The notes beneath the pieces were generated by a model that worked only from the letters and a program-made list of their open reading frames with translations, ran no database searches and had not been told where the DNA came from. Positions 1 through 64,000 of a stretch of DNA of 64,000 bases are shown here, piece by piece. The DNA lies in contig JBFWVL010000001.1 in the NCBI GenBank assembly GCA_050246755.1, positions 1,036,611 through 1,100,610 of the forward strand. The letters run 5' to 3'. The number at the start of each line of letters is the position of its first letter. The first letter of the stretch is position 1. This stretch comes from Bacteriovoracia bacterium. Lineage in GTDB: Bacteria; Bdellovibrionota; UBA1018; CAIPTA01. A program made the translations under genes and the position numbers.

Positions 1-1104
1 GAGACTCACCGTGGCAATTTCATCGTGCCCGGGCACCTGAATTTCGACATCCAGGTTTCCGCTGCCCACCTCGCTCACCGCTTGGGCCAAATATTCCAGC
101 GGCATCGTCATTTGACGGGCCAGATAAAATCCCACCCAGATAGCCGCGAAAGTCACGAGAAGAGTGATCAAGATAAGAATAGTGAAATAGATCGTCTTCA
201 CCGGGTATTTTAGCGGATTTACATCTCTAAAATCGGCGTAGGTAGAAGAGATTTCATCCACCTTATTCACGAGACTAACCGGTAAATGATAACTAACCGC
301 GAGGGCGCCTACAATTTTGCGGCTAGTAGCCGACTCCCTTAACGGCATTACGGACCTAAGCACGTCTCCAGTTCCCACGTGCTGCACCAGCGCGGCCTCC
401 TCCCCGTCCAACGCGGCCTGAACCGTGGCAATCGGCAAGCGCGGAAATAGCTCCGGATTCAATTCGGAGCGCACCACGAGGGTTCGCGGATCAAGGGGGT
501 GCCAGTAAATCTCCACGGCGTCCAAGGCATACTTGCTACGCAGCTGATTTAAATCGCGGCCTATTCTCAAACGCCCATTCCTATCGTTGAGATTGGCGTG
601 ATCACTCACTTCGTCGCGAATTCTCTCGGCGAAATGCTGGGCGCTTTTCTGGGTGTTTTTATAATAAATATCGGTGATCTCGAGCGACGCCTGGAGCGTA
701 TTGCTCACCTTCACGCTGAACCATTTGTCGAAGGTGGAGTTAATATAAAAAGAAGAAATTAAAAAAAGCACCACCGTGGGAATGATGGAAAGACTGAGAA
801 AGCTGAGCACCAACTTCGTTTTGAGCTTAGCCCCCAGCATTCCTTTGCGGCGCTCGAGGAAAAGTTTGGAAAGATTCCGGAAGATCAGGAAAACCAGAAT
901 CGCGAGCAAAATCAAATTGAGGTTGATGATCCCAAAAAAGAAAATCGAGTTAACAAAGGGAAGAGTGCTAGATGCACGCACCAATTTCAACGCGAGATTC
1001 GAAAGCACCACGATCAAAATCAGCACGATTCCGATCGTGACAAGTTCGCGACGTCGCTTTCGCTTCTCGCTTTTATCTAGTGAAAAACCACCCAAAATTG
1101 GCAC
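1..1104 (-). CDS. Sensor histidine kinase, N-terminal portion (NtrY-like: TM - periplasmic domain - TM - HAMP). The C-terminus lies beyond the window start; probable GTG start at 1104
   Basis: The reverse-complement frame is open from the window edge. Its translation reads MPILGGFSLDKSEKRKRRRELVTIGIVLILIVVLS...ARQMTMPLEYLAQAVSEVGSGNLDVEIQ, i.e. a basic N-terminus, a TM helix and a HAMP-like segment. It is not in the ORF track because there is no in-window stop. Confidence 0.55.
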   Translation of the reverse strand, partial: MPILGGFSLDKSEKRKRRRELVTIGIVLILIVVLSNLALKLVRASSTLPFVNSIFFFGIINLNLILLAILVFLIFRNLSKLFLERRKGMLGAKLKTKLVLSFLSLSIIPTVVLFLISSFYINSTFDKWFSVKVSNTLQASLEITDIYYKNTQKSAQHFAERIRDEVSDHANLNDRNGRLRIGRDLNQLRSKYALDAVEIYWHPLDPRTLVVRSELNPELFPRLPIATVQAALDGEEAALVQHVGTGDVLRSVMPLRESATSRKIVGALAVSYHLPVSLVNKVDEISSTYADFRDVNPLKYPVKTIYFTILILITLLVTFAAIWVGFYLARQMTMPLEYLAQAVSEVGSGNLDVEIQVPGHDEIATVSL

Positions 1105-1179
1105 AGCGCACTAACCTTAGCCCGGAACTAATCCTAGAACCAGTTTTCGGGGCAATTCATTTCATTTCACGGCCTAAAT

Positions 1180-1209
1180 TTGACAGCCCGAGCCGAAAAC
1201 GCCTATAAG
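1180..1209 (+). promoter_or_regulatory. Candidate sigma70-type promoter (TTGACA-18 nt-TATAAG) about 145 nt upstream of the RNase E/G start, implying a long 5' UTR
   Basis: ttgaca at 1180-1185 and tataag at 1204-1209, read directly from the sequence. Confidence 0.35.
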
Positions 1210-1353
1210 TATGGCCAGAGATCCGTTTTTGACGAACCAAGTTTGGCCCCATTATTTGGCCGAATAACCAATAGTATAAACGAACGTTGAGTCGTGCGCA
1301 TGCCTTAAGCGGCGTTAGCGGTTCTCCTTTCGAAATAGCAAAAGGGATCTCGT

Positions 1354-3132
1354 ATGCCATCAGAATTAGTCATTAACGCCACCTTGCCGGAAATCCGGGT
1401 GGCCCTCCTGGAAGATGGAGAAATCTCCGATCTTTCTATCGAGTACGAAAAAAACAAAAGCATCGTTGGTAACGTATACAAGGGCCGCATCGTGCGCGTT
1501 CTTCCCGGCATGCAAGCCGCTTTCGTAGATATCGGACTCGAGCGAGCCGCGTTTCTTTACGTAGGCGATATCGTTTACGAAGCCGAGAGCGACGAAGAAG
1601 AGCCGGAAGAAATTCCCTCTACTCCCACTACCGCAGAGGGCGATATAGGCCCCGAGGCCGAGGAATCGACCAGCGAAAGCGGCTCCGAGCAGGAAGGCGA
1701 AGAAACCGTTGCGGCTGAAGGCGAAGAACAGCCTGCTGCGGAAGGTGAAGAAACCTCCCCCCGCCGCTCTTCCAACATGGGTCCTCGAGGACGCGACCGC
1801 CAAAGCCGCGGACGTTCTGGCGGACGTGGACGCGGTGGACGCTCCAAACCAATGCGTCCACGCCTGAATATCCAGGACGTGGTGAAAGAAGGCCAAGACG
1901 TAGTGGTTCAGGTAGCGAAAGAGCCTATGGGAACCAAAGGCGCGCGCCTAACTTGTCATATTTCTCTACCCGGGCGTCACGTGGTGCTTATGCCCACCGT
2001 GGATCACGTAGGAGTTTCGCGCAAAATTGAATCGAACGAAGAACGCCGCCGCCTGCGCCAGATCGTAGACGACCTGCGTCCACCGGGAATGGGAATCATC
2101 GTACGTACGGTTGCCGCCGAGCAAACGAATGAGCAGCTCACGAACGAGATCAACTATCTCCTAAATCTCTGGGCCACAATTAAGCGCAAAACGGAAACCC
2201 AGAAAGCTCCGGTTTGCTTAAACGAAGACCTCAACGTGGTTCTAAAAACCGTGCGAGATTTTTTCACGGACGACATTCACCGCCTCGTGGTGGATTCGCC
2301 CCGCGTGCATTCTTACGTGGTGGAGTTTGCCGAGCAGTTTGCACCTCACCTCGTGAACCGCGTAGTGAAGTATACCGGCAAAGATCCGATCTTCGACGCT
2401 TATGGGATCGAGAGTGAAATTTCCCGCGCCTTGCTACGTAAAGTTTGGCTGAAAAGCGGCGGCTATTTGATCGTAGACCAAACGGAAGCGCTAACCGTGA
2501 TCGACGTGAATACCGGAAAATTTACCGGCAAGAAAAACCTAGAAGAAACAATCTTCAAGACGAATATGGAAGCCGTGAAAGAAGTGGCTTATCAGCTCCG
2601 CCTTCGTAACGTGGGCGGTATCATCATCGTCGATCTGATCGATATGGAAAAATCCGCTCACCGCGAAAAGGTATATCGCTCCTTTGAAGACGCACTTAAA
2701 AAAGACAAAGCTAAAACGAATATCTTAAGGATCTCCGAACTTGGCCTTATCCAGATGACGAGAAAGCGTACCCGCGAATCACTCAATCACGTACTCTGCG
2801 AGAGCTGCCCGTATTGCAATGGTAAAGGATTCACCAAGAACCTTCGTACTGTTTGCTACGACATCTTTCGCGAGCTCGAACGCGCCGCCCTCGAAGGCGG
2901 AACTGTAGGCGCCCGCGTAGTGGCTCACCCAGAAGTGGCTGACGCCTTGTTTCAGGATGAACGAGATACTCTTGATCGCCTCGAAGAACGCTTCAGCATG
3001 AAGGTTTCCATCCAGGGAGATCCGTCCCTGCATATAGAAGACTTCAAAGTTTCGGGGGAACGCTTAAGCCTATCAGGGATAAAAAAAGCTCCTGTGATTC
3101 CGGCCGCCCCCGCCTCCAATCCAGAAGCCTAA
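1354..3132 (+). CDS. Ribonuclease E/G family endoribonuclease (RNase G-length, 592 aa) with a large disordered insertion in the S1 domain
   Basis: S1 motif GNVYKGRIVRVLPGMQAAFVDIG, 5' sensor/DNase-I-like region, Zn-link CPYCNGKG near the C-terminus. There is no long C-terminal scaffold. Confidence 0.9.
   Translation: MPSELVINATLPEIRVALLEDGEISDLSIEYEKNKSIVGNVYKGRIVRVLPGMQAAFVDIGLERAAFLYVGDIVYEAESDEEEPEEIPSTPTTAEGDIGPEAEESTSESGSEQEGEETVAAEGEEQPAAEGEETSPRRSSNMGPRGRDRQSRGRSGGRGRGGRSKPMRPRLNIQDVVKEGQDVVVQVAKEPMGTKGARLTCHISLPGRHVVLMPTVDHVGVSRKIESNEERRRLRQIVDDLRPPGMGIIVRTVAAEQTNEQLTNEINYLLNLWATIKRKTETQKAPVCLNEDLNVVLKTVRDFFTDDIHRLVVDSPRVHSYVVEFAEQFAPHLVNRVVKYTGKDPIFDAYGIESEISRALLRKVWLKSGGYLIVDQTEALTVIDVNTGKFTGKKNLEETIFKTNMEAVKEVAYQLRLRNVGGIIIVDLIDMEKSAHREKVYRSFEDALKKDKAKTNILRISELGLIQMTRKRTRESLNHVLCESCPYCNGKGFTKNLRTVCYDIFRELERAALEGGTVGARVVAHPEVADALFQDERDTLDRLEERFSMKVSIQGDPSLHIEDFKVSGERLSLSGIKKAPVIPAAPASNPEA
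1711..1758 (+). repeat. 24-nt imperfect tandem duplication inside the RNase insertion (encodes AAEGEEQP / AAEGEETS)
   Basis: gcggctgaaggcgaagaacagcct followed by gctgcggaaggtgaagaaacctcc. Confidence 0.6.
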
Positions 3133-3153
3133 AAAACGCATTTATGCGAAGAA

Positions 3154-3189
3154 AGCCGTACTGGGAAAGCCCCGTACGGCTCTTTTTTT
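3154..3189 (+). terminator. Rho-independent terminator after the RNase E/G gene
   Basis: Stem agccgtac(t)ggg / cccgtacggct followed by ctttttttg. Confidence 0.6.
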
Positions 3190-3353
3190 GTCCTTAAAAT
3201 ATGTCTATTTTTTAGACAGATGTATGGCTCCCGGCGTGAGCAGCGCGCCAACCCTCAATAAAACGCCGTATAATCAAGGACTTATGGGCCGACGGCTTGG
3301 CCTTTTCCTTGCTCTCCTACGAGTAGACCTTTTATTTTGTAGGAGCAGTTCGA

Positions 3354-4067
3354 ATGAAAATCTCTACCCAGTTGCCACTCTTTTTAGCCCTTCTTTTTTC
3401 CATCCCTGTAAGCGCCTCGGCCGCATCGCTCGCCGACGTGCAAAAACAAATCGATGACCTTCGCCAACGTGCGGAGTCCGACATGGCTTTCGTGGCAAAA
3501 AATGGACGAAACTGTACCAACCACTTTGGCACCCTGGGCGATGCTTTGAATAAGACCGCCGCCCGCGTCGGTGCCGCGAGAGCGGCCCTGAATGAAGCTT
3601 TCAGCAAAGTTTCCGCTAAGAGTGAGGATGGAAGCTGCAAAGCCCCAGACCTAAAAGAAGTGAAATTTATGCTCAAGGGCATCCAAGCCGCCCGCGATCA
3701 CATTGATTTCATCGTCGATACTTTCGATAAGTCGCCGAGCTTTCTCACCCAAAAAACCAGCCATCAAATCATGCTGGAAGCCATGGCCGCGGCCGAAGGC
3801 TACCCCAACTGCATCCCCACTAAGCGCAATGATCCGAACTCCACTCCTGAGTCTCTGCGCTACCAGTCCTTCCACGATGGCATCGTGAAGCTCGGTAAAC
3901 TATTGAAGCAGTTGGATGAAGACGGGGGCCTCAAAGCCGCCGCAAAAAACTCCTGTCATCAAGCAAATAGCGGCCGCCTTCAGTTTGCAGCCTACCAATC
4001 CTCTGGTGGCGGCGCCGTTGATCGCGCCATCGAAGATGCCGCCGGCGGATCTACCGCGGCCTACTAA
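3354..4067 (+). CDS. Secreted hypothetical protein (signal peptide, Cys-containing, no recognisable domain)
   Basis: N-terminus MKISTQLPLFLALLFSIPVSASAAS; ORF followed by a strong terminator. Confidence 0.55.
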   Translation: MKISTQLPLFLALLFSIPVSASAASLADVQKQIDDLRQRAESDMAFVAKNGRNCTNHFGTLGDALNKTAARVGAARAALNEAFSKVSAKSEDGSCKAPDLKEVKFMLKGIQAARDHIDFIVDTFDKSPSFLTQKTSHQIMLEAMAAAEGYPNCIPTKRNDPNSTPESLRYQSFHDGIVKLGKLLKQLDEDGGLKAAAKNSCHQANSGRLQFAAYQSSGGGAVDRAIEDAAGGSTAAY

Positions 4068-4083
4068 GCTAAGCGCATAAAAA

Positions 4084-4127
4084 GCAAAATCCCGCGTAGC
4101 CCAAGGCAACGCGGGATTTTGCTTTTT
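4084..4127. terminator. Bidirectional rho-independent terminator between convergent genes
   Basis: 13-bp perfect stem gcaaaatcccgcg / cgcgggattttgc with T-runs on both strands. Confidence 0.75.
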
Positions 4128-4136
4128 CCAGAGCAA

Positions 4137-4565
4137 CTAGAAGCGAATATTTGCAATGGAAGACCAAACAGCCGGCGCTCGCTGCGCCATCCCGCTCCGG
4201 CCCTGAAGACTCGTAGAATGCTCGGGTTGAAGAAGCTTGGCTCGATTAGCGAGATCTATCTCTTTCCGTACACGCGCGTTCGCCTCTTCTTCGTCTTCCG
4301 CCCGGCCATCCTGCACGCCGGAATAAGCAGAAATAAGAACACCCACCACAGCGCCGACCGCGGCTCCGTAAAAGATATTCTTCGTATTTTTTCCAGAATC
4401 TTCATAAAAGGGCAGAGTAGAGGCGCCGAGGATAGCGCCCGCCACCGTGGTAACAGTTACGGTGGTGGCGGCTTCGCCCATCGTCACAGCCTTCGCTCCC
4501 GGGGAAAGAACTAAGGCAAGGATCAAATAAATCAGTACCGACGTGGAGGAGCGGTGCAAAATCAC
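4137..4565 (-). CDS. Small membrane protein with a glycine-zipper segment (hypothetical)
   Basis: GAAVGAVVGVLISAYSG GxxxG repeats; charged C-terminal tail. Confidence 0.5.
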   Translation of the reverse strand: MILHRSSTSVLIYLILALVLSPGAKAVTMGEAATTVTVTTVAGAILGASTLPFYEDSGKNTKNIFYGAAVGAVVGVLISAYSGVQDGRAEDEEEANARVRKEIDLANRAKLLQPEHSTSLQGRSGMAQRAPAVWSSIANIRF

Positions 4566-5164
4566 GGTACGTAATCTCTCAACAGACTAAGCAAATTCCC
4601 GCAGGGTTTTCCTACGATCGTTTTGCGCTCTGTTACGTATGACTTCGATTTTTTGTTCCAATAGGAAATCTCAGAGTCGCAGGATTCACTCGCCACCTTG
4701 CGGCCATCACTCTCGGTTTTTACCACCGAGAAAGTGACGGGATTTTCCGCTTGGCCTTCGGCGGCGAACGCAAAGCGTTCGCCGTCGTTGATCCTAGTTT
4801 GTATCATTTTGTAGTTCGTGCCCTGCACGTCTACGTAAAAGTGATTGGTGTTGGCAAGAAAGCTAAATGCCCAGTCTTTCTGCTTCACCAAAACCTGGTG
4901 CTTATTTTCACTGGCCACCGCGCGGTTACTATTGTCGGCGGCGATGCGGCCGAAGTTATCGCCAACTTCGTCTAGCCAGGTGAAATCTCCGTGCATTGCT
5001 GCCGGTTCTCGCCCGTCGTATTTTTTCCGGTTTTCGCTGGCATCAGAATCGTCTTTGACGGAACTGATTTCGCGGTTTCCTGTGGACGCACATGCGGCTA
5101 AGCCGAGTGCCAAGATGATGAGTGCCCCTGATCTGATCGTATTAACGTACTTCCTGTACTTCAT
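4562..5164 (-). CDS. Putative lipoprotein (signal peptide + lipobox LAAC), hypothetical
   Basis: MKYRKYVNTIRSGALIILALGLAACAS; 4-nt overlap with the downstream gene. Confidence 0.55.
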   Translation of the reverse strand: MKYRKYVNTIRSGALIILALGLAACASTGNREISSVKDDSDASENRKKYDGREPAAMHGDFTWLDEVGDNFGRIAADNSNRAVASENKHQVLVKQKDWAFSFLANTNHFYVDVQGTNYKMIQTRINDGERFAFAAEGQAENPVTFSVVKTESDGRKVASESCDSEISYWNKKSKSYVTERKTIVGKPCGNLLSLLRDYVP

Positions 5165-5291
5165 AAACCGATCCTCCTACCGAAAAGTATAGCATTTCGC
5201 ACGCTCGGCTCAAGGGTTATGTCATAGAGGGTAAAGCACTGTAAGTTTTCGCTTTTTTCTGCTATTTCCCAAAAGGAAAGACAGGTGCCTT

Positions 5292-5924
5292 TTGACCCCT
5301 ACCCTTTTTCTAGCTTCTCAGTCACCGCGCCGCCGCGACCTGCTTGAGCAGGCGGCCATCCGCTTTCAAGTTTATCTACCCAAGGAAGAGGAGCTCATGG
5401 CGCCAAAAACCTCGAAAGAGCCTCCGTCACACCTGGTGAAGCGTATCGCAGAAGCCAAAGCGCTAGCGGCAGCTAGGGAGTTAACCGCAAGCGGTGAAAA
5501 TAATGCGTTAATACTAGCGGCTGACACGCTAGTTTTTATTGGTAACCGTGTATTAGCTAAACCAACTTCTCAACTAGAGGCCGTAAGAATGCTCAAAACT
5601 CTTTCGGGAAAATGGCATACCGTGTGTACCGGCGTAACGGTGGCTCAGCTTAAAAATGGCAAGCACACGGTAAAGTCATTTTCGTTGTCTACGAAAGTAA
5701 AATTCTTCCGTCTTCAGCCAGAACAAATTCGCTGGTACGTGGCTACCGGAGAGCCCATGGATAAGGCCGGAAGTTATGGAGCTCAGGGATATGGCGCGGC
5801 CCTCGTAGAAAAGTTCTCTGGCTCTTATACGAATGTAGTTGGTTTGCCGCTCGGACATACTCTACGTTTTCTAGAAAAGGTTTCCGGCCTCAAACGGAGC
5901 GCTTTTCAGAGGGAAAAAAAGTGA
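5292..5924 (+). CDS. maf: Maf-like nucleoside triphosphate pyrophosphatase (septum formation protein Maf); TTG start in the track
   Basis: LASQSPRRRDLLEQA N-terminal Maf signature. Confidence 0.8.
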   Translation: MTPTLFLASQSPRRRDLLEQAAIRFQVYLPKEEELMAPKTSKEPPSHLVKRIAEAKALAAARELTASGENNALILAADTLVFIGNRVLAKPTSQLEAVRMLKTLSGKWHTVCTGVTVAQLKNGKHTVKSFSLSTKVKFFRLQPEQIRWYVATGEPMDKAGSYGAQGYGAALVEKFSGSYTNVVGLPLGHTLRFLEKVSGLKRSAFQREKK

Positions 5925-6628
5925 AACGAGAGCTGCTGGAAAACGTAAAAAGCGACATCAGGGATGCCTGCCAACGCGCGGGACGAAAACCCGAAGAGGT
6001 AACTCTTATTGCCGTAAGCAAGACCAAACCCTGGGAAGACGTTGCGGAATTCCTTACGCTCGGACAAAAAGATTTTGGGGAAAACTACGTTCAAGAGGCA
6101 CTGGAAAAGATTGCGGCAATAAAATCTGATACTAAAATTTCCACTGTTCCCAACTGGCACTTCATCGGAAACCTACAGTCGAATAAAGCCAAATTCTTGC
6201 CGGGTAACTTCGGGCTCTTTCATGCGCTCGATTCTGTCTCGTTGGCGCAGAAATTAAGTAAGGCGGCGGCAGAGAGGAAGGTCGTGATGAATTGTCTCGT
6301 AGAAGTAAATGTAGACAACGAAGCGAGCAAGGCCGGGATCTCTTCTGGCCATCTACCTGCATTTCTTAAAGACATACTCGAACTCCAAAATATTCGTATC
6401 TTGGGATTGATGTGCTTACCTTCGGCCGCCAATGCCAGCCGTGCTCCTTTTGCGAAACTGAGAGATCTTTTAGAAAAAACTAACGCCAGCAATATCTATC
6501 CTCATCCTCTTCGCGAACTATCCATGGGCATGAGCGGCGATTTCAAGGAAGCCATCATGGAGGGGGCCACTTTTGTGCGCGTTGGTACCCGGCTCTTCGG
6601 TGAGCGAACGCGAGGAAAGGTTTCGTGA
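5921..6628 (+). CDS. yggS: YggS/PROSC-family PLP-binding protein
   Basis: GTG start overlapping the maf stop (GTGA); C-terminal ...ATFVRVGTRLFG typical of YggS. Confidence 0.8.
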   Translation: MKRELLENVKSDIRDACQRAGRKPEEVTLIAVSKTKPWEDVAEFLTLGQKDFGENYVQEALEKIAAIKSDTKISTVPNWHFIGNLQSNKAKFLPGNFGLFHALDSVSLAQKLSKAAAERKVVMNCLVEVNVDNEASKAGISSGHLPAFLKDILELQNIRILGLMCLPSAANASRAPFAKLRDLLEKTNASNIYPHPLRELSMGMSGDFKEAIMEGATFVRVGTRLFGERTRGKVS

Positions 6629-7293
6629 AATTTGATCTAGTTTACGAAACCGAGAAGTTTGTGGCGGTGAACAAGCCGGCGGGAGTTCTTTCGCAGAAAG
6701 ATAAGTCCGGGGAAGACGACCTCGCCGCCCTCCTTTCAAACGAGTGGAAGCGCGAGGGCAGAAGAGTGGACTTCCTCGCTCCTGTGCATCGCTTGGATCG
6801 CAATGTGTCCGGACTCATCTTGCTTGCGAAAAGCTCCGCCGGCGCAAAAGAGCTGTCCACCTGGCTGGTAGAAGGAAAAGTTAACCGCACCTACTTAGCA
6901 ATCGCCAAAGGAGATCCCGGGGAAAGCGGAACGTTTGAGTTTCGGTTAAAAAAGGACTCCGCCACCAATCAAGTACGGGTCGCGAATGATGGTGAAGAAG
7001 CCGTTACTCAATTCACGCGCCTCCAAAAGCTCGGAAACTCCAGTCTGATGAAGGTGCGCCTGCTCACAGGTAGATCACATCAAATTCGCGTGCATTTTTC
7101 GCACGCTGGGCATGCTCTAATCGGCGACAAAAAATACGCTAAGAAGCCTTGGTCCGAAATCTTCCACCGGCCGGCCCTTCATGCCACCGAGCTCGAAATG
7201 CCGGGAGAAAATGGAAAAGTTTTACAGCTGCGCGCGGCCACACCGAAAGATTTTTCCGATCTATTGGCTAAGCTAGGTGGAAAACCGCTTTAA
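6625..7293 (+). CDS. RluA-family pseudouridine synthase
   Basis: HRLDRNVSGLILLAK catalytic-Asp motif; GTG start overlapping the yggS stop. Confidence 0.8.
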   Translation: MKFDLVYETEKFVAVNKPAGVLSQKDKSGEDDLAALLSNEWKREGRRVDFLAPVHRLDRNVSGLILLAKSSAGAKELSTWLVEGKVNRTYLAIAKGDPGESGTFEFRLKKDSATNQVRVANDGEEAVTQFTRLQKLGNSSLMKVRLLTGRSHQIRVHFSHAGHALIGDKKYAKKPWSEIFHRPALHATELEMPGENGKVLQLRAATPKDFSDLLAKLGGKPL

Positions 7294-8063
7294 TTACGAC
7301 GATTGGTTGGCGAACCGTCTTTGAGTTCATTTAGCAGGGCGCGCATGTCCTCCGTCATGGGACATTCGATTTCAACGGCTTTCTCCGTGAAGGGATGAAC
7401 GAAGGAAAGCGCGCGGGCGTGGAGCGGCAAGCGCCGAGGCTCCAAGCTTGGAAAAACTTTGCTCTTCCAATGCGAATCCCAGTACGCCTCGTCCCACAGG
7501 ATGGGAATATCCAGAATCTTTAGGTGCACGCGAATCTGGTGCAAGCGGCCGGTATGCGGATGAGCCTCAATCCAGGCAATATCCCCGAATTTTTCTCGGA
7601 CCATGAATTCAGTTTCGGCGGGCTTCCCTTTTCGGACATCCACGATGGCACGGCCGCGGCCCTTTTTTCCCTCGGCGCGCAAAAGCGGAACCTCGCAAAC
7701 GCAAGAGTCCCACTCGGGCACACCGGCCGTAAAAGCCCAGTAAACTTTCTTCATCTTGCGTTGCTCGAACATCATGGAAAGGCGGCGATGCGCCTCTTGG
7801 TGCTTGGCAAAAAGTACGATCCCGCTGGTATCGCGATCGAGGCGGTGCACGGGGTAGAGATCGCGGCCCGATTCGTCCGGCTTATGGCCTTGAGTGCGTA
7901 AGTAAGCGCCAATTTCGTGCAGAAGCACCCGGGTTTCTTTTCCCCAGCGATCAGCTACGACCAGCTCTCCGGGAGCCTTGCGCACGGCCAGGAAATGCTC
8001 ATCTTCAATTAAGATTTTTTCGTTCGCCGACGGGTCCGTCATCTTCCTCAAAATCTTGCTCAT
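7290..8063 (-). CDS. RluA-family pseudouridine synthase (second copy, convergent; stop codons overlap by 4 nt)
   Basis: VHRLDRDTSGIVLFAK motif. Confidence 0.8.
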   Translation of the reverse strand: MSKILRKMTDPSANEKILIEDEHFLAVRKAPGELVVADRWGKETRVLLHEIGAYLRTQGHKPDESGRDLYPVHRLDRDTSGIVLFAKHQEAHRRLSMMFEQRKMKKVYWAFTAGVPEWDSCVCEVPLLRAEGKKGRGRAIVDVRKGKPAETEFMVREKFGDIAWIEAHPHTGRLHQIRVHLKILDIPILWDEAYWDSHWKSKVFPSLEPRRLPLHARALSFVHPFTEKAVEIECPMTEDMRALLNELKDGSPTNRRN

Positions 8064-8544
8064 AATCGCTGCCGAGCCTTGCGCGCTCGGTGCGATAAAT
8101 CATGGAGTAGCCATCTTCCCCATCGGGGTAAAACTTAGGCATCGTATGCAATACAATAAACCCCAGGCTTTGGTACAGCTGCACGGCCGGTTGGTTGCCT
8201 TTCCTCACCTCTAGCACGATGCTCTCGGCCTTCTCCCTCATAACAAATGCAATCACCTGCCGCAAAAGATACTTGCCTAGCCCCTGCCGCTTGAGCTCGG
8301 GATGAACCGCGAAGGTTTGGATATGGGCTTGCTCGGCCGGAAGAGAAAAAACGATATAAGCGAGAATTTTGGCGTCCGTTTCGTTGTCGGTAACGACCCA
8401 AAATCGAGTGGTCCGCTTGTTGAATTCGGCGCGAAACGACTCTAGGCTCCAAGGAGGCCGCATGCACTGGGCTTCAATGGCTACGATTTGAGGCAGATCT
8501 TCTTCCACAGCCGGGCGGGGAGAATAGTCGAGGTAGCTCACCAT
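8005..8544 (-). CDS. rimI: GNAT acetyltransferase, RimI-like (ribosomal-protein-alanine N-acetyltransferase family)
   Basis: HPELKRQGLGKYLLRQ acetyl-CoA binding motif. Confidence 0.7.
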   Translation of the reverse strand: MVSYLDYSPRPAVEEDLPQIVAIEAQCMRPPWSLESFRAEFNKRTTRFWVVTDNETDAKILAYIVFSLPAEQAHIQTFAVHPELKRQGLGKYLLRQVIAFVMREKAESIVLEVRKGNQPAVQLYQSLGFIVLHTMPKFYPDGEDGYSMIYRTERARLGSDYEQDFEEDDGPVGERKNLN

Positions 8545-8545
8545 T

Positions 8546-9091
8546 TCACTCTAGTAGGATCTTTACGGGATAGCGCGATTTTGCTTCACGGCGCCAAACA
8601 TCGGCGTCCGTTACGATCTCGGTTTTACGGAACCGCTCAATCAAAATCTGTTTTTCAAGCTCGCGAACCAGCAAACTCTCTCCTTCGCGCAGGCGGTTTT
8701 CGGTGCGCCAAAAGTTGGAATATTTTTTCCCAAGAGCTTGCCATTGCGAGTGACATTCACTTTTGTCGTGAATAGCGCGAACGGCCTGAGGAATCATTCC
8801 GGCCGTGGTAAACTTGCGCCCTTTGGCTTCGAGGTAGATGAGCTCTTCATCTACATAGGCACTTAGCAATTCTTTTTGATCTTTCGGAAGGGGTTTTTCC
8901 CGCTGGAGTACACCAGCACAGATAAGCACGGCATTCACCTGCGAGAATCGAGTTAGGTCGGAAACCAGCACCGCCTCATGGCCAACCTGGGCCACGAGTG
9001 AGTCTACGGCAACAGCGAGCGACGCAGGTTCACGGCCGCGAGCGGCGGCCGTGAGCGAAAAAAGCGCCAGAAGAGTTAAGAAAAGCTTCAT
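8546..9091 (-). CDS. Periplasmic hypothetical protein (signal peptide)
   Basis: MKLFLTLLALFSLTAAARG. Confidence 0.45.
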   Translation of the reverse strand: MKLFLTLLALFSLTAAARGREPASLAVAVDSLVAQVGHEAVLVSDLTRFSQVNAVLICAGVLQREKPLPKDQKELLSAYVDEELIYLEAKGRKFTTAGMIPQAVRAIHDKSECHSQWQALGKKYSNFWRTENRLREGESLLVRELEKQILIERFRKTEIVTDADVWRREAKSRYPVKILLE

Positions 9092-9100
9092 CTACTTTTA

Positions 9101-9469
9101 TTATAGGATTCTCCGTAGAGGGATCGAAACCTTTTTTTCTTCTCCCACTCTTACCGTACCGATCACCAGCGTCCGCCCGGTTCCGTCAAAACCCGTAAAA
9201 GTGAGTTCATCACCGACCTTTAGATCACAAGATAGGGTCTGTCCCTGATTCCAGGCGGTTTCTTGTAAAATCTTTCCTTCCCGGGCGACGCTAATTCTCT
9301 TCGTCTCTACTCCGTACCAAAACAGTTCGGACTCGCCGGCGGGAAGCTCTAAATTCACCCCTAACGCGTCCGACGCAGCGTGTTCTCCACGACCACAGCC
9401 AGAAATCGCGGCCCCCAGTAGCAAAATGCAAAACCAGTGGTATAGTTTTTTTCGCCTATTTCTTTTCAT
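9101..9469 (-). CDS. Putative lipoprotein, hypothetical
   Basis: LLLGAAISGCG lipobox. Confidence 0.5.
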   Translation of the reverse strand: MKRNRRKKLYHWFCILLLGAAISGCGRGEHAASDALGVNLELPAGESELFWYGVETKRISVAREGKILQETAWNQGQTLSCDLKVGDELTFTGFDGTGRTLVIGTVRVGEEKKVSIPLRRIL

Positions 9470-9549
9470 TCATTCCTCTTTTCTTTATCCGGTTTCAGGA
9501 GAGCTCTCTTGAGCAAAATCGGGACCATCGCGGTTCGGATTTTTTTGCT

Positions 9550-10566
9550 ATGCTCTTAGGTACTCAGACAACCGAGGTCTCTATGCAAGAAGCTGAATTC
9601 CAAGAAGCGGTTAAACAAAAAAGCAGTACCATCGCCGAAATCCTTAAAGAGTGCGAAAAGGTGGTGGTGGGCCAGCGGCCGATGATGGAAAAAATCATCA
9701 TGGCCTTCCTTTGCGACGGGCATATTTTGCTCGAAGGCTTGCCTGGACTCGCCAAAACCTTAGCCGTGAAAACTTTTTCTCACGTAATGGACCTGAATTT
9801 TAATCGAATACAGTTTACGCCCGATCTTTTACCCTCCGATCTGGTAGGAAGCATGGTTTACAACCAAAAGACCGGAGAGTTCGCGGCAAAACAAGGGCCT
9901 ATCTTTTCGAATATTGTGCTGGCCGATGAGATTAACCGGGCGCCCGCCAAGGTGCAGTCGGCCTTGCTGGAATCGATGGCCGAGCACCAAGTTACCCTCG
10001 GAGATCAAACCCACCAGCTTCCCGATCCCTTCATCGTGCTGGCCACCATGAATCCAATTGAGCAGGAAGGAACCTATCAATTACCGGAAGCGCAGCTGGA
10101 CCGCTTTCTCTTTAAAGTAAAAGTTCCCTACCCATCGCAGCAGGAAGAAAAACTCATTCTTGACCGCATGAGTAATATGGAACCGCCAAAAATCTCGAAG
10201 AAAGTTTTACCGCGGGCTTTGCAGGAAGCAAAATCCCTCTGCACCAGGGTTTACCTCGACGAAAAATTAAAGGACTATATTCTTAATATCGTTTTCACCT
10301 CGCGCTTTCCCGAGAAAAAGGGCCTTACCGACTTGAAATCTTTTATTCAAGTGGGAGCCTCCCCGCGCGCTACCATCGGCCTCGCCAAAGCGGCCAGGGC
10401 GGCGGCACTAATGGCGGGCAGAACCTTTGTGAGCCCCGACGATATTAAGGCCGTCTGCTACGATATCCTTCGCCATCGCCTAGTTCTTACCTACGAAGCG
10501 GAAGCGAACGACATCACGCCCGAGTCCGTAATTAGAAAGGTGCTCGATGTGGTGGAAGTTCCGTAA
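9550..10566 (+). CDS. moxR: MoxR-family AAA+ ATPase (first gene of the Bat-type operon)
   Basis: LLEGLPGLAKT Walker A, VLADEINRAP Walker B/sensor region. Confidence 0.9.
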   Translation: MLLGTQTTEVSMQEAEFQEAVKQKSSTIAEILKECEKVVVGQRPMMEKIIMAFLCDGHILLEGLPGLAKTLAVKTFSHVMDLNFNRIQFTPDLLPSDLVGSMVYNQKTGEFAAKQGPIFSNIVLADEINRAPAKVQSALLESMAEHQVTLGDQTHQLPDPFIVLATMNPIEQEGTYQLPEAQLDRFLFKVKVPYPSQQEEKLILDRMSNMEPPKISKKVLPRALQEAKSLCTRVYLDEKLKDYILNIVFTSRFPEKKGLTDLKSFIQVGASPRATIGLAKAARAAALMAGRTFVSPDDIKAVCYDILRHRLVLTYEAEANDITPESVIRKVLDVVEVP

Positions 10567-11509
10567 ACGGACTGACGAACAGTCAGAAGCATCTGCCATA
10601 GACGATACGGAGATCCGCGCGGCCGGCCGCGCGCCCCTGAGTACCGTGGCCAAACAAGTGAAGCACGTCGAGCTGGTGACCAAGAAGAAGAGCTCGGCCC
10701 TGCTCGCTGGCGATTATAAGTCCCGCTTTAAGGGGCAAGGAATGCAGTTTTCTGATTCTCGCCTCTATCAATATGGCGATGACATCCGGCATATCGACTG
10801 GCGCACCAGCGCGCGCATGCAAGGTACCTACGTAAAGACCTTCGAAGAGGAGCGCGAGCTCAATATTATCTTCGCGGTAGACGTAAGTGCCTCGAATGGT
10901 TTCGGCAGTACCGGTACCAGCAAGCGGGAAGCGATCGCAATCGCCCTTGCTTGTGTAGGATTTTCGGCTATCGCCAACAACGACCGAGTGGGCCTAGTAC
11001 TTTTCTCCGATCGCGTGGAGCGTTTCGTGCCTGCCCGAAAAGGCCGCAAACACATCCTGCGCTTGATCGACGAGCTCCTCACCTTCGAGCCCATTTCGCG
11101 TAAATCCCGGCTCGATGCCGCACTGAATTTTCTGATTTCCACGCTGAAGAACGGAAGCGTTCTCTTGCTCGCCAGCGATTTCTTCAGCGAGCTCGACAAG
11201 CGCAAGCTCGAGCTCCTTTCCCGCAAGCACGATTTCATTTGCCTGCGAGCTACCGATCCCAGAGATTTCGAGCTTCCGAACGTTGGCCTGCTACGAATCG
11301 AGGATCCCGAAACCGGCGAGTCGATGCTCTTGCCCACCCTTTCCGGCCGAGTCCGCAACGAATACTCGCAGTCGCAAAAGCGGTACTGCGAAGACGTGGC
11401 CCGAATGCTCCGCCGCACGGGCGCTTCCCTGCTCGATTTGCCTACCGATGCGGAGCCCGCAAAGCTTCTGCACCAATTCTTCCGCTCTCGTCGGGGGCCG
11501 CGTAAATGA
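10547..11509 (+). CDS. DUF58-family protein (MoxR partner, VWA-like)
   Basis: Position and order after MoxR; IIFAVDVSASNGF VWA-like MIDAS start. Confidence 0.75.
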   Translation: MWWKFRKRTDEQSEASAIDDTEIRAAGRAPLSTVAKQVKHVELVTKKKSSALLAGDYKSRFKGQGMQFSDSRLYQYGDDIRHIDWRTSARMQGTYVKTFEEERELNIIFAVDVSASNGFGSTGTSKREAIAIALACVGFSAIANNDRVGLVLFSDRVERFVPARKGRKHILRLIDELLTFEPISRKSRLDAALNFLISTLKNGSVLLLASDFFSELDKRKLELLSRKHDFICLRATDPRDFELPNVGLLRIEDPETGESMLLPTLSGRVRNEYSQSQKRYCEDVARMLRRTGASLLDLPTDAEPAKLLHQFFRSRRGPRK

Positions 11510-12381
11510 ATGGCGTAGTGGTACTTTCCGCCGAATCCTCCCAGAAGCCCCTTGAGGTGGGAAATCTCGTTACGCTCGAAATTGCGGTGGACGGAAAAGT
11601 AAACAGGGCCACCGAGGGATGGTCCATCGAACCCGCACCGGCGGGAGACTGGTTTCCTTCCGGCTCTTTTTTGCTTTCTGGAAATTCTCTCAAGGTGCTT
11701 TCCACCGATGGTGCCCTAACGAAAATTTCGATCGAGGCAATAGTGCGCTCGCCCGGGGAATTAAGAACCGCCCCCTTTAAGCTCAAACATACCGACGACC
11801 AGGTTACGGTGGAAGTAGCCGAATCTTTGGTGTCCAAGAATGGCGCCAAAGCAATCCAACTTTCGGAAACCGCACCGCCCTGGCTACTCCCCGCCGTCTC
11901 CTTGGGAGGGTGGAATATCTGGCTTATTTCCCTGCTGGGAGCGCTCACGCTGGTCGGCCTCGGCTTCCTCATCCGCTATATCTTGCAGCGTCTCGCCGAG
12001 CGGTCTATTGCGAAATGGAACCACCGCGACCGGGCACTGCGCGAGCTGCAAAATCTAGAGAAGTACGTGCGCGCCAAAAGCAATGAACAAGATCACTGGA
12101 AAAAGTTTTCCTTTGATCTGGCGGGTATTTTACGCAAGTATTCCGACGAAAACTTCCACATGGATTCTCGCGATATGACTGATCGTGAGTTTATCGCCGA
12201 GCTGCGCTTTCATCCCAAAGGGAAAGCGCAGACGGACCTCATTGCGCATATCCTTTCCACCATCACCGAAGTCCGTTACGGCACAAAGACCCTAGAAAGC
12301 CAAATGATGCCGAGCTTGCTTCTCGAGGGGAAAAAATACGTGGAGGGAACTTATACCCCCAAAGAAGAGGCGAAAAAATGA
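11506..12381 (+). CDS. Bat-operon membrane protein (DUF4381-like), hypothetical
   Basis: Single TM WNIWLISLLGALTLVGLGFLIRYIL; operon context. Confidence 0.55.
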   Translation: MNGVVVLSAESSQKPLEVGNLVTLEIAVDGKVNRATEGWSIEPAPAGDWFPSGSFLLSGNSLKVLSTDGALTKISIEAIVRSPGELRTAPFKLKHTDDQVTVEVAESLVSKNGAKAIQLSETAPPWLLPAVSLGGWNIWLISLLGALTLVGLGFLIRYILQRLAERSIAKWNHRDRALRELQNLEKYVRAKSNEQDHWKKFSFDLAGILRKYSDENFHMDSRDMTDREFIAELRFHPKGKAQTDLIAHILSTITEVRYGTKTLESQMMPSLLLEGKKYVEGTYTPKEEAKK

Positions 12382-13382
12382 CCTTTCGCTACCTCTACGC
12401 CCTGCTTCTCATCTTCCCGATTGCGCTGCTGCTCTTCGTGGCCCTGCGCCATCCCGCTTCGCGCGCGGTCCTGCAGTTCCCCACCGCACACCGCCGGTTG
12501 AAGCTTGCGCTTGGGCAGCTGCTGCTTCCCATCTGGTTTCCTTTCTTTCTGCGCCTTTTGGGCATTCTCTTCCTGCTAATCGCGCTTGCGCGGCCCCAGA
12601 CCTCCACCTCGCACCAAAGGCGCATATCCGAGGGAATCGACGTAATGGTGGCCCTCGACGTGTCGCAGAGCATGACCATTGAAGACGTAGGTGAGGACGA
12701 TAAGAATCGTCTCGACCTCGCCAAAGAAACCGTGAAGAAGTTTATCGCCGGCCGGAAAGACGATCGAATCGGTTTTTTGGTATTTTCCGGAGAGGCAATC
12801 ACTCTTTGCCCTCCTACCCTAGACTACGACTATCTTCTTTCTTCGGTGGCCCAAGCCGACGTGAACCAGTTAAAGGACGGCACCGCGATCGGGGATGCAA
12901 TGGCCACCTCCGTGAACCGCCTCAAAGACAGCGCGGCGAAGTCGCGCGTGGTCATTCTGATCACCGATGGCGACAATAATATGGGCTCAATCGCGCCACT
13001 CACTGCGGGCGAGATCGCCGTTGGGTACGGAATTAAAATCTATGCCATTGCCCTCGGTAAAGAAGGTCTCGTCAGCTATCCCGACTACGTGACCTTCTTC
13101 GGCGTAACCAAGAAAATTCATCGCCAGACCAATAGCACCATTAACCCCACCCTGCTTATGAAGATCGCCGAGGAAACGGGGGGGAAGTTTTTCCGTGCCG
13201 ACGACAGCGACTCCATGCAACGCGTGTTCGACGAGATCAATAAGCTGGAGCGTAATCAGGTGGAAACGAAGGATCGCGTGATCTGGGAAGAACATTTTCA
13301 GAAATTTCTCGTGATTGCGTTCGCCCTTCTGCTTTTAGATCTCCTTATTAGGGCCACGATTTTTCGGATCTTGCCGGAGTAA
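12378..13382 (+). CDS. batA: BatA-like VWA-domain membrane protein
   Basis: Two N-terminal TM helices then the VWA domain IDVMVALDVSQSM. Confidence 0.85.
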   Translation: MTFRYLYALLLIFPIALLLFVALRHPASRAVLQFPTAHRRLKLALGQLLLPIWFPFFLRLLGILFLLIALARPQTSTSHQRRISEGIDVMVALDVSQSMTIEDVGEDDKNRLDLAKETVKKFIAGRKDDRIGFLVFSGEAITLCPPTLDYDYLLSSVAQADVNQLKDGTAIGDAMATSVNRLKDSAAKSRVVILITDGDNNMGSIAPLTAGEIAVGYGIKIYAIALGKEGLVSYPDYVTFFGVTKKIHRQTNSTINPTLLMKIAEETGGKFFRADDSDSMQRVFDEINKLERNQVETKDRVIWEEHFQKFLVIAFALLLLDLLIRATIFRILPE

Positions 13383-15370
13383 TGATGGACGATTTTCGTT
13401 TCGCCAATCCGAAGTACCTCTTGCTCCTCTTGGGGCTCGCGGTAGTTTATCTACTGCTCCAACGCCTGCGCAGCGCGGGCCGACAACGCTTGCTGCGTTT
13501 CGTGGCGGAAGAAAATTTGAAACACCTGTTGGTATCTACCGGCTCTATTCGCGAAAGCGGCAAGCGCTTCGCGTTATGGCTTGGGCTGGCCTTCATGGTG
13601 CTGGCCTTAGCGCGGCCGCAGGCCAACCCCACTATGGAAGACGTGGAGGGAATGAGCTTAGATATTTACGTGCTGCTGGACGTTTCGCGCAGCATGGACG
13701 CCGAAGATATCGCTCCCAGCCGCCTAAGAAAAGCGAAGCGATCAGTGCAGCACTTAATGGAGCTGCTCTCGGGCGACAGACTCGGCGTTATCGGCTTCGC
13801 CGGTTCTTCGGCTCTCCTGGTTCCACTCACCTCCGACTATGAAATCGTGCGTAGCGTTCTGCAGAACGTGGACACTTCGGTCATTCCCACGCAAGGGACC
13901 GATATTGGCGGTGCCTTGGAACTAGCCAAGAGTGCGATGGAACGTGGAGCACAGGTAGTGGGTACCAATGGAGGAGCCAGGACGAATATCTTCCTTATTC
14001 TTAGCGATGGCGAAGACCACGGTGAGAAGAATCTAGCGGTGGCCGATTCTATCCGCAACGAGGGCGGTATCATTTTTAGCATCGCTTACGGAACGGAAAA
14101 AGGGGTTCCTATTCCGGTTCGTAATGATCGCGGTGAACTGATGGGATACAAGCGTGACGGAAAGGGCAATACCGTAATTTCTACGGTTCAACCCAAGGCA
14201 CTAAGCGAAGTCGCGCAGCGGGGAGGCGGCCAGTTTTACCACTCCACCCTGGAAGAACAGGAAATTGAAGACATTCTGGCACGCGTGCAAACCGCGCAGC
14301 GTTCCGGCGCCATCACCACCAAGGCCCGGATCTACGAAGAGCTATACGGCTATTTGCTGCTGATTTCCCTGGCCTGCCTGCTTTATTCTTTTGTTTCCGT
14401 CCGCTCCCTTTGGCAAAAAAGCGGGGCGCGCTGGAGCCGGCTCGCCTTACTGCCCCTTCTCCTTCTACCCACCCACGCAAACGCCAATCCGCTCTCTTTT
14501 CTTTGGAATAAAGAAAAACGTATAGGGGTGCAAAGCCAAGAGCTGAGCCAAGAAGGCAAGCCGGAGGCAGCGGCCGATCAATTAAAGGTGCTCCAGGCAG
14601 AAAACCCTGACTCTTCCGCCGTGAACTATAATCTCGGAACCTATTTGCTCGAGGCTAAAAAACTCGAGGAAGGAAGAGAGCAGCTTGGGCGCGTGGCAAA
14701 AGACAAAAACTATTTTCAAGCGGAAGCGCTCTATAACTTGGCCGGTTCCTATATGCTGGAGAAAAAAAGGCCTCAAGCCATCGCCAGTTATGCCGACTTG
14801 ATCCGCCGCCTCGAACAGAAAAAACCGTTAATCGAAAAAGAGAAAGAAATTCTAAAAAAAGCGCGCGAAAGTTTTGCGCACCTCTCCCAAGAGGAACAAA
14901 AAAATCCTCAGCAACAACAGGGCCAGGACCAACAGAAACAGCAAGGGCAAGACGGAAACCAGGACAAAAAAGATCAGCAGCAGCAGCAACAAGGCAAGGG
15001 CGGAGAAGGCGATAAAAAGGAAGATTCCAAGGGCGATGGAAAAGAGAAAAAAGACGAAAAGAAAGACGGAGAAGACAAGAAACAGGAAAAAGAAAATAAG
15101 CCCGGCGAAGGCAAAGACGAGAAAAAAGACGAATCGCAGAAAAACGAGCCCTCGTCCCAGGACGGCCAGCAAGGAAAAGATAAACAGCAAAATATACCGC
15201 CGCGGCGTGGTGGAACACCCTTTCGCGAGCGCGACAATATAAGCGAATCCGACGCGAAACGCATTTTAGAATCCCTCAAGCAGCAAGAGGGAGAACTGCA
15301 AAAGAAATTCTTAAAAAAGAACGGTAAGAATAGTAAGGTTGTCGACGATGGTAGCGGCCAAGACTGGTAA
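13382..15370 (+). CDS. batB: BatB/BatC fusion: VWA domain + TPR-like region + long K/E/Q/D-rich low-complexity tail
   Basis: IYVLLDVSRSMDAEDI VWA; TPR-like ...ALYNLAGSYMLEKKRPQAIASYADL...; tail QQQQGQDQQKQQGQDGNQDKKDQQQQQQGKGGEGDKKEDSK... Confidence 0.85.
   Translation: MMDDFRFANPKYLLLLLGLAVVYLLLQRLRSAGRQRLLRFVAEENLKHLLVSTGSIRESGKRFALWLGLAFMVLALARPQANPTMEDVEGMSLDIYVLLDVSRSMDAEDIAPSRLRKAKRSVQHLMELLSGDRLGVIGFAGSSALLVPLTSDYEIVRSVLQNVDTSVIPTQGTDIGGALELAKSAMERGAQVVGTNGGARTNIFLILSDGEDHGEKNLAVADSIRNEGGIIFSIAYGTEKGVPIPVRNDRGELMGYKRDGKGNTVISTVQPKALSEVAQRGGGQFYHSTLEEQEIEDILARVQTAQRSGAITTKARIYEELYGYLLLISLACLLYSFVSVRSLWQKSGARWSRLALLPLLLLPTHANANPLSFLWNKEKRIGVQSQELSQEGKPEAAADQLKVLQAENPDSSAVNYNLGTYLLEAKKLEEGREQLGRVAKDKNYFQAEALYNLAGSYMLEKKRPQAIASYADLIRRLEQKKPLIEKEKEILKKARESFAHLSQEEQKNPQQQQGQDQQKQQGQDGNQDKKDQQQQQQGKGGEGDKKEDSKGDGKEKKDEKKDGEDKKQEKENKPGEGKDEKKDESQKNEPSSQDGQQGKDKQQNIPPRRGGTPFRERDNISESDAKRILESLKQQEGELQKKFLKKNGKNSKVVDDGSGQDW
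14880..15220 (+). repeat. Low-complexity coding repeat (CAG/CAA/AAA/GAA-rich) encoding the charged tail of BatB/C
   Basis: cagcagcagcagcaacaaggcaagggc...; generates multiple spurious ORFs in other frames. Confidence 0.7.
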
Positions 15371-17297
15371 AATTTTTAGCCTTGGGCTTGCGGCAACTGC
15401 CGCTGCCATAATTTTTCCGGCAATGGCTTTTGCCCAGGCCAAACTCGTGGCGGTGGTTACGCCCAACCCGGTCTCGGAAGCCGAAAGCATTCAGCTTCGC
15501 CTCGAGGTTTCTAATCCCGATGGACCCGTGTTTCAGCCGACCTTTGAAGCGCCTGACTTCACCATGATGGGAGCGAGTTCCGCGGGAACGAGCGGACGCG
15601 TGGAAATGCAGAACGGCCGCCAAGTATTAGTTCGCAACTTCCAGTTCTCCTTCGTGCTCATGCCAAAAAAAGCCGGAGTGGCAACCATTCAGAACATTCA
15701 GGTTCGCGCTGGATCCGACACGCTCAAATCGGAAGACATTCGCGTTAAGGTACTGCCCGATACGGGCTCCGGGCGCAGCAACCGAGGAGGAAATCCAGCG
15801 GCCCCCAATATTTTTCCTCAGCTTCTGCTGGACGATGAAGACGAAGATCCGAACCCCGCGGCCCCTCCCTCCAGCGGCTCTGGAGCGGGCGCGATAACGG
15901 GAAAGGTGGCCAATGGCCTGCCTAAGTTCAATAGCGACTTCACCGTGGTGGCCCTGGTGAATAAGCAAAAAGTATACGTGGGCGAGCCCGTGGTGGCGGA
16001 ATACTATATCTACGATTTTGGCGGCGTTCGTTCTTGTTGCGAAATTCAAAAATGGCCCACTTTCACCGGATTCGTGAAAGACGATCTGGAAATTGCCAGC
16101 CGCTTTGAGTTCGAAGACGTCTACGTCGGAAATCAATTGATGCGCCGGGCATTCATTGGCCGATTTGCGCTGTATTCCCTGAAACCGGGAAAGTTCTCGC
16201 TCGATAAAATGCAGGTAAAAGCCAAATATTTAGGCGATGACAGCATGGGGTCCAATATCTTCCAGGTATTCGATCTCCGCTCCGGCATGCATGCGAGCCA
16301 AGATGTGATGCTCGAAGTAGCGCCTCTTCCCGAAACCGGCCGGCCGGCAAATTTCGGCGGGGCCGTTGGTCAGTTTTCGGTAAAGCTCACCGCCGACAAG
16401 CAAACTCTTCCGCAAAATACCCCTCTAACTTTGAATCTAACATTTCAAGGGAATGGAAATTTTCAGGCCATCGATGCGATAAAGCTCCCCCTTCCACCCG
16501 ACTTCGAACTCTACGAAAGCAATACCAACACCCGCGGCTCAGCGCCCATCGGCGTGCGGCGCGAATTAGAATCTCAAAAGAATTTTCAGACAGTAGCGAT
16601 TCCCCGCAAAGCTGGAAAATTTGAAATTCCGGCCATTAGCTGGTCTTATTTCAATCCCAAAAAATCGGCTTACGAAACCATTACTACTCAGCCTATTTCT
16701 TTAGAGGTGACAGAGAACGCAAACAATAACGTGAATCAGAATTCCTACGTTACCCCCTCCACGCCCGGCGGCTCTTCCCCGAATACCGAAAATGAATTTC
16801 GCCTACTGAAAAAAGTAACTCTCGGCGCAAAGGAAAATGGCGGTAAAATTCTTTCTTTCACTTTACTTGGTTTGATCTTGGCCAATATTGGGCTAGCCGC
16901 CCGCCTAATTCGCAATAAGCTAGCCCTTTTCGACCGGCTGTATCGAAATATTGATCCGTTCGCAGCGGTACGAAGCGATTTGTCGGCGGCCCGCCGTGCC
17001 CCCGGATCCAATTGGCAAACGAACCTCGAGGACGCTCTCTACGGAATACAAAACGTACTTTTGGGCATGAACACACGCGGACTCACGCGCTATGAGCTAG
17101 AGGAAGCTTGGCAAAGCAGAAATTTACCGATGCCGCTTTACCAGCGCATTCAAACCATTCTGCAAGAATTAGATAAATCCCGCTTCAGCTCCACAAAGCA
17201 AGCTTCGTTCAATCCTGCCGGCTTCCGCGATAAATCTCAGAACGAGGCGGAAGCGATATTGAAAGAAGCCGGCCGCAAGGCACGAAAGCCGAAATAG
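15339..17297 (+). CDS. batD: BatD-like protein (signal peptide; oxygen-tolerance operon component)
   Basis: Position after BatB; N-terminal signal FSLGLAATAAAIIFPAMAFA; the true start is probably a few codons in (MVAAK...). Confidence 0.65.
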   Translation: MSTMVAAKTGKIFSLGLAATAAAIIFPAMAFAQAKLVAVVTPNPVSEAESIQLRLEVSNPDGPVFQPTFEAPDFTMMGASSAGTSGRVEMQNGRQVLVRNFQFSFVLMPKKAGVATIQNIQVRAGSDTLKSEDIRVKVLPDTGSGRSNRGGNPAAPNIFPQLLLDDEDEDPNPAAPPSSGSGAGAITGKVANGLPKFNSDFTVVALVNKQKVYVGEPVVAEYYIYDFGGVRSCCEIQKWPTFTGFVKDDLEIASRFEFEDVYVGNQLMRRAFIGRFALYSLKPGKFSLDKMQVKAKYLGDDSMGSNIFQVFDLRSGMHASQDVMLEVAPLPETGRPANFGGAVGQFSVKLTADKQTLPQNTPLTLNLTFQGNGNFQAIDAIKLPLPPDFELYESNTNTRGSAPIGVRRELESQKNFQTVAIPRKAGKFEIPAISWSYFNPKKSAYETITTQPISLEVTENANNNVNQNSYVTPSTPGGSSPNTENEFRLLKKVTLGAKENGGKILSFTLLGLILANIGLAARLIRNKLALFDRLYRNIDPFAAVRSDLSAARRAPGSNWQTNLEDALYGIQNVLLGMNTRGLTRYELEEAWQSRNLPMPLYQRIQTILQELDKSRFSSTKQASFNPAGFRDKSQNEAEAILKEAGRKARKPK

Positions 17298-18422
17298 TTA
17301 TTTCTTATAGAAGTGGGTAATCTGTTCCACTACCCGCTGCGTATGGGCAAGAGGCATTTCAGGATAGATCGGCAGCGATAGCACTTCTTTTTCTAGGGCC
17401 TCGCATACTGGCAAGGAGCAAGGTCCCTTCAAAAAGAACTGAAATGCCTGCTGGCGATGCATTGCGAGTGGATAATAAATTTCTGCCCCCACGCCCTGTT
17501 CGCCCAAAAATGTCTTAAGCTCATCGCGGCGCTGAGCCCGGATCGTAAATTGATTCCACACATGCTTACGATTCGGCCCCATCACCGGCAAGCGTACCGC
17601 TTCCAGCCGCGCGGCCTGAAAGAGCTGCGTATAGGAGGAAGCGATCGCCTCGCGCTTTCTTTCGTATTCCGCGAGGTGGCGCAATTTAATTCTCAATACT
17701 GCCGCCTGAATGGAATCAAGACGGGAATTCACGCCCACCAATTCGTGATAATAGCGCTGCTTCGACCCATGCACGCGAACCATGCGAACCTTTTGGGCAT
17801 CGGTCTCCGTTAAGGCAGAAACGAGACCGGCATCGCCGATCGCACCAAGATTTTTGGTGGGATAAAAGCTAAACGCGCCATAGTCTCCCCAGGCGCCACA
17901 TTGCTTTCCTTTAAAAGACGCGCCAATACTCTGCGCACAGTCTTCGATCACAGTAATTTTCCGCCCGGATTTTTTTATTACGGTGGTGAGCGCCTCCATG
18001 TCCACCATTTGCCCGAAGAGGTGAACCGGGATGACAGCCTTGGTGCGAGGTGTGATTTTTTTTGCGAGATCTTCGAGCGAAATATTGTAGGTATCGTCAC
18101 TATCCACGAACACGGGCGTGGCACCAAGTCGCGCCACGGCGCCGGCGGTTGCGTAGAACGTAAATGATGGAACGAGCACTTCATCGCCCGGGCCGATATT
18201 TTCGCACATGAGAGGAAGCAAGAGAGCGTCGGAGCCGGAAGCGCAGGCAATTGCCCGAGGAATGCCGGTATAGGCCGCAATTTCATCTTCGAGTGCTTTT
18301 ACTTCGGGGCCAAGGATAAAAGCGGAGCTATCCAGCAGCTGGCTAAGGGCATTTAGAATTTCCTCCTTCAACGGCTTATTTTGTGCGCCTACATCGAGCA
18401 GGGGAACCTTAGACGTGCTCAT
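17298..18422 (-). CDS. DegT/DnrJ/EryC1-family PLP sugar aminotransferase
   Basis: SFYPTKNLGAIGDAGLV active-site Lys region; 374 aa. Confidence 0.85.
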   Translation of the reverse strand: MSTSKVPLLDVGAQNKPLKEEILNALSQLLDSSAFILGPEVKALEDEIAAYTGIPRAIACASGSDALLLPLMCENIGPGDEVLVPSFTFYATAGAVARLGATPVFVDSDDTYNISLEDLAKKITPRTKAVIPVHLFGQMVDMEALTTVIKKSGRKITVIEDCAQSIGASFKGKQCGAWGDYGAFSFYPTKNLGAIGDAGLVSALTETDAQKVRMVRVHGSKQRYYHELVGVNSRLDSIQAAVLRIKLRHLAEYERKREAIASSYTQLFQAARLEAVRLPVMGPNRKHVWNQFTIRAQRRDELKTFLGEQGVGAEIYYPLAMHRQQAFQFFLKGPCSLPVCEALEKEVLSLPIYPEMPLAHTQRVVEQITHFYKK

Positions 18423-18426
18423 GGCA

Positions 18427-19509
18427 TTATCCTCGTAAAAAATTTTGGTAGCTTTGAATCTGTTTCTTCGTAAGGGCCGCAGCAGAAGCCGGATCTTTCA
18501 AGAAATCTCGGTACCATTCGGTGGTCCAAGCGGCGGTGGTAGAAAAATCCAGGAAAGGCTTCCAACGCAGAACTTTGGTGGCCTTTTCGCAGTTGAGGCG
18601 CAGCATGCGCATTTCTTTTTTCTGCCCAGCATCTTTCGCCGCCTCAATCTTATGGCTGGCGCCACTCCACTGCTTCTCGAGAGCGCTCACTAGCACCCCT
18701 GCCGGCTGCTCCAGCTCTTCATTTGGCCCAAAGTTAAAGGCTTCTCCATGCACGCCAGCAGGATTTTCCAGCAGCCGCTGACCGAGTAGTAAATATCCAC
18801 CAAGCGGCTCCAGCACGTGCTGCCAGGGGCGCACGTAAGTAGGATTACGCAAAACTACGCTTTGCTTTTTTTCCCACGCACGAATGCAGTCGGGGACTAA
18901 ACGATCCGCAGCCCAGTCTCCGCCGCCAATCACGTTGCCGGCCCGAGCGGTACAGGCGCGAATGCCGCCTTCCACAGTAAAAAAAGAGCGGATATAAGAA
19001 GAGGAAACGATTTCCGCGGCCGCCTTCGAGGCCGAGTAAGGATCATGTCCGCCGAGGTGATCGGATTCGCGGTAACCCTCATCTTGCTCTTTATTTTCAT
19101 AAACCTTATCGGTGGTAATCACAACCACCGCGCGCACGCTGGGAGTCCTGCGCGCGGCCTCCAGCACGTGAGCCGTGCCCATTACGTTCTCAGCAAAAGT
19201 TTCAATCGGTTGCTCATAAGAGGCACGCACCAATGGCTGCGCCGCTAAATGAAACACAATTTCTGGCTTCGTTTCGCTCATCGCCTTAACTACGGCGGGG
19301 AGGTCGCGAATATCGCCGCGCAAATCACGCAGGCGCTTCGCCAAACCGATTGCTTCAAAATGCGACGGCTCGGTGGGGATCTCTTTTGAAAAACCAGTTA
19401 CTTCGGCACCCAACTGATGGAGCCATTCGCCAAGCCAAGAGCCCTTGAAGCCCGTATGACCAGTGAGAAAAATTTTTCGTTTAGAGTAAATATTTCCGAA
19501 GGCGCTCAC
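18427..19509 (-). CDS. rfbG: CDP-glucose 4,6-dehydratase
   Basis: Near-colinear with Salmonella RfbG: FLTGHTGFKGSWL, HLAAQPLVRASYEQPIETF, GGHDPYSASKAAAE. Confidence 0.85.
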   Translation of the reverse strand: MSAFGNIYSKRKIFLTGHTGFKGSWLGEWLHQLGAEVTGFSKEIPTEPSHFEAIGLAKRLRDLRGDIRDLPAVVKAMSETKPEIVFHLAAQPLVRASYEQPIETFAENVMGTAHVLEAARRTPSVRAVVVITTDKVYENKEQDEGYRESDHLGGHDPYSASKAAAEIVSSSYIRSFFTVEGGIRACTARAGNVIGGGDWAADRLVPDCIRAWEKKQSVVLRNPTYVRPWQHVLEPLGGYLLLGQRLLENPAGVHGEAFNFGPNEELEQPAGVLVSALEKQWSGASHKIEAAKDAGQKKEMRMLRLNCEKATKVLRWKPFLDFSTTAAWTTEWYRDFLKDPASAAALTKKQIQSYQNFLRG

Positions 19510-19515
19510 TTGGCC

Positions 19516-20301
19516 CTACCAATTCTTCCAGGGAGCCTTGCCTGTGGCCCAGAGTTCCTCGAGGTGTTCACGGTCACGAATCGTGTCCATGCACTGCCAG
19601 AAACCGTCATGGCGGTAAGCCATCAGCTGATGGTCCTTAGCCAAGCGCTCCATTGGAGAGCGCTCAAGAATTGTTTCATCACCCTCTAGGTATTCGAAAA
19701 CTCCGGGCTCCATCACCATGAAGCCGCCGTTAATCCATCCTTCATCGGCAGGAGCTTTTTCCCGGAATGCATCGATGCGTCCATTGTCCGCAATTTCGAG
19801 CCCGCCAAAGCGAGCCGTGGGACGAACCGCTGTCATGGTCACCAGCTTTCCGTGCTTTTTATGAAAGGCCAGAAGCTCTTTCAAGTTTACGTCGCTCAGG
19901 CCGTCACCATATGTAAATAGAAATGGCCCCTGGGGTTTAAGGCGCGGCTCTAAACGCTTCAAGCGTCCACCAGTCATAGATTCAGGACCGGTATCGATCA
20001 GCTGTACTTTCCAGTTTTCACGATTACTCGATTCGTAAGGAGTGAGCTTGCCGGAGGCAAGGTCGACTTCGAAATCGCTGTTGAGCGCGGAGTAATGTAA
20101 AAAAAAGTTTTTGATATAGTCGCCGAGATAGCCTGTGGCCAGCGTGAAGTGATCGAACCCATGCGATCCGTAGATCTTCATAATATGCCAGAGCATCGGG
20201 TGGCCCCCGATGGTAACCATGGGCTTGGGACGGAGCGATGTTTCTTCGGCTAGGCGCGTGCCTTTTCCGCCGCAAAGGATGACTACTTGCATAGGCTCCA
20301 C
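19516..20301 (-). CDS. rfbF: Glucose-1-phosphate cytidylyltransferase
   Basis: VVILCGGKGTRL...KPMVTIGGHPMLWHIMKIY matches RfbF. Confidence 0.9.
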   Translation of the reverse strand: MEPMQVVILCGGKGTRLAEETSLRPKPMVTIGGHPMLWHIMKIYGSHGFDHFTLATGYLGDYIKNFFLHYSALNSDFEVDLASGKLTPYESSNRENWKVQLIDTGPESMTGGRLKRLEPRLKPQGPFLFTYGDGLSDVNLKELLAFHKKHGKLVTMTAVRPTARFGGLEIADNGRIDAFREKAPADEGWINGGFMVMEPGVFEYLEGDETILERSPMERLAKDHQLMAYRHDGFWQCMDTIRDREHLEELWATGKAPWKNW

Positions 20302-20331
20302 CTTAAATCAGGGGGACAAACCCCACAATAG

Positions 20332-20820
20332 TTGTGTTACAAATGGGGTATGCAAGAAGCGAAAAAGACGGACATATCGGGGGTAATCATTGCCCCCAAG
20401 CGTAAACTCTTCGACGACCGCGGCGGCATCTTTCATATGCTCCGCAACGATGACCCGGAGTTCCAAAAGTTCGGGGAAATCTACTTTTCCAAAGTCCACC
20501 CCGGAGTGATTAAGGCCTGGCACCACCATAGCCGCATGACGCTAAACTACCTCGTAGTGAGCGGCTCTATCCAGTTAGGCCTCTGGGACGGGCGCAAAGA
20601 CTCCCCCACTTACGGCAAGCAGCAAACGATCTACCTCGACGAGAGCAATAGCCAGCTCGTGGTGGTTCCTTTCGGGGTATGGAACGGATTCAAGGGCCTC
20701 GGGACCACGAGCTCCGTAGTGGCCAACTGCGCCACCGAACCCCATGACCCTCTTGAGATCACGCGTAAGCCGTATAATGACCCGAGCTTTGGGTATAGCT
20801 GGGAATTAAAGCACGGTTAG
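20332..20820 (+). CDS. RmlC-like cupin: sugar-nucleotide 3,5-epimerase / 5-epimerase or 3,4-ketoisomerase (AscE/FdtA-like). The true start is probably the ATG at 20350
   Basis: Small cupin of about 155 aa in a sugar pathway context (IYFSKVHPGVIKAWHHH). Confidence 0.6.
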   Translation: MCYKWGMQEAKKTDISGVIIAPKRKLFDDRGGIFHMLRNDDPEFQKFGEIYFSKVHPGVIKAWHHHSRMTLNYLVVSGSIQLGLWDGRKDSPTYGKQQTIYLDESNSQLVVVPFGVWNGFKGLGTTSSVVANCATEPHDPLEITRKPYNDPSFGYSWELKHG

Positions 20821-20835
20821 GAGGAAATTTCCCGC

Positions 20836-22239
20836 TTACCGGGCGCCACTTCCTTCACGCCGAACGGAAATGGCCAGCGTTCTATAAAGTTCTAGTAGAA
20901 ATTGCCCTAGGCACAAAATAGGAAGGCTAAAATATAGCCCCTGGATAGGCACAATGTACCTAAAATCCCAGGGAATAATCAAATTCCCCAACGCCACGGG
21001 AACCAGGAACAAAGCAGTAGCACTACTCCACACGAGCGCGGAAGAACTCTTCTTCCAAGCAAGAAGAAAGAATCCGCACAACCCGAGCAACTGCAGCACC
21101 GTGCGAATCGGAAGACGGGCGCCCCGTGGAAGGTCGGGAGGATAACTCATATACTTACACATGCCCCAAAATTGGCGTAACCCCACCCGGGCCGTGGTCA
21201 ACGGATGCTGAATCATTACCGCCATATTTAAACGGGACAGCTCTGCACCTAATTGGGCGGCGGCGGCGGCGGGAATCACCTCGGCAATACCCCAATTAAC
21301 ATAATTGGCTCTTATTCTTTCATCGCAGAGAAATGGCCTCGCTTCCTGCGGAAATCTATTTTGCGCACAACCGAGGTTCCAAATTTCGGGGCCACGCGAA
21401 TACCAGGCCGCCAAATAACCACTAGTGGAGAAAAACTCCGAAGCACCGTTATGGTTTACGTAATTAATGCTACGAACCGAACCGCAAATAAGTAAACAAC
21501 TCAGCAAAATACCCAATCCGACAATTCGATAGGCTCGCCACGCCGAAAGAATAATTCCGGCCACAGCCAAGCCAATCCACCATTGCACCTTCAGTAAACA
21601 GAGGAAAAGCGCGGAAAATAAAAAAAGTAACCAAGCCAAAGCAAAGCACTTCTTCCTGTTGGTTTCGTTTAAAAAAAAGAGCAAAAATATAAAGCCAATT
21701 ATAATAGGCAAAAAAGCGCGCGATAAGGCCTCCGTGGTGAAGGAGGCCGATGATTCAATCGGCCTTTGAAAAAGATCAAGGGTGACCAGCGCTAAAGAAA
21801 ATAGAAGCGTAGAACGAAAAAAAATGGCTACGCCAAATGCGAACAACACCTCCGCAAATACGCTCAGCCCTACTAAAAATAGTACATAGTTATGCCGCCA
21901 ATGAGCTGGATTTGGCGAAATCGCACGGATGGCCAACATCGCCGTACCGGCGCCGATTCCCCTGAGTGGATAGGCATCCAGAAAAGCGGCATAATTAGGG
22001 GTAGGCGAAACCAAGGTCGGATCAGTTTTTCCGGACCAGAATTTCTGGGCAACATACAGATAGTCTAGATGATCATCGGCTACGATAGGCTCGCGGGTGC
22101 TCTCGAACTGAATACTTTCGTGAAAAAAAGTCTGCGAATAGTTGGACGCGCGGTAAATCACCCAGGCCAGACAAAGAAGGGCGACCATAAGTGCGGCCAT
22201 TAAATTTGCCTTCGTTTTTTTTAGGCGAAGATCAACCAT
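20836..22239 (-). CDS. Polytopic membrane protein, possible Wzy-like polymerase / O-antigen-ligase-family protein
   Basis: 467 aa with about 10-12 TM helices and a large loop; family not verifiable by eye. Confidence 0.35.
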   Translation of the reverse strand: MVDLRLKKTKANLMAALMVALLCLAWVIYRASNYSQTFFHESIQFESTREPIVADDHLDYLYVAQKFWSGKTDPTLVSPTPNYAAFLDAYPLRGIGAGTAMLAIRAISPNPAHWRHNYVLFLVGLSVFAEVLFAFGVAIFFRSTLLFSLALVTLDLFQRPIESSASFTTEALSRAFLPIIIGFIFLLFFLNETNRKKCFALAWLLFLFSALFLCLLKVQWWIGLAVAGIILSAWRAYRIVGLGILLSCLLICGSVRSINYVNHNGASEFFSTSGYLAAWYSRGPEIWNLGCAQNRFPQEARPFLCDERIRANYVNWGIAEVIPAAAAAQLGAELSRLNMAVMIQHPLTTARVGLRQFWGMCKYMSYPPDLPRGARLPIRTVLQLLGLCGFFLLAWKKSSSALVWSSATALFLVPVALGNLIIPWDFRYIVPIQGLYFSLPILCLGQFLLELYRTLAISVRREGSGAR

Positions 22240-22242
22240 TCA

Positions 22243-23574
22243 CTAAAGCGCGCGCACGCAATCCTCAAGCGCTTGCAGCATATACTGGATACGGACGCCA
22301 TCAATACCGGGATGCACCCCCACCCAAAAAGTGCGCTTCATGATTTCATCGGTATTCTTCAATTCGCCCACCACGCGGAAGTCCACATTTTGGTAGGCCG
22401 GTTGGCGCACGAGATTACCCGCGAAAAGTAAGCGCGTGCCCACTTTTCTTTCTTCCAGTGCCGCCACCAGTTTCTCGCGGTTCAAGCCGGGGGCGCAGTG
22501 CACGGGAAATCCAAACCACGAAGGGCGCGTGCCCCTCGTGGGTTCCACGGGAATCAATTTATCCCGCAGTACCGGCGAAGCCTTCACTCCATCGTAGAGC
22601 GCCTTCCAGTTTGTACGGCGCGCTTCCACGAAGCCACGGGCCTTCTTAAGTTGCGAAACACCTAGCGCCGCCTGCATGTCGGTGCCCTTCAAGTTATACC
22701 CGATATTCGAATAGGTATATTTATGGTCGTAACCGTCCGGCAACGTGCCGAGCTGCCAGCCGAAACGCTTGCCGCAGGTATTGTCTTTGCCCGGCTCGCA
22801 CCAGCAATCACGGCCCCAGTCGCGCATGCTTTCAGCCACTTTACGAAGGCGTCCATCCTTAGGAAGCACGGCGCCGCCCTCACCGGTGGTGATATGGTGA
22901 GCAGGATAGAAACTTAGCGTGGACATATCCCCGAAGGAACCCGCCGGCGCCCACCCTTGATCCGACTCGATCTCAGCACCGAGGGCATCGCAGCAGTCTT
23001 CCAAGAGATAAATGCCTTCTTTCGTGCACCACTCGGCGATTTTGTCGGCGCGGTAAGGATTACCAAGCGTGTGAGCAATAAATACCGCCTTAGTTTTTCC
23101 GGGAACGTACGCTGCCTGAATGGATTCGAGCGAAGTGTCGAGGGTATCGAAATTTACGTCCACGAATACGGGGCGCATCCCGGTTTGCACGATCGGATTC
23201 ACGGTGGTGGGAAATCCCGCCGCCACGGTGATCACTTCGTCGCCCGGCTTGAGGCGGGTCTTTTTCATATCGTCCATCATCGGTGCCGAGAGGGCCGACA
23301 TGGCCACCAAGTTCGCTGAGGATCCGCTATTCACGAAGAGCGCTTTTACTTTGCGGTTCATCCACTTCGGCAGCTCCGCCTCAAATTCCGCGCCGTAGCG
23401 GCCGGTGGTGAGCCACAAATCTAAAGAGGCATCGAGAAGCGAGACCATGTCTTCCTCGTCGATCACTTTTCCGCTCGGTGGAATATAAGATTGCCCCGGC
23501 ACAAAGGGCTTTACTTGGTGGCTCGCCTGAAAAAATTTTCGGGCCTCGGCAAAAACATTTTCCCGCGTGCTCAT
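22243..23574 (-). CDS. rfbH: CDP-6-deoxy-D-xylo-4-hexulose-3-dehydrase (E1; RfbH/DdhC), PMP-dependent DegT-family enzyme
   Basis: Colinear with Salmonella RfbH: LKPGDEVITVAAGFPTTVNP, EDCCDALGA, SFYPAHHITTGEGGAV (His in place of Lys), RDWGRDCWCEPGKDNTCGKRFGWQLGTLPDGYDHKYTYS. Confidence 0.85.
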   Translation of the reverse strand: MSTRENVFAEARKFFQASHQVKPFVPGQSYIPPSGKVIDEEDMVSLLDASLDLWLTTGRYGAEFEAELPKWMNRKVKALFVNSGSSANLVAMSALSAPMMDDMKKTRLKPGDEVITVAAGFPTTVNPIVQTGMRPVFVDVNFDTLDTSLESIQAAYVPGKTKAVFIAHTLGNPYRADKIAEWCTKEGIYLLEDCCDALGAEIESDQGWAPAGSFGDMSTLSFYPAHHITTGEGGAVLPKDGRLRKVAESMRDWGRDCWCEPGKDNTCGKRFGWQLGTLPDGYDHKYTYSNIGYNLKGTDMQAALGVSQLKKARGFVEARRTNWKALYDGVKASPVLRDKLIPVEPTRGTRPSWFGFPVHCAPGLNREKLVAALEERKVGTRLLFAGNLVRQPAYQNVDFRVVGELKNTDEIMKRTFWVGVHPGIDGVRIQYMLQALEDCVRAL

Positions 23575-25289
23575 GAATGCTCCTTAGTCACTAAAAAATC
23601 ACCAATTGCTAAAACATCGAACTCGGTACGCAAAAAACAGGCGATCGCGTGGTCCGGCGTGCAAACGATCGGCTCGTTTTCGTTAAAAGACGTATTGAGT
23701 AAAACTGGAACGCCGCTGATCTTCTCAAATTCGCTGATTAAATTCCAATAACGAAGGTTAGATTTCTTGCTTACGGTTTGAACCCGGGCACTGCCATCTA
23801 TATGCGTTACCGCCGGGATCTTTCCGACCATACCCGGTTTAACCCGGCCCATCAAAATCATATAGGGGGAATATTGGTTTTTAGGGAGGGAAAAATACTG
23901 CTCTGCGCGCTCTTCCAGCACGGAGGGGGCAAAAGGCCGAAATGCTTCGCGCCGCTTCACGAGGGCATTGAGCTTCTCCTTCATGTCGGGCCGGGTGGGA
24001 TCCACCGCAATAGAACGATTCCCGAGAGCCCTTGGCCCCGACTCCATGCGCCCCTGAAACCAACCCACAATCTTCCCGTCGGCGATATGGCGCGCGGTTT
24101 CCGCCTCAATGCGGTCCGATTTTCTATAGGAAAGATTATGACGCTTTAGCTCGGCTTCGATTTGTTCATTAGAAAACTCCGGCCCCAGATACACACCATT
24201 GAAAACCTCCTTGCGAGGTTGGTTTAGAGTTTGGTGGTAGTGAAAAAGGGCGGCGCCGTAGGAGGCGCCGGCATCGTTGGCGATCGGTTGAAAGAAAAAC
24301 TCCTTAAATGGAGTCTTCGCCACTATCTCGCTATTCATCAAACAATTAAGCGCCACTCCGCCAGTGAGGCAAAGGTTGGGGCTATTTGTGAGCTTGAATA
24401 AATGATTCGCTAAATTCACCCCCGCCTTCTCCACCAAACGCTGGAGCGCAAAAGCAATATCGTAGTGATGCTGGGTGAGCGGGGAACTTTTTTCGCGGGC
24501 CGGGCCGAACTTCTTCAGAAATTTTTCACTTAGCCAACGAGCTTGGCCGTGGGTATGAAAAGAGAAATAATCGAGATTGAGCTCATAGAGCCCATCGCTG
24601 TCAAAGCGTATAAGATCGGCAAAATCCCGCTCGTAGGTGTCTTTTCCATAGGCCGAAAGGCCCATTACCCTCCACTCATCGAAGAATGGAGCAAAACCAA
24701 GGTAATCCGTTACGGCGGCATAGAAATGACCGAGCGAATGAGGTACCGAAACTTCCCTCAGCTTCTCGATCTTATTTTCTTTTCCCCTAGCCAGCAGAGT
24801 GGAGGTGCTTTCGCCCCTGCCGTCTAGAGTCAGAATCGCTGCCTCCCTAAAGGGAGAAATAAAAAAAGCGCTGGCCGCGTGCGCGAGGTGGTGCTCCACA
24901 AAAATGACTCGCGGAGCCCGCGCGACCTTAAAAGTCTCTTGAAGGGCTCGGCCGATATTGCGCATGCTTAGGATGCGAGAAAAAAAGCTCATCTCTTTGG
25001 ATCCCGAAGGAGCGCGAAGAAGATTTAGCGAAGCGGGAAAATAGCGCAGAAAATGAAAGAAATTACCCTTCAACTCTTTGAGAGGTTGCCAGTAGAAAGC
25101 GACCGCGGATACTTCTTCCATGGTGATCCCCGCTTGATCGAGGCAAAAACGAACGGCTTGAGCAGGAAACTTCGCGGTATGTTTTTCCCGGTTAAATCGC
25201 TCTTCTTCCGCGTGGGCGCAAAGAACACCGCTCTTCAGCAATGCCGAGGAGGATTCATGGCCATAGCTGCTGATTCCAAGAATATACAT
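23571..25289 (-). CDS. NodU/CmcH-family carbamoyltransferase
   Basis: MYILGISSYGHESSSALLKSG..., 572 aa, typical family architecture. Confidence 0.85.
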   Translation of the reverse strand: MYILGISSYGHESSSALLKSGVLCAHAEEERFNREKHTAKFPAQAVRFCLDQAGITMEEVSAVAFYWQPLKELKGNFFHFLRYFPASLNLLRAPSGSKEMSFFSRILSMRNIGRALQETFKVARAPRVIFVEHHLAHAASAFFISPFREAAILTLDGRGESTSTLLARGKENKIEKLREVSVPHSLGHFYAAVTDYLGFAPFFDEWRVMGLSAYGKDTYERDFADLIRFDSDGLYELNLDYFSFHTHGQARWLSEKFLKKFGPAREKSSPLTQHHYDIAFALQRLVEKAGVNLANHLFKLTNSPNLCLTGGVALNCLMNSEIVAKTPFKEFFFQPIANDAGASYGAALFHYHQTLNQPRKEVFNGVYLGPEFSNEQIEAELKRHNLSYRKSDRIEAETARHIADGKIVGWFQGRMESGPRALGNRSIAVDPTRPDMKEKLNALVKRREAFRPFAPSVLEERAEQYFSLPKNQYSPYMILMGRVKPGMVGKIPAVTHIDGSARVQTVSKKSNLRYWNLISEFEKISGVPVLLNTSFNENEPIVCTPDHAIACFLRTEFDVLAIGDFLVTKEHS

Positions 25290-25291
25290 AG

Positions 25292-26716
25292 GTGATTAGA
25301 GAGGGCCAATTTACTGGATGGCATAGGCAATATCCAATTAAAATCTGGCCACTAAATGACTCCACATTATACATTTTAACCATGCTCGAAAATTCCCACG
25401 ATAAGCCCGCCGGACCGATCAGTGAGCTCATCGCGGAAGAAGTCACCACCCATAGCCGCTACTTTGACGCAACTATCCAAGTTTATCCCCTCGCCCATGA
25501 AGAGGGGACCATTTTGAGAAAATTGCGTTCTCCCCAAAAAATGGTCGTTCGCCACCTTCAAGAGGCGCATTCCGCCGACACCCAGGCTCGTCGCCTTTTT
25601 TTTCTCAACGGTAATCTTAACCATCACCTAGACGTGGAGGGATTACTTGGCGAACTAAAGCGGGTGATGCACCGTGGGGACCGGGTGACCGCGGTGGTTT
25701 ACAATAGCTACCTCCGTGCGCTCTACCATCTCGCAAACCTTTTTGGATGGAGAAAGGGTGACTTGCCTACCACCTATTTTACGCAAGCTTCGCTGGAAAA
25801 TATCGCTAAGCTGGCGGGATTCGAAATCACCCGCTCTCGACCCGTTGGCTTCGTGCCCTTCCGCCTGTTGGGACTCGGTAAAGCTTTAAATATCCTACTC
25901 CAGGGACTTCCGGGAATCCGTTGGTTTGGCCTTGCCCAAGTAGTAGTTCTTCGCCCACTACTTCCATCTACGAATAAGCTGAGCGTTAGCATTCTTATCC
26001 CGGCAAGGAACGAGCGCGGAAATATAGAGAGCGCCATTTCCCGCCTTCCCTCCCTCGGTGGAGCCAAGCGAGAAGTAATCTTCATAGAAGGGCACTCCAC
26101 TGATGGAACCTGGGAAGAGATCCTCCGCGTACAAAAAAAGTATGCGGAGTCTCTTAGGATAGTTGCCCTACAGCAAGAGGGCACAGGCAAAGCGGATGCC
26201 GTGCGCCTTGGGCTCGCCAAGGCCACCGGCGATTTAGTCACCATTCTCGACGCCGATCTCACCATGCCCCCCGAGCTGCTGTCGCGATTTTATGAGGCGT
26301 ATGAGCTTGGCCTCGCAGATTTCGTAAACGGCAGCCGTCTTCTCTACCCCATGGAAGGCGAAGCGATGCGGTTTCTAAATTGGCTGGGAAACATATTTTT
26401 CGCCAAAGCGCTCAGCTTCGTGCTGGAGACCCAGCTCGGAGACTCTCTCTGCGGAACCAAGCTAATGGCCCGCAGAGACTACGAGCGATTTTGCCAGTGG
26501 AGAAAAGACTTCGGCGTATTTGATCCCTTCGGGGATTTTGAGCTGCTTTTTCCCGCCGCGGTTTTGGGCCTTGGAAGCATCGATATTCCCGTGCGGTACC
26601 GAGCGCGCACCTACGGATTTACCAATATTCAGCGATTCCGCGATGGCTGGGTACTTCTCAGAATGACCCTACTAGCCTTGACGCGCATACGGTTCGGCCT
26701 AGGTTCTACACGGTAG
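25292..26716 (+). CDS. Two-domain protein: N-terminal ~230 aa domain of unknown function fused to a C-terminal GT2 glycosyltransferase
   Basis: C-terminal half VSILIPARNERGNIESAI...ILDADLTMPPE (GT2 DxD). Confidence 0.7.
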   Translation: MIREGQFTGWHRQYPIKIWPLNDSTLYILTMLENSHDKPAGPISELIAEEVTTHSRYFDATIQVYPLAHEEGTILRKLRSPQKMVVRHLQEAHSADTQARRLFFLNGNLNHHLDVEGLLGELKRVMHRGDRVTAVVYNSYLRALYHLANLFGWRKGDLPTTYFTQASLENIAKLAGFEITRSRPVGFVPFRLLGLGKALNILLQGLPGIRWFGLAQVVVLRPLLPSTNKLSVSILIPARNERGNIESAISRLPSLGGAKREVIFIEGHSTDGTWEEILRVQKKYAESLRIVALQQEGTGKADAVRLGLAKATGDLVTILDADLTMPPELLSRFYEAYELGLADFVNGSRLLYPMEGEAMRFLNWLGNIFFAKALSFVLETQLGDSLCGTKLMARRDYERFCQWRKDFGVFDPFGDFELLFPAAVLGLGSIDIPVRYRARTYGFTNIQRFRDGWVLLRMTLLALTRIRFGLGSTR

Positions 26717-26768
26717 AAGAAACTGGGTTTCTCTAAAGGCAATACGCGAATCACCCGAAAATTAGGGG

Positions 26769-27752
26769 ATGACAATATTCTCCTCTATTCCCTATTTTTT
26801 CGCTGCCTTAGCGCTTCCGCTTGCCGCAGATGCGGCCATTCAATGTAGCCGCAGCGATACACGGGAATGTGGGACGGATTCGCTTTATGCTTCAAAAATT
26901 TTTCGTGAATCCATGAAGACCCTTACCGGCAAAAGCTTTGAGCCCGAACAGATCAAAAAAGTACGCTTCCACGATGGCGGCTGGGCATCCTATAAGCTTG
27001 GGCAAAATGAAATCGACTTTGCTAAGCGCAACAAGCTTCCCGCCAGCTACTTCAAAAAAACTCAATGGTACTTGATTGAGGTTTCTGGCGAAGGGGACCT
27101 ACTAAAAACATTCCAAGTGGATCTTGATTTTGGGGCCTACTCCGAGGGCGCAACCCCCGCCGATTATAAAATAGCCACCGTAGAAAATGCCCGCGTAACC
27201 GAATTGCCACCATACAAATTGGAAGAAGAGAAACAACGGACCACGGCCAAGAAAATGCCGGAGAACGGCTTCGTATGCGAAAATGAAGATCTCGGGTTGG
27301 TGCTTAGCGGAGAGCCCCTAAAAAATTCCCTTTCCTTCGGACAGACCATCGACGCCGCCCTCGCCAAAGCCAATGACGGAAAATCGGAAACCGACTTGGG
27401 AAACTATAAAGTAATACTGAGCGATTTCGGCATTAAAAAACCACCCACCCTTCCCCCAGCGCGGGAAGAGCTGGAAGTTTCAATGCAGCTAGATCTCGAC
27501 TACAAAAAAGGCACTCCCGACCACTACGACCTTGGATTCGTAGCTCGCAGCCCTACCATTTCCTTCTGGCGCGCTCTTTCCGGATACAATAATATTCAAA
27601 AATACTGCACTAGCGCGGCCAGCAAAGGCACCGAAGACCAAAAAGAAATTTGCGAAAGCGATCCGCACGAAGCGCTGGTTATTCAAACCCGTGATAAAAA
27701 ATGGGAAAAGGTGGTTTGCCACTTTTACGAAAAGTCGGCTTATTCACGCTAG
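26769..27752 (+). CDS. Secreted hypothetical protein
   Basis: Signal peptide MTIFSSIPYFFAALALPLAADAA. Confidence 0.45.
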   Translation: MTIFSSIPYFFAALALPLAADAAIQCSRSDTRECGTDSLYASKIFRESMKTLTGKSFEPEQIKKVRFHDGGWASYKLGQNEIDFAKRNKLPASYFKKTQWYLIEVSGEGDLLKTFQVDLDFGAYSEGATPADYKIATVENARVTELPPYKLEEEKQRTTAKKMPENGFVCENEDLGLVLSGEPLKNSLSFGQTIDAALAKANDGKSETDLGNYKVILSDFGIKKPPTLPPAREELEVSMQLDLDYKKGTPDHYDLGFVARSPTISFWRALSGYNNIQKYCTSAASKGTEDQKEICESDPHEALVIQTRDKKWEKVVCHFYEKSAYSR

Positions 27753-28622
27753 TTAAATGTCGCGAAACGGTTTGGCCTGCAAAATGAGCAGACTGCCCAT
27801 GAGCGGTCGCAACTTAACCTCGACGCGGTGTAATAATTGCGCCAGCGAACCAGATACGGCGTTCACGAAGGGCGCGACCACAAAAATGGAATTGATTCCG
27901 GTGGCTTCAAATCCGCAGGTCTCGAGAAACTTCACCAAAGAGTTCGGCGTAAATTTACTGATATGCTGCTCGTGGTATTTAACGGGACTGGCCCGTTCGA
28001 GCAACCATTCGATCATCGGCCAAAAGCTGCGATAGTTGGGCGTGGTGAGCACGAAAACCCCTTCCGGCTTTAGCACCCGGCGCGCTTCCGCCAGAATTTT
28101 CGCCGCCAAAAAAGGATGGATATGCTCGATAACCTCGATGCAGGTTACGGCATCGAAGGAGGCGTCTGGATAGGGTAACTTTTCACCGTCGAGCAGCTGA
28201 AATTTAATATTCCCCGGAAATTTCGCGGCGATGTTTTTAGCCGCAAAATCTATTTGCGGAGAAGCAATATCCACTCCGGTGGCCTGAACTCCGGGCACTG
28301 TCTCCCCCAAAACAGCCAGGAAAGAACCTGGTCCGCAGCCGAAATCCAAAACCGTTTTGGCGCCGCTGCTCCTTACCAGTTTGGCCACTTCCAGGAATTT
28401 TTCCCGATGCCAAAATCTTTGTATTGCGTGGCCCTTGAGCATTACTTCGTAATAATAACCTGCGGGTATTTCACTATAATTAAATACGCTGTTCTTGGTG
28501 CGATGAATGGGAAGCACTAATGGCACCTCAGAACTTGATAGCTTTTGGGAAAAAGGCCCGGCTGAATACTTTCCGGGTTCAGACAGTCTGCTGGTAGGGC
28601 CGTACGTCCTGGCAATGGACAC
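27753..28622 (-). CDS. Class I SAM-dependent methyltransferase. The start may be the internal Met (MLKGH...), which would remove the 106-nt overlap with the upstream gene
   Basis: Motif I VLDFGCGPGSFLAVLGE. Confidence 0.75.
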   Translation of the reverse strand: MSIARTYGPTSRLSEPGKYSAGPFSQKLSSSEVPLVLPIHRTKNSVFNYSEIPAGYYYEVMLKGHAIQRFWHREKFLEVAKLVRSSGAKTVLDFGCGPGSFLAVLGETVPGVQATGVDIASPQIDFAAKNIAAKFPGNIKFQLLDGEKLPYPDASFDAVTCIEVIEHIHPFLAAKILAEARRVLKPEGVFVLTTPNYRSFWPMIEWLLERASPVKYHEQHISKFTPNSLVKFLETCGFEATGINSIFVVAPFVNAVSGSLAQLLHRVEVKLRPLMGSLLILQAKPFRDI

Positions 28623-29899
28623 ATCGCTTGGTCGTAAAGTAGTACCTTACCCCTTGCGGACATACTCGGCATTTGTTCCTTTACGGTAATTGCGCTGCCG
28701 GATTCGTGAAAAAAGCGATCCATAGAAAGCGATCCCTCATTGCAAGGCATCCAAAGCTCGGTAGCGCCGGCACGCTCCAGGCCAGCGGCATTAGCTACGA
28801 TTGCCCCGATATCATGCAGACGTCCAAAATTAATATAGGAACGGTAGGAACTCACCATTACCGCAAAGATTGCCAGCAACGAAAGCCAAATCCCGGCAGG
28901 AATTTTTTTCAAATACCAGAAACCAAGCTGAACGATTAAAGCGGCATACAGAGGAGTAATCACCGACTGTACATAGCCCTGAATGCCCCAAGGTAAAAAC
29001 AATACGAGGAAGGCACTTACTCCGGCCAACGGTATGAGCAGCTCCGGACTTTCCCAAACTGTACTCCAATTCGCGGCGATCCAAACAAGGGCGGCAAAAA
29101 TTGGAACTAAGAAAAGTGCGCCATGCACCGAAAGTAAATTAGGTATGATTTTCCCGGCGCTATATTGGCGCGTATACCCGCCACGGCTGGATATATAAGC
29201 AAAGGATAAAACCATTCCTATTCCCAGGGCCATCAATAAAAAGGATTCCACCCACGCTCGGGACTCCCCTTTTTTAAGTCTAGGCGCCGCCGCCGCCAGA
29301 TAGGCCATGAAAGCCACGCAGTAATGGATAGCGAAAGAAGCTTTTACACAAGCTCCGAAACAAATCCAAGCCAGTGCCACGATCCAAAAACTCCATGTTT
29401 TCCAACGCTCACGGTTCCAGCAGTGCCAGGTAAGGCCCGCCCCCGCGAGTAGAATCATTTTTTCCTGAAGGCTCGGGTGCTGCAACAAATCATGGCCATA
29501 GAAAAAAGCGGCCGAACCGAGAAGAATAGGAACTATGGAAATTTTTAGAATACGGGCCAATACCGCGGAGTAAAGCCAGATCACCGAAAGTACAATTAGA
29601 GCATTCCAAGCAAAAGTGACCCAGGATGCAGTGGCCATGCCTGGCGCATAAATTAGATAAACCATTGGTGGATAAGTTGGGCGAAACATCCCCCACCCAA
29701 GGTCCCCCACACCATAAATCCAAGCAAAACGGAAAATGCCTGCGTCGCGCATTCTTGGCACCATATAAAATAAATTGGTCACGTCGTCCATCAACCCCCA
29801 ATGAGGGCGCAGGATGAAAATGGACAGAAGTATCACGACCGGTATTAGCCAAACACAGATTCGCGGAATATATTTTTCTAAGAAAATCGTGAGCTTCAA
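28517..29899 (-). CDS. Polytopic membrane protein with a C-terminal soluble domain (GT-C-like architecture), hypothetical
   Basis: About 11 TM helices followed by about 100 aa soluble tail. Confidence 0.45.
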   Translation of the reverse strand: MKLTIFLEKYIPRICVWLIPVVILLSIFILRPHWGLMDDVTNLFYMVPRMRDAGIFRFAWIYGVGDLGWGMFRPTYPPMVYLIYAPGMATASWVTFAWNALIVLSVIWLYSAVLARILKISIVPILLGSAAFFYGHDLLQHPSLQEKMILLAGAGLTWHCWNRERWKTWSFWIVALAWICFGACVKASFAIHYCVAFMAYLAAAAPRLKKGESRAWVESFLLMALGIGMVLSFAYISSRGGYTRQYSAGKIIPNLLSVHGALFLVPIFAALVWIAANWSTVWESPELLIPLAGVSAFLVLFLPWGIQGYVQSVITPLYAALIVQLGFWYLKKIPAGIWLSLLAIFAVMVSSYRSYINFGRLHDIGAIVANAAGLERAGATELWMPCNEGSLSMDRFFHESGSAITVKEQMPSMSARGKVLLYDQAMCPLPGRTALPADCLNPESIQPGLFPKSYQVLRCH

Positions 29900-29925
29900 G
29901 GGAACTCTTTCGTAAAGCGGAAAAA

Positions 29926-30942
29926 TTATACTCTATAATACTGCCGGTACCAGGCCACGAACTTCTTCACGCCGTCTTCGATGGAAGTGGCGGGCTTAAA
30001 ACCCACGTCGCGCACCAGATCTTCTACGTCAGCAAAAGTTTCGGGCACGTCACCCGGCTGAAGAGGCATAAGATTCTTAATGGCTTTCTTTCCCACTGCT
30101 TTTTCGATCGCCTCAATAAAGTGCATTAAATCCACGGGCTGATTGTTGCCGATATTATAGAGGCGGTAGGGAGCTGTGCTGGTGGCAGGATCCGGCGCAT
30201 TGGAATCCCAATTGGCATTTGGAGCAGCCACTTTATCCAAAGCGCGTACCAGGCCCTCCACGATATCTTCCACAAAAGTAAAATCGCGGCGCATGTTCCC
30301 GCCATTGAAAACATCGATTGGCCTTCCTTCGAGAATGGCCTTTGTGAAAAGGAAAAGCGCCATGTCCGGGCGCCCCCATGGGCCGTAGACCGTAAAAAAC
30401 CGCAGGCCCGTGACCGGCAAGCGATATAAATGAGCGTAGGTATGAGCCATAAGCTCATTCGCTTTTTTGGTGGCGGCGTATAGCGAAATGGGATGATCCA
30501 CGTTCTGATGCACCGAAAAGGGCAGCGAGGTGTGAGCACCATAAACAGAGGAAGTAGAGGCATATACCAGGTGCTGCACTTTATGGTGCCGGCAGCCTTC
30601 AAGAATATGCAGAAAGCCGGTAATGTTGCTGTCCACATATACGTGCGGGTTAGTGATCGAGTAGCGTACGCCCGCCTGAGCGGCCAGATGAACCACACGA
30701 TCGAAATTTCCTTCACTTAATATCGTATCTATGGCCACGCGATCCGCGAGATCGGCTTTATGGAAACGGAAATTTTTCATGCCTAAAAGCTGGGCCAGAC
30801 GCGCCTGCTTGAGTGAGACGTCATAGTAGTCATTGATATTATCGAGGCCGACCACTTCGTCGCCGCGCGCCAAGAGACGCTGACTCACGTGGAAACCAAT
30901 AAAACCCGCGGCGCCGGTAACCAATACCTTCATAGCCGCCAA
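29926..30942 (-). CDS. NAD-dependent UDP-uronate 4-epimerase (CapI / UDP-glucuronate 4-epimerase family)
   Basis: [46 protein letters not shown], characteristic of the CapI/GAE family. Confidence 0.8.
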
Positions 30943-32246
30943 ACCTCGAACCCGAGCTTACCAAGAGTTTCGCGGTCGAAAGCGGCCTTTACGTCCATAA
31001 AAGGAGCGTGAGGACCGGCAAGCTTCGCGAGGGCTGCCAATTCGATTCCTAAAATTTGTTTGTGAGAAACTGCAGCCACGATGGCTTCATATTTAGGCTG
31101 GCTCTGCCAATCGACGAGGTCCACGCCGTATTCATGCTTGGCCTCAGCTTTATCGGCCACGGGATCCCAGACGTGAACCTTGAGGCCGTAACTCTGAAGC
31201 TCCGCGATCACGTCGATTACTTTGGAGTTCCGTAAATCGGCGCAATTTTCCTTAAAGGTGATCCCCATTACGAGCACGGGGGCTCCCTGAATGGAGCGGC
31301 CATTTCGGCTCATGCTCTTCACGGTTTGTTCCGCGATAAAAGCCCCCACTCCGTCATTAATGCGACGGCCAGCCAATATCACTTGCGGATGATAGCCAAG
31401 CATCTCGGCCTTATGGGTCAGGTAATAAGGATCTACGCCGATGCAATGGCCGCCAACGAGGCCGGGGCGAAACGGAAGAAAATTCCACTTAGTGCTCGCC
31501 GTCTTAATTACGTCGCTGGTATCGATTCCCATGCGGTGAAAAATAATCGCTAGTTCATTCATTAGGGCGATATTGAGATCGCGTTGGGTATTTTCAATTA
31601 CCTTGGCAGCCTCGGCCACCTTGATACTGGCGGCCTTAAATACTCCGGCTTCAATTACCTGGCCGTAAAGCCAGGCTACCTGTTCGAGGGTGGCCGCATC
31701 CTGCCCCGATACCACTTTCACAATTCTCTCGAGAGTATGCTCTTTATCTCCGGGATTAATTCTTTCAGGAGAATATCCCACGGTAAAATCACGGCCGCAT
31801 TTCAATCCGGAATGCTTCTCCAACAAGGGCACACAATAGTCTTCGGTCACGCCGGGGTATACCGTGGATTCGTAAATCACGATGGCACCCTTTTTGAGGT
31901 TTTTCCCTACCGTAGCGCTTGCCCCGTCCAGGGGGGAAAGATCAGGGCGTTTCGCCTCGTCGATCGGAGTGGGCACGGCCACCACCACAAAATCGGCCTT
32001 CTTTAATTCGGCTGGGTCGGTAGTATAAACAATTTGTTTTGCCGCCTGAAATTTTTCAGAATCCATTTCACCGGTTGGATCTATGCCTTTTCGGTAGGCA
32101 TTGATCTTCGATTCGGAAAGATCGAAGCCAATGGTGTTCATTTTGCGGCCGAAGCCAAGGGCGAGGGGTAAGCCCACGTATCCTAGGCCAAGAACTGCTA
32201 CGGTTTTTTGGGGGGTCATGGATAGCCTCCGCGCAGACCATACCAC
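30930..32246 (-). CDS. UDP-N-acetyl-D-glucosamine (or galactosamine) 6-dehydrogenase, TviB/WbpO/WbpA/Cap5O family
   Basis: Long colinear identity to Tvi[92 protein letters not shown]. Confidence 0.9.
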
Positions 32247-32261
32247 AGCGGAATCTTCTTA

Positions 32262-34703
32262 TCAGCCCGATCTCGCAGGGAAAAGGGGGCGTGGCGTCAT
32301 CCTGCGAGATAAGAAAAGGCCAGCCAGCCCAGCCAGAAAACTCAGCGCCGAAATCAATAAACCAATACGGTAAGAGGCGGGCTCAAACCGGAACACCAAT
32401 TCCCCGCCCCCAGCGGGCACCTCCACGCCTCGCAAAGCGTAGTTTGCCCGAAAAATAGCCACTGGCTTCCCGTTAAGCTCAGCGCTCCAACCGGGATAAA
32501 ACGATTCGCTAGCCACGAAAATCCCTGCCTGCTTGTTTGTTAGGCGATACCTGGAGCGCTCAAAGTCGCTGCCGAGAAACTCGGCGTCTCCGGGAGCAAG
32601 CCCCTTTTGAGGACCTATGCTTGGGGCATTCTCGAGCCACGGTCTATCAGAGTTCGGGCCTTCTCCCTTGGCAACTCTTTCCCGGCTTTCGGCATAGGAA
32701 ATCAGCTCGAAATCATAAAATACCTGGCCCCGCTCGCGAACGAGGCGATTTTCGTAGATCGCGACCGCGCCCAAATGGCGTAGAATCAAGTGCGGGCTAA
32801 CCAGGGGCGGATCGGGGTTGGTCAAAATATAGCGAACATTCTGGGAACCGAGCGCCTCATAGTTGGAAAGCGGCGCGGGGAGGTCATAAGCTACCGCGGG
32901 ACGGATTCCATCGAAGCCCTCGATGGTGGCATAGCCGAAAAAGTAATTGGAATTTGAAGGAATGATCTGCTTTTCTTTGCCGATTCCGTGAAGATCGTTC
33001 ACAGTAGCGCGAAAACGGTAGGCCGAACTCTCCTTCATAAAAAAGTCGGAAATCTCATTTTCTGGAAAAATAGGAAACTTATTCAGATCATGAAAACCAT
33101 GCCAACTGTGCGCAAAAATACCGGCCTGGGCTAAAGTGAGAAACAAGGCGCACGCGCTAAAAATACGATCCTCAATTTTTCGGTGGCCCCATAAAAGACA
33201 GATCCCCACCGCGATTCCGGTGAGAGCTAGCGGAATATTGTATTCCCAGGAATTCAGCGACCAATGGCGTACCGCCGCCTCCGCCCTCTCTAGCATCCAT
33301 CCGGGGTTGCGCGACCCGAGCGTGGACTGTTCCATTCGCGCGAGCACAAAATTACGGGCTTTCGTCTCCAGCCAGCCGGGCTTCAGCCATACCAGAGCTC
33401 TTAGTGCGGCGCCGCCTGCGAACAAAGCCAAGGTCAAACCCATCGCCCATCGGCTTATGCGCAGAAAAAAATCGCGCCTCGCCCCGCCGGACAGAAACTC
33501 AAAACCTACTCCAGCCAGAAGCGCCACCCCACAAAGATAAACCGCAAAGAATCGGAAATAGAAATACCGGTCCAAGGGAGTAAGCACCGGAATCGCAATT
33601 CCTCCGATTGCCAGAGCCCAGCATCCCCAAAAGGCCGGTGGCTGCTCCTTGAGCCGGCCGGAAGAAATCCCCAAAAGCAGGGGAATGGTTCCCAGGAAGA
33701 GAGAAAAATCCTGTAGGTGGGACCGCGCCAGTTTCGCCAAATCCATCGTTCGCACGGTGCCTATTTCTTGGGGAAAAAAAGCTGCCACAAGCAGGGGCAA
33801 GCTGAAAATTCGCTCTAGCAAATTTTTTCCGTAGTAGACTCCCGACACCCTCGATCCGCCTTTGGCCAAATCGGCTAAAAAGTATTCCATTTGCGGCAGC
33901 CACATGACGGCGGAGAAAAGAAAGGCCAGGAACAATACTGCAAATCCGATTCCCACCGCGCTAGCGAGGCTTGCCCATTTCCCATGACGCCACCCCGAAA
34001 CTGCGAGAAAAATTCCCAGCGCCAATATCAGCGCCGCCGAGCTCTGAAGAAAACCATCGAGAAATGCCAGAGCGAGAAAAACGGCGCACCCAAAAATCGC
34101 GTGAAAAGAAAATCTTTCCTGGCAGCGCTTGGCGAAAAGCAAAACGAAGGGAAACCACGCGTAAGGCGCATGCAACCACCACCGCAAAAGTAGCGTGATA
34201 AAAATGCTGGAAAACATATAAGACAAGCCGGCCAGGAGCGCAGCGCGATTGCGTATCCCGAAATCTTTGGCAAAAGAGAACATCGCGATACCAGCAATCC
34301 AAAGCGACAAGAGAAGCTTAAACGGATAGGTGAACTCGAGCGGACCCAGCATGAGAACCCAGTTCAGAGGCGAAAAATGCGATGCGTAGGTATTCGCATA
34401 AACCGCCAACCCGCCGAAAATTTCTGGCACCCAATAGGGCCGATAAAGATGGGCTTTCGCACCCGCTTCGTAGAGGTAATAAAACTTAAAAATATCGTCG
34501 TCGAAATGATTGAAAGGACTGAATTGCGGAAAGTTCTCCGCAAATGGCTTGTAAGACATCAAATAGCTATCGACCGGAAGAAAGCTTAAACCCTTCAAAA
34601 AAAATGGGTTGAACACGAGAAAAATGGCCGAAGCATAGAGAAGGGTAGCCCCTAAATAAGGTTTCAGCAAAAGAAGCCGTAGGCGCAGAGAAGGGGGAAG
34701 CAA
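32262..34703 (-). CDS. YfhO-family polytopic membrane protein (GT-C fold glycosyltransferase candidate)
   Basis: 813 aa, multi-TM N-terminal region. The C-terminus SESFYPGWSAELNGKPVAIFRANYALRGVEVPAGGGELVFRFEP matches the YfhO signature. Confidence 0.65.
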   Translation of the reverse strand: MLPPSLRLRLLLLKPYLGATLLYASAIFLVFNPFFLKGLSFLPVDSYLMSYKPFAENFPQFSPFNHFDDDIFKFYYLYEAGAKAHLYRPYWVPEIFGGLAVYANTYASHFSPLNWVLMLGPLEFTYPFKLLLSLWIAGIAMFSFAKDFGIRNRAALLAGLSYMFSSIFITLLLRWWLHAPYAWFPFVLLFAKRCQERFSFHAIFGCAVFLALAFLDGFLQSSAALILALGIFLAVSGWRHGKWASLASAVGIGFAVLFLAFLFSAVMWLPQMEYFLADLAKGGSRVSGVYYGKNLLERIFSLPLLVAAFFPQEIGTVRTMDLAKLARSHLQDFSLFLGTIPLLLGISSGRLKEQPPAFWGCWALAIGGIAIPVLTPLDRYFYFRFFAVYLCGVALLAGVGFEFLSGGARRDFFLRISRWAMGLTLALFAGGAALRALVWLKPGWLETKARNFVLARMEQSTLGSRNPGWMLERAEAAVRHWSLNSWEYNIPLALTGIAVGICLLWGHRKIEDRIFSACALFLTLAQAGIFAHSWHGFHDLNKFPIFPENEISDFFMKESSAYRFRATVNDLHGIGKEKQIIPSNSNYFFGYATIEGFDGIRPAVAYDLPAPLSNYEALGSQNVRYILTNPDPPLVSPHLILRHLGAVAIYENRLVRERGQVFYDFELISYAESRERVAKGEGPNSDRPWLENAPSIGPQKGLAPGDAEFLGSDFERSRYRLTNKQAGIFVASESFYPGWSAELNGKPVAIFRANYALRGVEVPAGGGELVFRFEPASYRIGLLISALSFLAGLAGLFLSRRMTPRPLFPARSG

Positions 34704-34813
34704 AAACGATTTCTCCTTTGTTTACCGACGAGACAATAGTCTCATTTTCTTTTCGAAAAAATCTCTATATTGTAGGGAAACCACGCCCATTACTGAACGA
34801 ATAGACACAAAAA

Positions 34814-35566
34814 ATGACGCCCAACAGCACCCCTGAGCCATCCCCCCGCGCTTTTCCGAATATGGAGGTGCCCACGCGGGAAATGATGGATTTCAAACAA
34901 AAGATTCTGCACCGCTCTTGGGTAAACCGTGAAGCTTATTTGCTAAGCCGCTGCCGTGACTTCAAAAATATTCTCCACGTAGGTTGTTCCGATGCCCCCT
35001 TTACCGAGCCTCTCCTGAAATCGGGAAAACTTTTACATCCAAAAATTCTTCAAATTAAGCCGAATTCGGTCGGCTTCGACCAAAACGCGAATGGGGTCCA
35101 ACGATTACAGCGCGCTTGCCCAGACGGCACCTTCCAAAAAGGCGATTTCGAAGCTATCGACGTTTATTTTTCGCCCGGTGGCTTCGACCTCATCGCGGCT
35201 GGAGAAATTTTGGAAAAGCTCTCAAACCCCGGCGCTTTCCTGGAAGCCTGCGCCAAACTACTGCGCCCCGACGGAGTACTGCTGCTTACCGTACCCAGCG
35301 CTTTCGGCCTACGCCGTTACGTGCATAATATTTTAGGGGTGGAGAACTGCCACCCGGAACATACTTTTTACTTTAGCGAAAAAACGATCCTTACGTTGGC
35401 CAAGCGCCATAAATTCTCCGTTTTTCGCAGCCACTACTATCGGTCTCCGCACAGCGAGTCCTGGTTAAAGCGTGCGCTTTACACCTGCGTAGAAACCATC
35501 CCCGCGTATATTTTAGGCAGCCACTTTCTCGACGGAATCGTAATCGAGCTAAAAAAGCAAATTTAG
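34814..35566 (+). CDS. Class I SAM-dependent methyltransferase
   Basis: ILHVGCSDAPFTE motif I region, acidic motif II. Confidence 0.65.
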   Translation: MTPNSTPEPSPRAFPNMEVPTREMMDFKQKILHRSWVNREAYLLSRCRDFKNILHVGCSDAPFTEPLLKSGKLLHPKILQIKPNSVGFDQNANGVQRLQRACPDGTFQKGDFEAIDVYFSPGGFDLIAAGEILEKLSNPGAFLEACAKLLRPDGVLLLTVPSAFGLRRYVHNILGVENCHPEHTFYFSEKTILTLAKRHKFSVFRSHYYRSPHSESWLKRALYTCVETIPAYILGSHFLDGIVIELKKQI

Positions 35567-35580
35567 GGTAGTTATTTTTT

Positions 35581-36714
35581 ATGTTTCGTCCCAGCCTTGC
35601 CCTCGTATGGGCCTTCTTATCCACCTTGAGCGCTGCTAGCTCCACGCTAATTTATTTATACCTTGCTCACGGCCAGCCCTGGGCCCCGGGCTTTATCCAA
35701 CTTTATTCTTCGCTTGGAATCGTGGCTGGGTGGTTAAATGCGTTAATTTATTTTCTCGCCCCGCGCACTATTTTTTTCCAGACACGCAAGGCGGCACTTT
35801 TCTTTTTCTTCGCGGCCCTCCTAATGGCGAGCACGATTTACGCAAAAATTTTCCACCAAGAGCTAAGCTGGGAAAAACTCTGTTTCCTGGCGACCAGTTT
35901 AATCCCCGTTCTCTACGCAAATGCCTTCGGCATCGAATTTTACGAAGGCAATTATCCTTGGCCCTACAGGCGAATCCTCGCTTTCAATATTTTCATTTTT
36001 TTCGGCGCGATCGGCTCGCTATGCTTCGCGCACGATGAAAGCGGCCTCTATCGCTGGGGGGGCGCCGCCGGTATTCCATTCTTTTGTTTATGGCTATCTG
36101 ACTGCTGGAACCGTATCGATGCGCCGCGAGAAAAATTCGACTCTATTCAACCATGGCTCAACCCGTCTTTGCCAGTGCTCGAGAGAACTCTCTGGGACCA
36201 ATGGGTAGTTTCACGGCTCGACGTCCTAAATTGGAGTTTCGGTATTTATGCATTAGGCCGAGTAGTTACATTCACCGGAAACGTTACTTATTCCTATTTA
36301 ATGGGAACCAATTCGACGGCCTATAAAATAAAACGTCGAGATAATTCCTGGTGGCCATGGGCAGTGATGTTATTAGCAGCTCCAATCGCCGCCGGGGCGG
36401 TGAAATATATTTGGTGCGCTTTTTTACTCGGTCAAATTTTCGCCTGGTTCATCACCGCATTGCTGACTACCGAATACGACTCGGAGAGCTCTTCTTACGG
36501 GAAATACCTATTGATCTGGTTCATGGATCTGACGATTCGCACGGTAGGAATTTTGGTTGCGCAAGACCTGAAAGACTACGCCTCGTTTTTGGTGTTCTCG
36601 AGCGTTACCGGGCTGATTCTTTCACTTCTGCTTCGGCGTAAACAACTGCTAAAGCCGTCCCCAAAAAGAACCAGTACCAAATCCCTCCTTGAGGATTTTC
36701 CAGGCATACGTTGA
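35581..36714 (+). CDS. Polytopic membrane protein, hypothetical
   Basis: About 10 TM helices; no recognisable motif. Confidence 0.45.
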   Translation: MFRPSLALVWAFLSTLSAASSTLIYLYLAHGQPWAPGFIQLYSSLGIVAGWLNALIYFLAPRTIFFQTRKAALFFFFAALLMASTIYAKIFHQELSWEKLCFLATSLIPVLYANAFGIEFYEGNYPWPYRRILAFNIFIFFGAIGSLCFAHDESGLYRWGGAAGIPFFCLWLSDCWNRIDAPREKFDSIQPWLNPSLPVLERTLWDQWVVSRLDVLNWSFGIYALGRVVTFTGNVTYSYLMGTNSTAYKIKRRDNSWWPWAVMLLAAPIAAGAVKYIWCAFLLGQIFAWFITALLTTEYDSESSSYGKYLLIWFMDLTIRTVGILVAQDLKDYASFLVFSSVTGLILSLLLRRKQLLKPSPKRTSTKSLLEDFPGIR

Positions 36715-37999
36715 AGAGCGCGAAAAAATGAAGATTTACCACCGATGCCGCTACCAGCCAGCTAAAATCTGATTTGGGGGAACGAAGGAAAATCCAGCCA
36801 ACCCAGCCGAGCAAACCAGAAAGCAGGAAAAAACCAATCAGCCCCAATCGATTCATGACCGCAAGGAAGCTATTGTGCGGCCCGGAGATCCAGCGCCCAT
36901 CCACCACCGCCGGCAAACCATTGAGCTGCGTCGTCATCATTCTCGTGCCGAAGCCATTTCCTACCCACGGACGCTCGAGAAAACCGTCCCAGGCCTGTTG
37001 CCACAAATGCATCCGAAAAGCCATTAGCGAGGTGGGACTAGCGCTTCCATTTTGGGCAAGATCACCTTTAAAAATAATTCTCCCGATCGAAACCTGGGTT
37101 TCCAGCGGATCTGTGTAAGGAAAAACCTGGTCCAGCAAGAAGAGCATCGCCCGTCCGAACTTCGGCATATTTTCCCTCTGTTTAAGGCTCTCGCTTTGCT
37201 GCCGATGATAAAAAATCGGCTCCTCTCTTGCGGACACATAAAATAGCGTGAGCCCCGCCAATGCAAGACCTAGCAAAAAGGGCCACGTGAGGCGCTTCAG
37301 CAAAGAAGGCCAGTCTTTCCCGGCACGCCAAATCAGCAAAGGCAGCGCAAAAAACAGAACGGAAAAAACCCAGGTACGCTTCATGTAGATCACGAATTGC
37401 GTGAGCCATAAGTGACCGAACGTAAGCGAAATAAGCTCGGGATAGGGTTTGGCCAGTAAAAGATAAACTAAAGGATAGAGCGGAAGAAGAACTTCGTCGC
37501 CCACGGGAAATCCGATTAAACGAGAGTACGTGGACCCGTAAGTTCCCATGAGCAAAAAACCCAGCCAGCCGAAAATCTCCGCCACCGCAATTCCCGAAAA
37601 GCTCACCACCATCAATTTTTTCAGCTCCCTGCCCGAAAATAGAAAAGGAACCAAGAACCAAACGCCCTGGTAGAAAATACAGGTTTGCTTAAGCGATTCT
37701 ATCAGGCCAAATTCCTTTACTTGCCCCGAAGCCACGGAAATCCCCAACCTCACGAATCCCCAAGCCAAAAATGCGCCCAAAAAATAAATCGGCCAGCGGG
37801 ACGATCTTAGAACGTTCTTCCAGTGAAAAACCCGCAGGACCAAGATGGCGGTTAGGGTGGCTTCGGAAATAAAGACGGGAATTGATCCGAGTTTAATATT
37901 CAAATAAGCGAATTGCTTACTGTAGATGGCGATCAAGAAGAAGAATATTCCGAGTAGGAAAAGGGAAATTTGATCGAGCTTCTTTTCCATACTACCCAC
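36605..37999 (-). CDS. O-antigen ligase / Wzy_C-family membrane protein (WaaL-, Wzy- or O-oligosaccharyltransferase-like)
   Basis: Large periplasmic loop with GPHNSFLAVMNRLGLIG (Wzy_C His motif). Confidence 0.6.
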   Translation of the reverse strand: MGSMEKKLDQISLFLLGIFFFLIAIYSKQFAYLNIKLGSIPVFISEATLTAILVLRVFHWKNVLRSSRWPIYFLGAFLAWGFVRLGISVASGQVKEFGLIESLKQTCIFYQGVWFLVPFLFSGRELKKLMVVSFSGIAVAEIFGWLGFLLMGTYGSTYSRLIGFPVGDEVLLPLYPLVYLLLAKPYPELISLTFGHLWLTQFVIYMKRTWVFSVLFFALPLLIWRAGKDWPSLLKRLTWPFLLGLALAGLTLFYVSAREEPIFYHRQQSESLKQRENMPKFGRAMLFLLDQVFPYTDPLETQVSIGRIIFKGDLAQNGSASPTSLMAFRMHLWQQAWDGFLERPWVGNGFGTRMMTTQLNGLPAVVDGRWISGPHNSFLAVMNRLGLIGFFLLSGLLGWVGWIFLRSPKSDFSWLVAASVVNLHFFALFNVCLENPQGGIWYWFFLGTALAVVYAEAEVKESAR

Positions 38000-38852
38000 C
38001 CATAATGGAAAGCCGTAAATGCATCTGGGCTTGGCGCACTAGAACCCAGAGGCTCATGGGTTTCTCTCCCGCTAGCGTACGTAGAATCTCCAGCCTTCGC
38101 CGCCAGGGCATTTTTTCGTCTCTGGCTCCGATCAGGCTGCAATACTCTTCGAAGCTCAATTTTACGTTACCGTAATGGCGACAAAAAACCTGAAAGCTAT
38201 TGGAAAGCTGTAAAGCGCGGTTTTGAAACGAAATACCGCCCCCATGCACACGGTAGTAAAGCATCGGCGCCGGGAGATTTTCAATTCTTAAACCAGCCTT
38301 CGCGATTCTAATCCAAAAATCATAGTCTTCGCAGTGCAGACAGTTTTCGTCGTAGATGAAACCGCGGTCCACTACCGACCTTCGCATCATTACGGTGGGA
38401 TGCAGAAGCGGCGTGGGCAACCATACATTCCTGGCCAGATCGTTTCCGACAGGGCGATTGATCACGGCTCCATGAACCGAATTTTCATCGATCCGGATAG
38501 CAAAGGAGCCGGCGACCGCAGTATCCGGCTCCCGCCGAAAAAACTGCAATTGCCTCTCTAAACGCTGAGGAAAGCAGATGTCGTCGGAATCCATTCTCGC
38601 AATAAATTCGCCCTTCGCCTCTTTAAGTCCCCGATTTAGGGTCCGGATGAGCTTTTGATTCTCCTCGTTTCTGAGATAACGAATCCGAGTATCCCGTAAA
38701 CCGTGAATGATTTCCGGCGAGCGATCGGTAGAACCATCGTCTACGATTAGTAGCTCGAAATCAGTAAACGTCTGCGCCAACACGCTAGAAATCGCTTCCG
38801 CCAGATATTTTTCGGCATTGTAAACGGGCAAAAGCACCGTAACTAAAGGCAT
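37992..38852 (-). CDS. Glycosyltransferase family 2
   Basis: VTVLLPVYNAEKYLAEAISSVLAQT...ARMDSDD. Confidence 0.85.
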   Translation of the reverse strand: MPLVTVLLPVYNAEKYLAEAISSVLAQTFTDFELLIVDDGSTDRSPEIIHGLRDTRIRYLRNEENQKLIRTLNRGLKEAKGEFIARMDSDDICFPQRLERQLQFFRREPDTAVAGSFAIRIDENSVHGAVINRPVGNDLARNVWLPTPLLHPTVMMRRSVVDRGFIYDENCLHCEDYDFWIRIAKAGLRIENLPAPMLYYRVHGGGISFQNRALQLSNSFQVFCRHYGNVKLSFEEYCSLIGARDEKMPWRRRLEILRTLAGEKPMSLWVLVRQAQMHLRLSIMGG

Positions 38853-38870
38853 AGGGATTTTTTACCACAT

Positions 38871-40883
38871 TTAGCGCTTGTTGGCGCCGCTCTTTCGAGT
38901 TCCACGATAGCGTGCCAAGACCGTATAGCCCCCATCGGCCAAAATCGTTTTCGGCCACCCACAGCCCTTCGCGCACGCGGCCAAGGCAGAATCGGTGGAA
39001 GAATTCTGGCCGCTTTGGCTGAATGTCCAGCCAGAATCCCAGGGCCAATGCAGACCTTCCTTCTGACCGGCGCGCACACCTTCCAAGACCACGAACCGGC
39101 CAATTTTCACCGCTAACGTAATGGATTCGTTCCTCGCCGGGAATTTCAATTCATACCATCGCTTACTGCGTGGGTTGAGAGAAAGGGTTTCCTGGTAGCT
39201 ACCAGACTCGATGAGAATTTCTACTGGAGAGAAAGAGCGATTCTGCAATAGAAACGCCGTAATTGGCGAAGAGTTTTTTCCGGGAGTTAGGGCAACTAGC
39301 CCCTTCTCGAGAAGAAATGGCTGCACTGGGCTGGCAAAAGAATAGATTTCCTGTCTTCCCGGCATACGGAAAGGATCATCGGCTCCCAGCAAAGGCAAGA
39401 AAACCGCTTTCCGATCCACTAAGCCGTTGGCTAGAGCGTGATAAAGGCTTTCCTCTTCGGCGTAGACGATCGTTTCTCCCGGAGGAACCAGCTGCCTCAA
39501 AGCTTCGGCCTGGCCATCCTCCATGTAGAAATCCGGAAGACGCGTGATGGCCCTCTGCCAAAATAACAAGCTCTCCCAGTTCTCCACCGGCCCAAGTAGG
39601 CCGCGCTTCGCCACAATAAGCCGATCCACCAACAAACCGGCGAGCGCAATATAAGCCACGACCGCCAGCGCCGAAAAAGAGCGTGCTTTCCCCTTGCGAT
39701 AGCAAAAACGAATCAACGAAAATGCTCCTGCCGCCCAACAACCGCTAAGCAGCAAACCTAGAGGCAACAATAGACGAATCACCAATTCTCCCGGATAGCC
39801 GGGAAGAACATAAAAGAGGCCGAGACCCATTAGGCAAAGCAGCAGAGCTAAAATCACCGAATAGAATTCTCGTTTCGATCGTGTAAGCGAAATAAATCCG
39901 AGGCCAAGCAGAATAAAGACCGATGCAAATCCCCCACGTTGCTGCAAGAACCACTGCAGGACTGAACGTATCGATACGTCTACATTAAGTAGATCAAGGC
40001 CGAGGTGGGCGCCAAAACTACAGCCCACGCCCGGAGCCTTAAAAAGACCGGCGACTAGTTTTGCAAGAATTGCAATCCCGACCAAGACCGCTGCTGACCC
40101 CAGGCCCCTCCGGAGTTTTTTACGATTTTTGACCAACAATAAAGCGGCGGAGATTCCAGCAAGGGCGAATCCCAGTGGATGCATGAGCACCGAAAAGCCT
40201 GCGCACAAGCTTGCGGCTATAACTGCGTATTTTCCCTCGCGACGGCAAAACCACCAACTCATCACGGCTAGGGCTACGCATAGATTGGTAGGTACAATAT
40301 ACTGCCAGCCAGCTCCTGGATATTTGAGCGTAGTGAAAAATAACAAGAAGATTCCCGCGGCCCCTAAGCCGAAAATATCTCCGACGAGTAGGGTAAAGGC
40401 TAAGGCCAAAAACAAACCGCCGAAAATCACTAAGCATGCATAAGCAATTTCCCAGCTCCCTAATGCAAAACGAAAGCCATTGAGGGCGAGGGAGTGCAGC
40501 ACCGAATAGTTACAGAGAATCCGGCCAATATATCGATCTTGCAGAGCAGGAATAACCGGCGATCTTCGCGCTTGCTCAAGAACGGAAGCGTACGAAAGGC
40601 ATTTTGTGAGGGGCACGCAGTGAATAGCGGCATTCGCCTTGTGTATGTAGGCGTAGGCATCGTCTGGCTCCGTTAAAGAGTTCGTCATAAATACGGCAGG
40701 AAATAAATAGAACCCGTATACGGTTAGATGGAAAAGAACCGCTATGCCGAAGAATAGACAAATGGACCATGATTTGGATCCGGCGGGGGCGAATTTGAGC
40801 ATTTTTACCTCGGAAATTGGTTCGGGGCCGAAGGTAACGTGACTGCGGAGAACGCACAACCCGGGAGACCGAAACAAAGGCAC
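38871..40883 (-). CDS. Large membrane protein (N-terminal multi-TM domain + ~280 aa C-terminal soluble domain), unknown function; true start probably MLKFAPAG
   Basis: Hydropathy pattern only. Confidence 0.45.
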   Translation of the reverse strand: MPLFRSPGLCVLRSHVTFGPEPISEVKMLKFAPAGSKSWSICLFFGIAVLFHLTVYGFYLFPAVFMTNSLTEPDDAYAYIHKANAAIHCVPLTKCLSYASVLEQARRSPVIPALQDRYIGRILCNYSVLHSLALNGFRFALGSWEIAYACLVIFGGLFLALAFTLLVGDIFGLGAAGIFLLFFTTLKYPGAGWQYIVPTNLCVALAVMSWWFCRREGKYAVIAASLCAGFSVLMHPLGFALAGISAALLLVKNRKKLRRGLGSAAVLVGIAILAKLVAGLFKAPGVGCSFGAHLGLDLLNVDVSIRSVLQWFLQQRGGFASVFILLGLGFISLTRSKREFYSVILALLLCLMGLGLFYVLPGYPGELVIRLLLPLGLLLSGCWAAGAFSLIRFCYRKGKARSFSALAVVAYIALAGLLVDRLIVAKRGLLGPVENWESLLFWQRAITRLPDFYMEDGQAEALRQLVPPGETIVYAEEESLYHALANGLVDRKAVFLPLLGADDPFRMPGRQEIYSFASPVQPFLLEKGLVALTPGKNSSPITAFLLQNRSFSPVEILIESGSYQETLSLNPRSKRWYELKFPARNESITLAVKIGRFVVLEGVRAGQKEGLHWPWDSGWTFSQSGQNSSTDSALAACAKGCGWPKTILADGGYTVLARYRGTRKSGANKR

Positions 40884-40889
40884 GAATCA

Positions 40890-40926
40890 CGCTCCGCGCA
40901 ATAGTTCCTGAGTGCGTAGCGGAGCG
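40890..40926. promoter_or_regulatory. GC-rich hairpin (8-bp stem, 21-nt loop) in the divergent intergenic region upstream of the WbpB-like gene
   Basis: cgctccgc ... gcggagcg. Confidence 0.25.
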
Positions 40927-40988
40927 AGCCGTATTATAAAAGTTTTAGAACAGTTTTCGGCGAGCGCCCGAGTGGCGGAAAGGAATTT

Positions 40989-41942
40989 ATGAACTTCGCC
41001 ATCACCGGGGTAGCAGGTTACATTGCGCCGCGACATCTGAAGGCAATACGTGATGTGGGAGGCAATCTCATTGCGGCTCTCGATCCGCACGACGCCGTGG
41101 GAGTACTCGACCAGTACTTTCCCTCTGTTCGCTATTTTACGGAATTCGAGCGCTTTGATCGCGACCTCGAAAAGTTGCGCCGTCAAGGCGGCTCTTCGCG
41201 CATTCACTACCTAACGGTTTGCTCGCCCAATTATTTACACGATGCTCATATCCGCGCGGCCCTTCGAGTGGAAGCGGACGCTATTTGCGAAAAACCTCTG
41301 GTTCTCAACCCGTGGAATCTCGACGCTCTCGCCGAATTGGAAAAGGAATACGGCAAACGCGTTTACACGATCCTTCAGCTGCGCGTCCATCCTGCGATCC
41401 TCGCTATTCGCGAGCAGTACGGCAAAGACCGCGCTAAGCGCCACCAAATTAATCTTACTTATATAACCTCACGCGGGAACTGGTACCTCACCAGCTGGAA
41501 AGGAAATATCGAGCGATCGGGTGGCCTAGCCACCAATATCGGCGTGCATTTTTTCGACATGCTCCAGTGGATCTTCGGTAAGACCACGAGAAGCGAGGTT
41601 CATTTTTCTTCTCCCACCACCATGTCCGGATTTTTAGAGCTGGAAAACGCGGACGTGCATTGGTACCTCTCCATTGACTCGGAAAACTTGCCGAGCAACT
41701 GCAAGGAAAAAAACCAGCGCACCTTCCGTTCGATTACCATCGATGGCGCCGAAGTGGAGTTTTCCGACGGGTTCGCCGACCTGCACACCAACGTATACCG
41801 CGAGATTCTCGCGGGCAAAGGCCACGGGATCGAAGACGCACGCGCATCGATCGAACTGGTGCACCAAATCCGGGTAGCCAAAGCCAATCCTTCCTCTAAA
41901 AATCTGCACCCTTATTTTCGGGAAAAGCACGGGAAGCCTTGA
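40989..41942 (+). CDS. wbpB: UDP-N-acetyl-2-amino-2-deoxy-D-glucuronate 3-dehydrogenase (WbpB/WlbA-like, Gfo/Idh/MocA family)
   Basis: Near-colinear with P. aeruginosa WbpB: FAITGVAGYIAPRH, CSPNYLHDAHIRAALRVEADAICEKPLV, TYITSRGNWYLTSWKG, ATNIGVHFFDMLQWIFGK, FSDGFADLHT. Confidence 0.85.
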   Translation: MNFAITGVAGYIAPRHLKAIRDVGGNLIAALDPHDAVGVLDQYFPSVRYFTEFERFDRDLEKLRRQGGSSRIHYLTVCSPNYLHDAHIRAALRVEADAICEKPLVLNPWNLDALAELEKEYGKRVYTILQLRVHPAILAIREQYGKDRAKRHQINLTYITSRGNWYLTSWKGNIERSGGLATNIGVHFFDMLQWIFGKTTRSEVHFSSPTTMSGFLELENADVHWYLSIDSENLPSNCKEKNQRTFRSITIDGAEVEFSDGFADLHTNVYREILAGKGHGIEDARASIELVHQIRVAKANPSSKNLHPYFREKHGKP

Positions 41943-41957
41943 AAGCAAAATTTCACG

Positions 41958-42806
41958 ATGATCACCTCTACTAGCTCTCCCCCACCCATTACTAGGATGG
42001 TAATCTTAACCGCAGATGACTCCACCTGGATGCTGCCGGCTTGGGCGGAGGCGATGAATTTTTTAGCCAAGGACTTTTCGGTCGTCGGCATATGGGTATT
42101 ACCAAACCACTTAGGAAAACTTCGCGGTAAGGCTATTTTTAGCTGGTATCTATCTACGTTCGGACTGAAAAATATGCTTTTGCTCGGCATGTTTGCCGGG
42201 CTCGCAAAAATTAGAAACGTTCTCCGCAGACAGAATTCATGGCGTTCCATAGCAGACCGCCACGGAACCGAATTACACTTTACGGCGAACCCCAACACTC
42301 GCGAACTGATTGACTGGATCAAAAACAAAGAAATCGATATCGGACTCACGAGCGTAGGAAACTATTTGAAAGAACCGCTTTTGCAATCCGTGAAAATTGG
42401 TTTTATCAATAAGCATGCCGCGGTATTGCCCCAAGCCAAGGGAATCTTTCCCTATATCTGGTCAGTCTTAGAAAGCGTACCTCTCGGTGTCACTTATCAT
42501 AAAATGGTTCCGGAAGTAGATGCTGGCCCGTACCTACTCCAATGGGAAAGGGACGGTTCTTGCTCTACCCCAAGCATGCTAAGGTTCTATTTTGAGGTTT
42601 TCGCCCGTTTTCCCGCTGAAATTGCGGAGGCGGCCAAAAGGCTCCGCGAAGGAAAGTTCCTGTCTAACCCGAATACCCAGATGAAAGGTACTTACTTCTC
42701 GTTTCCTGAGCGTAAACATATTATTTCCTTAGAAAAGATGGGTGGTAGGATTGCGAAAGGAAGGGATATTTTCTACATCCTGTACATATGGCTTTTGCGG
42801 CAATAA
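41958..42806 (+). CDS. Formyltransferase-domain protein (Fmt/ArnA N-domain-like sugar N-formyltransferase candidate)
   Basis: NKHAAVLPQAKGIFPYIWSVLESVPLGVTYHKMVPEVDAGPYLL aligns with ArnA [44 protein letters not shown]. Confidence 0.6.
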   Translation: MITSTSSPPPITRMVILTADDSTWMLPAWAEAMNFLAKDFSVVGIWVLPNHLGKLRGKAIFSWYLSTFGLKNMLLLGMFAGLAKIRNVLRRQNSWRSIADRHGTELHFTANPNTRELIDWIKNKEIDIGLTSVGNYLKEPLLQSVKIGFINKHAAVLPQAKGIFPYIWSVLESVPLGVTYHKMVPEVDAGPYLLQWERDGSCSTPSMLRFYFEVFARFPAEIAEAAKRLREGKFLSNPNTQMKGTYFSFPERKHIISLEKMGGRIAKGRDIFYILYIWLLRQ

Positions 42807-43738
42807 ATATCAATTTTGATTCTCTTGGCGAGATGTTCGGCTTTCCCGAAGGCTTCCGCGATCCATGTTTTTTTCAAGTGGCCGATCGTTTTTTTAAAAT
42901 CGCCGATAAGTATAACTTTCGCTACAGCATTTACGTGATCGGGAAAGATCTCGAAAACCCGATCAATCAAGAAGCCGTAAGAAGCTGGCAGGCAAAGGGT
43001 CACGAGATAGGTAGCCACTCCTTCAGTCACCGCAATGATCTTGGTGCACTTTCCCCTCGGGAAATTAGGGAAGAAGTATCTCGCGCGCACGAGATACTTA
43101 CGAAAACTCTTGGACAACCAGTAAGGGGATTTATTGCTCCCGGCTGGTCTGCTTCTTCTGAGCTTCATTCCGCCTTGCTAGAACTGGATTACGAGTATGA
43201 TACTTCTTCATTTCCATCTTGGCTGATGTTCCCTGCGCTCGCAAAATTGAGCATGAATTATCGTGGCGACCACCGCGCTAGCCGTTTTTGGCGACGAAAA
43301 GACTTTCATTATCATTTGGCGGGATCTCGGAAGCCCTATACTTCTATGGGAAAATTGTTCGGTAGCCTACCGACCGGAAAAAAAGAACTTTTGATTTTAC
43401 CGCTTCCCACGAACCACTTTCGCTTTGCTTGCTGGCATACGATTGGATTTATGTTTGGTTGGAAATTTCATAAAAAATTACTACAGCAGTGCTTAAAGCA
43501 AAACGACCTCTTTTATTACCTCACCCATCCGGCTGACCTTCTCGACCGCGCTGATATTCCTGAAGGGCTGGGCAGTCGTTTCGAACGAATGGAAATGCCA
43601 CTTGAGGAAAAAATTCAGCGCTTTGAAGACTGTATCGAGCAAATTATTAGATCAGGAAAAAAAATCGTCACGATGGGTCAGCTGGCAGATATTGCCCGGC
43701 GGCGAATTTACGAAAATAGGAAAATCCATGTCGGCTAA
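42788..43738 (+). CDS. NodB-homology polysaccharide deacetylase / deformylase (ArnD/LgmC-like candidate)
   Basis: HSFSH motif 2, FIAPGW motif 3 region. Confidence 0.7.
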   Translation: MAFAAININFDSLGEMFGFPEGFRDPCFFQVADRFFKIADKYNFRYSIYVIGKDLENPINQEAVRSWQAKGHEIGSHSFSHRNDLGALSPREIREEVSRAHEILTKTLGQPVRGFIAPGWSASSELHSALLELDYEYDTSSFPSWLMFPALAKLSMNYRGDHRASRFWRRKDFHYHLAGSRKPYTSMGKLFGSLPTGKKELLILPLPTNHFRFACWHTIGFMFGWKFHKKLLQQCLKQNDLFYYLTHPADLLDRADIPEGLGSRFERMEMPLEEKIQRFEDCIEQIIRSGKKIVTMGQLADIARRRIYENRKIHVG

Positions 43739-44312
43739 TGAAACATTCATTCACGATTCAGCTTACGTAGACGAAGGCGCCGAAATCGGCGCCGGCACTA
43801 AAATCTGGCACTACTCTCATATCTCCGCGCCCGCAAAGGTGGGGAAAAACTGCGTATTCGGCCAAAATGTTTTTGTGGCCCGTAATGTTTCGATCGGCAA
43901 TCACGTGAAGATTCAGAACAATGTATCGGTCTACGAAGGCGTTATTCTCGAAGACTACGTGTTCTGCGGCCCTAGCTGCGTATTTACCAACGTGAAAACT
44001 CCGCGATGCGAGTTTCCCCGGAATACTTCCAAAGACTACGCCGAAACGCGCGTGAAACGCGGGGCCAGCATCGGGGCGAACGCCACGATCGTTTGCGGCA
44101 TCACCCTGAACGAAAATGCTTTCGTGGCCGCCGGCGCGGTGGTTACCAAGGATGTTCCCGCTTTCGCGATGGTCGCCGGCGTGCCCGCTAAGATCGTAGG
44201 GTGGATGAGCGCTTACGGCGACGTCCTCCATTTCGACGAAAAAGGCGAGGCGATCGATTCGATCGGCGCCCGCTATCGCAAACAAGGCGAGTCCGTGGAG
44301 AAGCTGGGATGA
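43728..44312 (+). CDS. wbpD: Left-handed beta-helix N-acetyltransferase, WbpD/WlbB-like (UDP-GlcNAc3NA 3-N-acetyltransferase). The start is set at an internal ATG 11 nt before the upstream stop; the track ORF 43602 is an upstream extension
   Basis: IWHYSHISAPAKVG...IQNNVSVYEGV...CGPSCVFTNV...GANATIVCGITL...AFVAAGAVV...VPAKIVGWMS matches WbpD along its length. Confidence 0.8.
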   Translation: MSANETFIHDSAYVDEGAEIGAGTKIWHYSHISAPAKVGKNCVFGQNVFVARNVSIGNHVKIQNNVSVYEGVILEDYVFCGPSCVFTNVKTPRCEFPRNTSKDYAETRVKRGASIGANATIVCGITLNENAFVAAGAVVTKDVPAFAMVAGVPAKIVGWMSAYGDVLHFDEKGEAIDSIGARYRKQGESVEKLG

Positions 44313-45415
44313 AGCAAATCCCCATCCTAGATCTCGGCCCTCAGTATTTCCGTCTCAAGCCGCAAATAGACCGCGCCATCGCGTCCGTGATGGAAAGCGG
44401 CAATTTCATCATGGGTAAAGAAGTAGAGCTCTTCGAAAATGAGGTGGCTAAGTATAGCGGCGTGAAATACGCCGTGGGCCTAAATTCGGGAACCGATGCG
44501 CTCGTGATCGGCTTACGCGCCCTCGGTATCGGCGCCGGCGACGAAGTAATTACTTCAAGCTTCAGTTTTTTCGCTACAGCGGAGGCGATTAGCTTGCTCG
44601 GCGCGAAACCCGTATTCGTGGACATTGATCCCGGAACGTTCAATCTAAATCCGGAACTGCTACCCGAGGCCTTAACAAAAAAAACCAAGGCGATTATTCC
44701 GGTTCATCTCTTTGGGCTAGGCTGCCAAATGGGCCCGATTTTAGAATTCGCGCAAAAGCATAGTTTAAAAGTTTTAGAAGACTGCGCTCAGAGCTTCGGC
44801 GGTCACGAAACAACGAGTGGGAATTTTCTCGGCTCTTTGGGACATGCCGGCGCCCTTTCTTTCTTTCCCTCGAAAAATCTCGGCGCCGCCGGGGATGCAG
44901 GCATGCTGCTCACTAACGATTCGGCAGTGGCGGAACAGTCCCGTGCGCTGCGAACCCATGGCGGCAAGAAAAAATATTTCAATGAAACCGTGGGCTATAA
45001 TTCTCGCCTCGATACGATCCAAGCCGCGATCCTGCGGGTAAAGCTTCCGCACCTGGATTCTTGGAACAAGGAGCGCTTTGCGGTAGCACAGAGTTACCAT
45101 GAGCTGCTTTCTGGTATTCCGGGCCTCGCCTTGCCGGGATTGGTTTCCGGCCACGCTTTCCACCAATTTACCGTACGCTTGTCCCACGTAAATCGCGATG
45201 CGGTGCAAACCAAGCTCGCCGCGAAGGGTATTGCCACGATGATTTATTATCCCGTGCCGATTCACCGCCTACCCGTTTACGCCGGCCAATACGCGCCCCT
45301 TCCCGAGTGCGAGAAAGCGGCGGCGGAAGTGCTAAGTTTGCCAATAGGCCCGGGAATGCCAGATTCCAATTTGGAAACCGTTGCTACAGAATTACGGAGC
45401 CTGCTCACCCAATGA
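44309..45415 (+). CDS. wbpE: DegT-family aminotransferase, WbpE/WlbC-like (UDP-2-acetamido-2-deoxy-3-oxo-glucuronate aminotransferase). The start is an ATGA overlap with the wbpD stop
   Basis: MKQIPILDLGPQY, SFFPSKNLGAAGDAGML. Confidence 0.85.
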   Translation: MKQIPILDLGPQYFRLKPQIDRAIASVMESGNFIMGKEVELFENEVAKYSGVKYAVGLNSGTDALVIGLRALGIGAGDEVITSSFSFFATAEAISLLGAKPVFVDIDPGTFNLNPELLPEALTKKTKAIIPVHLFGLGCQMGPILEFAQKHSLKVLEDCAQSFGGHETTSGNFLGSLGHAGALSFFPSKNLGAAGDAGMLLTNDSAVAEQSRALRTHGGKKKYFNETVGYNSRLDTIQAAILRVKLPHLDSWNKERFAVAQSYHELLSGIPGLALPGLVSGHAFHQFTVRLSHVNRDAVQTKLAAKGIATMIYYPVPIHRLPVYAGQYAPLPECEKAAAEVLSLPIGPGMPDSNLETVATELRSLLTQ

Positions 45416-46467
45416 AAATAGTTACGGTTCTCGGCGCCAGACCCCAGTTCATTAAGGCCGCTCCCGTGTGCCACGCCCTCAAGAGGGGCGGGCATGAAGA
45501 AATTCTCGTTCATACCGGCCAGCATTACGACGCCAACATGTCGGATGTCTTTTTCGACGAGCTGAATATCCCTAAACCAGCCGTGAATCTGCAGGTGGGA
45601 TCGGGCACGCACGGAAAGCAGACGGGCGAAATGCTCGCCAAGATTGAAGAGGTTTTAACCCAGCATAAACCCGATCATTTGCTTGTATATGGAGACACGA
45701 ATTCCACCCTCGCCGGCGCCCTCGCCGCTTGCAAGCTAGGGATCCCCATCGCCCACGTAGAGGCCGGGTTACGCTCCTTTAATCGCTCCATGCCGGAGGA
45801 GCATAACCGCGTGCTTACCGATCATTGCTCGGAACTTCTGTTCTGCCCTACCGAAACGGCCGTGAAGCACCTCAAAAATGAAGGCATTCAAAAGGGCGTG
45901 CATAAAGTGGGCGATACGATGCTCGATGCAGTTTTGCAGTTCAGGCAGATCGCCGCCAAGAAAAGCCGCGCCATGCATACCCTTTCCCTTCAGCCCAAAG
46001 AATTTTACCTCGCTACGATTCATCGTCCTTACAATACGGATGACCCGAAAGCATTAAAAGCCGCTCTCGAAGCCCTAAGCGCTCTAGGGAAAGCGGTCGT
46101 TTTTCCGTTACACCCCCGCACCAGGCCGAAAATAGCTGGGATCAAGATTGGATCGAACGTGAAACTTTGCGACCCCCTGGGTTATCTCGACATGCTTTTA
46201 CTCCAGGAAAATGCGCGAATCGTGCTCACCGATTCTGGAGGAGTGCAAAAAGAAGCCTTTTTTCTAAAGACGCCCTGCGTTACCTTGCGTACCGAAACGG
46301 AATGGGTCGAAACCGTCGAGACAGGATGGAATATAGTCGTGGGCACCGATCCCTCCGGTGTAGTAAAAGCGGTGAAAGCCTTCGAGAATAATACCCCTCA
46401 GCCCCCAGCCAATTTTTTCGGTTCGGGCGATGCGGCCGACCGGATCGTGAAGATCCTGGGCGCCTAA
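45412..46467 (+). CDS. wbpI: Non-hydrolysing UDP-GlcNAc-type 2-epimerase, WbpI/WlbD-like (start ATGA-overlapped with the upstream stop)
   Basis: MKIVTVLGARPQFIKAAPV...HTGQHYD...YGDTNSTLAGALAA. Confidence 0.85.
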   Translation: MKIVTVLGARPQFIKAAPVCHALKRGGHEEILVHTGQHYDANMSDVFFDELNIPKPAVNLQVGSGTHGKQTGEMLAKIEEVLTQHKPDHLLVYGDTNSTLAGALAACKLGIPIAHVEAGLRSFNRSMPEEHNRVLTDHCSELLFCPTETAVKHLKNEGIQKGVHKVGDTMLDAVLQFRQIAAKKSRAMHTLSLQPKEFYLATIHRPYNTDDPKALKAALEALSALGKAVVFPLHPRTRPKIAGIKIGSNVKLCDPLGYLDMLLLQENARIVLTDSGGVQKEAFFLKTPCVTLRTETEWVETVETGWNIVVGTDPSGVVKAVKAFENNTPQPPANFFGSGDAADRIVKILGA

Positions 46468-46476
46468 GGAGAACAT

Positions 46477-47457
46477 ATGAAGAAGAAAACCATCCTCATC
46501 ACCGGCGTAGCCGGCATGATTGGCTCCCACTTACTCGACCAGCTGATGGAACGTAACTACGAGGTAATCGGAGTGGACGACCTTAGCTACGGAAAAATGG
46601 AAAACATCCAGCACCATATGGGTAAGCCGAATTTCCGTTTCTACCGCGTGGATGTTTTAGATTTTGAGACGCTGAAAATTCTCGGCCGAGACGTGGCCAC
46701 CATCGCGCATCTCGCGGCGGTGAAGAAAATTTCCGAATCCGAACCCGCCATGCCCACGCTCAGCGTGAACGTTAAGGGTACGGAAAACGTGCTCGAAGTA
46801 GCCAAGATGTGGGGTTGTAAGGTGGTGTTCGCCTCTACCTCCGACGTGTACGGAATGTCTCCCGATCTCCCCTACCGAGAAGATGGAGACCTTCTTCTCG
46901 GCCCCAGCATGATTAAGCGCTGGAGCTATGCCGTATCCAAACTCTACGGCGAGCAAATGGCTTTCGCTTACTACAAAGACTACGGAGTACCGATCGTTTG
47001 CATTCGTTACTTCGGAGGCTTTAGCCCACGCTCGAGTTTCAAATGGAGCGGCGGACACGTACCGATCTTTATCAATAGCATCTTAAACGACGAAGAAATT
47101 ATTGTGCACGGAGATGGCGAACAAACCCGCTCAATGGGATTCGTGACCGACCTAGTGGAGGGAACCGTGCTTGCTATCGAGAGTGAAAAAGCGGTAGGTG
47201 AAATCATTAATCTCGGAAATACCGAAGAAATTAGCGTAATCGATACGGCTAAAATGATTCACCGCCTGGCCAAAACCGGCAAAGAGCTGAAAGTGAAATT
47301 CGTTCCGATGAAGGAGGTTTTCGGCCAATATAAGGACATTATGCGCCGCCAGCCCGACCTCACCAAAGCCCGTACGCTGCTAGGCTACGAACCCAAAGTA
47401 AGCCTTGAGGAAGGCATTCGCCAAACTCTCGCCGAAGTACGTAAGCGGAACGGCTAG
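46477..47457 (+). CDS. Extended SDR resembling the ArnA C-terminal UDP-glucuronate decarboxylase domain / UXS family
   Basis: VFASTSDVYGM, GPSMIKRWSYAVSKLYGEQ, GEIINLGNTEE parallel ArnA STSEVYGM / KPRWIYSVSKQL / GEIINIGNPENE. Confidence 0.75.
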   Translation: MKKKTILITGVAGMIGSHLLDQLMERNYEVIGVDDLSYGKMENIQHHMGKPNFRFYRVDVLDFETLKILGRDVATIAHLAAVKKISESEPAMPTLSVNVKGTENVLEVAKMWGCKVVFASTSDVYGMSPDLPYREDGDLLLGPSMIKRWSYAVSKLYGEQMAFAYYKDYGVPIVCIRYFGGFSPRSSFKWSGGHVPIFINSILNDEEIIVHGDGEQTRSMGFVTDLVEGTVLAIESEKAVGEIINLGNTEEISVIDTAKMIHRLAKTGKELKVKFVPMKEVFGQYKDIMRRQPDLTKARTLLGYEPKVSLEEGIRQTLAEVRKRNG

Positions 47458-48209
47458 TGGCTAAGGCTTTCGTTATCGCGCCCGTACTTAACGAGGCCGA
47501 GAACCTCCCTACTCTCACGCGTAGCTGGAAAGAGCTCTCCCTTGCGTTTCCAAGCTGGAAATTCGAGTTCGTTTTAATAGACGACGGCTCTTCCGACGGC
47601 ACGAAAGCCAGCGCCGAAAAAATGGCAGCCTCGCTTGGGCTAAACTGTCGCGTTATCCGTCATGAACAGAACCAAGGCCCCGGCGCGGCCTTCGCCTCCG
47701 GTTTTACCTATGTGGCCGAAATTTTACGGCCCGAAGATACCGTGATTACAATGGAAGGAGATAATACCTCTCGTATTGCGACGTTAAAAATTATGCTCGA
47801 TCGTATGGAACGGGAAAACGTGGAAGTAGCCCTCGCTTCTCCCTATGCCTACGGCGGTGGGATCATCAATACTTCGCTCTACCGCATGATTCTCAGCCAT
47901 TTTGCAAATGGCATGGTGAAAAGCTTCCTCGACATTCACGGTATCCATACCATGAGTTCTTTTTTCCGAGCCTATCGCGGTTCCGTTATCCTCGGGCTGC
48001 AAAAAAAATGGGGCCCCAGGATTTTGGAGCGCAATGGTTTTGAATGCATGATTGAGCTCCTCAAAAAAATGATCCTCGCCGGCGCCACGATCACCGAAGT
48101 TCCCATGCGCCTCGATACTTCTTTGCGTAAAGGGAAAAGCAAAATGAAGGTAATGCGCACCATCCGGGGCTATTTTGCCGTAATCTGGATCTCCCGGGCC
48201 TGGAAATGA
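47457..48209 (+). CDS. GT2 polyprenyl-phosphate sugar transferase (ArnC/Dpm1-like); GTG start overlapping the upstream stop
   Basis: FVLIDDGSSDGT, GT2 fold, short hydrophobic C-terminus. Confidence 0.7.
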   Translation: MAKAFVIAPVLNEAENLPTLTRSWKELSLAFPSWKFEFVLIDDGSSDGTKASAEKMAASLGLNCRVIRHEQNQGPGAAFASGFTYVAEILRPEDTVITMEGDNTSRIATLKIMLDRMERENVEVALASPYAYGGGIINTSLYRMILSHFANGMVKSFLDIHGIHTMSSFFRAYRGSVILGLQKKWGPRILERNGFECMIELLKKMILAGATITEVPMRLDTSLRKGKSKMKVMRTIRGYFAVIWISRAWK

Positions 48210-49702
48210 AGCGGGACGCTCTCTGCCTCTCCATCGCTGCCGCCTTTCTATTTTTGATCGAAGCCCTTGCCTGGCCGTTAGCGGCCGGCCGCGACGGACA
48301 CTCCTATCTCTACTACGCTTACGATTTTTTTAGCTTGGTTCCCGAAGACAGATTCACCATGCTCTTCCGTACGCCAATGGCTCCTTTTTTTGATTTTATT
48401 TTGCTTACCTACCTTCCACCCTGGGGGGCTGAATTGGCGATGGGAGCCTTGTTCGTAGCCCTCATTCTGAGCCTCTATCGAATCGGTTTATTTTGGGGCC
48501 GCAAAGTCGGCTTATTTTTTGCCGGCCTTTTCCTTTTTCATTTCGGCTGGGGATCCTTATTTCACGTAGTCTCTAACGATCCGCCGCTGGCCATTCTAGC
48601 TCCTCTCTTATTATGGGCTACGCTGGCCTCCGTAAAAACCCAGCGTCCTATTCGTTTTTTCCTGGTCGGGCTTCTCGTTGGCCTCTTCACCCTTACCCGC
48701 CCGGGGATTTTTCCGGCCCTTGGCCTCTTACCTATATTTCTGTGGAATTTTTCCTGGCCAAAGAAACTGGTGAGTGTTTGCGCCTTCTACATGGCTTGCC
48801 TGCCCATCCTGCTGGCCTGGAGTTTCTGGAACTACAGCCACTACGGGTTTTTCTCCATGGCTCCCGGAGCCAACGTGGTATTGCCGCTCGGCCGCGTACT
48901 GGCCCAAGAACAAATTCTCCGTGAGGAAAATGGTCCTAATTCCGCCGAGCTGGCTAAAGCGGTGCGGGAATTTATCCTCCAGCCGATTGGAAGCACCCAG
49001 GACGCCAATGAATACTTTCTTTCTCACCCCCGCTACTTCGAGTACATGCTGCTCGCCGACAAGGCATGGGGCACCGGTAACTATACCATTCTCCAAAAGG
49101 CGGCTTGGGAAGCGGTGGCTGCGCAGCCCGGAAAGTATTTCTGCGGAGTGGCAAAAACGATCTTGCTCTCGATGGCGGGAAACCTAAAACAGCCCGTGCC
49201 ACTGCAAAGTGGCGCCCGCGTTCACACGCATAAAGGCCATGTGTCCTATACGCTCGATACCCAGGACCAATGGATTCCCTTAAAAGAGTTTAACTTTTCC
49301 GCTCCGCTAGGCGGAGACGGGATTTCCGGCGTAATGGCAAAGCTCGGCCCGAATTCTCTCCGCGCCTGGAACTTCATGCGCTCTTTTCCCAAGCGCGACG
49401 GATGGATTCAGGTGGGAACAATCTTGAATTGGATGGCGTATCTCTTTCCACCAATCCTACTTTGGCTTTTGGCCGTTCTTCTCTGGCCTATTAGAAAAAA
49501 GAAAATTGCGCCGCTGGAAATTGGGCTTCTATACTTCTGGCTACTCTGCCTGGCCACCAATGTCCTAGCATCTTTTTCTATATGGAGCGTGATCTACGAG
49601 TATCGTTTACCATTCGATCCCGTCTACGTATTGACCGGGGGACTAGCTTTCCTGCATCGCTTTTGGCCAAAAGCTCTAGAAGATACGCCTAATGCAAGCT
49701 AG
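48206..49702 (+). CDS. Polytopic membrane protein, GT-C-like (ArnT/PMT-like candidate)
   Basis: About 12 TM helices. The first external loop has RDGHSYLYYAYDF (acidic motif). The gene is translationally coupled to the GT2 upstream. Confidence 0.5.
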   Translation: MKRDALCLSIAAAFLFLIEALAWPLAAGRDGHSYLYYAYDFFSLVPEDRFTMLFRTPMAPFFDFILLTYLPPWGAELAMGALFVALILSLYRIGLFWGRKVGLFFAGLFLFHFGWGSLFHVVSNDPPLAILAPLLLWATLASVKTQRPIRFFLVGLLVGLFTLTRPGIFPALGLLPIFLWNFSWPKKLVSVCAFYMACLPILLAWSFWNYSHYGFFSMAPGANVVLPLGRVLAQEQILREENGPNSAELAKAVREFILQPIGSTQDANEYFLSHPRYFEYMLLADKAWGTGNYTILQKAAWEAVAAQPGKYFCGVAKTILLSMAGNLKQPVPLQSGARVHTHKGHVSYTLDTQDQWIPLKEFNFSAPLGGDGISGVMAKLGPNSLRAWNFMRSFPKRDGWIQVGTILNWMAYLFPPILLWLLAVLLWPIRKKKIAPLEIGLLYFWLLCLATNVLASFSIWSVIYEYRLPFDPVYVLTGGLAFLHRFWPKALEDTPNAS

Positions 49703-50768
49703 AGAATATTTTCTCGTGCTTTTCCACGAAGAGCGAAAGCGAGAACTTTTCTTCTACGTGTTTCCGGCAATTGCTCGAAAGGTCTTCGCTTTGGGCTAAA
49801 AGCCTATCGGAAGCGGTGAAAATGTTTTCCGCACTCGGATAGTAAAAATAATCCCAGCCTTGCTCCACCGCCAATAAGGTACCGAGGCTTGGTGGCATGA
49901 GCTCCGGCATTCCGCCGGAAGCAATTCCCAAAACCGGCAACCCGCAGGCCATCGCTTCCAGGGGGACCGTAGGACTGGCGTCTTTGTCCTGCATATGCAT
50001 CAGAACTTTTGCGGAAGAATAAATTTCCGCCGCCTCGGCCTGAGCGTACTGACCCTCTCGCTGAACCCTATCTTCCAGGCCAAGCTCCGCCACCCATTTC
50101 CTGAAATCTGCTTCGGCATTTTCCCAAAGAAAACGCCCAGCGACGCGCATGCGCCAAGCTTTTCCACGTTGTTTAGCCAGCGAAAGCGCCTCGAGCGGGA
50201 GCTTTATTCTCCCGGGCTGACTGCAGCTTCCCATTAGCAAAAACTCAACGGGCCTCCTTCCGGTTTCGGAAATACGTTGGAAAACGGTGGTATCTACCGG
50301 ATTATATACCACCGAACTTAACGCGGTGGCCTTGCCCACCCATTTTTCGCAAGAGAGGCGGCAAAACTCGCTTTGGTAAATGATAAAATCGGCTTTTTCG
50401 AGAAGAGCGCGGGCGCGGGCATTCAGCTTCATTTCTTCTTTGCCCGCCCAAGCTGGATAGGCTACGCCGTTTTGGTTTAGCACGAACCGAAGGCCCTTAT
50501 CTTTGGCGACAGATGCCCAACCCAAGGCGCCTTTGGGCAATGCGCTTGAGACCAGATACAAAAAATTTCCCCGATGACCGCCGTCGGGAAAACGCCTCGA
50601 TAAATATTTTAGCTTAACCGCACCGCCCGCCAGTGTGGATTTAGGGTGGGTCTTCCCGGCGTAAACCACGGAAAGACCGTTCGTTTTTTTTAACCAAAAC
50701 TTTAACCAAAAATAAACGAGAAGATCGAGGGCCCTGCGCACCAGTGGCTTCCAGTTACTATTGCTCAC
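49689..50768 (-). CDS. Glycosyltransferase family 1 (GT-B)
   Basis: C-terminal GLPVLGIASGGMPELM (EX7E region). Confidence 0.75.
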   Translation of the reverse strand: MSNSNWKPLVRRALDLLVYFWLKFWLKKTNGLSVVYAGKTHPKSTLAGGAVKLKYLSRRFPDGGHRGNFLYLVSSALPKGALGWASVAKDKGLRFVLNQNGVAYPAWAGKEEMKLNARARALLEKADFIIYQSEFCRLSCEKWVGKATALSSVVYNPVDTTVFQRISETGRRPVEFLLMGSCSQPGRIKLPLEALSLAKQRGKAWRMRVAGRFLWENAEADFRKWVAELGLEDRVQREGQYAQAEAAEIYSSAKVLMHMQDKDASPTVPLEAMACGLPVLGIASGGMPELMPPSLGTLLAVEQGWDYFYYPSAENIFTASDRLLAQSEDLSSNCRKHVEEKFSLSLFVEKHEKIFSSLH

Positions 50769-51738
50769 CCGAAGGTACCTTACGGAAAGGGTGAGGAAAT
50801 CTGCGAAGAAGTTCCAGCTCGAAATTAGCGCGCTGGATTTTTACCACCGTATCCAGCAGCAGGCCCGTAGCGATAAAAAGCATAGAGAAAACCATCAGTC
50901 CGGTGGCTAGAATCGCCGAGGGAAATTTCGGCACTAGGCCCGTATGCATGAATTCGGTGATAACGGGCACACCAATTAAAAGACCCAAGGCAAAAGCCAA
51001 AAAAGAAAGCGCGAAGAAAAATGGCAGCGGACGGTAATCTTTAAAGATCCAAAGAACCATCTTCAGCACCCGAAAACCGTCACTAAAGGTATTGAGCTTG
51101 GAAAAACTGCCTTCCGGGCGTTTCCGGTAGTCAATCGGCAGCTCCTGTACCGCCAGGCGGTGGTGGGCCGCGTGAAGAGTCATCTCCGTTTCTACCTCGA
51201 ACCCTTCAGATAAAATCGGAAAGCTTTTCACGAAACGGTAACTGAGCACGCGGTAACCCGTCATGATATCGGAAAGCTGGGTATGAAAAAGAGTGTTGAT
51301 CAGCCAACGCACGAGGTTATTGCCAAAATCGTGGAGTGGCCGCGTGTTTTGCGCGCGGTAAACCGCATTGGCATGGCGGTTTCCTACTACCATATCGGCC
51401 AATCCATTCACTACGGGAGCCAACAAGGTGGGCAGATCATCCGCCGAATAAGTTAAATCAGCGTCAGCCATCACGTAGATATCGGCATCTACTTCGCGGA
51501 AAGCCTTGCGAAGCGCATTGGCTTTTCCCGGGCGCGGTTCCCGCAGGATCATTCCGCTTGCACCAAGGGCCTTCAATTGACTGGCCGCCACCTCAGCGGT
51601 GCGATCGGCCGAACGATTATCTACCACCACGATATCGGCCCGCGGCATTTTACGGAAAAATTCGGCCATCGTGGAAGCGATGGTGGATTCTTCGTTGTAA
51701 GCTGGGAGAATAACGACAATTTTTTTTTCTGCGCTCAC
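50758..51738 (-). CDS. GT2 with two C-terminal TM helices (GtrB/ArnC-like bactoprenol-phosphate sugar transferase)
   Basis: IVVILPAYNEE...DADLTYSADD...; C-terminal TM pair. Confidence 0.8.
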   Translation of the reverse strand: MSAEKKIVVILPAYNEESTIASTMAEFFRKMPRADIVVVDNRSADRTAEVAASQLKALGASGMILREPRPGKANALRKAFREVDADIYVMADADLTYSADDLPTLLAPVVNGLADMVVGNRHANAVYRAQNTRPLHDFGNNLVRWLINTLFHTQLSDIMTGYRVLSYRFVKSFPILSEGFEVETEMTLHAAHHRLAVQELPIDYRKRPEGSFSKLNTFSDGFRVLKMVLWIFKDYRPLPFFFALSFLAFALGLLIGVPVITEFMHTGLVPKFPSAILATGLMVFSMLFIATGLLLDTVVKIQRANFELELLRRFPHPFRKVPSGEQ

Positions 51739-52715
51739 TTCGAACCCGCCACTTTCAGTACTTCGGAATATCTCCGGCCAACCTCGGAAATCGAAAGCAC
51801 TCGAATATGCTCGCGATACTCATCTAATTTATCAGCGATTTGCGCAAAAAGCGCGGGCACTTCTTCTACATTATGAAAAGGCTCCCCACCCTTACCCACT
51901 AGCTCCGGACTGCTCCCCGAGTCTTTATATACGGACGGCAAGCCCGATGTGAGGGCTTCGATCAACGCATTCGAGCAGCACTCATTCTCGCTCGGCATAA
52001 AGTAAATATCCTGCTGCCGGAGAAAAGCGCCTACTTCCTCGCTGCCCCGTGGAGCATATGCTTTAATATTTTTAAACTTAGATTCAATGCGTCCCATAAA
52101 ACTTAGCTCATACCGGCTGAAATCGAGGTTTTCATCGAGCCAACTGTAGAGGGCCAAACCCTTCTTAGGGTTAGTGGACCAAGAAGTGCCGGCGATCCTG
52201 ATTTTTCTTTTTTTATCCCGCGCCTGATCGGAACGGAAAAAAAAGGCAGGGTTCACGGCATTAGGAATGATCACGGGCGCCTTAAAGTGAATATCCAGCG
52301 CCTCGTGCATCTCTTTACTGTAGCGGCTCTGCATGATCGTGGCGTCGGCCATTTCTAGGTTCCAATCCGAAATTCGCCTATCAATCGTCGAATCCGGTAA
52401 AGATCGATACACCGAGACCGGGCCGTCTACGCGATGGATGATGCGCAGATTTCTATTTTTGTAGCGTTTTACTTTTTCAAAATCGAAATTGAAAGAATTC
52501 ACCAGCAGCACTTTGGTGGCCGGGCCAACACGATTCTGGCTTACCTTAATGCCTTGATTTTCCAGTTCCCGGATCAGCGCCAATAGAAATTGATTGCCTC
52601 CGCCATAGGGAGGTTTATGGAATTCGTGAATCACGGCAAGCTCGCCACCCGCCGCCCATAATTTTATTCCATGCCAAAAGCTCACTCGGCAACTCTCACT
52701 GCAAGCTCTGCGCAT
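51735..52715 (-). CDS. Glycosyltransferase family 1-like
   Basis: GT-B architecture, ...ENECCSNALIEALTSGLP. Confidence 0.65.
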   Translation of the reverse strand: MRRACSESCRVSFWHGIKLWAAGGELAVIHEFHKPPYGGGNQFLLALIRELENQGIKVSQNRVGPATKVLLVNSFNFDFEKVKRYKNRNLRIIHRVDGPVSVYRSLPDSTIDRRISDWNLEMADATIMQSRYSKEMHEALDIHFKAPVIIPNAVNPAFFFRSDQARDKKRKIRIAGTSWSTNPKKGLALYSWLDENLDFSRYELSFMGRIESKFKNIKAYAPRGSEEVGAFLRQQDIYFMPSENECCSNALIEALTSGLPSVYKDSGSSPELVGKGGEPFHNVEEVPALFAQIADKLDEYREHIRVLSISEVGRRYSEVLKVAGSK

Positions 52716-54522
52716 CGCACATGGCGCGGAAATATTTTCCGCTTTTATAGAGCTCCGAAAAACTCCCGGTCTCTACTAGCGAGCCCTCTTTAAGCACAAA
52801 GATCAGATCGCAATTTCGAACCGTGGCAAGACGGTGAGCAATCATCACGATGGTAGTGGTGCCCTTCAATGCATCGATGCTATCCTGTACGGCGCGTTCG
52901 GATTCAGAATCTAGTGCGCTGGTGGCTTCGTCGAGAATCATCAGGGCCGGCGACTTATAAAGCTCGCGCGCGATAGATAACCTTTGCCGTTGTCCACCAG
53001 AAAGACGAATGCCCCGTTCGCCTACGATTTCCTGCAAGCCACCGGCAAATTTCTCTACGAAGGAAAGACAATTGGCTCGCTTCAGCGCCACCCGCACGTT
53101 TTCCAGGCCATCCACCGATTGATCCCAGCGCCAGAGAGAAACATTATTGGCCACCGTATCGTCGAAAACCACGCTCTCTTGCGTCACGTAACCGATGCGA
53201 GCTCGTAACGAATTGCGATCGAGATCACGATAGCTGGTTCCGTCCACCAATACATCTCCCTCGGAGGGAAGCATCAGGCTCGTGAGCATATCCACTAACG
53301 TTGACTTGCCGGCCCCAGATTCTCCCACAAAGGCCACCATGGAATTGGCAGGAATATGTAAATTTACATTTTTCAAAACTTTCGCCTCTCCATAGGCGAA
53401 GGTAACGTTCTTTAGATCGATACCCGTGCCGATACCCTGAAAGGCTTTTCCGCCTTTCGGCTCGGCCGTTCCACGAAGGTCTTTTAGCGTCTTGATCAAC
53501 ACGTCTACACCACCCACATAGGAGTTAAATCCCTGCCAAGATCCTTGCAGGGTGGTAGTTTCCCGCATTGCCCGATAGAGGAATAGCATGGCCACCATCA
53601 TCGCTTCCACGGTGCGACCGAACACCTGCGTCTGCAGGTAAACCATGCTCCCCAGGAAGGCCACGATCACGGTTTCAGAGCTAGCGGGTAAAATCGCGGA
53701 TAAGAACCCAATCCGCGAACCCGCAGCCGCAACTCGTCCGGCACTTTTAGAAATTTTCTTTTGCAGAGGACCCAAGGATCCGGTGGAAAAAAGATATTTA
53801 AAAGACTGCAGCAACTGCACCACGAGCGAACTCATGCTCGATTCGGACTGAGACAATTCGCGCGACGCGGCGGAAGTCCCTTTCATTACCATCCGTGCGA
53901 TTAGCGCGGTGATTACGCCAAACATTCCGGCTAGCACGGTAAATCGCCAATCCACCCGAATGGAGAGAAGAATATAAAGCGAGATAGAAATCACCATCGG
54001 CACCATCGCTGAAATTTGATAGAAGGCGGTTACCGAGCGATACACTTCGGTGGTCACTAAATGAGTGAAGAAGCCGGAATTGTGCTTAAGGTATTCGGAA
54101 TAGCGCATCGAGGCCACGGCTTGCGCGAGGTCTTCATTGATGCCGCCGAGAATTTTTGAGTACAAACGGAAATGATAGCCCTTCCCAATAAATACCAGCA
54201 AGCTTCTCACCGCAAACACCAATACCAGCACGGGAATCACCCGCGTCGGCACAAATTCGATTCCCAGCCATTGAAAAATTTCTATTAGTTTAGAAATAAT
54301 CGGCGAGGACTGCGTACCGTTCGCGGCCAAAAACTGGATGTACGCGATGAACGCGGCGATACCAGCTCCTTCGGTGAGCGTGCTAAATACGGAAATTCCG
54401 CCTAAAATAAGCGCGCGATCACCGGCATAACGGCGAAAGATGCCATAATAGAAAAAATAGCGCCCAAGCAGGGGTATACCCAGCAAGAAGCTCTTTGATT
54501 CCGGCTGATTTTCTTTCATCAA
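52696..54522 (-). CDS. Fused TMD-NBD ABC exporter (MsbA/PglK-like half-transporter)
   Basis: Six-TM N-terminal domain. Walker A GESGAGKST, signature LSGGQRQR, Walker B ILDEATSALD. Confidence 0.9.
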   Translation of the reverse strand: MMKENQPESKSFLLGIPLLGRYFFYYGIFRRYAGDRALILGGISVFSTLTEGAGIAAFIAYIQFLAANGTQSSPIISKLIEIFQWLGIEFVPTRVIPVLVLVFAVRSLLVFIGKGYHFRLYSKILGGINEDLAQAVASMRYSEYLKHNSGFFTHLVTTEVYRSVTAFYQISAMVPMVISISLYILLSIRVDWRFTVLAGMFGVITALIARMVMKGTSAASRELSQSESSMSSLVVQLLQSFKYLFSTGSLGPLQKKISKSAGRVAAAGSRIGFLSAILPASSETVIVAFLGSMVYLQTQVFGRTVEAMMVAMLFLYRAMRETTTLQGSWQGFNSYVGGVDVLIKTLKDLRGTAEPKGGKAFQGIGTGIDLKNVTFAYGEAKVLKNVNLHIPANSMVAFVGESGAGKSTLVDMLTSLMLPSEGDVLVDGTSYRDLDRNSLRARIGYVTQESVVFDDTVANNVSLWRWDQSVDGLENVRVALKRANCLSFVEKFAGGLQEIVGERGIRLSGGQRQRLSIARELYKSPALMILDEATSALDSESERAVQDSIDALKGTTTIVMIAHRLATVRNCDLIFVLKEGSLVETGSFSELYKSGKYFRAMCDAQSLQ

Positions 54523-54682
54523 AAACGGGCCTCGGGAACAGCGTTTCGTCTATAAAAAGGTTTAGACGGATTAGGCACTAAAATCTACCTTTCCCGATTG
54601 GGTTAATGGCAAAATAAAGCGCTGCAACCATGATGAACCTAAGCCAAATTTCTTTCATCAAAATAAAACGCGGAGCGTCGCG

Positions 54683-55765
54683 GTGAATCCTATTTCCCGC
54701 ATGGTCATAGGTCTAGGTGCCAATGCCCGCGCCCTTCTGGCAAAACCCTATACCCAATTGCTGGTAGCCACCGATTTTGCCGGATGGTCTCTCGATGAAG
54801 ATACTAGGGAACTAGTCGCTATTTCCAAAAAACTCGGCCTCACCGCCTATCGGGCCCATCGCCCGCTTTCCCGGCTAGAGCAATGCGTACACTATAGTTC
54901 TTTTTTTTCGCTAGAAGATCCCCGTGTCTTTCAAGGAAAGCACCGGGTTAGCGTGGACTACTATCATGGCAAACCGGAACAGGATCCGGCATTCCGCGCT
55001 GTGTTCGATACGATAAAAAAGCATGCCAACGCCCTTCACCGGGTTCGAATCTCCTATTCGGGAATGTTGCCGGTGGCCGAAAACGCGGGCGTTCCTCGCG
55101 ATCGCATTCATTTGATCCCGATTGCGGTAAATCGCGGTTATTTTCAGCCGCAAACCCGTGAAAGAAAAATTTCTCAAAGGAAAATCCTCGGAATTCCCCA
55201 AAGCTCCGTGGTGATCGGCTCATTCCAGAAAGACGGGCAAGGATGGGGTGAAGGCCTGGAGCCCAAGTGGGTAAAAGGCCCGGACGTTCTCTTACGCACG
55301 CTCACGCAGCTCAAAGAAAAAATTCCCGAGCTTTACGTGCTGCTCACCGGTCCGGCCCGCGGATACGTGAAAAGCGGGTTGGAAAAGGCCGGAATTCCTT
55401 ATCGTCACGTTTTGCTGGAACACTATGCAGACCTAGGAAAATTCTATCAGGCACTCGATCTCTACCTAGTAACGAGCCGCGAAGAGGGGGGTCCAAAGGC
55501 AGTGCTGGAATCCATGGCTTCGGGTATTCCGCTCGTTACCACCAAGGTAGGCCAAGCGATGGATCTTGTTCGCCACCGCGAAAATGGAATGATGGCCGAG
55601 GTAGAAGACGCAGACGCGATTGCCTCTTTTGCGCTTCAGGCGCTCAACGAGACCGCACTGAGCAAAAAAATAATTGAGAATGGGCTTCTCACGGCAGCCG
55701 CGAATACATACGAATCCCAATTGCCGCTCTGGAAAAAATATTTCACGGGTTACCTGAATTTTTAG
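54683..55765 (+). CDS. Glycosyltransferase family 1
   Basis: REEGGPKAVLESMASGIPLVTTKVGQ. Confidence 0.8.
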   Translation: MNPISRMVIGLGANARALLAKPYTQLLVATDFAGWSLDEDTRELVAISKKLGLTAYRAHRPLSRLEQCVHYSSFFSLEDPRVFQGKHRVSVDYYHGKPEQDPAFRAVFDTIKKHANALHRVRISYSGMLPVAENAGVPRDRIHLIPIAVNRGYFQPQTRERKISQRKILGIPQSSVVIGSFQKDGQGWGEGLEPKWVKGPDVLLRTLTQLKEKIPELYVLLTGPARGYVKSGLEKAGIPYRHVLLEHYADLGKFYQALDLYLVTSREEGGPKAVLESMASGIPLVTTKVGQAMDLVRHRENGMMAEVEDADAIASFALQALNETALSKKIIENGLLTAAANTYESQLPLWKKYFTGYLNF

Positions 55766-56524
55766 CTATTTCCGCCGGAAAATAACCGAGGCTTGCACCG
55801 ACTCGCCGGTATTCTTTTCGGGGTCGCGTGGCAGTTTATCTTGAAATTCCAAAATTTCGAACTGCTGTGAGATTAGCTCCCGCATCATGGCCGGCTCGAT
55901 GAAAAGGCTGCAATCGCGCAGCTGAAAATCTTCCGGCTTGGTTACGGTCACTCCGCGGTCCGGATTTTTTCCAAAATAGATATGCGCGTAGCCATTTTTC
56001 TTCAAAATGCGCCTTATGGCGTCAAGGTAAAATCTCACTTCATCTACGCTGTCGAAATGTTGAAACACGATGAAGCTATAAACAAAGTCTATCGACTCAT
56101 CGGGCACGCCTGAGATCTCATTGCGCAAGAATAGTTTGGGATTCTCCACGCCGTTCATGCGCAGAAACTCACGCGACTTATCGAAAGCACCGTGAATATC
56201 CACGCCGTAGACCTCACGGAACTCCTTGGCTGCTTGATGTAAAAGCCGGCCGGCACCGAATCCGATCTCGAGCGCGGCACCTTTGTCTACCTTGTTAAAC
56301 TGGGGAGACAGCTGAAAACGATAGTGCCAGTCGCGCTGGGCCTTTTCCAGGCATTCGGCCACCGAGGCGGTGGTATCGAACCAATTCAAGAAATCCACCA
56401 TATTTCCCAGCGCGGCGGGAGTGGAGGTCCAGGAATCCTTGACGTCAATGGATTTCCCTAAGAACTTCGAGAGGAACTTTTTCCTTAGGATATTCCACTT
56501 CATCCGGGTTTCAGGAAGGAACAT
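55766..56524 (-). CDS. Class I SAM-dependent methyltransferase
   Basis: ALEIGFGAGRLL motif I. Confidence 0.7.
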   Translation of the reverse strand: MFLPETRMKWNILRKKFLSKFLGKSIDVKDSWTSTPAALGNMVDFLNWFDTTASVAECLEKAQRDWHYRFQLSPQFNKVDKGAALEIGFGAGRLLHQAAKEFREVYGVDIHGAFDKSREFLRMNGVENPKLFLRNEISGVPDESIDFVYSFIVFQHFDSVDEVRFYLDAIRRILKKNGYAHIYFGKNPDRGVTVTKPEDFQLRDCSLFIEPAMMRELISQQFEILEFQDKLPRDPEKNTGESVQASVIFRRK

Positions 56525-56533
56525 ACGCGCGCC

Positions 56534-57181
56534 TCATTTCGTTGCCACCACGAAGTATCCCGTGGTGAGGGAAGAACGTTGTTTTCTAAAAATTTTCTCC
56601 ACCAGCCAAAAAAGAGGCTCGGCAAAATATAGCAGCTTACGCGAGATCTTCACCGAAAGCTTTCGTTGGCCCGGGTGTGCGTATCCCGTAGCGGCTTCGA
56701 GGGCGTCGAACAGAATCGCGCCCAGACCGCCCATTTCGCTAATCGAAAAATTGCGGAATCCGGCTCGGCTAAGCAAAAGGGCAGTGCCCGCCCGAGTGAA
56801 ACGGAAAAAATCCTGTTCTGCATCTCCATGCACCGGGCATTGTAGCGGAACCGATAGTATCAACCGCCCGCCCTGTACGAGCAGGCGGTTCATTTCCGTA
56901 AGGGCAGCGGCGGGATTCGAAACGTACTCCAATACTTCCGTCATCACGATCAAATCAAAGCTGCTGTCGGTGGCCGGAATACTTTCCGCTCCCGCCAGGA
57001 AATCGGGCTCCGCGGCGGCGTCCGGATTGGCATATTTCCAAGAGCTCACTTGACCCAGTGGCGGGCGAAAGCGGCCGCGCTTATTCGATTTCCGCCCTCC
57101 CACGTCCAGCACACGACCGGCCATCGTCGGCAACAATGCTTCCAGCTCGGCATCGAGGTATTCCCGCCGAAAAGTAATCAT
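56534..57181 (-). CDS. Class I SAM-dependent methyltransferase (Methyltransf_11-like); start taken at MITFRREY
   Basis: RVLDVGG motif I, DLIVMTEVLEYV, GGRLILSV. Confidence 0.7.
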   Translation of the reverse strand: MITFRREYLDAELEALLPTMAGRVLDVGGRKSNKRGRFRPPLGQVSSWKYANPDAAAEPDFLAGAESIPATDSSFDLIVMTEVLEYVSNPAAALTEMNRLLVQGGRLILSVPLQCPVHGDAEQDFFRFTRAGTALLLSRAGFRNFSISEMGGLGAILFDALEAATGYAHPGQRKLSVKISRKLLYFAEPLFWLVEKIFRKQRSSLTTGYFVVATK

Positions 57182-57918
57182 AGGTCGCGCACGAAACAAA
57201 ATTCCGTGTCCTTTGGGTATTCAATGATTTTTTTTTGCAGCCATGCGGCGCCTTCGAGCACGATTTCGCGGTCGTGGAAAGAGAGCACCTGTTCGTTTCC
57301 TACCACGCGAACTGGCGCGGGAGCGGGCAGCTTGGGGTTATGGCAATTCACCACTTTGATCCCATTCCGACGACAAGCTTCCAGCGTGGCTGCAGCGTAA
57401 ACATTCCCCGGCGGGACATAAGAGGTGATTTTTTCCCCGAAATATTTTTCCAAAATTTCCAGTGAGCGGGTCACCGAAGCGTGATGCACGGGGTCCGGGA
57501 CCCAGTTCCAGAATTCCCGGTGGAAAGTTCGGTTGCTTCCCAGAAACCGGGGCCGGAATCTTCCTCCGTCCACGATACAATGAGTAAGGCCATGCCCGGC
57601 GATCTCGAGCAGACCTTCTTCCATTCCGGCCTTTAGTATCCGGGCTTCCTCAGGAAATTTTTCGGGAAACGGCGTAAGCGAAGCGTCGTCCTCTACCCAG
57701 CAGCCCGTGATGGCCACGGTGAGCTTGGCTTTCTGCTCGCGCAGCAGGGCGTATACTTCTTCCCACTCTTTCACCGTCATCTCACGGTACGGCCCCCATG
57801 CCCCGAATAGGCGGCGGTCTTTGAGGATTCCCACGTTTAGCCAGCGATTGCGGGTATATTGCTCGAACTGCTTGGTACTGGCTCCGATATCATCGATTCG
57901 CAGCGCTATTTTTGCCAT
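57178..57918 (-). CDS. Divergent NodB-like polysaccharide deacetylase family protein
   Basis: LRIDDIG (motif 1-like), HGLTH (motif 2-like), YVPPGN (motif 3-like). Confidence 0.5.
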   Translation of the reverse strand: MAKIALRIDDIGASTKQFEQYTRNRWLNVGILKDRRLFGAWGPYREMTVKEWEEVYALLREQKAKLTVAITGCWVEDDASLTPFPEKFPEEARILKAGMEEGLLEIAGHGLTHCIVDGGRFRPRFLGSNRTFHREFWNWVPDPVHHASVTRSLEILEKYFGEKITSYVPPGNVYAAATLEACRRNGIKVVNCHNPKLPAPAPVRVVGNEQVLSFHDREIVLEGAAWLQKKIIEYPKDTEFCFVRDL

Positions 57919-58707
57919 CTATGCCTTCAGCATCATGCGGCCAGTATAATCGATTCGCTGTAGAAGCGGATGGACTCCCTTAGCAGCGAAATACTCATCG
58001 GCCGCCTTGCGCGCGCCGAGCCAGTGGCCGTAATCATCGAGAATCAAAACTCCGCGGGCCGCGAGCAAAGGATACAAATGCTCCATCTCGTGCTTGGTGG
58101 ATTCGTACCAATCCGTGTCCAAGCGAAGCAGCGAGATGGTTTTAGGGATCTGCGAAGGTATCGTTTCCTCTACCTTTCCCTGAATAAGATGAACTTTCGC
58201 GCTGGGATATCCGGTAGCAAGAATATTCTTACGCACCTCTTCGATGCCCGCATAGCACCAGTCGTTATGATCCTCGCGCTGCTGCTTATCGAATTTAGGC
58301 TGCGCGCTCTTCCCGGAATGGCTTACATCGGAATCCGTAGGGGCGCTCATGCCGGAAAAAGTATCGTAGAGATATAAATCCCGATCGGTTTTGCCAAGGG
58401 CCAACAAGGTATAAGCCATCACCATGGAGCTTCCGCCGCGCCATACTCCGCATTCCACGAAATCGCCGGAAAGATTATTTTGCACAACGTAGCGAACCGC
58501 TTGCCAGACCGAGAACATTCGCTCGGCGGAGGTCATGGTGAAAGGACGGCAAAGCTCGTGAATTTTGCGAAACTCTGGATCGAAATCCGGCGGCAGCGGT
58601 TCCACGGCGCGTAGTCTCCGGATCTCAAATCCGAGCGCGCGGAACGGGGCCTGAATCGACTGTTTAAGTTTTTCCACAAACCTTCCTTCCATAGCCAACA
58701 ACGCCAA
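57919..58707 (-). CDS. TylF/MycF-family (macrocin-type) O-methyltransferase
   Basis: GDFVECGVWRGGSSMVMA, LYLYDTFSGM, LRLDTDWYEST, VLILDDYG. Confidence 0.8.
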   Translation of the reverse strand: MALLAMEGRFVEKLKQSIQAPFRALGFEIRRLRAVEPLPPDFDPEFRKIHELCRPFTMTSAERMFSVWQAVRYVVQNNLSGDFVECGVWRGGSSMVMAYTLLALGKTDRDLYLYDTFSGMSAPTDSDVSHSGKSAQPKFDKQQREDHNDWCYAGIEEVRKNILATGYPSAKVHLIQGKVEETIPSQIPKTISLLRLDTDWYESTKHEMEHLYPLLAARGVLILDDYGHWLGARKAADEYFAAKGVHPLLQRIDYTGRMMLKA

Positions 58708-58847
58708 GCGTCGGAGTTGAGCTGGGAGATCGAGAGCAATAAGGGGTTTTATCGCTCGGAGAGGGCCGGGGTCAAGGTGGAGGAGGCGTCCATTTCACTC
58801 TTGAATATGGTAGAACACCGGAAACGGACAAATACTTCGAGGGTAAG

Positions 58848-59510
58848 ATGACCTACTCCACCGATTGGGAAGACCGCTACCGAGAAGGGGCTCAAAAAAG
58901 CCTCTGGCCATGGTCCGATCTGATTTCCGCCGTAATGCGTCACGCGCGGCCCCAAAATAAAGAGTACCGAGTTTTGGAGCTTGGCCCCGGCCTCGGTGCG
59001 AATATCCCTTTTTTTGAATCCCTCGGCGTGGACTATTGGGGACTAGACGGTAGCGAATCAGCCGTTTCCGCGATTGCAGAGCGCTTTCCGAAATACGCGG
59101 CTAATATCCGGCAGGGAGATTTTTCCCGCCCCCTCCCCTACGAAACCTGCTTCGACGCGGTTATCGATCGGGCCGCCGTGACTCATAATTCCCGGGAGTC
59201 TATACTTTCCATCATCCGGGAGGTGCATCGCGTGCTTAAGCCGGGAGGCAAGTTCGTGGGGATCGACTGGTTTTCGAAAAGCTATTCGGAATTCAAGAAA
59301 AGCTCAGGTACGGATCCACATACCCGAAAATTTAATCAAGGCCCCTTCGCCAATCTGGGTCTGGTCCATTTTTCCGACCAAGAGGACCTGAACGAAATTT
59401 TTAAAGATTTCCGCTTTCTCCTTCTGGAAGAAAAAATCATGCGCCGTGAAATTCCCGCAGACTCTTTCGTCTACGCCAGCTGGAATTTAGTGGCGGAGAA
59501 AGTGAAGTAG
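58848..59510 (+). CDS. Class I SAM-dependent methyltransferase
   Basis: RVLELGPGLGAN motif I. Confidence 0.7.
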   Translation: MTYSTDWEDRYREGAQKSLWPWSDLISAVMRHARPQNKEYRVLELGPGLGANIPFFESLGVDYWGLDGSESAVSAIAERFPKYAANIRQGDFSRPLPYETCFDAVIDRAAVTHNSRESILSIIREVHRVLKPGGKFVGIDWFSKSYSEFKKSSGTDPHTRKFNQGPFANLGLVHFSDQEDLNEIFKDFRFLLLEEKIMRREIPADSFVYASWNLVAEKVK

Positions 59511-59513
59511 ATT

Positions 59514-60875
59514 TTGAAAAAAATCGTCTTCGTTATCGAGCGAATCCTGATCAACAAATGGTACGCGCCTTTGATCGATCAGGCCCTCTCACGTGGTTTC
59601 ACCGTAGAATGCTGGCTCGATCAAAAAGATATTTCGCAAACCACCAAATGGTACGAAACCCCTTCTGCGGAAAAGATGCCGAGATTTTCTAGCGGCACTC
59701 CGAGCTACCGCGACTATAGCGGCGATGCGGAACTTGCGCGTCTAACCGAAAATGCAGGCGACATCATTCTATTCACGGATCGCCCACCGAACTGCGAAAA
59801 GCCGGATAACCAGCTGTGGGCTCACGTGGTCACTACCTATTTCGACTCCTACGCCAGCCTGGCGCCGAAAACTTTAGATAAGTTCGATTTCGTCTATTGC
59901 GCCACGGAATATTGGGCCAAGGCCGCAGAAACTTTTTATCTCCTTTCCAAAAGGGCCGAGCCTAACTCTCCCGAAATCTTGAGCCTCAGAAAAAAACTAG
60001 TCCCGCTCGGCGTACCCCAGTTCGATCACTTCGCCATGATCGACCGAAATGCGGTTCGCAAAAAAATGGGAATTCCTCCCGATGCTAAAGTGGTGACCGT
60101 GTACGTGTTCGAACCCGGCATTACTTATTGGGCCCAGCGCATTTTCTGGGTGCCGGAGCTTTGGAAACGCTTGCTGCACATCCTGATCTTACCGATCAGT
60201 TACGAGCGATTTTACAGCAAAGTGGGAAAAGCGAAATTCTGGAAGATGCTTTGGTGGTCGATCGTGGAAAGACCCGGTTACCTAGCCGCTGCTTTTCGCG
60301 ACCCCTCGGAAAAAGAAGTGCTCTTTAAGATCAAAGAATTCTGTGCGCGGAACGGCTATTTCCTGCTTTTTAAGTACCGAAAAAAATACCACACCCCTCG
60401 TCCGTATCAGGTGGGACTAGCCGATCACACCCTCTATGAGGACCCCGATTATTATCCTTACACTTCCGCGCAAGTAATCGCCGCTTCCGACCTGCTCATT
60501 GCCAATTTTTCCACCGCGGTGGGTGAGGCCGCCTATTACGGCGTACCCTCAATCCATCTCGTGCCCCTGGAAGCCAAGTGGCAGCTCGAGCATCAATATC
60601 GTTTAGTGTACAAAGAAAATTCGGCCGAGCTCGCACACGCCTTCTGGAATATCATTCACAACAACGCTCCCGGAAATTTCTACAATTTTCCCGGCGTAGT
60701 GAATAATATGACCGTGAATGAGCTGGTGAGAGAGCTGCCTAAGCGCAAGCTCGAAGATTTCCCGGTGAATAAAGAGGCCGCCGTCCAGTACCGCCGCAAG
60801 TTTTTATCACCTTCCGACGAGCCTTCGGCAAAACTGATTCTGAATCATATTCAGCGGCAAAAAGGCTGGGCTTAA
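59514..60875 (+). CDS. Hypothetical protein; weak resemblance to the TagF-like CDP-glycerol glycerophosphotransferase family
   Basis: VVTVYVFEPG and ASDLLIANFSTAVGEAAYYGVPSIHL resemble TagF KKVILYAPTWR / SDLLITDYSSVFFD segments. Confidence 0.35.
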   Translation: MKKIVFVIERILINKWYAPLIDQALSRGFTVECWLDQKDISQTTKWYETPSAEKMPRFSSGTPSYRDYSGDAELARLTENAGDIILFTDRPPNCEKPDNQLWAHVVTTYFDSYASLAPKTLDKFDFVYCATEYWAKAAETFYLLSKRAEPNSPEILSLRKKLVPLGVPQFDHFAMIDRNAVRKKMGIPPDAKVVTVYVFEPGITYWAQRIFWVPELWKRLLHILILPISYERFYSKVGKAKFWKMLWWSIVERPGYLAAAFRDPSEKEVLFKIKEFCARNGYFLLFKYRKKYHTPRPYQVGLADHTLYEDPDYYPYTSAQVIAASDLLIANFSTAVGEAAYYGVPSIHLVPLEAKWQLEHQYRLVYKENSAELAHAFWNIIHNNAPGNFYNFPGVVNNMTVNELVRELPKRKLEDFPVNKEAAVQYRRKFLSPSDEPSAKLILNHIQRQKGWA

Positions 60876-60876
60876 T

Positions 60877-62793
60877 TTAACGGATATTTTTCAAAATAAA
60901 CTCGGCTAAGCGCTCATTAGCTTTTCCATCGAGCTGACCCACCACTCTTTCGGCGAATTTTTGCCCGTGGGCAATCCATTTCTCGCGATAGACCGGATCC
61001 CCGTGGAGTCGGCCTATCTCCTGGCCCAGATCTCCTCCGGTTACCACGCAAACGCCGGACTTATATCTCTGATAGGCGAATCTTCCGCCCTCCATATCGA
61101 AGGCCGCGAAGGCCGTTTCACTGCCGCCGATCGCCAGCGGCGTGCGCGTAAAATTCACTTCCAGGTTCGCCGTGCTTCCGGGGGTGCCCACCACCACATC
61201 GGCGGCCGCGCACAACAGATCGAGCGGAACCTCTCCGATGACTACTTTTGCGCCGACGCAATACCGCCTAGCCTGATCTTCCAGCAAGGCACGGTCCTCG
61301 AATGGATGGCCCTTGATCACCATCTGCGCACCGCAAGTTTTAGCCGCGGCTTCGCATTCCCGCAAAATCCATTTTTTATCTTCCCAGCCGAGCGTGAAAG
61401 AAACAGCCCGAGAAAGGAAGAGAAAGATCGGCTTCTGCGGATCTAGCCCCAGCTTTTGCCGCACACTTTTTTCGGCTGCTTGCTTGGATTTTTCGTCGAA
61501 TACCCGCTCGAACAGCACGCTACCCGCGTTCAGCGAACTACTCCGCTTCGCAATCCCTTTTGCCTCCCAGCGATCGATGAACCAAGGCGTAAGGGCCGCA
61601 TAGAAATCGCCCATCCCGCGAATATGATTTTCTACCAGCGTGGCCGAAGAATTGTATCCATCCATGATCTGCTGATCGTAGAACGCCGGAATTTTAAGCC
61701 GTCGGGCCGTATCGGCCGAAATATAAGGCAACTCCAGCGGATCGGTGAAAACGAAGGCCACCGGCGCTATTTTTGAGATCGCACGGTCGATATAGCGGGC
61801 GGTAAGCGCGGCGATGGCCGCCTCGTCGAACCAAATCTCTCTCATGGCCGCCGCATGGAACTTCGCGATGTTTACGCCTTCATATTCATGGGTCAAAGCT
61901 TGGATTAACGTACGCTTCGCGCGCCAAAGACGCGCAAGTTTTCCGTGCAAAGAGAAGTAGTCCCGCTTGAGGGGAAATTCAGCGAGTAGATCTTCGAGAT
62001 TCACTACTTCGGGAGCTAGGCGAACGGAAAAAAAAGGTTGGAGAGCGATCGCCTTGGTTCCCTTTTTCTCTAGTGCCCGCATAGTGGGCCGGGCATAGTG
62101 GTATACTCGCTCTTTACCCATGCCGAAAATAACGCCGCCCCGAAAAGAAGAAAGATCTCGTCGTGAGATATGCACAAATCGCCGCGAAAAATGCCTTAAC
62201 GCTCGCTTAACATCTCCATAAATTTTGGCGCATTCTTCCAGCGCAATAAGGGGAAGCGCGGAAATGATGCTGGCCGGCGATACGGGGACCCGGGTACCGG
62301 CCGTTCCGGCAGAAGCGGCCAAAAGCAGTTCGCAAAAATATCCCCTTCCCGCCAGATTTAAAGAAACAATCGGGTTCTTTTGGAGAAAATTTCTGATCCC
62401 GGAGATAAAATAGGGCAAGTCTTCCCCATGAGGAGAAATGAAACGGTAGCTCAGGGCGCGAGGAATGGAAATTCCCCCTTCCCAGGCTGAAGCATCCATC
62501 TCGAGGATTTTAATCGCCGCATCGTTGAAATCGCTAAACTCGCGAAAATCTTCCGCGTAACAGCTGGCAAGCAAACGCAGCTCCGGCCAGGCGATCGCCT
62601 GGTACCCTAGCGAAACCGCAACTTCCTTAAGGGCCGCCGGGCCCAATACCCAATCATCGGCCTCCATATTTCTTCTCGCGAGGAAAAAATTTATCCTTAG
62701 AAGAAATTTGGCGAGAAAAAAAAGCGGGGGAGATGCCACGATTCGCGGCGAGATTTCTTCAAGAGCCAGGAGTTTTACCGGATGCGGAGCCAC
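60877..62793 (-). CDS. Hypothetical protein; weak resemblance to capsule-biosynthesis KpsC/KpsS (Capsule_synth) type GT-B-like proteins
   Basis: MVIKGHPFED (HP motif) followed by AADVVVGTPGSTANLE. Confidence 0.3.
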   Translation of the reverse strand: MAPHPVKLLALEEISPRIVASPPLFFLAKFLLRINFFLARRNMEADDWVLGPAALKEVAVSLGYQAIAWPELRLLASCYAEDFREFSDFNDAAIKILEMDASAWEGGISIPRALSYRFISPHGEDLPYFISGIRNFLQKNPIVSLNLAGRGYFCELLLAASAGTAGTRVPVSPASIISALPLIALEECAKIYGDVKRALRHFSRRFVHISRRDLSSFRGGVIFGMGKERVYHYARPTMRALEKKGTKAIALQPFFSVRLAPEVVNLEDLLAEFPLKRDYFSLHGKLARLWRAKRTLIQALTHEYEGVNIAKFHAAAMREIWFDEAAIAALTARYIDRAISKIAPVAFVFTDPLELPYISADTARRLKIPAFYDQQIMDGYNSSATLVENHIRGMGDFYAALTPWFIDRWEAKGIAKRSSSLNAGSVLFERVFDEKSKQAAEKSVRQKLGLDPQKPIFLFLSRAVSFTLGWEDKKWILRECEAAAKTCGAQMVIKGHPFEDRALLEDQARRYCVGAKVVIGEVPLDLLCAAADVVVGTPGSTANLEVNFTRTPLAIGGSETAFAAFDMEGGRFAYQRYKSGVCVVTGGDLGQEIGRLHGDPVYREKWIAHGQKFAERVVGQLDGKANERLAEFILKNIR

Positions 62794-63807
62794 TTATTTT
62801 CCCGGATCGAGAATACAGTGATAGTACGGATTCAAGGTGCCGCCGAAACTGAGCTTAAACCAGCCGCGGGCCGGGCTATTTACGCCTTCAAGATCCACCA
62901 TGGTGATGCCCACTTGGCTTAACGCCTTAAATGCGTCCCAGATCACTATCGTGCCTGAATAACGGTCGATATGCTCTGGATCGTTCCCGCCGAAAAGATA
63001 GTAGGCATTTTTACCGTGAAGGCCAAAAAGCGCCGCGCTAACCGCCTTCCCCTCTTTGTTATTCACCACGAAAAGCTTCGCGAGGTTGATTTCCAGCAGG
63101 TTAGAGGCCAATGCTTCGATTCGCCGGCAGCGGGCGTCTACTTCCGCCATTTCGGCGTTCTGTTTGGCGAAGGTAGCCCTATAAAGACGGATAAGATCGG
63201 CGACGCTGCCTTTTTCGGAGGCGCTTATCCCGTCTTTTCTCGCGTAACGGATTTCTTGCCGGCGCGATGAACTCATTTCTTCGTAGGCCAAGCAAGCTTG
63301 CTCATCGGAATTCCCACGAATCGATTCGATATTGACCAACGTGGTATAGCGGATACGAATCGAGAATTTTTTCGCCGCATCGGCCTCATGGTAATTATGC
63401 CAGAGAAATGGGCGAATATCGTTGAGGCTAGGCGCTAACGCCATCATGATTTTTTTAAACTTTAGCGCAAGTTCACTGATCACGAATTCCGTTATTTCAA
63501 ATCGCTTGGAAAGAATAGTCTGATTACCCTCGTTGCCGCTTGGTGGGAAAAGAACGAGGCCGCTGTAGATAACCAAATCGTCGAAATCCGTTTTTTCGGA
63601 ATCGGTCTCGTCCAATACGAGATAAACGCCGGCGCGAGGTTCCCCGCCCTTGATCACCTGAAAATAAGCGATCTTACGCCCGGTGGCCTCGAGGTATTCT
63701 GCCCGCGCAAAAAGCGTGGCGTCCGGGCTCCGTTCCACGAATCGGTTCCATTGGAGCGAATCCTGGATCGGCAGCAGTGAATATTTGTCCGTAACGCCCT
63801 TAGACAA
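62794..63807 (-). CDS. GNAT-fold acyltransferase of the FemAB / BioF2-like (Acetyltransf_6) family
   Basis: Size about 337 aa, C-terminal ...NAYYLFGGNDPEH...; context. Confidence 0.45.
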   Translation of the reverse strand: MSKGVTDKYSLLPIQDSLQWNRFVERSPDATLFARAEYLEATGRKIAYFQVIKGGEPRAGVYLVLDETDSEKTDFDDLVIYSGLVLFPPSGNEGNQTILSKRFEITEFVISELALKFKKIMMALAPSLNDIRPFLWHNYHEADAAKKFSIRIRYTTLVNIESIRGNSDEQACLAYEEMSSSRRQEIRYARKDGISASEKGSVADLIRLYRATFAKQNAEMAEVDARCRRIEALASNLLEINLAKLFVVNNKEGKAVSAALFGLHGKNAYYLFGGNDPEHIDRYSGTIVIWDAFKALSQVGITMVDLEGVNSPARGWFKLSFGGTLNPYYHCILDPGK

Positions 63808-64000
63808 TTGAAAATAACCCCTAATTTAGGTGCAGTCCCCATTTTTGGCCCGAAAGCTCCAATTCCACAAGCAGGAAGCAGGGCCGGAATCGATGATAAC
63901 ATAACGCACTTCGCCCATGGTACTCTCTAGCTAAAGGGAGGGGATCTTCTGGAGTTCCGACGAGTAAAAATCACCGATTCCGAGCTACTCCTACTTTGGC

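What the first reader, a model, noticed from the sequence alone, without database searches (positions are those of the whole stretch)
17298..23574. CDP-dideoxyhexose pathway with E1 (RfbH) but no E3 reductase, plus an extra aminotransferase and cupin
RfbF (19516-20301), RfbG (18427-19509) and RfbH/E1 (22243-23574) are recognisable along their whole length against remembered Salmonella sequences. E1 needs the flavo-iron-sulfur reductase E3 (RfbI/DdhD) to complete C3 deoxygenation. No ORF anywhere in the 64 kb window looks like a ferredoxin-NADP-reductase-type protein. Instead the block carries a second DegT aminotransferase (17298-18422) and a small RmlC-like cupin (20332-20820). This suggests either an E3 encoded elsewhere or an unusual product, for example a CDP-linked amino-dideoxy or amino-trideoxy hexose.
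Basis: partly seen in the sequence, partly recalled or inferred. Interest (0 to 1): 0.6.

Follow-up and report, generated by a model that had tools for sequence, protein, structure and literature searches.

The report
E3-less CDP amino-deoxysugar gene module
A predatory-bacterium (Bdellovibrionota) surface-sugar gene cluster carries the classic CDP-glucose 3-deoxygenation enzyme E1 without its usual reductase partner E3. That absence is normal for this branch of E1 enzymes, and an aminotransferase sits where the final reductase normally is, so the likely product is an undescribed CDP-linked 4-amino-3,4,6-trideoxy sugar.

Summary
RfbF, RfbG and RfbH/E1 all pass curated equivalog cut-offs. E1 keeps the catalytic His and all four [2Fe-2S] cysteines. 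Neither a Pfam scan of all major window ORFs nor a validated Salmonella RfbI (E3) probe finds any E3-like gene in the 64 kb.

The missing E3 is not an anomaly. None of 80 E1 loci from many phyla (1.3 Mb) has an E3 or any recurrent redox partner nearby, yet all 74 full-length E1 homologues keep the cluster ligands. SpnQ is a published precedent for an E1-type enzyme that uses general ferredoxin or flavodoxin reductases.

The distinctive feature is a module conserved in one Bdellovibrionota clade: E1, RfbF, RfbG, an RmlC-family cupin and a DegT aminotransferase, with no 4-ketoreductase. All six aminotransferase orthologues examined at 66% identity or more are linked to these genes. Other phyla pair the same cupin with an RmlD-like reductase. 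The likely product is CDP-4-amino-3,4,6-trideoxy-L-hexose, here with a carbamoyltransferase, a polyprenyl-phosphate-type GT2 and a GT-C-like membrane protein.

The weak point is the aminotransferase. Its closest characterised relatives act at C-3, and more distant orthologues occur without E1. I rate it a new variant of a known kind, of moderate interest.

The parts
19516..20301 (-). RfbF, glucose-1-phosphate cytidylyltransferase (makes CDP-glucose). The start is probably 9 nt downstream of the listed GTG, as in the independent gene call (258 aa).
   Evidence: TIGR02623 equivalog, 336 bits against a cut-off of 300. 74-75% identical orthologues sit in related modules.
18427..19509 (-). RfbG, CDP-glucose 4,6-dehydratase (makes CDP-4-keto-6-deoxy-D-glucose).
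   Evidence: TIGR02622 equivalog, 471 bits against a cut-off of 278. It lies 6 nt after rfbF and 4 nt before the aminotransferase.
22243..23574 (-). RfbH/E1, a PMP- and [2Fe-2S]-dependent CDP-4-keto-6-deoxyglucose 3-dehydrase.
   Evidence: NF011936, 612 bits against 423. Yersinia E1 3BCX at E = 4e-140 over residues 12-438. His226/His227 and Cys195/257/259/267 are invariant in 74 of 74 homologues.
20332..20820 (+). Short RmlC-family cupin, probably a CDP-4-keto-(3,)6-deoxyhexose epimerase. The true start is probably the ATG at 20350 (156 aa).
   Evidence: PF00908, 53 bits. Best solved relative is the uncharacterised 3EJK (E = 2e-30). It keeps RmlC His63 but has lost Tyr133, Lys73 and Asp170. 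Elsewhere it is paired with an RmlD-like SDR and it is replaced by a canonical RmlC in L091.
17298..18422 (-). DegT/DesV-like PLP aminotransferase. Its proposed role is C-4 amination of the E1/cupin product.
   Evidence: PF01041, E = 6e-107. Lys190 lies in SFYPTKNLGA. It is operonic with rfbF-rfbG. Orthologues at 66% identity or more are linked to E1/CDP genes in 6 of 6 contexts.
20836..22239 (-). 467-aa polytopic membrane protein, probably a GT-C-type glycosyltransferase. It starts 3 nt after the E1 stop.
   Evidence: No Pfam or NCBIfam hit. Only 10 relatives among 1.84 billion representatives. AF2 model pLDDT 77.7, pTM 0.81. The top Foldseek PDB hits are all GT-C enzymes (PglB, STT3, AglB, DPY19, ALG9, EmbB), but with E = 0.03-0.1. 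A conserved EPxxxDDD motif follows TM1.
23571..25289 (-). NodU/CmcH/TobZ-family carbamoyltransferase, translationally coupled to E1 by a 4-nt overlap.
   Evidence: PF02543 and PF16861. Nearest structures are O-carbamoyltransferases 7XB6, GdmN, NovN and TobZ (E about 1e-94 to 1e-100). A 62% orthologue lies between RfbG and GT2-AT in L091.
25292..26716 (+). GT2 glycosyltransferase of the polyprenyl-phosphate type with an unassigned N-terminal domain of about 230 aa. It is divergent from the carbamoyltransferase. The start is probably near 25382.
   Evidence: PF00535 over residues 233-397. Nearest structures are DPMS 5MLZ, ArnC and GtrB. A 456-aa counterpart lies next to CarbT-AT in the P0082 context.
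28517..29899 (-). 460-aa polytopic membrane protein. This is the conserved membrane partner of the module in relatives.
   Evidence: Orthologous to L091_424 (367 bits) and L084_456 (210 bits), which lie inside those modules. The fold is untested, because the single-sequence AF2 model was unusable (pLDDT 43).

Best explanation
The region is a surface-glycan module of a Bdellovibrionota (Bacteriovoracia) bacterium. It most likely makes a CDP-activated 4-amino-3,4,6-trideoxy-L-hexose and passes it to a lipid carrier.

Shown by sequence:
- RfbF makes CDP-glucose.
- RfbG makes CDP-4-keto-6-deoxy-D-glucose.
- E1 is a bona fide PMP/[2Fe-2S] 3-dehydrase, so it makes CDP-4-keto-3,6-dideoxy-D-glucose once it receives two electrons.

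Inferred:
- The electrons come from a non-dedicated cellular ferredoxin or flavodoxin reductase system, as shown for SpnQ. No dedicated E3 is linked to E1 here or in any related locus.
- The RmlC-family cupin epimerises the 4-keto sugar at C-5, giving the L series.
- The DegT aminotransferase converts the C-4 keto group to an amine. It takes the place that an RmlD/AscF/RfbS-type 4-reductase holds in ascarylose, paratose and abequose pathways.

More speculative:
- In this strain the carbamoyltransferase decorates the sugar, most simply at the 2-OH.
- The DPMS/ArnC-like GT2 loads the sugar onto polyprenyl phosphate.
- A GT-C-type membrane enzyme (memb467 and/or the conserved memb460) transfers it to LPS or another envelope acceptor.
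For: - Equivalog-level identification of RfbF, RfbG and E1. The E1 catalytic His and four Cys ligands are intact.
- No E3 in the window by Pfam, by tblastn with a validated RfbI probe (probe sensitivity shown), or by motif.
- 0 of 80 related E1 loci have an E3 or a recurrent redox partner, while 74 of 74 keep the cluster ligands.
- SpnQ precedent for an E3-independent electron supply (PMC8987622).
- A 3-deoxygenase followed by a 4-aminotransferase is an established logic in dTDP pathways (PMC8944477).
- rfbF-rfbG-AT are spaced by 6 and 4 nt. CarbT-E1-memb467 are spaced by -4 and 3 nt.
- AT orthologues at 66-100% identity are linked to E1, a cupin and RfbG (and RfbF in five of the six) in 6 of 6 contexts. 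In L085 the six genes are contiguous.
- In other phyla the short cupin is followed by an RmlD-like SDR. No orthologue of that SDR, of RfbS or of an AscF-like SDR exists in the window or in the Bdellovibrionota loci.
- L090 has RfbF, RfbG, cupin and SDR without E1, so the cupin is a general CDP-sugar epimerase partner.
- L091 replaces the short cupin with a canonical RmlC that keeps all four catalytic residues.
- The other keto-sugar pathway in the window (41-47 kb) has its own DegT.
- The TviB/TviC-like pair makes no free keto sugar.
- GT2_474 resembles polyprenyl-phosphate GTs, and memb467 gives GT-C fold matches.
Against: - The aminotransferase's closest characterised relatives are C-3 aminotransferases (DesV 293 bits, QdtB 268, WbpE 251, WlaRG 239). 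The best C-4 enzymes score lower (perosamine synthase 184, ArnB about 148).
- Its nearest plasmid-borne relatives sit with WbpB-like oxidoreductases or FdtA/QdtA cupins.
- AT orthologues at 61%, 56% and 51% identity occur with no RfbF, RfbG, E1 or cupin nearby. The gene is always the last one before the Bat operon, so part of the linkage could be positional.
- The cupin lacks the RmlC acid Tyr133 and has an HxH motif. Some homologues also carry weak FdtA Pfam hits.
- All solved relatives of the carbamoyltransferase are O-carbamoyltransferases, so an Arn-like N-acylation role is unsupported.
- The GT-C assignment rests on Foldseek E-values of only 0.03-0.1.
- No biochemical data exist, and no paper in the searched library describes a CDP-4-amino sugar.
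Confidence: 0.5

Rival explanations
1. The aminotransferase does not belong to the CDP branch. It is a constant terminal gene of the glycan locus that aminates another nucleotide sugar (UDP- or dTDP-linked, possibly at C-3). The E1 branch ends as an ordinary 3,6-dideoxyhexose (ascarylose-, paratose- or abequose-like) made with an unlinked reductase.
For: - AT orthologues at 61%, 56% and 51% identity occur without any CDP/E1 genes. At 61% and 56% they still abut BatD and sit with the carbamoyltransferase and a GT2.
- The nearest characterised relatives are UDP- and dTDP-sugar C-3 aminotransferases.
- The window has a WbpB-like Gfo/Idh/MocA oxidoreductase and a TviB-like dehydrogenase.
Against: - The WbpB-like pathway has its own adjacent DegT (44201-45415).
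- No 4-reductase orthologue (RmlD-like, RfbS, AscF-like) is present in the window or in four Bdellovibrionota loci. That would leave the E1 product as a dead-end keto sugar.
- 6 of 6 AT orthologues at 66% identity or more are linked to E1.
- rfbF-rfbG-AT are tightly spaced here, and RfbF-RfbG-CarbT-GT2-AT are co-directional in L091.
- L089 independently places an AT of this family beside RfbG, the cupin and RfbF.
Confidence: 0.22
2. The cupin is a 3,4-ketoisomerase and the aminotransferase acts at C-3, giving a CDP-3-amino-3,6-dideoxyhexose. A more exotic version has E1 dehydrating at C-4 of a 3-keto sugar, giving a desosamine-like 3-amino-3,4,6-trideoxyhexose. Otherwise E1 would serve a separate branch.
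For: - The AT is most similar to DesV, QdtB, WbpE and WlaRG.
- One close plasmid relative lies next to an FdtA/QdtA cupin.
- The short cupin has an HxH motif and lacks RmlC Tyr133 and Lys73.
- A few homologues carry precomputed PF05523 (FdtA) hits.
Against: - The cupin scores on PF00908, not PF05523.
- In other phyla it pairs with an RmlD-like 4-reductase.
- In L091 the same module uses a canonical RmlC with all four catalytic residues.
- E1 is 52-55% identical to classical E1s with an unchanged active site.
- The compact L085 module would then carry E1 with nothing to process its product.
Confidence: 0.1
3. A dedicated E3 (RfbI/DdhD/AscD orthologue) exists elsewhere in the genome and serves this E1, so the pathway is mechanistically the classical E1/E3 pair with unlinked genes. 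This concerns only the electron donor and is compatible with the amino-sugar product.
For: - Only 64 kb of a contig of at least 1.9 Mb was examined.
- E3-type reductases are widespread, with 236 plasmid records at E <= 1e-25.
- E3 is linked to rfbH in Salmonella and in Sphingomonas hengshuiensis.
Against: - 0 of 80 related E1 loci across many phyla have E3 within reach. If these genomes have an E3, it is systematically unlinked, which is unlike a dedicated partner.
- SpnQ shows that general reductase pairs suffice.
Confidence: 0.3

Closest known systems
Ascarylose / 3,6-dideoxyhexose pathway of Yersinia pseudotuberculosis and Salmonella (RfbF/DdhA, RfbG/DdhB, RfbH/DdhC = E1, RfbI/DdhD = E3, then AscE/AscF or RfbS/RfbJ)
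   Same: The first three enzymes are the same at equivalog level. E1 has an identical active-site His and the same [2Fe-2S] ligands. An RmlC-family cupin occupies the epimerase slot, as AscE does.
   Different: There is no linked E3. There is no terminal 4-ketoreductase, and a PLP aminotransferase stands in its place. The cupin belongs to a short subfamily that lacks the RmlC Tyr, Lys and Asp. A carbamoyltransferase, a polyprenyl-phosphate-type GT2 and a GT-C-like protein are attached.
Forosamine/ossamine logic in actinomycetes (SpnQ/UrdQ/IdnS12 3-dehydrase followed by SpnR/VinF/IdnS13 4-aminotransferase)
   Same: An E1-type Fe-S 3-dehydrase works without a dedicated E3 and is followed by transamination of the remaining 4-keto group. 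This is the closest functional analogy.
   Different: Those pathways use dTDP-2,6-dideoxy substrates (they need a 2,3-dehydratase and a 3-ketoreductase, both absent here), give tetradeoxy D-sugars, and decorate secondary metabolites. This module is CDP-based, keeps the 2-OH, includes an epimerase, and sits in a cell-envelope glycan locus.
Arn (Ara4N) lipid A modification pathway (ArnB aminotransferase, ArnA formyltransferase, ArnC, ArnT); Francisella FlmF/FlmK from my own recollection, title and abstract only seen
   Same: The architecture is similar: a nucleotide-4-keto sugar, a DegT aminotransferase, an acyl-type modifying enzyme, a polyprenyl-phosphate GT2 and a GT-C transferase.
   Different: The sugar nucleotide is CDP rather than UDP and the sugar differs. 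A carbamoyltransferase replaces the formyltransferase, and its relatives are O- rather than N-acting. No deacylase is present. The acceptor is unknown. The GT-C and polyprenyl-phosphate GT assignments rest only on similarity.

Membership tests
E1 (CDP-6-deoxy-L-threo-D-glycero-4-hexulose 3-dehydrase, RfbH/DdhC/AscC) | Full-length similarity to characterised E1, above the curated family cut-off | tested here: met
   NF011936, 612 bits against 423. 3BCX at E = 4e-140 over residues 12-438.
E1 (CDP-6-deoxy-L-threo-D-glycero-4-hexulose 3-dehydrase, RfbH/DdhC/AscC) | His replaces the PLP-binding Lys of aminotransferases (His220 in Yersinia) | tested here: met
   The motif is SFYPAHHITTGEGG. The aligned residue is the one changed to Lys in the 3BB8 mutant. 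It is invariant in 74 of 74 homologues.
E1 (CDP-6-deoxy-L-threo-D-glycero-4-hexulose 3-dehydrase, RfbH/DdhC/AscC) | Four Cys ligands of the unusual [2Fe-2S] motif C-X57-C-X1-C-X7-C (motif recalled from Agnihotri et al. 2004, which is cited in PMC8987622) | tested here: met
   Cys195, 257, 259 and 267 are present and invariant in 74 of 74 homologues. The first spacer is 61 rather than 57 residues.
E1 (CDP-6-deoxy-L-threo-D-glycero-4-hexulose 3-dehydrase, RfbH/DdhC/AscC) | 3-dehydrase activity on CDP-4-keto-6-deoxyglucose | not testable with these tools
   Requires an enzyme assay.
Classical E1/E3 3,6-dideoxyhexose (ddh/asc/rfb) gene set | An E3 flavo-iron-sulfur reductase (RfbI/DdhD/AscD) encoded with E1 | tested here: not met
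   No Fer2, FAD_binding_6 or NAD_binding_1 domain in the window. tblastn with RfbI finds nothing. The probe itself works. The rest of the genome was not examined.
Classical E1/E3 3,6-dideoxyhexose (ddh/asc/rfb) gene set | A terminal NDP-4-keto-3,6-dideoxyhexose 4-reductase (RfbS, RfbJ or AscF type) | tested here: not met
   BLAST with Salmonella RfbS, the Qipengyuania AscF-like SDR and the RmlD-like SDRs of L016 and L039 gives only generic SDR similarity in the window and in L084-L086.
SpnQ/SpnR-type 3-deoxygenation plus 4-amination | An E1-type Fe-S 3-dehydrase with no dedicated reductase gene in the cluster | tested here: met
   The precedent is described in PMC8987622.
SpnQ/SpnR-type 3-deoxygenation plus 4-amination | A Lys-containing sugar aminotransferase genetically coupled to the dehydrase | tested here: met
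   Lys190 is present. Linkage holds in 6 of 6 orthologue contexts at 66% identity or more.
SpnQ/SpnR-type 3-deoxygenation plus 4-amination | The aminotransferase acts at C-4 of the 3-deoxy-4-keto sugar | not testable with these tools
   This is inferred only from the absence of any other keto position or reductase. Sequence affinity points to C-3 enzymes instead. An attempted comparison with a Streptomyces E1-adjacent AT was uninformative.
SpnQ/SpnR-type 3-deoxygenation plus 4-amination | A dTDP-2,6-dideoxy substrate (2,3-dehydratase and 3-ketoreductase genes present) | tested here: not met
   No such genes are in the window. The nucleotide is CDP, as shown by RfbF and RfbG.
RmlC (dTDP-4-dehydrorhamnose 3,5-epimerase) | The catalytic set His63, Lys73, Tyr133 and Asp170, plus the curated family score | tested here: not met
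   Only His63 is kept. Tyr133 is Asn, Lys73 is Tyr, and the C-terminal Asp region is absent. TIGR01221 scores 43 bits against a cut-off of 156. The protein is a member of Pfam PF00908 only (53 bits against 27).
GT-C glycosyltransferases (for the 467-aa membrane protein) | The GT-C transmembrane fold with an acidic motif in the first extracytoplasmic loop | tested here: inconclusive
   The AF2 model has pTM 0.81. The top Foldseek hits are all GT-C, but with E = 0.03-0.1 and query-normalised TM of 0.24-0.47. A conserved EPxxxDDD motif follows TM1.

The most novel reading that the evidence does not exclude
A clade of predatory Bdellovibrionota makes a previously undescribed nucleotide sugar, CDP-4-amino-3,4,6-trideoxy-L-hexose ('4-amino-ascarylose'), carbamoylated in some strains. 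E1 obtains its electrons from housekeeping redox proteins. The sugar is delivered through a polyprenyl-phosphate carrier and a rare GT-C enzyme onto lipid A, LPS core or another envelope acceptor, as a cationic or neutral surface modification analogous to Ara4N.
Probability: 0.2. Interest if true: 0.7.

Novelty: new variant of a known kind. Interest (0 to 1): 0.45.

Why it matters
The work corrects a textbook expectation. E1 needing a clustered E3 is an enteric (and Sphingomonas) peculiarity. In 80 of 80 loci from Bdellovibrionota, Acidobacteriota, Chloroflexota, Planctomycetota, Cyanobacteria, Bacillota and others, E1 keeps its Fe-S ligands but has no linked reductase. That extends the SpnQ observation from one natural-product enzyme to much of the family.

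If the proposed product is real, it would be the first CDP-linked 4-amino-trideoxy sugar and a new building block of Gram-negative envelopes. It would also give a compact enzyme set (RfbF, RfbG, E1, cupin, AT) for chemoenzymatic synthesis of amino-deoxy sugars. Surface chemistry in predatory bacteria is relevant to self-protection and prey recognition.

Tried and rejected
- My first regex screens for E3 motifs had no positive control. I replaced them with a real RfbI probe taken from an unannotated gap in a Salmonella plasmid record.
- The marginal tblastn hits of RfbI in Acidobacteriota loci turned out to be GT2s, a ThDP enzyme and an SDR.
- A 4Fe-4S ORF abutting E1 in L074 is NuoI, a housekeeping protein.
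- I considered the TviB-like dehydrogenase plus SDR pair as an ArnA-like source of a UDP-4-keto sugar for the AT. I rejected this because the SDR scores as a GalE/TviC-type epimerase, not a decarboxylase.
- I considered the AT as the WbpE partner of the WbpB-like oxidoreductase at 40989. This is unlikely because a paralogous DegT lies within 2.3 kb downstream of that gene, in the same cluster.
- I tried to show that E1-adjacent aminotransferases in Streptomyces clusters are DesV-like. One cluster has no AT, and the other has a frameshifted AT of a different subfamily.
- Primary SpnQ, SpnR and E1 papers were not in the library.
- Literature searches for CDP-amino sugars found nothing.
- The promoter and terminator scan was at background level.

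Full report
**1. Observation.**
- NCBIfam equivalog models identify 19516-20301 as glucose-1-phosphate cytidylyltransferase (336 bits, cut-off 300), 18427-19509 as CDP-glucose 4,6-dehydratase (471 bits, cut-off 278) and 22243-23574 as RfbH (612 bits, cut-off 423).
- The RfbH protein aligns over residues 12-438 with crystallised Yersinia pseudotuberculosis E1 (3BCX, E = 4e-140).
The PLP-site residue is His (SFYPAHHITTGEGG), aligned with the His that is mutated to Lys in PDB 3BB8. The four cysteines of the E1 [2Fe-2S] motif are present as C195-X61-C257-X1-C259-X7-C267.
- 17298-18422 is a genuine DegT-family aminotransferase with the Schiff-base lysine (SFYPTK190NLGA).
- 20332-20820 is a PF00908 cupin (53 bits).
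- Three corrections apply. The cupin is on the opposite strand. A 467-aa membrane-protein gene (20836-22239) lies inside the interval and was not mentioned. A carbamoyltransferase gene (23571-25289) overlaps the E1 start codon by 4 nt.

**2. Is E3 really absent?**
- I scanned every substantial ORF of the window against Pfam and NCBIfam. No Fer2, FAD_binding_6 or NAD_binding_1 domain appears.
- As a positive control I recovered Salmonella RfbI (324 aa, with CKAGDCGIC...C, RSYS and GGTGFAP) from an unannotated gap between rfbC and rfbF in a Salmonella plasmid record.
- tblastn with RfbI finds itself at 674 bits and finds nothing in the window even at E <= 10.
- The probe is sensitive. In the plasmid collection it detects E3-type reductases at 34-39% identity with E = 1e-44 to 1e-69, including one 2 kb from rfbH in Sphingomonas hengshuiensis.
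- A six-frame motif scan finds no ferredoxin, flavodoxin, Rieske or rubredoxin candidate in the window.
- The 327-aa ORF with no Pfam hit next to the GT2 has a signal peptide and is a secreted protein, not a reductase.

**3. Is the absence unusual?** No.
- The window comes from a Bdellovibrionota bacterium. The exact aminotransferase protein is on record from an NCBI MAG named 'Bacteriovoracia bacterium' on a 1.9-Mb contig. The closest E1 relative, at 80% identity, is from an uncultured Bdellovibrionales MAG.
- I fetched the 80 genome loci whose E1 is most similar (50-80% identity). They come from Bdellovibrionota, Acidobacteriota, Chloroflexota, Planctomycetota, Cyanobacteria, Bacillota, Bacteroidota and others, total 1.33 Mb, and 42 have both 10-kb flanks.
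- RfbI finds no true homologue in any of them. The marginal hits are GT2s, a ThDP enzyme and an SDR.
- No Fe-S or flavodoxin ORF recurs near E1. The one Fe-S ORF that abuts E1, in L074, is NuoI.
- Yet in 74 of 74 full-length E1 homologues the catalytic His pair and the four ligand cysteines are invariant, while the non-ligand Cys positions vary freely.
- These enzymes therefore still need electrons and get them from something unlinked.
- The published precedent is SpnQ, an E1-type [2Fe-2S] 3-dehydrase with no dedicated E3. It works with ferredoxin/ferredoxin reductase or flavodoxin/flavodoxin reductase pairs (review PMC8987622).
- Whether a dedicated E3 lies elsewhere in this genome could not be tested with the tools available.

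**4. What is distinctive?**
The aminotransferase, carbamoyltransferase and 467-aa membrane protein have no counterpart in the 80 general E1 loci.
- The aminotransferase has about 85 relatives at 58% identity or more among the 120 best hits listed; those that carry a source's own name are labelled Bdellovibrionota, Oligoflexia or Bdellovibrionales.
- I examined the genomic context of nine relatives. In all six with 66% identity or more, the AT lies within 10 kb of E1, RfbG and a cupin. These are the window (L001), L084 at 69%, L085 at 67%, L086 at 73%, L091 at 69% and the P0061 context at 66%. RfbF is present in five of the six; no NTP_transferase gene was called in L086.
- In L085 the six genes E1, cupin, RfbF, RfbG, GT2 and AT are contiguous. 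In L091, RfbF-RfbG-CarbT-GT2-AT-DUF5989 form one co-directional run, with E1 (76% identical) and a cupin just upstream.
- Matching contig lengths between the AT and cupin hit lists suggest co-residence on at least 15 contigs.
- By contrast, AT orthologues at 61%, 56% and 51% identity have no CDP/E1 genes nearby. The first two still abut the Bat operon and sit with a carbamoyltransferase and GT2s.

**5. What happens to the 4-keto group?**
- In other phyla the same short cupin (51-56% identical) is followed by a conserved RmlD-like SDR of about 295 aa (L016, L033, L039, L044). The Qipengyuania plasmid has rfbF-rfbG-rfbH followed by an RmlC-like gene and an oxidoreductase. These are ascarylose-type layouts of epimerase plus 4-reductase.
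- BLAST with those SDRs and with Salmonella RfbS finds no orthologue in the window or in L084-L086.
- The only enzyme in the conserved Bdellovibrionota module able to process a keto group is the aminotransferase.
- Competing keto-sugar sources in the window are accounted for. The dehydrogenase plus SDR pair at 29926-32246 is TviB/TviC-like (uronic acid synthesis and epimerisation). The WbpB-like, formyltransferase, WecB and SDR module at 41-48 kb has its own DegT (44201-45415, 42% identical to the AT).
- L089 independently places an AT of the same family (41% identical) beside RfbG, the cupin and RfbF, together with a His-type (ColD-like) 3-dehydratase.

**6. The cupin.**
- It belongs to a short subfamily of about 150 aa whose best solved relative is an uncharacterised structural-genomics protein (3EJK, E = 2e-30). 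True RmlCs score only about 1e-7.
- It keeps RmlC His63. It has Asn for Tyr133 and Tyr for Lys73, has no Asp170 region, and has an HxH motif. It fails the RmlC equivalog cut-off.
- Three observations favour an epimerase over a 3,4-ketoisomerase. It pairs with an RmlD-like 4-reductase elsewhere. In L090 it occurs with RfbF, RfbG, an SDR and a GT2 but without E1, like a CDP-specific RmlC. In L091 its place in an otherwise orthologous module is taken by a canonical 183-aa RmlC that keeps all four catalytic residues.
- If the step is epimerisation, the keto group stays at C-4, and C-4 is the only position the AT can aminate.

**7. The weak link.**
- By sequence, the AT is closest to C-3 aminotransferases: DesV 293 bits, QdtB 268, WbpE 251 and WlaRG 239, against perosamine synthase 184 and ArnB about 148.
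- Its nearest plasmid-borne relatives (about 44% identical) sit in WbpB/E/D-like or FdtA/QdtA contexts.
- A 3-deoxygenase followed by a 4-aminotransferase is an established logic in dTDP pathways (SpnQ/UrdQ/IdnS12, then SpnR/VinF/IdnS13; PMC8944477). I could not obtain those sequences to test whether they also fall in the DesV-like group, and a Streptomyces proxy was uninformative.
- Regiochemistry is therefore inferred from pathway logic, not from sequence.

**8. Downstream genes.**
- The carbamoyltransferase is of the TobZ/NovN/GdmN type, and all of its solved relatives are O-carbamoyltransferases. It is present in the window and L091 and in the two E1-less loci, but absent from L084-L086 and the P0061 context. 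It is therefore an optional decoration.
- GT2_474 is most similar to the polyprenyl-phosphate glycosyltransferases DPMS, ArnC and GtrB.
- The 467-aa membrane protein has one near-identical homologue in the 5.8-billion-protein index and ten relatives among 1.84 billion representatives.
- An AF2 model built on those relatives (pLDDT 77.7, pTM 0.81) retrieves only GT-C enzymes at the top of a Foldseek PDB search. The E-values are weak (0.03-0.1) and the TM scores are 0.24-0.47. A conserved EPxxxDDD motif follows TM1.
- The membrane protein that is actually conserved with the module in relatives is orthologous to the window's 28517-29899 gene. Its fold could not be tested.
- Together these genes suggest transfer through a lipid carrier, as in the Arn pathway. 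This part is speculative.

**9. Verdict.**
- The missing E3 is real but ordinary for this E1 lineage, and a published precedent explains it.
- The interesting content is the conserved replacement of the terminal reductase by an aminotransferase in a Bdellovibrionota clade. This predicts a CDP-4-amino-3,4,6-trideoxy-L-hexose, for which I found no description (the library is limited).
- I rate it a new variant of a known kind, with moderate interest (0.45) and 0.5 confidence in the proposed pathway.

Noticed in passing
window 40989-49702: A second amino-sugar module on the + strand. It holds a Gfo/Idh/MocA (WbpB-like) oxidoreductase, a formyltransferase-like protein, a polysaccharide deacetylase (weak ArnD similarity), a DegT (44201-45415, 42% identical to the AT of the finding), a WecB-type UDP-GlcNAc 2-epimerase (45307-46467, 333 bits), a LegB/ArnA-C-like SDR, a small polyprenyl-phosphate-type GT2 and a 498-aa membrane protein with no family hit. 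It looks like a separate pathway that puts an N-acylated amino sugar on a lipid carrier.
   Followed up: partly
window 9550-17297: A complete MoxR/DUF58/VWA/BatD 'aerotolerance' (Bat) operon directly abuts the glycan locus. The BatD stop and the AT stop are adjacent with 0 nt between them. This junction (AT, then BatD) is conserved in every Bdellovibrionota relative examined, whatever the sugar genes upstream, so the glycan locus is a variable island anchored at a fixed site.
   Followed up: partly
window 20836-22239; 28517-29899; 32262-34703; 38871-40883; 48206-49702: The window holds an unusual number of large polytopic membrane proteins with little or no family assignment (467, 460, 813 [weak YfhO], 670 and 498 aa), interleaved with polyprenyl-phosphate-type GT2s. 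This suggests several GT2 + GT-C pairs that decorate the envelope with single sugars.
   Followed up: partly
window 26769-27752: A 327-aa protein with a signal peptide and several Cys residues, and no Pfam hit, sits between GT2_474 and a methyltransferase. It is conserved in the independent Logan contig (L001). Its function is unknown.
   Followed up: no
L091 11127-11291; L087 2018-2599; P0082 context: Small DUF5989 (and SxtJ) proteins accompany the carbamoyltransferase and AT in relatives. These families are otherwise known from saxitoxin-type carbamoyltransferase neighbourhoods. The window has no room for one, because the AT abuts BatD.
   Followed up: no
L084 (= L002 genome) 1-5200: In the closest relative, E1 is separated from the cupin, RfbF, RfbG and AT by about 8 kb of apparently mobile or defence-type genes (AbiEi_4, DUF4423, AAA_14/DUF4143) plus a NUDIX gene next to the cupin. 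This suggests recent rearrangement of the module.
   Followed up: no
L089 16587-17795: A 402-aa His-type DegT (SFFFSHHITTIEGG) without the E1 CxC cysteine motif, so ColD-like and free of Fe-S, occurs in a locus with CDP-glucose genes, the short cupin and an AT of the same family. This may be a CDP pathway that uses the reductase-independent ColD mechanism.
   Followed up: partly
L082 6109-7083 (NZ_CP022016.1, Salmonella serovar India 'plasmid'): rfbI (E3) is intact in the DNA but missing from the distributed gene table of this record. The 473-kb 'plasmid' carries a whole chromosomal-type rfb/colanic acid region, so it may be a misassigned chromosomal segment.
   Followed up: partly
window 54683-63807: The far end of the glycan locus carries four class-I methyltransferases, a TylF-type sugar O-methyltransferase (57919-58707), a second polysaccharide deacetylase, a FemAB/GNAT-like protein (62794-63807), and 453-aa and 638-aa proteins with no family hit. 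This points to a heavily methylated and acylated glycan.
   Followed up: no
window 43602-44312 (+): A 236-aa TTG-start ORF overlaps both the deacetylase and the DegT genes. It was not scanned against any family library and is probably spurious.
   Followed up: no

Follow-up and report, generated by a model that had tools for sequence, protein, structure and literature searches.

A nine-gene operon of a Bacteriovoracia genome joins Wbp-type genes to a putative extracytoplasmic glycosylation system

Can a single operon couple the synthesis of a 2,3-diacetamido-uronic acid to an Arn-type route, in which an amino sugar is transiently N-formylated on its way to a lipid carrier? The question is raised by a locus in the metagenome-assembled genome of a member of the Bacteriovoracia, a relative of predatory bacteria. 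A preliminary description of a 64,000-nucleotide stretch of this genome (the window) had proposed that every component type of the Arn/Lgm lipid A modification systems is interleaved there with a WbpB-D-E-I gene set. The reading that we prefer, and to which we give about an even chance of being correct, is that of a composite operon centred on a system of three components for extracytoplasmic (periplasmic) glycosylation, to which a formyltransferase (FT) and a NodB-type gene are accessory.

Nine co-directional genes of the plus strand (g1-g9) occupy positions 40989-49702, within a glycan locus that exceeds 35 kb in length. The reading frames exist as first described and are tightly packed; overlaps of 1-19 nt occur at g2/g3, g3/g4, g4/g5, g5/g6, g7/g8, and g8/g9, g6 and g7 are 9 nt apart, and g1 is separated from g2 by 15 nt, or by 54 nt if g2 begins at the NCBI start of 41997 rather than at 41958, the start of the longest open reading frame. 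Given these overlaps, and promoter and terminator signals within the block that do not rise above chance, the block is one operon.

Four of its products can be assigned, at the level of family or fold, to the diamino-sugar-acid pathway, and the Wbp set is genuine. The g1 product (40989..41942), a predicted UDP-GlcNAcA 3-dehydrogenase of the GFO/IDH/MocA family, matches both the N- and the C-terminal GFO_IDH_MocA domains of Pfam and aligns over its full length (356 bits, E 2e-105) with WbpB of P. aeruginosa (3oa2) and of Thermus (3o9z). The g4 product (43731..44312, its start corrected from 43602) has the Hexapep repeats of the LbH fold and is matched by Bordetella petrii WlbB (3mqg; 208.5 bits, E 7e-61), which points to a WbpD/WlbB-type UDP-GlcNAc3NA 3-N-acetyltransferase. 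The counterparts of g1 and g4 in loci L002 and L003 are 77-79% and 81-84% identical, respectively. The g5 product (44309..45415) scores 377 bits against DegT_DnrJ_EryC1 and, among known structures, 338 bits with 7b0d, 307 with DesV, 282 with WbpE, and 275 with QdtB, versus 170 with ArnB; it is thus, at family level, a WbpE-type C3 sugar aminotransferase and not the ArnB-type enzyme that had been suggested. The g6 product (45412..46467) exceeds the cut-off of the wecB model TIGR00236 (333.6 bits against 210), as expected of a non-hydrolysing UDP-HexNAc 2-epimerase of the WecB/WbpI family, and its homologues (37-47% identity) adjoin SDR-GT2 or FT-NodB units in L025, L026, L036, L038, and L040. 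Outside the operon, on the minus strand at 30930..32246, lies a predicted WbpA/TviB-type UDP-GlcNAc 6-dehydrogenase (484 bits with NF011729 TviB; 380 bits, above the cut-off, with the nucleotide-sugar dehydrogenase model TIGR03026) that reaches just 34-134 bits with UDP-Glc dehydrogenase models. This enzyme, encoded 9 kb upstream, would supply UDP-GlcNAcA, and together with g1, g4, and g5 it could convert UDP-GlcNAc to UDP-GlcNAc3NAcA.

The last three genes encode an extended SDR (g7, 46477..47457), a GT2 of 250 aa (g8, 47457..48209), and a 498-aa multipass membrane protein (g9, 48206..49702). The g8 product (74.7 bits with Glycos_transf_2) has Pyrococcus Dol-P-Man synthase as its top structural match (5mlz, 42 bits, residues 3-248, the whole catalytic domain), in keeping with the polyprenyl-phosphate type originally proposed; PpgS is its top NCBIfam match (37 bits), and ArnC matches its N-terminal part only (29 bits). 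The family has at least 1002 homologues, which JGI names dolichol-phosphate mannosyltransferase. The protein is probably a soluble DPM1-like polyprenyl-phosphate sugar synthase, of the broad DPM1/GtrB/ArnC type, but without the transmembrane anchor that GtrB and ArnC possess. For g9, which has no match in Pfam and whose family has no Pfam model of its own, the GT-C fold is established at fold level; the figure of 12 transmembrane segments first given is approximate, simple hydropathy finding 9 and the AF2 model about 11-12 helices. Divergent from the operon lies g0 (38871..40883, minus strand), encoding a 670-aa multipass membrane protein with about 10 hydrophobic segments that has no match in Pfam or NCBIfam and is unrelated to the g9 family by hhalign. 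A homologue of g0 (72 bits, 680 aa) starts the L026 module, where it is followed by B12-rSAM, GT2, FT, NodB, 2-epimerase, and SDR genes; g0 is possibly a second lipid-carrier-dependent transferase.

How closely does this assembly resemble the Arn system? The working mode would be like that of Arn, Lgm, and Gtr-type systems, but there is no orthology: every Arn equivalog model falls short of its cut-off by a wide margin, and the block cannot be called an Arn/Lgm orthologue set. To say that every component type of Arn is present goes too far: the operon contains no ArnE/F- or GtrA-like flippase candidate, and its sole DegT, of the C3 type, had been counted as both WbpE and ArnB.

The genes that most evoke Arn are g2 and g3. 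The g2 product (41997..42806) is a divergent formyltransferase-like protein that barely passes the Formyl_trans_N cut-off (27.9 bits against 26.1, residues 119-197 only) and carries the motif KHAAVLPQAKG...GVTYHKMVPEVDAG, as first reported, and a hydrophobic 19-mer at residues 52-70. Its top structural matches are WbtJ (4nv1, 30 bits), PseJ, and Fmt, with ArnA_N at 23 bits. It is no less similar to the sugar N-formyltransferases (WbtJ, PseJ, VioF) than to Fmt, and an alignment of its family (A3) shows N138, H140, and D175 without variation. The NodB-fold deacetylase/deformylase g3 (42788..43738; 61 bits with Polysacc_deac_1) was thought ArnD/LgmC-like; the fold is right, but ArnD (8t0j, 18 bits; 30.5 against a cut-off of 382 for the NCBIfam model) is no nearer to it than peptidoglycan deacetylases such as H. 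pylori PgdA (3qbu, 38 bits, the top match). D11, H77, H81, and H247 are invariant in its family (A4), and it has no signal peptide.

Together g2 and g3 are a conserved two-gene cassette; of the 32 loci retrieved with the FT family, 24 have NodB adjoining FT, as do all six early-retrieved loci whose FT is at least 36% identical. In this genome the cassette is inserted between wbpB and wbpD and is compositionally distinct (GC 0.45-0.46, with g2 at 0.463, versus 0.51-0.55 in adjoining genes). Elsewhere it lies inside SDR-GT2-(FT-NodB)-GT-C modules of other phyla, the modules of L008 and ERZ27297570 being of the form SDR-GT2-FT-NodB(-GT-C), and its presence there in unrelated lineages shows a functional link among these gene types. 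It also stands beside housekeeping genes (L007, L009) and, in Candidatus Uhrbacteria, beside 2-aminoethylphosphonate genes, and its substrate may therefore differ from the sugar handled by g7-g9.

The first alternative to be weighed is the earlier proposal in a strict sense, an Arn-type route that cannot do without the transient N-formyl group. Here g2 would N-formylate UDP-GlcNAc3NA, the 3-amino intermediate of WbpB and WbpE, or its decarboxylated product, g8 would load it onto undecaprenyl phosphate, g3 would deformylate it on the lipid, and g9 would pass the amino sugar, now cationic, on to lipid A or the core. Every enzyme type required sits in one operon, the N-H-D triad is intact in the FT, which is like the sugar N-formyltransferases, and g3, with its metal ligands and no signal peptide, fits an ArnD-like enzyme of the cytoplasmic face. 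DegT, SDR, GT2, GT-C, FT, and NodB also occur together in L024/ERZ1305449, and in ERZ27297570 a DegT lies 6 kb downstream of SDR-GT2-FT-NodB-PMT_2. However, the three closest syntenic operons (L002, L003, and JGI 3300059473) lack both FT and NodB yet retain SDR-GT2-GT-C; the GT2/GT-C route can therefore do without the cassette, and the transient N-formyl step cannot be intrinsic to that route, contrary to what had been supposed. In addition, the retained WbpD would acetylate the same 3-amine, ArnD is no special relative of g3, and there is no sign that lipid A is the acceptor. Most FT-NodB loci, the compact L008 and L026 modules included, have no sugar aminotransferase, so that an order in which deacetylation precedes formylation is no less likely than Arn-style protection and deprotection. 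We consider the strict route unlikely; the best reading of the cassette is an optional, horizontally inserted accessory for N-acyl editing of the SDR-GT2-GT-C sugar.

Might the pathways merely share a transcript? In that case the UDP-ManNAc3NAcA made by WbpB/D/E/I would go into repeat units assembled in the cytoplasm, SDR-GT2-GT-C would add a neutral pentose (xylose from UDP-GlcA) as a side branch in the periplasm, as Gtr systems do, and FT-NodB would act on another substrate, for example that of the CDP-amino-sugar pathway at 17-23 kb. UDP-xylose synthase is indeed the nearest match of the SDR, the FT-NodB cassette is mobile among unrelated contexts, and the window also encodes another DegT and a CDP-glucose 4,6-dehydratase/RfbH pathway. 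In Flavobacteriales, Leptospiraceae, and another Bacteroidota-like contig the SDR-GT2 pair recurs, the SDR at 45-66% and the GT2 at 53-58% identity, with large membrane proteins nearby, of which the Leptospiraceae one matches PMT_2. Within 9 kb of the Flavobacteriales pair (SDR 66% identical) there is no Wbp, dehydrogenase, or epimerase gene, so that the SDR substrate need not be a Wbp product. Against such independence, the locus lacks a UDP-glucose 6-dehydrogenase, its sole dehydrogenase being of the UDP-GlcNAc type, and a WecB/WbpI-type 2-epimerase repeatedly stands beside SDR-GT2 (L038, L040, L026, L036), which indicates an N-acetylated substrate; it is 42-47% identical in Leptospiraceae and the Bacteroidota-like contig. 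The order WbpB-WbpD-WbpE-epimerase-SDR-GT2-g9 is preserved in the three closest operons, and the colinearity of Wbp with SDR-GT2-GT-C recurs in no fewer than five loci and again in a second architecture, independent of the first (L024: a WbpB/D fusion, epimerase, DegT, two SDRs, GT2, two PMT_2-type GT-Cs, FT, and NodB). FT-NodB, moreover, lies elsewhere directly within SDR-GT2-...-GT-C modules. The core kept across phyla is a 2-epimerase, a 'TSD' SDR, a GT2, and a GT-C. Mere cohabitation is, in our judgment, improbable, and the recurrent colinearity makes plausible the fusion of the two routes originally envisaged, the chemistry of which we infer.

The chemistry turns on g7, which at family or fold level is best placed with the UXS/ArnA-type oxidative decarboxylases. 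It carries STSDVYGM, KRWSYAVSKLYGEQ, and GEIINLGN, as first noted, and scores 167 bits with human UXS1, 149 with the UDP-GlcA 4-epimerase BcUGAepi, and about 93 with ArnA_C; a striking similarity to ArnA_C is thus an overstatement. The decarboxylase assignment carries the caveat that the 4-epimerase follows UXS1 closely and that Asp takes the place of the catalytic Glu of UXS and ArnA. The T-S-D of g7, a member of a 'TSD' subfamily, aligns with T118-S119-E120 of UXS, YxxxK is present, and an Arg aligns with R277, catalytic residues of the decarboxylase and not the epimerase type. Its homologues (89-90% identical in L002/L003, 66% in the Flavobacteriales genome, and 45% in that of the Leptospiraceae) always lie directly upstream of the GT2. 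Of seven further SDRs adjoining g8-type GT2s, six retain ASTSDVYG, YAxSK, and MRRxPD; the second SDR of L024 reads ASTDDVYG, and the third motif is divergent in both L024 SDRs. The score and the Asp could suggest a C4-epimerase or 4-reductase, with GT2/GT-C delivering an intact 2,3-diacetamido-uronic acid (e.g., the galacto or talo isomer) through undecaprenyl phosphate, much as in the Rhizobium LpsL/RgtE/RgtA-D route for GalA, but this is very doubtful, since the epimerase has Ser at the acid position (TSS) and no R277-equivalent Arg, and g7 and most orthologues keep both acid and Arg.

In the composite operon that we favor, g7 would strip C6 from a UDP-2-acetamido- or UDP-2,3-diacetamido-hexuronic acid supplied by other enzymes of the operon, yielding a UDP-N-acetyl- or diacetamido-pentosamine that g8 would load onto undecaprenyl phosphate. 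A flippase would carry the lipid-linked sugar across the membrane, and g9 would transfer it on the periplasmic side. The cassette could act in the Arn manner, N-formylating a free amine and deformylating it once the lipid is loaded, or in reverse, by de-N-acetylation and then N-formylation. The likeliest acceptor would be the polysaccharide for whose assembly the locus has numerous GT1, GT2, Wzy_C, and ABC-transporter genes, and not specifically lipid A. We infer the sugar, the acceptor, the lipid carrier, and the order of the FT/NodB steps. One nine-gene operon thus brings together a diamino-sugar-acid pathway that is already known and an uncharacterised enzyme set of wide conservation, which probably shortens the sugar acid, loads it onto a membrane lipid carrier, and attaches the sugar outside the cytoplasm.

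The block at 40989-49702 in this metagenome-assembled Bacteriovoracia genome (Bdellovibrionota) is filled by nine plus-strand open reading frames whose junctions are overlaps or gaps of no more than 15 nt (54 nt before the formyltransferase gene if the NCBI start at 41997 is used). The acetyltransferase (43731), the epimerase (45412) and probably the formyltransferase (41997, as at NCBI) start at positions other than those of the longest open reading frames. A scan for promoters and terminators inside the block gave only signals at or below chance, relative to the shuffled expectation, and an Rfam search of the window revealed no RNA element. Eight of the nine products were placed in families by Pfam and NCBIfam. 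At NCBI, the product of the last gene (48206-49702, 498 aa) is 100% identical to [quoted passage not shown], and the other products have generic names only.

The block is part of one very large surface-glycan locus that extends from about 17 kb to 61 kb of the window. This locus also encodes a CDP-sugar pathway (RfbF, RfbG, a second DegT aminotransferase and RfbH), a NodU-like carbamoyltransferase, a second, AglJ-like polyprenyl-phosphate GT2, a TviB/WbpA-type UDP-GlcNAc 6-dehydrogenase, a YfhO-like protein, a Wzy_C protein, several GT1 and GT2 glycosyltransferases, a PglK/MsbA-like ABC transporter, many methyltransferases and a second NodB-family protein. The CDP-sugar genes (17298-25289, minus strand) specify a glucose-1-phosphate cytidylyltransferase, a CDP-glucose 4,6-dehydratase, the second DegT protein (290 bits to that of the block) and an RfbH-type 3-dehydrase, and are followed by the carbamoyltransferase; they suggest that an amino and/or carbamoylated dideoxyhexose is present in the same glycan. 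The AglJ / dolichyl-phosphate hexose transferase-like GT2 (25292-26716, plus strand), which has a 230-aa N-terminal extension, and the 813-aa YfhO-like membrane protein (32262-34703, minus strand) may make up a further glycosylation pair of the lipid-carrier/GT-C type. BatA/BatB-like VWA-domain proteins of a Bacteroides aerotolerance-type operon (13382-17297, plus strand), which are unrelated to the present finding, are encoded immediately upstream of the large locus. Divergent from the operon is a gene for a 670-aa membrane protein with about 10 hydrophobic segments (38871-40883, minus strand), which has no match in Pfam or NCBIfam and whose homologue (72 bits) is the first gene of a module on another contig, L026. 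A relationship to the GT-C protein of the block was considered and dropped (hhalign probability 0.6% against that family); the 670-aa protein may be another lipid-carrier-dependent transferase.

The Wbp part of the operon appears to be genuine, as the preliminary description had stated. The products of 40989-41942, 43731-44312 and 44309-45415 are, to judge from their alignments with solved enzymes, clear orthologues of WbpB (356 bits to 3oa2, over the full length), WbpD/WlbB (208.5 bits to the UDP-GlcNAc3NA N-acetyltransferase WlbB, 3mqg) and WbpE (282 bits to 3nyu). In its PDB scores, the last of these ranks with the C3 aminotransferases DesV (307 bits), WbpE and QdtB (275 bits), with ArnB (170 bits) far below. 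The 2-epimerase (45412-46467) can be assigned to the WecB/WbpI family; it scores 333.6 bits against the general wecB equivalog model and so passes the cut-off of 210, although that model does not fix the substrate. The dehydrogenase of the larger locus (30930-32246) would be of the UDP-GlcNAc rather than the UDP-glucose type: its 484 bits to the TviB model are below the cut-off of 592, but it passes the subfamily model. The likeness to the UDP-ManNAc3NAcA pathway of Pseudomonas aeruginosa and Bordetella (WbpA/B/E/D/I; WlbA-D) thus comprises three orthologues, the epimerase family and a WbpA/TviB-type dehydrogenase. There are two differences: wbpA is located outside the operon and, whereas in the known systems the product is consumed by cytoplasmic glycosyltransferases, here and in several other lineages the Wbp genes are colinear with a module composed of a decarboxylase-type SDR, a GT2 and a GT-C protein.

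The SDR of this module (46477-47457) has human UXS1 as its best PDB match (167 bits) and is less close to a Bacillus UDP-GlcA 4-epimerase (149 bits) or to the ArnA C-terminal domain (about 93 bits), and it reaches 120 bits against the PRK11908 model, the cut-off of which is 294. HMMER alignments put a Thr-Ser-Asp at UXS1 T118-S119-E120 and match an Arg to UXS1 R277, and the protein also has the YxxxK motif; at the T118-S119-E120 and R277 positions, the 4-epimerase has Thr-Ser-Ser and no Arg. The motifs ASTSDVYG, YAxSK and MRRxPD are retained in six of the seven other SDRs that adjoin a GT2 of the same type. The two SDRs of the L024 contig are partly deviant, one having ASTDDVYG and both having a divergent Arg motif, and two unrelated neighboring SDRs were epimerase-like. 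Because of this residue pattern relative to the 4-epimerase, and its conservation in the SDRs beside the GT2, we class the protein as a probable decarboxylase-type SDR with an unusual Asp, the activity being read from its residues. The extended SDR architecture, the catalytic Thr, the Tyr-x-x-x-Lys and the UXS Arg liken it to UXS1 and to the Ralstonia UDP-4-keto-pentose/UDP-xylose synthase, and the Bacillus cereus UDP-GlcNAcA decarboxylase (UXNAcS) may be a comparable enzyme. It differs from the UXS type in the Asp that replaces the catalytic Glu (TSD, not TSE) and in its constant pairing with a DPM1-like GT2. In alignment A5, the SDRs so paired form a subfamily in which Asp replaces the catalytic Glu of UXS and ArnA (ASTSDVYG). 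Within the window's own lineage, no gene of the operon is better conserved than that of the SDR, with 89-90% identity as against 58-65% for the GT-C protein.

Its partner, the GT2 at 47457-48209, aligns from residue 3 to 248 with residues 24-248 of Pyrococcus dolichol-phosphate mannose synthase (42 bits), whereas its similarity to solved ArnC (29 bits) is confined to the N-terminal third (the first 100 residues). It belongs to a large family named dolichol-phosphate mannosyltransferase (DPM1) at JGI, and its best NCBIfam match is PpgS (37 bits, cut-off 370). Polyprenyl-phosphate GT2s consist of a GT-A domain followed by interface helices, and the bacterial members usually have one or two C-terminal transmembrane helices; hydropathy analysis of the protein encoded here detected no hydrophobic segment.

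The product of 48206-49702 has no Pfam or NCBIfam match (PMT_2 appears only at E 0.017), and its family, for which an exhaustive profile search gave 736 cluster representatives, has no Pfam model of its own; PMT_2 was matched by 41 of the 82 aligned members. Profile searches of PDB sequences with the family retrieved nothing relevant, a scan of species genomes with a 6-sequence alignment found no relative and so gave no named cultured genome that carries the gene, and fold comparison alone succeeded. An AlphaFold2 model based on the 6-sequence alignment was unusable (pLDDT 55.6), and we used instead the 82-sequence alignment, with which pLDDT rose to 94.9 and pTM was 0.93. The protein has the multipass fold of the GT-C superfamily, similarity to solved GT-C enzymes and a first extracytoplasmic loop in which a nearly invariant W-P-x-x-x-G-R-D motif directly follows TM1. 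The catalytic Asp of GT-C enzymes is located just after TM1 (PMC11127046).

The formyltransferase (41997-42806) and NodB-family (42788-43738) genes constitute a 1.8-kb insert between wbpB and wbpD. The first product passes the Pfam gathering threshold of Formyl_trans_N narrowly (27.9 against 26.1 bits), and its N-terminal 118 residues, which include a hydrophobic 19-mer, are outside the profile. Among solved structures it most resembles the sugar N-formyltransferases WbtJ and PseJ, then Fmt, with the ArnA N-domain lower; N138, H140 and D175 are invariant across its small family. This Asn-His-Asp triad in an HxSLLPxxRG...D context, together with the Pfam score, makes it a predicted sugar N-formyltransferase. 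The second product (Polysacc_deac_1, 61 bits) has the Asp-His-His metal site and catalytic His of NodB / carbohydrate esterase 4 enzymes: D11, H77, H81 (in HSxSH) and H247 are invariant, and motif 1 has a single Asp (DS, not DD). Its closest solved structure is Helicobacter pylori PgdA, and ArnD is no nearer to it than are peptidoglycan deacetylases. The GC contents of the two genes are 0.46 and 0.45 (GC3 0.52 and 0.445), compared with 0.51-0.55 (GC3 0.59-0.67) for their neighbors. In the three closest relatives of the GT-C protein (65, 58 and 42% identity), the operon reads WbpB-WbpD-WbpE-epimerase-SDR-GT2-GT-C, and the formyltransferase and NodB genes are absent from it. From this absence, the position of the insert and its low GC, it follows that the pair is accessory in the window. 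A second, shorter NodB-family gene (57178-57918, minus strand; 246 aa) has a 61% identical counterpart at 16645-17385 of L003, one of the loci closest to the window operon and one that lacks the formyltransferase-NodB cassette; in the relatives, a protein of this type might act as the deacetylase of the GT2/GT-C route.

Might the block nevertheless be a chance juxtaposition of unrelated genes? The fusion of Wbp and Arn-type routes proposed in the preliminary description is partly the product of a recent cassette insertion; the Wbp genes are colinear with the SDR-GT2-GT-C genes in several lineages. Conservation of the SDR-GT2 pair as a unit crosses phylum boundaries, with identities to the window proteins of 66% and 55% in Flavobacteriales, 45% and 58% in Leptospiraceae, and 43-44% (two SDRs) and 53% in a Bacteroidota-like contig. 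The Leptospiraceae and Bacteroidota-like loci also have a 2-epimerase accompanying the pair (42-47% identity to that of the window), and all three have large membrane proteins nearby, the Leptospiraceae one matching PMT_2. A more distant GT-C homologue (36%) likewise has genes for an SDR and a 2-epimerase in its company, together with GFO/IDH/MocA and DegT genes; another (29%) is within a Wzm/Wzt O-antigen locus. The formyltransferase and NodB genes are likewise a conserved pair: they adjoin in 24 of the 32 loci fetched by formyltransferase-family searches (L004 to L035), mostly in that order and on the same strand.

The architectures of these loci are diverse. In L008, a Marinilabiliales metagenome-assembled genome, a 705-aa membrane-plus-TPR protein precedes SDR (43%), GT2 (39%), formyltransferase and NodB genes; contig ERZ27297570 has SDR, GT2, formyltransferase, NodB and a PMT/PMT_2 protein. 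The L026 module consists of a 680-aa homologue of the divergent membrane protein, a B12-binding radical-SAM enzyme, GT2, formyltransferase, NodB, 2-epimerase and SDR, and in L004 the formyltransferase-NodB pair is followed by a convergent member of the GT-C family. L024/ERZ1305449 is an independent architecture that combines the same enzyme classes as the window: a WbpB/D fusion, epimerase, DegT, two SDRs, GT2, a 666-aa membrane protein and the formyltransferase, with a paralogous 670-aa, PMT_2-matching membrane protein and NodB on the opposite strand. The two paralogues (3318-5318, plus strand; 6152-8164, minus strand; both about 670 aa) flank the formyltransferase gene, one of them scoring above the Pfam cut-off for PMT_2, and only in L024 was a sugar aminotransferase seen near the formyltransferase-NodB pair. 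In L007 and L009, the pair is next to housekeeping genes. Since the gene combinations recur in independent architectures, chance juxtaposition is rejected as the main explanation.

Two further contexts were recorded. In four contigs of Candidatus Uhrbacteria and related CPR lineages (L005, L006, L011, L012), the formyltransferase-NodB pair follows immediately downstream of a group of 2-aminoethylphosphonate genes, which encode a PEP mutase fused to a nucleotidyltransferase, phosphonopyruvate decarboxylase, a class-V aminotransferase, a further nucleotidyltransferase and a sulfatase-like transferase, a hint that the cassette may act on primary amines besides amino sugars. The B12-binding radical-SAM enzyme recurs beside GT2-formyltransferase-NodB modules on two unrelated contigs (L026, 2549-4000; ERZ27297570); its recurrence suggests that some lineages C-methylate the same sugar or alter it by other radical chemistry.

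The preliminary description had viewed the block as an Arn/Lgm-like lipid-linked aminosugar module and had compared its members individually to Arn proteins. Its observations were largely right, all the quoted motifs being present, and its interpretation was partly so: the SDR has decarboxylase-type residues, the formyltransferase, NodB and GT-C assignments hold at the level of fold or active site, and the GT2 is probably of the lipid-carrier type. Scores against the Arn equivalog models were 108 (SDR) and 28.7 (formyltransferase) for ArnA (NF005998, cut-off 777), 204 for the aminotransferase and ArnB (NF008658, 631), 29.5 for the GT2 and ArnC (NF007986, 529) and 30.5 for the NodB protein and ArnD (NF011923, 382); no protein of the block reached a cut-off, and the ArnD structure 8t0j gave 18 bits with the NodB protein. 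In the PmrHFIJKLM (Ara4N) system of E. coli and Salmonella, ArnA is a fused formyltransferase and UDP-GlcA C4-oxidase/decarboxylase, whereas here the two genes are separate, 3.7 kb apart, and the SDR is nearer to UXS; ArnB is a C4 aminotransferase acting on UDP-4-keto-pentose, whereas the aminotransferase of the window is of the C3-specific WbpE type. In contrast to Arn, moreover, the GT2 is without a transmembrane anchor, the closest relatives do without the formyltransferase and NodB, and the block encodes neither an ArnT transferase of GT83 nor an ArnE/F- or GtrA-like protein. A true Arn orthologue is rejected, as every equivalog test fails.

What the block shares with Arn is a mechanistic logic common to the three-component periplasmic glycosylation systems: GtrA/GtrB/Gtr*, Bordetella LgmABC, Francisella FlmF2/NaxD/FlmK, mycobacterial PpgS/Rv3779 and the pentofuranose systems (Kelly et al. 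2024; PMC11127046). In these, a cytoplasmic synthase makes a polyprenyl-monophosphate sugar, which is flipped and transferred outside the cytoplasm by a GT-C enzyme; in the Lgm and Francisella systems, the lipid-linked N-acetyl sugar is the substrate of a deacetylase. With LgmA/B/C and FlmF2/NaxD/FlmK, the common ground is this general GT2, deacetylase and GT-C logic and not a comparison of sequences. The window differs in that its module is genetically fused to a 2-epimerase and to a dedicated, probable decarboxylase, the deacetylase has a formyltransferase beside it, the GT-C is of a family without a Pfam model and there is no flippase gene. By analogy, the block would work like the Arn, Lgm, Flm and Gtr systems without being an Arn family member: none of the equivalog tests succeeds, the aminotransferase belongs to the wrong class and a flippase is lacking. 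A literature search on Wbp-ArnT/undecaprenyl links, UDP-GlcNAcA/ManNAc3NAcA decarboxylases, Bdellovibrio lipid A glycosyltransferases and formyltransferase-deacetylase-GT-C systems found no description of such a module.

The recurrent core is thus 2-epimerase, TSD-type SDR, GT2 and GT-C; the formyltransferase-NodB pair is optional, and WbpB/D/E precede the core in the Bacteriovoracia-like loci and L024. The simplest chemistry consistent with all contexts, as far as sequences permit it to be judged, would have four steps. A UDP-HexNAc uronic acid would be made (in the window UDP-GlcNAcA, UDP-ManNAcA or the 2,3-diacetamido derivative from the co-operonic Wbp enzymes) and then decarboxylated; the resulting N-acetylated pentosamine would be loaded onto undecaprenyl phosphate and finally moved by the GT-C to an acceptor outside the cytoplasm. 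Since the SDR and GT2 of Flavobacteriales stand alone, the SDR need not have a Wbp product as its substrate. Judged by the surrounding locus and by the distant homologue in the Wzm/Wzt locus, a polysaccharide is a likelier acceptor than lipid A. Most likely, the formyltransferase-NodB pair edits the N-acyl state of the sugar and, because most loci with the pair are without an aminotransferase, an order with deacetylation first and formylation second is no less plausible than an Arn-style transient formylation.

A more far-reaching reading, which we consider less likely than not, is that the 2-epimerase, TSD-type SDR, 250-aa GT2, GT-C and optional formyltransferase-NodB pair are a widespread undescribed counterpart of Arn. 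By decarboxylation of UDP-ManNAcA- or UDP-ManNAc3NAcA-type acids, it would produce a lipid-linked 2-acetamido- or 2,3-diacetamido-pentosamine and install an N-formylated or free-amine sugar on surface glycans or lipid A, with the Wbp pathway feeding it in the window. The module was seen in Bdellovibrionota, Bacteroidota, Spirochaetota and other lineages, and we know of no characterized pathway that yields either pentosamine. Periplasmic decoration of surface glycans and lipid A via undecaprenyl-phosphate sugars controls charge, antimicrobial-peptide resistance, recognition by phages and predators, and serotype.

No concept is overturned by these observations; the class of mechanism is familiar from the logic of the Arn, Lgm and Gtr systems. 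Worthwhile leads are the TSD-SDR/GT2 unit, which is conserved, the GT-C family, which has no Pfam model, and the formyltransferase-NodB cassette. The locus points to a conserved uncharacterized donor-synthesis unit of several phyla, in which a UXS-like, probable TSD decarboxylase is paired with a DPM1-like GT2 and usually accompanied by a 2-epimerase and a GT-C, and to a formyltransferase-NodB cassette, likewise conserved, that can be added to units of this kind. Knowledge of the sugar would probably establish a new pathway for a nucleotide sugar and a lipid-linked sugar, and would also assign a function to the GT-C family.

Follow-up and report, generated by a model that had tools for sequence, protein, structure and literature searches.

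The window (the whole stretch of 64,000 nucleotides that was analysed), which comes from a Bacteriovoracia bacterium, carries a 46 kb surface-sugar cluster, and inside this cluster lies a genuine MsbA/PglK-like ABC exporter gene. It opens a four-gene operon with the order ABC-GT1-GT2-GT1. The operon and further genes on its side of the cluster are the following:

52696-54522, minus strand: fused TMD-NBD ABC half-transporter of the type IV (ABCB-like) exporter fold, recognised by ABC_tran and the family TMD profile
51735-52715, minus strand: GT1-type glycosyltransferase directly downstream of the ABC gene, with a 20 nt overlap at the ABC stop
50758-51738, minus strand: GT2 of polyprenyl-phosphate glycosyltransferase type (AglJ/GtrB/ArnC/PpgS-like) that carries two TM helices at its C-terminus; its gene overlaps the preceding GT1 gene by 4 nt
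49689-50768, minus strand: GT1-type glycosyltransferase, the final gene of the operon, with an 11 nt overlap with the GT2 gene
54683-55765, plus strand: GT1-type glycosyltransferase, separated from the ABC gene by 160 nt and transcribed away from it
59514-60875, plus strand (453 aa), and 60877-62793, minus strand (638 aa): two conserved proteins without a family match

This layout confirmed the sequence-only reading, which had placed the ABC gene among GT1 and GT2 genes and divergent from another GT1 gene. The ABC gene is probably translationally coupled to the glycosyltransferase gene that overlaps it. The same GT1 gene is conserved together with the ABC gene in related loci, standing adjacent to it in L008 (71% identity) and recurring in L006 (51%). 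The GT2 protein scored 204 bits against TIGR04182 (AglJ), the cut-off being 325. Both of the proteins without a family match recur in the ABC-family loci L005, L006 and L008.

The ABC ORF comprises 608 aa if read from a TTG and 607 aa if read from the ATG at 54519. The ATG is the likely start, and in this form the protein is 100% identical to an NCBI protein from a Bacteriovoracia MAG. The sequence contains the expected motifs: Walker A (VGESGAGKST), the signature LSGGQRQR, Walker B (LMILDEATSALD) and the H-loop IAHRL. The NBD matched Pfam ABC_tran (PF00005) with an E of 7e-31 and possesses the typical elements of a type IV exporter (Walker A, Q-loop, LSGGQ, Walker B and H-loop). Against PF00664 (ABC_membrane) the protein scored 19 bits, under the gathering score of 28; in its relatives this domain is annotated from about 52% identity downwards. 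Neither the single TMD sequence nor a TM1-loop-TM2 profile found a match in the PDB. Only the profile of the full family TMD succeeded, revealing a six-helix TMD fused N-terminally to the NBD (E 3e-18 against MsbA). The loop between TM1 and TM2 comprises about 25 residues, is conserved in length and contains an amphipathic-looking segment (SPIISKLIEIFQWLGI); a PDB search with the N-terminal profile retrieved no ABC exporter.

All ORFs of the window of at least 150 aa were scanned against Pfam, and the polytopic ones additionally against NCBIfam. Among them there was no match to Polysacc_synt/MurJ/MatE, ABC2_membrane, Wzz/GNVR, Poly_export/SLBB, GtrA, Bac_transf, Glycos_transf_4 or STT3, and hence no Wzm/Wzt, Wza/Wzc or KpsDE component; a priming phosphoglycosyl transferase was likewise missing from the window. 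The intergenic gaps within 17.3-63.8 kb do not exceed 160 nt and therefore leave no space for a small GtrA-type gene. Because none of these systems was detected by HMM, the description of the ABC protein as the only exporter recognisable by motif was correct as written. Two proteins with two distant TM helices (13382-15370 and 15339-17297) had been considered as Wzz/Wzc but were identified as products of a Bat/MoxR operon (VWA/TPR and BatD proteins), and 4562-5164 (200 aa, with an N-terminal TM helix) was rejected as a PglC-like priming transferase since it lacked a Bac_transf match. Comparison of the polytopic ORFs with the sequences in the PDB yielded nothing useful, whether single sequences or profiles served as queries.

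The profile search proposed with the sequence-only reading was thus negative for Wzx/MOP, Wzm and GtrA, but its outcome differed at the level of fold, where one of the polytopic proteins is predicted to be MOP-like. This gene and its neighbour are:

35581-36714, plus strand: 377-aa protein with 12 predicted helices (6+6), a candidate cryptic MOP-fold (Wzx/MurJ-like) flippase (AF2 model, Foldseek)
36605-37999, minus strand: Wzy_C-family protein (O-antigen ligase, polymerase or O-oligosaccharyltransferase family; PF04932, E 1e-12)

The AF2 model of 35581-36714 (pLDDT 78, pTM 0.77) showed two six-helix lobes. Lysine and arginine residues, which mark the cytoplasmic side, are concentrated at the N-terminus, in the central loop (174-196) and in the C-terminal tail. 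The predicted topology is that of Wzx: 12 TM helices in two six-helix lobes, cytoplasmic termini and no large soluble domain. With 377 aa the protein is shorter than WzxE (416 aa) and MurJ (511 aa), which it otherwise resembles in its 6+6 helices and in the position of its gene next to a Wzy_C gene. In a Foldseek comparison of the model with the PDB the top 24 matches were all MOP proteins (MurJ, WzxE, MATE), the matches being marginal (E about 2e-3, TM 0.43-0.51). The sequence itself gave no comparable signal. Only 10 members of this family were found, and it has no Pfam family. None of the MOP Pfam models (Polysacc_synt, Polysacc_synt_3/_C, MurJ, MatE) matched the protein or its 9 homologues at E up to 10; NCBIfam and a search of the PDB sequences with the family profile were equally negative. 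Alignment of the family with E. coli WzxE, WzxB, WzxC and MurJ by hhalign gave probabilities below 2%, and with WzyE and WbbH of E. coli no signal at all. A test for an internal repeat of the N- and C-terminal lobes failed, but this test is powerless as the WzxE control fails too.

On the strength of the model, 35581-36714 is probably a MOP-fold Wzx/MurJ-like flippase. The suspicion that a flippase might be hidden among the polytopic proteins thereby gained support at fold level, and the ABC protein can no longer be regarded as the only translocase candidate of the locus. This ORF had been named in advance as the case that would speak against a lone ABC exporter. Its predicted fold does so, its sequence does not, and because the match is marginal and lacks sequence-level support it amounts to a soft refutation, not to a firm one.

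The Wzy_C gene and 35581-36714 are transcribed towards each other and share 110 nt, an arrangement conserved in two related loci, L009 and L010. An HMM of the 35581 family (A1) detected members in no locus other than the window, L009 and L010, and no ABC gene was present in the part of L009 and L010 that was examined (roughly 20 kb). This distribution indicates two separable modules. If the fold assignment is right, the locus combines a Wzx/Wzy-like module with an ABC module.

The remaining polytopic proteins of the cluster, and a GT2 associated with one of them, are:

28517-29899, minus strand: GT-C fold glycosyltransferase of a family without Pfam coverage (AF2 model, structure matches)
32262-34703, minus strand: polytopic glycosyltransferase of the YfhO family (GT-C type), recognised by PF09586 (E 6e-10) and with conserved counterparts in L009 and L010
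47457-48209, plus strand: GT2 with weak PpgS/AglJ/ArnC-like matches, overlapping the following gene
48206-49702, plus strand: 498-aa polytopic protein with a weak PMT_2 match (E 0.017)
38871-40883, minus strand: 670-aa polytopic protein without a family match, composed of TM1, an EPDDAYAY loop, a group of TM helices and a soluble C-terminal part of 240 aa
20836-22239, minus strand: 467-aa polytopic orphan with one homologue only and with loops of 84 and 110 aa

The model of 28517-29899 was of high quality (pLDDT 97.5) and its top structural matches were ALG12, AftA, DPY19, PglB, STT3, Pmt and Emb. In addition to the GT-C fold it possesses the conserved acidic motif in the first extracytoplasmic loop, D37 and D38 being invariant in 79 sequences. 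The overlapping genes 47457-48209 and 48206-49702, a pair conserved in L010, probably encode a synthase and a GT-C enzyme, while 38871-40883 may be called GT-C-like by topology only. The locus has at least two GT-C enzymes and probably five. Three polytopic proteins of this group lack an assignment, and the loops of 20836-22239 do not fit the layout of a canonical Wzx. An all-against-all comparison of 13 polytopic proteins from the window and related loci by hhalign revealed no cross-relationships, nor did the deep GT-C profile (A2) when compared with the others, so that a common origin of the polytopic ORFs as paralogues of one GT-C family is unsupported at sequence level. Pfam and NCBIfam missed both the MOP-fold protein and the GT-C family of 28517-29899, which has 114 relatives. 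The absence of Wzx by HMM is therefore weak evidence. The sequence-only reading had set the locus apart from classical O-antigen export; in view of the features of the classical Wzx/Wzy route and the several GT-C enzymes this was too strong.

The family of the ABC protein is sharply bounded, with TMD HMM scores of 347-449 bits in members and at most 117 bits in about 80 other ABC exporters. A metagenome scan with the ABC alignment keyed on generic NBD motifs and returned about 80 unrelated exporters and one extra family member; it was therefore used only as a negative set delimiting the family. The neighbourhoods of ten relatives (36-65% identity) were examined and every one was a glycan locus. 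Their hosts were Bdellovibrionota-like MAGs, Salinibacter, Salisaeta and Kofleriaceae, representing three phyla. Among the genes in these loci were those for GT1/GT2, epimerase, methyltransferase, NeuB/CTP_transf_3, sulfotransferase, Wzc/SLBB or Wzy_C. A Pfam MOP/Wzx gene was found within 10 kb of none of the ten, and lpxK or other lipid A genes occurred in none of the ten contexts; lpxK is also missing from the window. The genes immediately beside the ABC gene differ between relatives, which fits a generalist flippase. A relaxed specificity has been reported for Wzk (PMC2841628). In Salisaeta longa the gene is placed after an SLBB (Wza-like) gene and a Wzz/GNVR/kinase gene. In L006 a GT-C-like gene, a methyltransferase gene and the ABC gene form one operon, which adjoins genes for another GT-C-like protein and for a GtrB-like GT2 with a pair of TM helices at the C-terminus.

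Among the curated NCBIfam models HepA (NF045513) scored highest with the ABC protein of the window, with 312 bits over residues 43-595 and a cut-off of 725. The scores with the MsbA models were 290 bits for TIGR02203 (cut-off 602) and 236 for PRK11176 (cut-off 867), and the PglK model NF050066 gave 228 bits (cut-off 1000). By these curated cut-offs the protein is a member of neither the MsbA, the PglK nor the HepA family and, as judged from its sequence, belongs to a separate one. Ranking with the family TMD profile gave 57-69 bits for MsbA, 51 for PglK (E 1.4e-12 over the whole PglK TMD), 48 for BmrA, 34 for Sav1866 and 17 for the glucan exporter NdvA.

As MsbA, the lipid A-core flippase, has the nearest solved TMD, the ABC gene might be thought to be a housekeeping msbA which lies in the glycan locus by chance. 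In an alignment at only 12% TMD identity to E. coli MsbA (39% in the NBD), R78 and K299 of MsbA align with basic residues in the window clade (R106 and R320). In the same alignment, however, R148 is replaced by P175, and throughout the family by Pro, Ser or Thr. Moreover, the score does not reach half of the equivalog cut-off, and the family never stands beside lpxK; its members invariably occupy glycan loci, where the adjacent glycan genes vary. A housekeeping MsbA is thus very unlikely, in keeping with the distinction drawn by the sequence-only reading.

At present members of the family bear no other names than 'ABC transporter ATP-binding protein' or 'multidrug', and JGI labels relatives as 'multidrug transport system'. 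Together with the TMD score of the drug exporter BmrA, which is near that of PglK, this label could suggest a drug, peptide or lipid exporter without any tie to the glycan pathway. Such a function is the least probable of all those weighed here, given that the relatives of three phyla reside without exception in glycan loci and that in the window a glycosyltransferase gene overlaps the ABC gene.

HepA, the exporter of heterocyst envelope polysaccharide, is also a fused ABC protein encoded among glycosyltransferase genes, but it is cyanobacterial and heterocyst-specific. Its position as best NCBIfam match raises the question whether the ABC protein exports a finished polysaccharide, with or without a lipid anchor, after the fashion of HepA or of capsule-type ABC pathways, rather than flipping a short lipid-linked oligosaccharide. 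The gene order in Salisaeta longa and the many methyltransferases in the family loci point in this direction; methyltransferases cap chains in some ABC-dependent pathways. Yet the HepA cut-off is far off, the window has no Wza/Wzc/KpsDE component and the TMD is far nearer to those of MsbA and PglK than to that of NdvA. Wzm/Wzt and KpsMT (type V, O-antigen/capsule) likewise export cytoplasm-assembled glycan at the expense of ATP, but they have another fold with a separate ABC2_membrane permease and NBD, none of which occurs in the window. We regard export of a finished polysaccharide as unlikely. Since Wzk flips full-length Und-PP-linked chains (PMC2841628), this explanation merges into the one that we prefer.

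Our best reading, to which we assign a probability of roughly 0.55, is that the ABC protein is a dedicated translocase of lipid-linked glycans, PglK/Wzk-like in function but of a separate family. It rests on the failure at the MsbA cut-off, the lack of lpxK neighbours, the glycan-locus context and the TMD being nearest to MsbA and PglK. PglK (WlaB) of Campylobacter jejuni and Wzk of Helicobacter pylori are single-polypeptide ABC flippases of Und-PP-linked glycans. Like the window protein they are fused TMD-NBD half-transporters serving a glycan pathway without Wzx or Wzm/Wzt. They differ in that they occur in Campylobacterota, whereas the window family is found in Bdellovibrionota, Rhodothermota and Myxococcota; in that TM1-loop-TM2 of the window protein has no detectable similarity to PglK; and in that the window lacks PglB/STT3 and holds a MOP-fold candidate in the same locus. 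Of the earlier comparison with PglK, the way of working was upheld by the TMD and by the glycan loci without recognisable Wzx, and membership of the PglK family was not. The closeness of BmrA to PglK, HepA as top curated model, the lack of a matched PglK external helix and the lack of a priming transferase or STT3 in the window all count against our reading, and the MOP-fold protein alone could in principle perform all flipping in the locus.

In the PglK/Wzk-like scheme a homodimeric ABCB-type half-transporter would be dedicated to the surface-glycan pathway. The neighbouring GT1 and GT2 enzymes would assemble an undecaprenyl-(pyro)phosphate-linked oligo- or polysaccharide on the cytoplasmic face, and the ABC protein would use ATP to flip the lipid-linked glycan to the periplasmic face. 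There GT-C enzymes may extend or decorate the glycan and the Wzy_C-family protein may transfer it. The upstream module (17.3-49.7 kb) would have its own probable flippase, the MOP-fold protein beside the Wzy_C gene. What is flipped, in which direction, and how the two translocases share the work are our inferences.

The division of labour could also be a different one. The ABC protein might flip polyprenyl-phosphate monosaccharides, made by the GtrB/AglJ-like GT2 encoded two genes downstream in the same operon, for the periplasmic GT-C enzymes and so replace GtrA/ArnEF. The number of GT-C enzymes, the lack of a GtrA-like ORF and of space for one, and the gene order in L006 would agree with this. 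In six family loci, however, among them that of the closest relative (65% identity), neither a GtrB-like GT2 nor a GT-C-like protein is encoded near the ABC gene, and the MOP-fold protein is equally available for the role. We know of no ABC exporter acting as flippase of a three-component glycosylation system, and consider this function doubtful. It is just as doubtful that the ABC protein flips Und-P-sugar for up to five GT-C enzymes and that the repeat unit used by the Wzy_C enzyme is flipped by the 377-aa MOP-fold protein. If true, no three-component glycosylation system driven by an ABC exporter would have been described before, and it would work alongside a minimal Wzx whose family is invisible to sequence models.

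To our knowledge, the characterisation of single-polypeptide ABC flippases of lipid-linked glycans is essentially limited to PglK and Wzk of Campylobacterota. In Bdellovibrionota, Rhodothermota and Myxococcota a well-delimited sister family occupies glycan loci without a recognisable Wzx, which suggests that this route of glycan translocation is more widespread than annotation shows. Generalist flippases are, in addition, useful parts for glycoengineering.

Pfam models were run against all ORFs of the window that encode 150 aa or more, and NCBIfam models additionally against the polytopic ORFs. The gene content confirmed that 17.3-63.8 kb is a glycan locus. Genes for glycosyl transfer comprised four GT2, three GT1, one Wzy_C and one YfhO. 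They were accompanied by three DegT aminotransferases, several SDR epimerases/dehydratases, a TviB/WbpA-like dehydrogenase, a WecB equivalog, a NodU-like carbamoyltransferase, two polysaccharide deacetylases and at least eight methyltransferases. The 17 kb upstream were housekeeping (RNase E/G, Maf, RluA and a MoxR/DUF58/VWA/BatD operon). This last operon, of the Bat aerotolerance type (MoxR (AAA_3), DUF58, VWA, VWA+TPR and BatD; 9550-17297), immediately borders the glycan locus.

None of these ORFs matched MOP/Wzx, ABC2_membrane/Wzt, Wzz/GNVR or Poly_export/SLBB models, nor GtrA, Bac_transf, Glycos_transf_4 or STT3. Since intergenic gaps do not exceed 160 nt, the locus hides no small GtrA-type gene. 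At the level of motifs and HMMs the sequence-only reading was therefore correct that the ABC protein is the only recognisable exporter of the locus, and the profile search of polytopic ORFs for Wzx/MOP, Wzm and GtrA which it proposed gave no match. A Polysacc_synt_C match in 20332-20820 (residues 28-86; 23.9 bits against a gathering score of 28.7) is probably spurious because the product has no transmembrane helix; the gene encodes a cupin-type sugar isomerase (dTDP_sugar_isom, E 4e-14). The region 17298-63807 possessed neither a priming phosphoglycosyl transferase (Bac_transf or WecA/MraY type) nor a chain-length regulator. As these 46 kb lack a priming enzyme, a gene elsewhere or an unrecognised protein must provide for initiation.

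The ORF map and Pfam bear out the described position of the ABC gene amid GT1 and GT2 genes and divergent from another GT1:

49689-50768, GT1, overlapping the following GT2 by 11 nt
50758-51738, GT2, overlapping the following GT1 by 4 nt
51735-52715, GT1, adjoining the ABC gene with a 20-nt overlap
52696-54522, minus strand, ABC exporter, a real ORF of 608 aa from TTG
54683-55765, GT1, divergent from the ABC gene across a 160-nt spacer

Because successive genes overlap, ABC-GT1-GT2-GT1 make up a single operon. An ATG at 54519 directly follows the TTG, with GAGG about 11 nt upstream, and the 607-aa form is 100% identical to an NCBI 'ABC transporter ATP-binding protein' of a Bacteriovoracia MAG. 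The protein contains Walker A (VGESGAGKST), a Q-loop, LSGGQRQR, Walker B (LMILDEATSALD) and an H-loop (IAHRL). ABC_tran was matched with an E of 7e-31, ABC_membrane below threshold (19 bits against a gathering score of 28).

The best NCBIfam matches were the HepA family (312 bits, cut-off 725), MsbA (290, cut-off 602) and PglK (228, cut-off 1000), so that by curated cut-offs the protein is an equivalog of none of them. That the protein exports a finished polymer, as HepA would, is unlikely. In full-length comparison with PDB sequences MsbA (207 bits) and PglK/WlaB (198) came out level because the NBD dominates, and the TMD alone gave no match. A profile of 16 family TMDs placed MsbA first (57-69 bits, E down to 3e-18), with PglK (51 bits over the whole TMD), BmrA (48), Sav1866 (34) and NdvA (17) behind. 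That the protein is simply the housekeeping MsbA is nevertheless very unlikely. In an alignment resting on 12% TMD identity to E. coli MsbA, the positions of the lipid A contacts R78, R148 and K299 differ in conservation: the first is basic in the family, the second has Pro, Ser or Thr instead, and the third is basic only in the window's clade. The TM1-loop-TM2 segment, where PglK has its external helix, is specific to the family. Members scored 347-449 bits with the family TMD HMM and about 80 other ABC exporters at most 117, a gap which delimits the family sharply. It is a new family among the known MsbA-like single-polypeptide ABC translocases of glycan pathways.

Neighbourhoods were examined for ten relatives, with 65% down to 36% identity to the ABC protein.

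Genes around relatives of the ABC gene
L100 (65%): methyltransferase, PhyH, deacetylase
L005: epimerases, GT1, GT2, GT-C-like 601-aa protein
L008: GT1, HisH/HisF-like genes, sulfation genes
L006: GT1/GT2, NeuB, CTP_transf_3; GtrB-like GT2 between two GT-C-like proteins
L017: four GT1 genes, methyltransferases, Wzy_C
L016, Kofleriaceae: Glyphos_transf, GT1, GT2, two GT-C-like proteins
L015, Salinibacter ruber: sulfotransferases, NeuB
L098, Salisaeta longa: SLBB and Wzc-like gene upstream, nonulosonic-acid pathway downstream
L099: methyltransferases, Asn_synthase, GT1
L007: short 5.8 kb contig duplicating the L006 arrangement

All ten lay in a glycan locus, and an unrelated drug exporter is highly improbable. 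None had lpxK, or a Pfam-recognisable MOP/Wzx within 10 kb. The immediate neighbours differed between relatives; only the GT1 at 51735-52715 recurred. This variable context, the lack of Wzx in the family's loci and a TMD near those of MsbA and PglK are consistent with the ABC protein being an ATP-driven flippase of relaxed specificity for a polyprenyl-(pyro)phosphate-linked glycan, to which we assign a probability of about 0.55. Flipping of this kind has been shown for Wzk and PglK (PMC2841628). Of the PglK-type reading proposed from the sequence, the role thus fits best while membership of the PglK family (228 bits against 1000) does not hold: the protein may work like PglK/Wzk from outside the PglK/Wzk, MsbA and HepA families as curated. 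In the most interesting rival, the AglJ/GtrB-like GT2 of the operon would make an Und-P-monosaccharide, which the ABC protein would flip to feed the GT-C enzymes. The locus is indeed without a GtrA-type flippase, but GT2 and GT-C genes accompany only about 4 of 11 ABC-family loci, and we consider this unlikely.

The hydropathy scan found eight polytopic ORFs, five of them without a family match even at E up to 10. One of these eight candidates for a concealed flippase had been singled out in the sequence-only reading, the 377-aa protein of 35581-36714 (plus strand). Nine full-length homologues share 29-71% identity with it, and no Pfam domain was found in any of them. An AlphaFold2 model built from the family alignment (pLDDT 78, pTM 0.77) showed 12 long helices and a 23-residue central loop; Lys/Arg are enriched in the N-terminus, this loop and the C-terminal tail. 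The predicted topology is 6+6, N-in/C-in, as in MOP and MFS transporters. In Foldseek searches of the PDB all 24 top matches belonged to the MOP superfamily (MurJ 6nc9/6nc6, WzxE 9g9p/9g9n, MATE), MFS ranked only lower, and WaaL, SEDS and GT-C proteins were absent from the top 50. A Wzx/MOP assignment fails in every sequence-level test, and the fold-level matches have marginal scores (E 2e-3 to 3e-2, TMq 0.35-0.51); the very confident GT-C model of 28517-29899 scores similarly low against its own undoubted fold class. The modelled protein probably has a MOP fold, and a Wzx-type role is somewhat favoured.

The 377-aa gene converges with the Wzy_C gene 36605-37999, overlapping it by 110 nt (36605-36714). 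The gene order from YfhO through the methyltransferase, the 377-aa gene and Wzy_C to GT2 is conserved in the metagenomic loci L009 and L010, both of which keep the 3'-3' overlap (122 nt, 11010-11131; 95 nt, 10289-10383). In the tail T366 and D372 are conserved despite low pLDDT. The fold matches of this putative MOP protein beside Wzy_C weaken the earlier argument from a sole exporter to a non-classical pathway. Outside the window its family was detected only in L009 and L010, and no ABC gene occurs in the parts of those loci that were covered (roughly 20 kb). Two modules that can be separated are thus combined in the window, one Wzx/Wzy-like (17.3-49.7 kb) and one ABC (49.7 kb to at least 63.8 kb).

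Other polytopic products pointed to glycosyl transfer. That of 28517-29899 has 114 relatives, none of the 79 scanned having a Pfam family, with D37 and D38 (both in the first loop), G69, Y241 and E387 invariant. Its AF2 model (pLDDT 97.5) best matched the GT-C glycosyltransferases ALG12, AftA, DPY19, PglB, STT3, Pmt and Emb. As modelled it is a GT-C enzyme, not a flippase, and the founding member of a GT-C family without a Pfam or NCBIfam model. Beside the Kofleriaceae ABC homologue, two tandem polytopic proteins of about 530 aa (L016 11116-14330) carry a first-loop motif, W-S-[LM]-I-D-D-H-E, resembling W-G-L-M-D-D of this family; its HMM did not detect them. Further genes were:

32262-34703, YfhO, GT-C type (Pfam)
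from 47457, overlapping the start of the next gene, GT2 of 250 aa, weak matches to PpgS/AglJ/ArnC-like polyprenyl-phosphate-sugar synthases
48206-49702, polytopic protein of 498 aa, weak PMT_2 match (E 0.017)

The pair 47457-49702, also kept in L010 (17254-19484), resembles a three-component glycosylation system of which two components are present and the flippase gene is missing. The products of 38871-40883 and 20836-22239 show a GT-C-like pattern (TM1, acidic loop, TM cluster), with large loops/domains unlike canonical Wzx. For the latter (467 aa), 5.8 billion clustered proteins yielded just one homologue (97% identity), making it effectively an orphan membrane protein within the glycan locus. 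The more unusual aspects of the locus are as many as five GT-C enzymes, the absence of an identifiable flippase for polyprenyl-phosphate sugars, and two families, one MOP-like and one GT-C, that both Pfam and NCBIfam overlook.

Genes at 30930-32246, 40989-41942 and 43602-46467 together encode a TviB/WbpA-like UDP-GlcNAc 6-dehydrogenase, a GFO/MocA oxidoreductase, a hexapeptide acetyltransferase, a DegT aminotransferase and the WecB-equivalog 2-epimerase, the set we would expect for a 2,3-diacetamido-2,3-dideoxy-uronic acid precursor. SAM methyltransferases were unusually many, with eight ORFs including 27753-28622, 34814-35566, 55766-56524, 56534-57199, 57919-58707 and 58848-59510. Their number and the NodU-like gene (23571-25289) suggest a heavily O-methylated and carbamoylated glycan. 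The products of 59514-60875 (453 aa) and 60877-62793 (638 aa), without Pfam or NCBIfam match, are kept full length (29-41% identity) in three other ABC-family glycan loci, near NeuB or CTP_transf_3 genes in two of the three, and are possibly unrecognised transferases.
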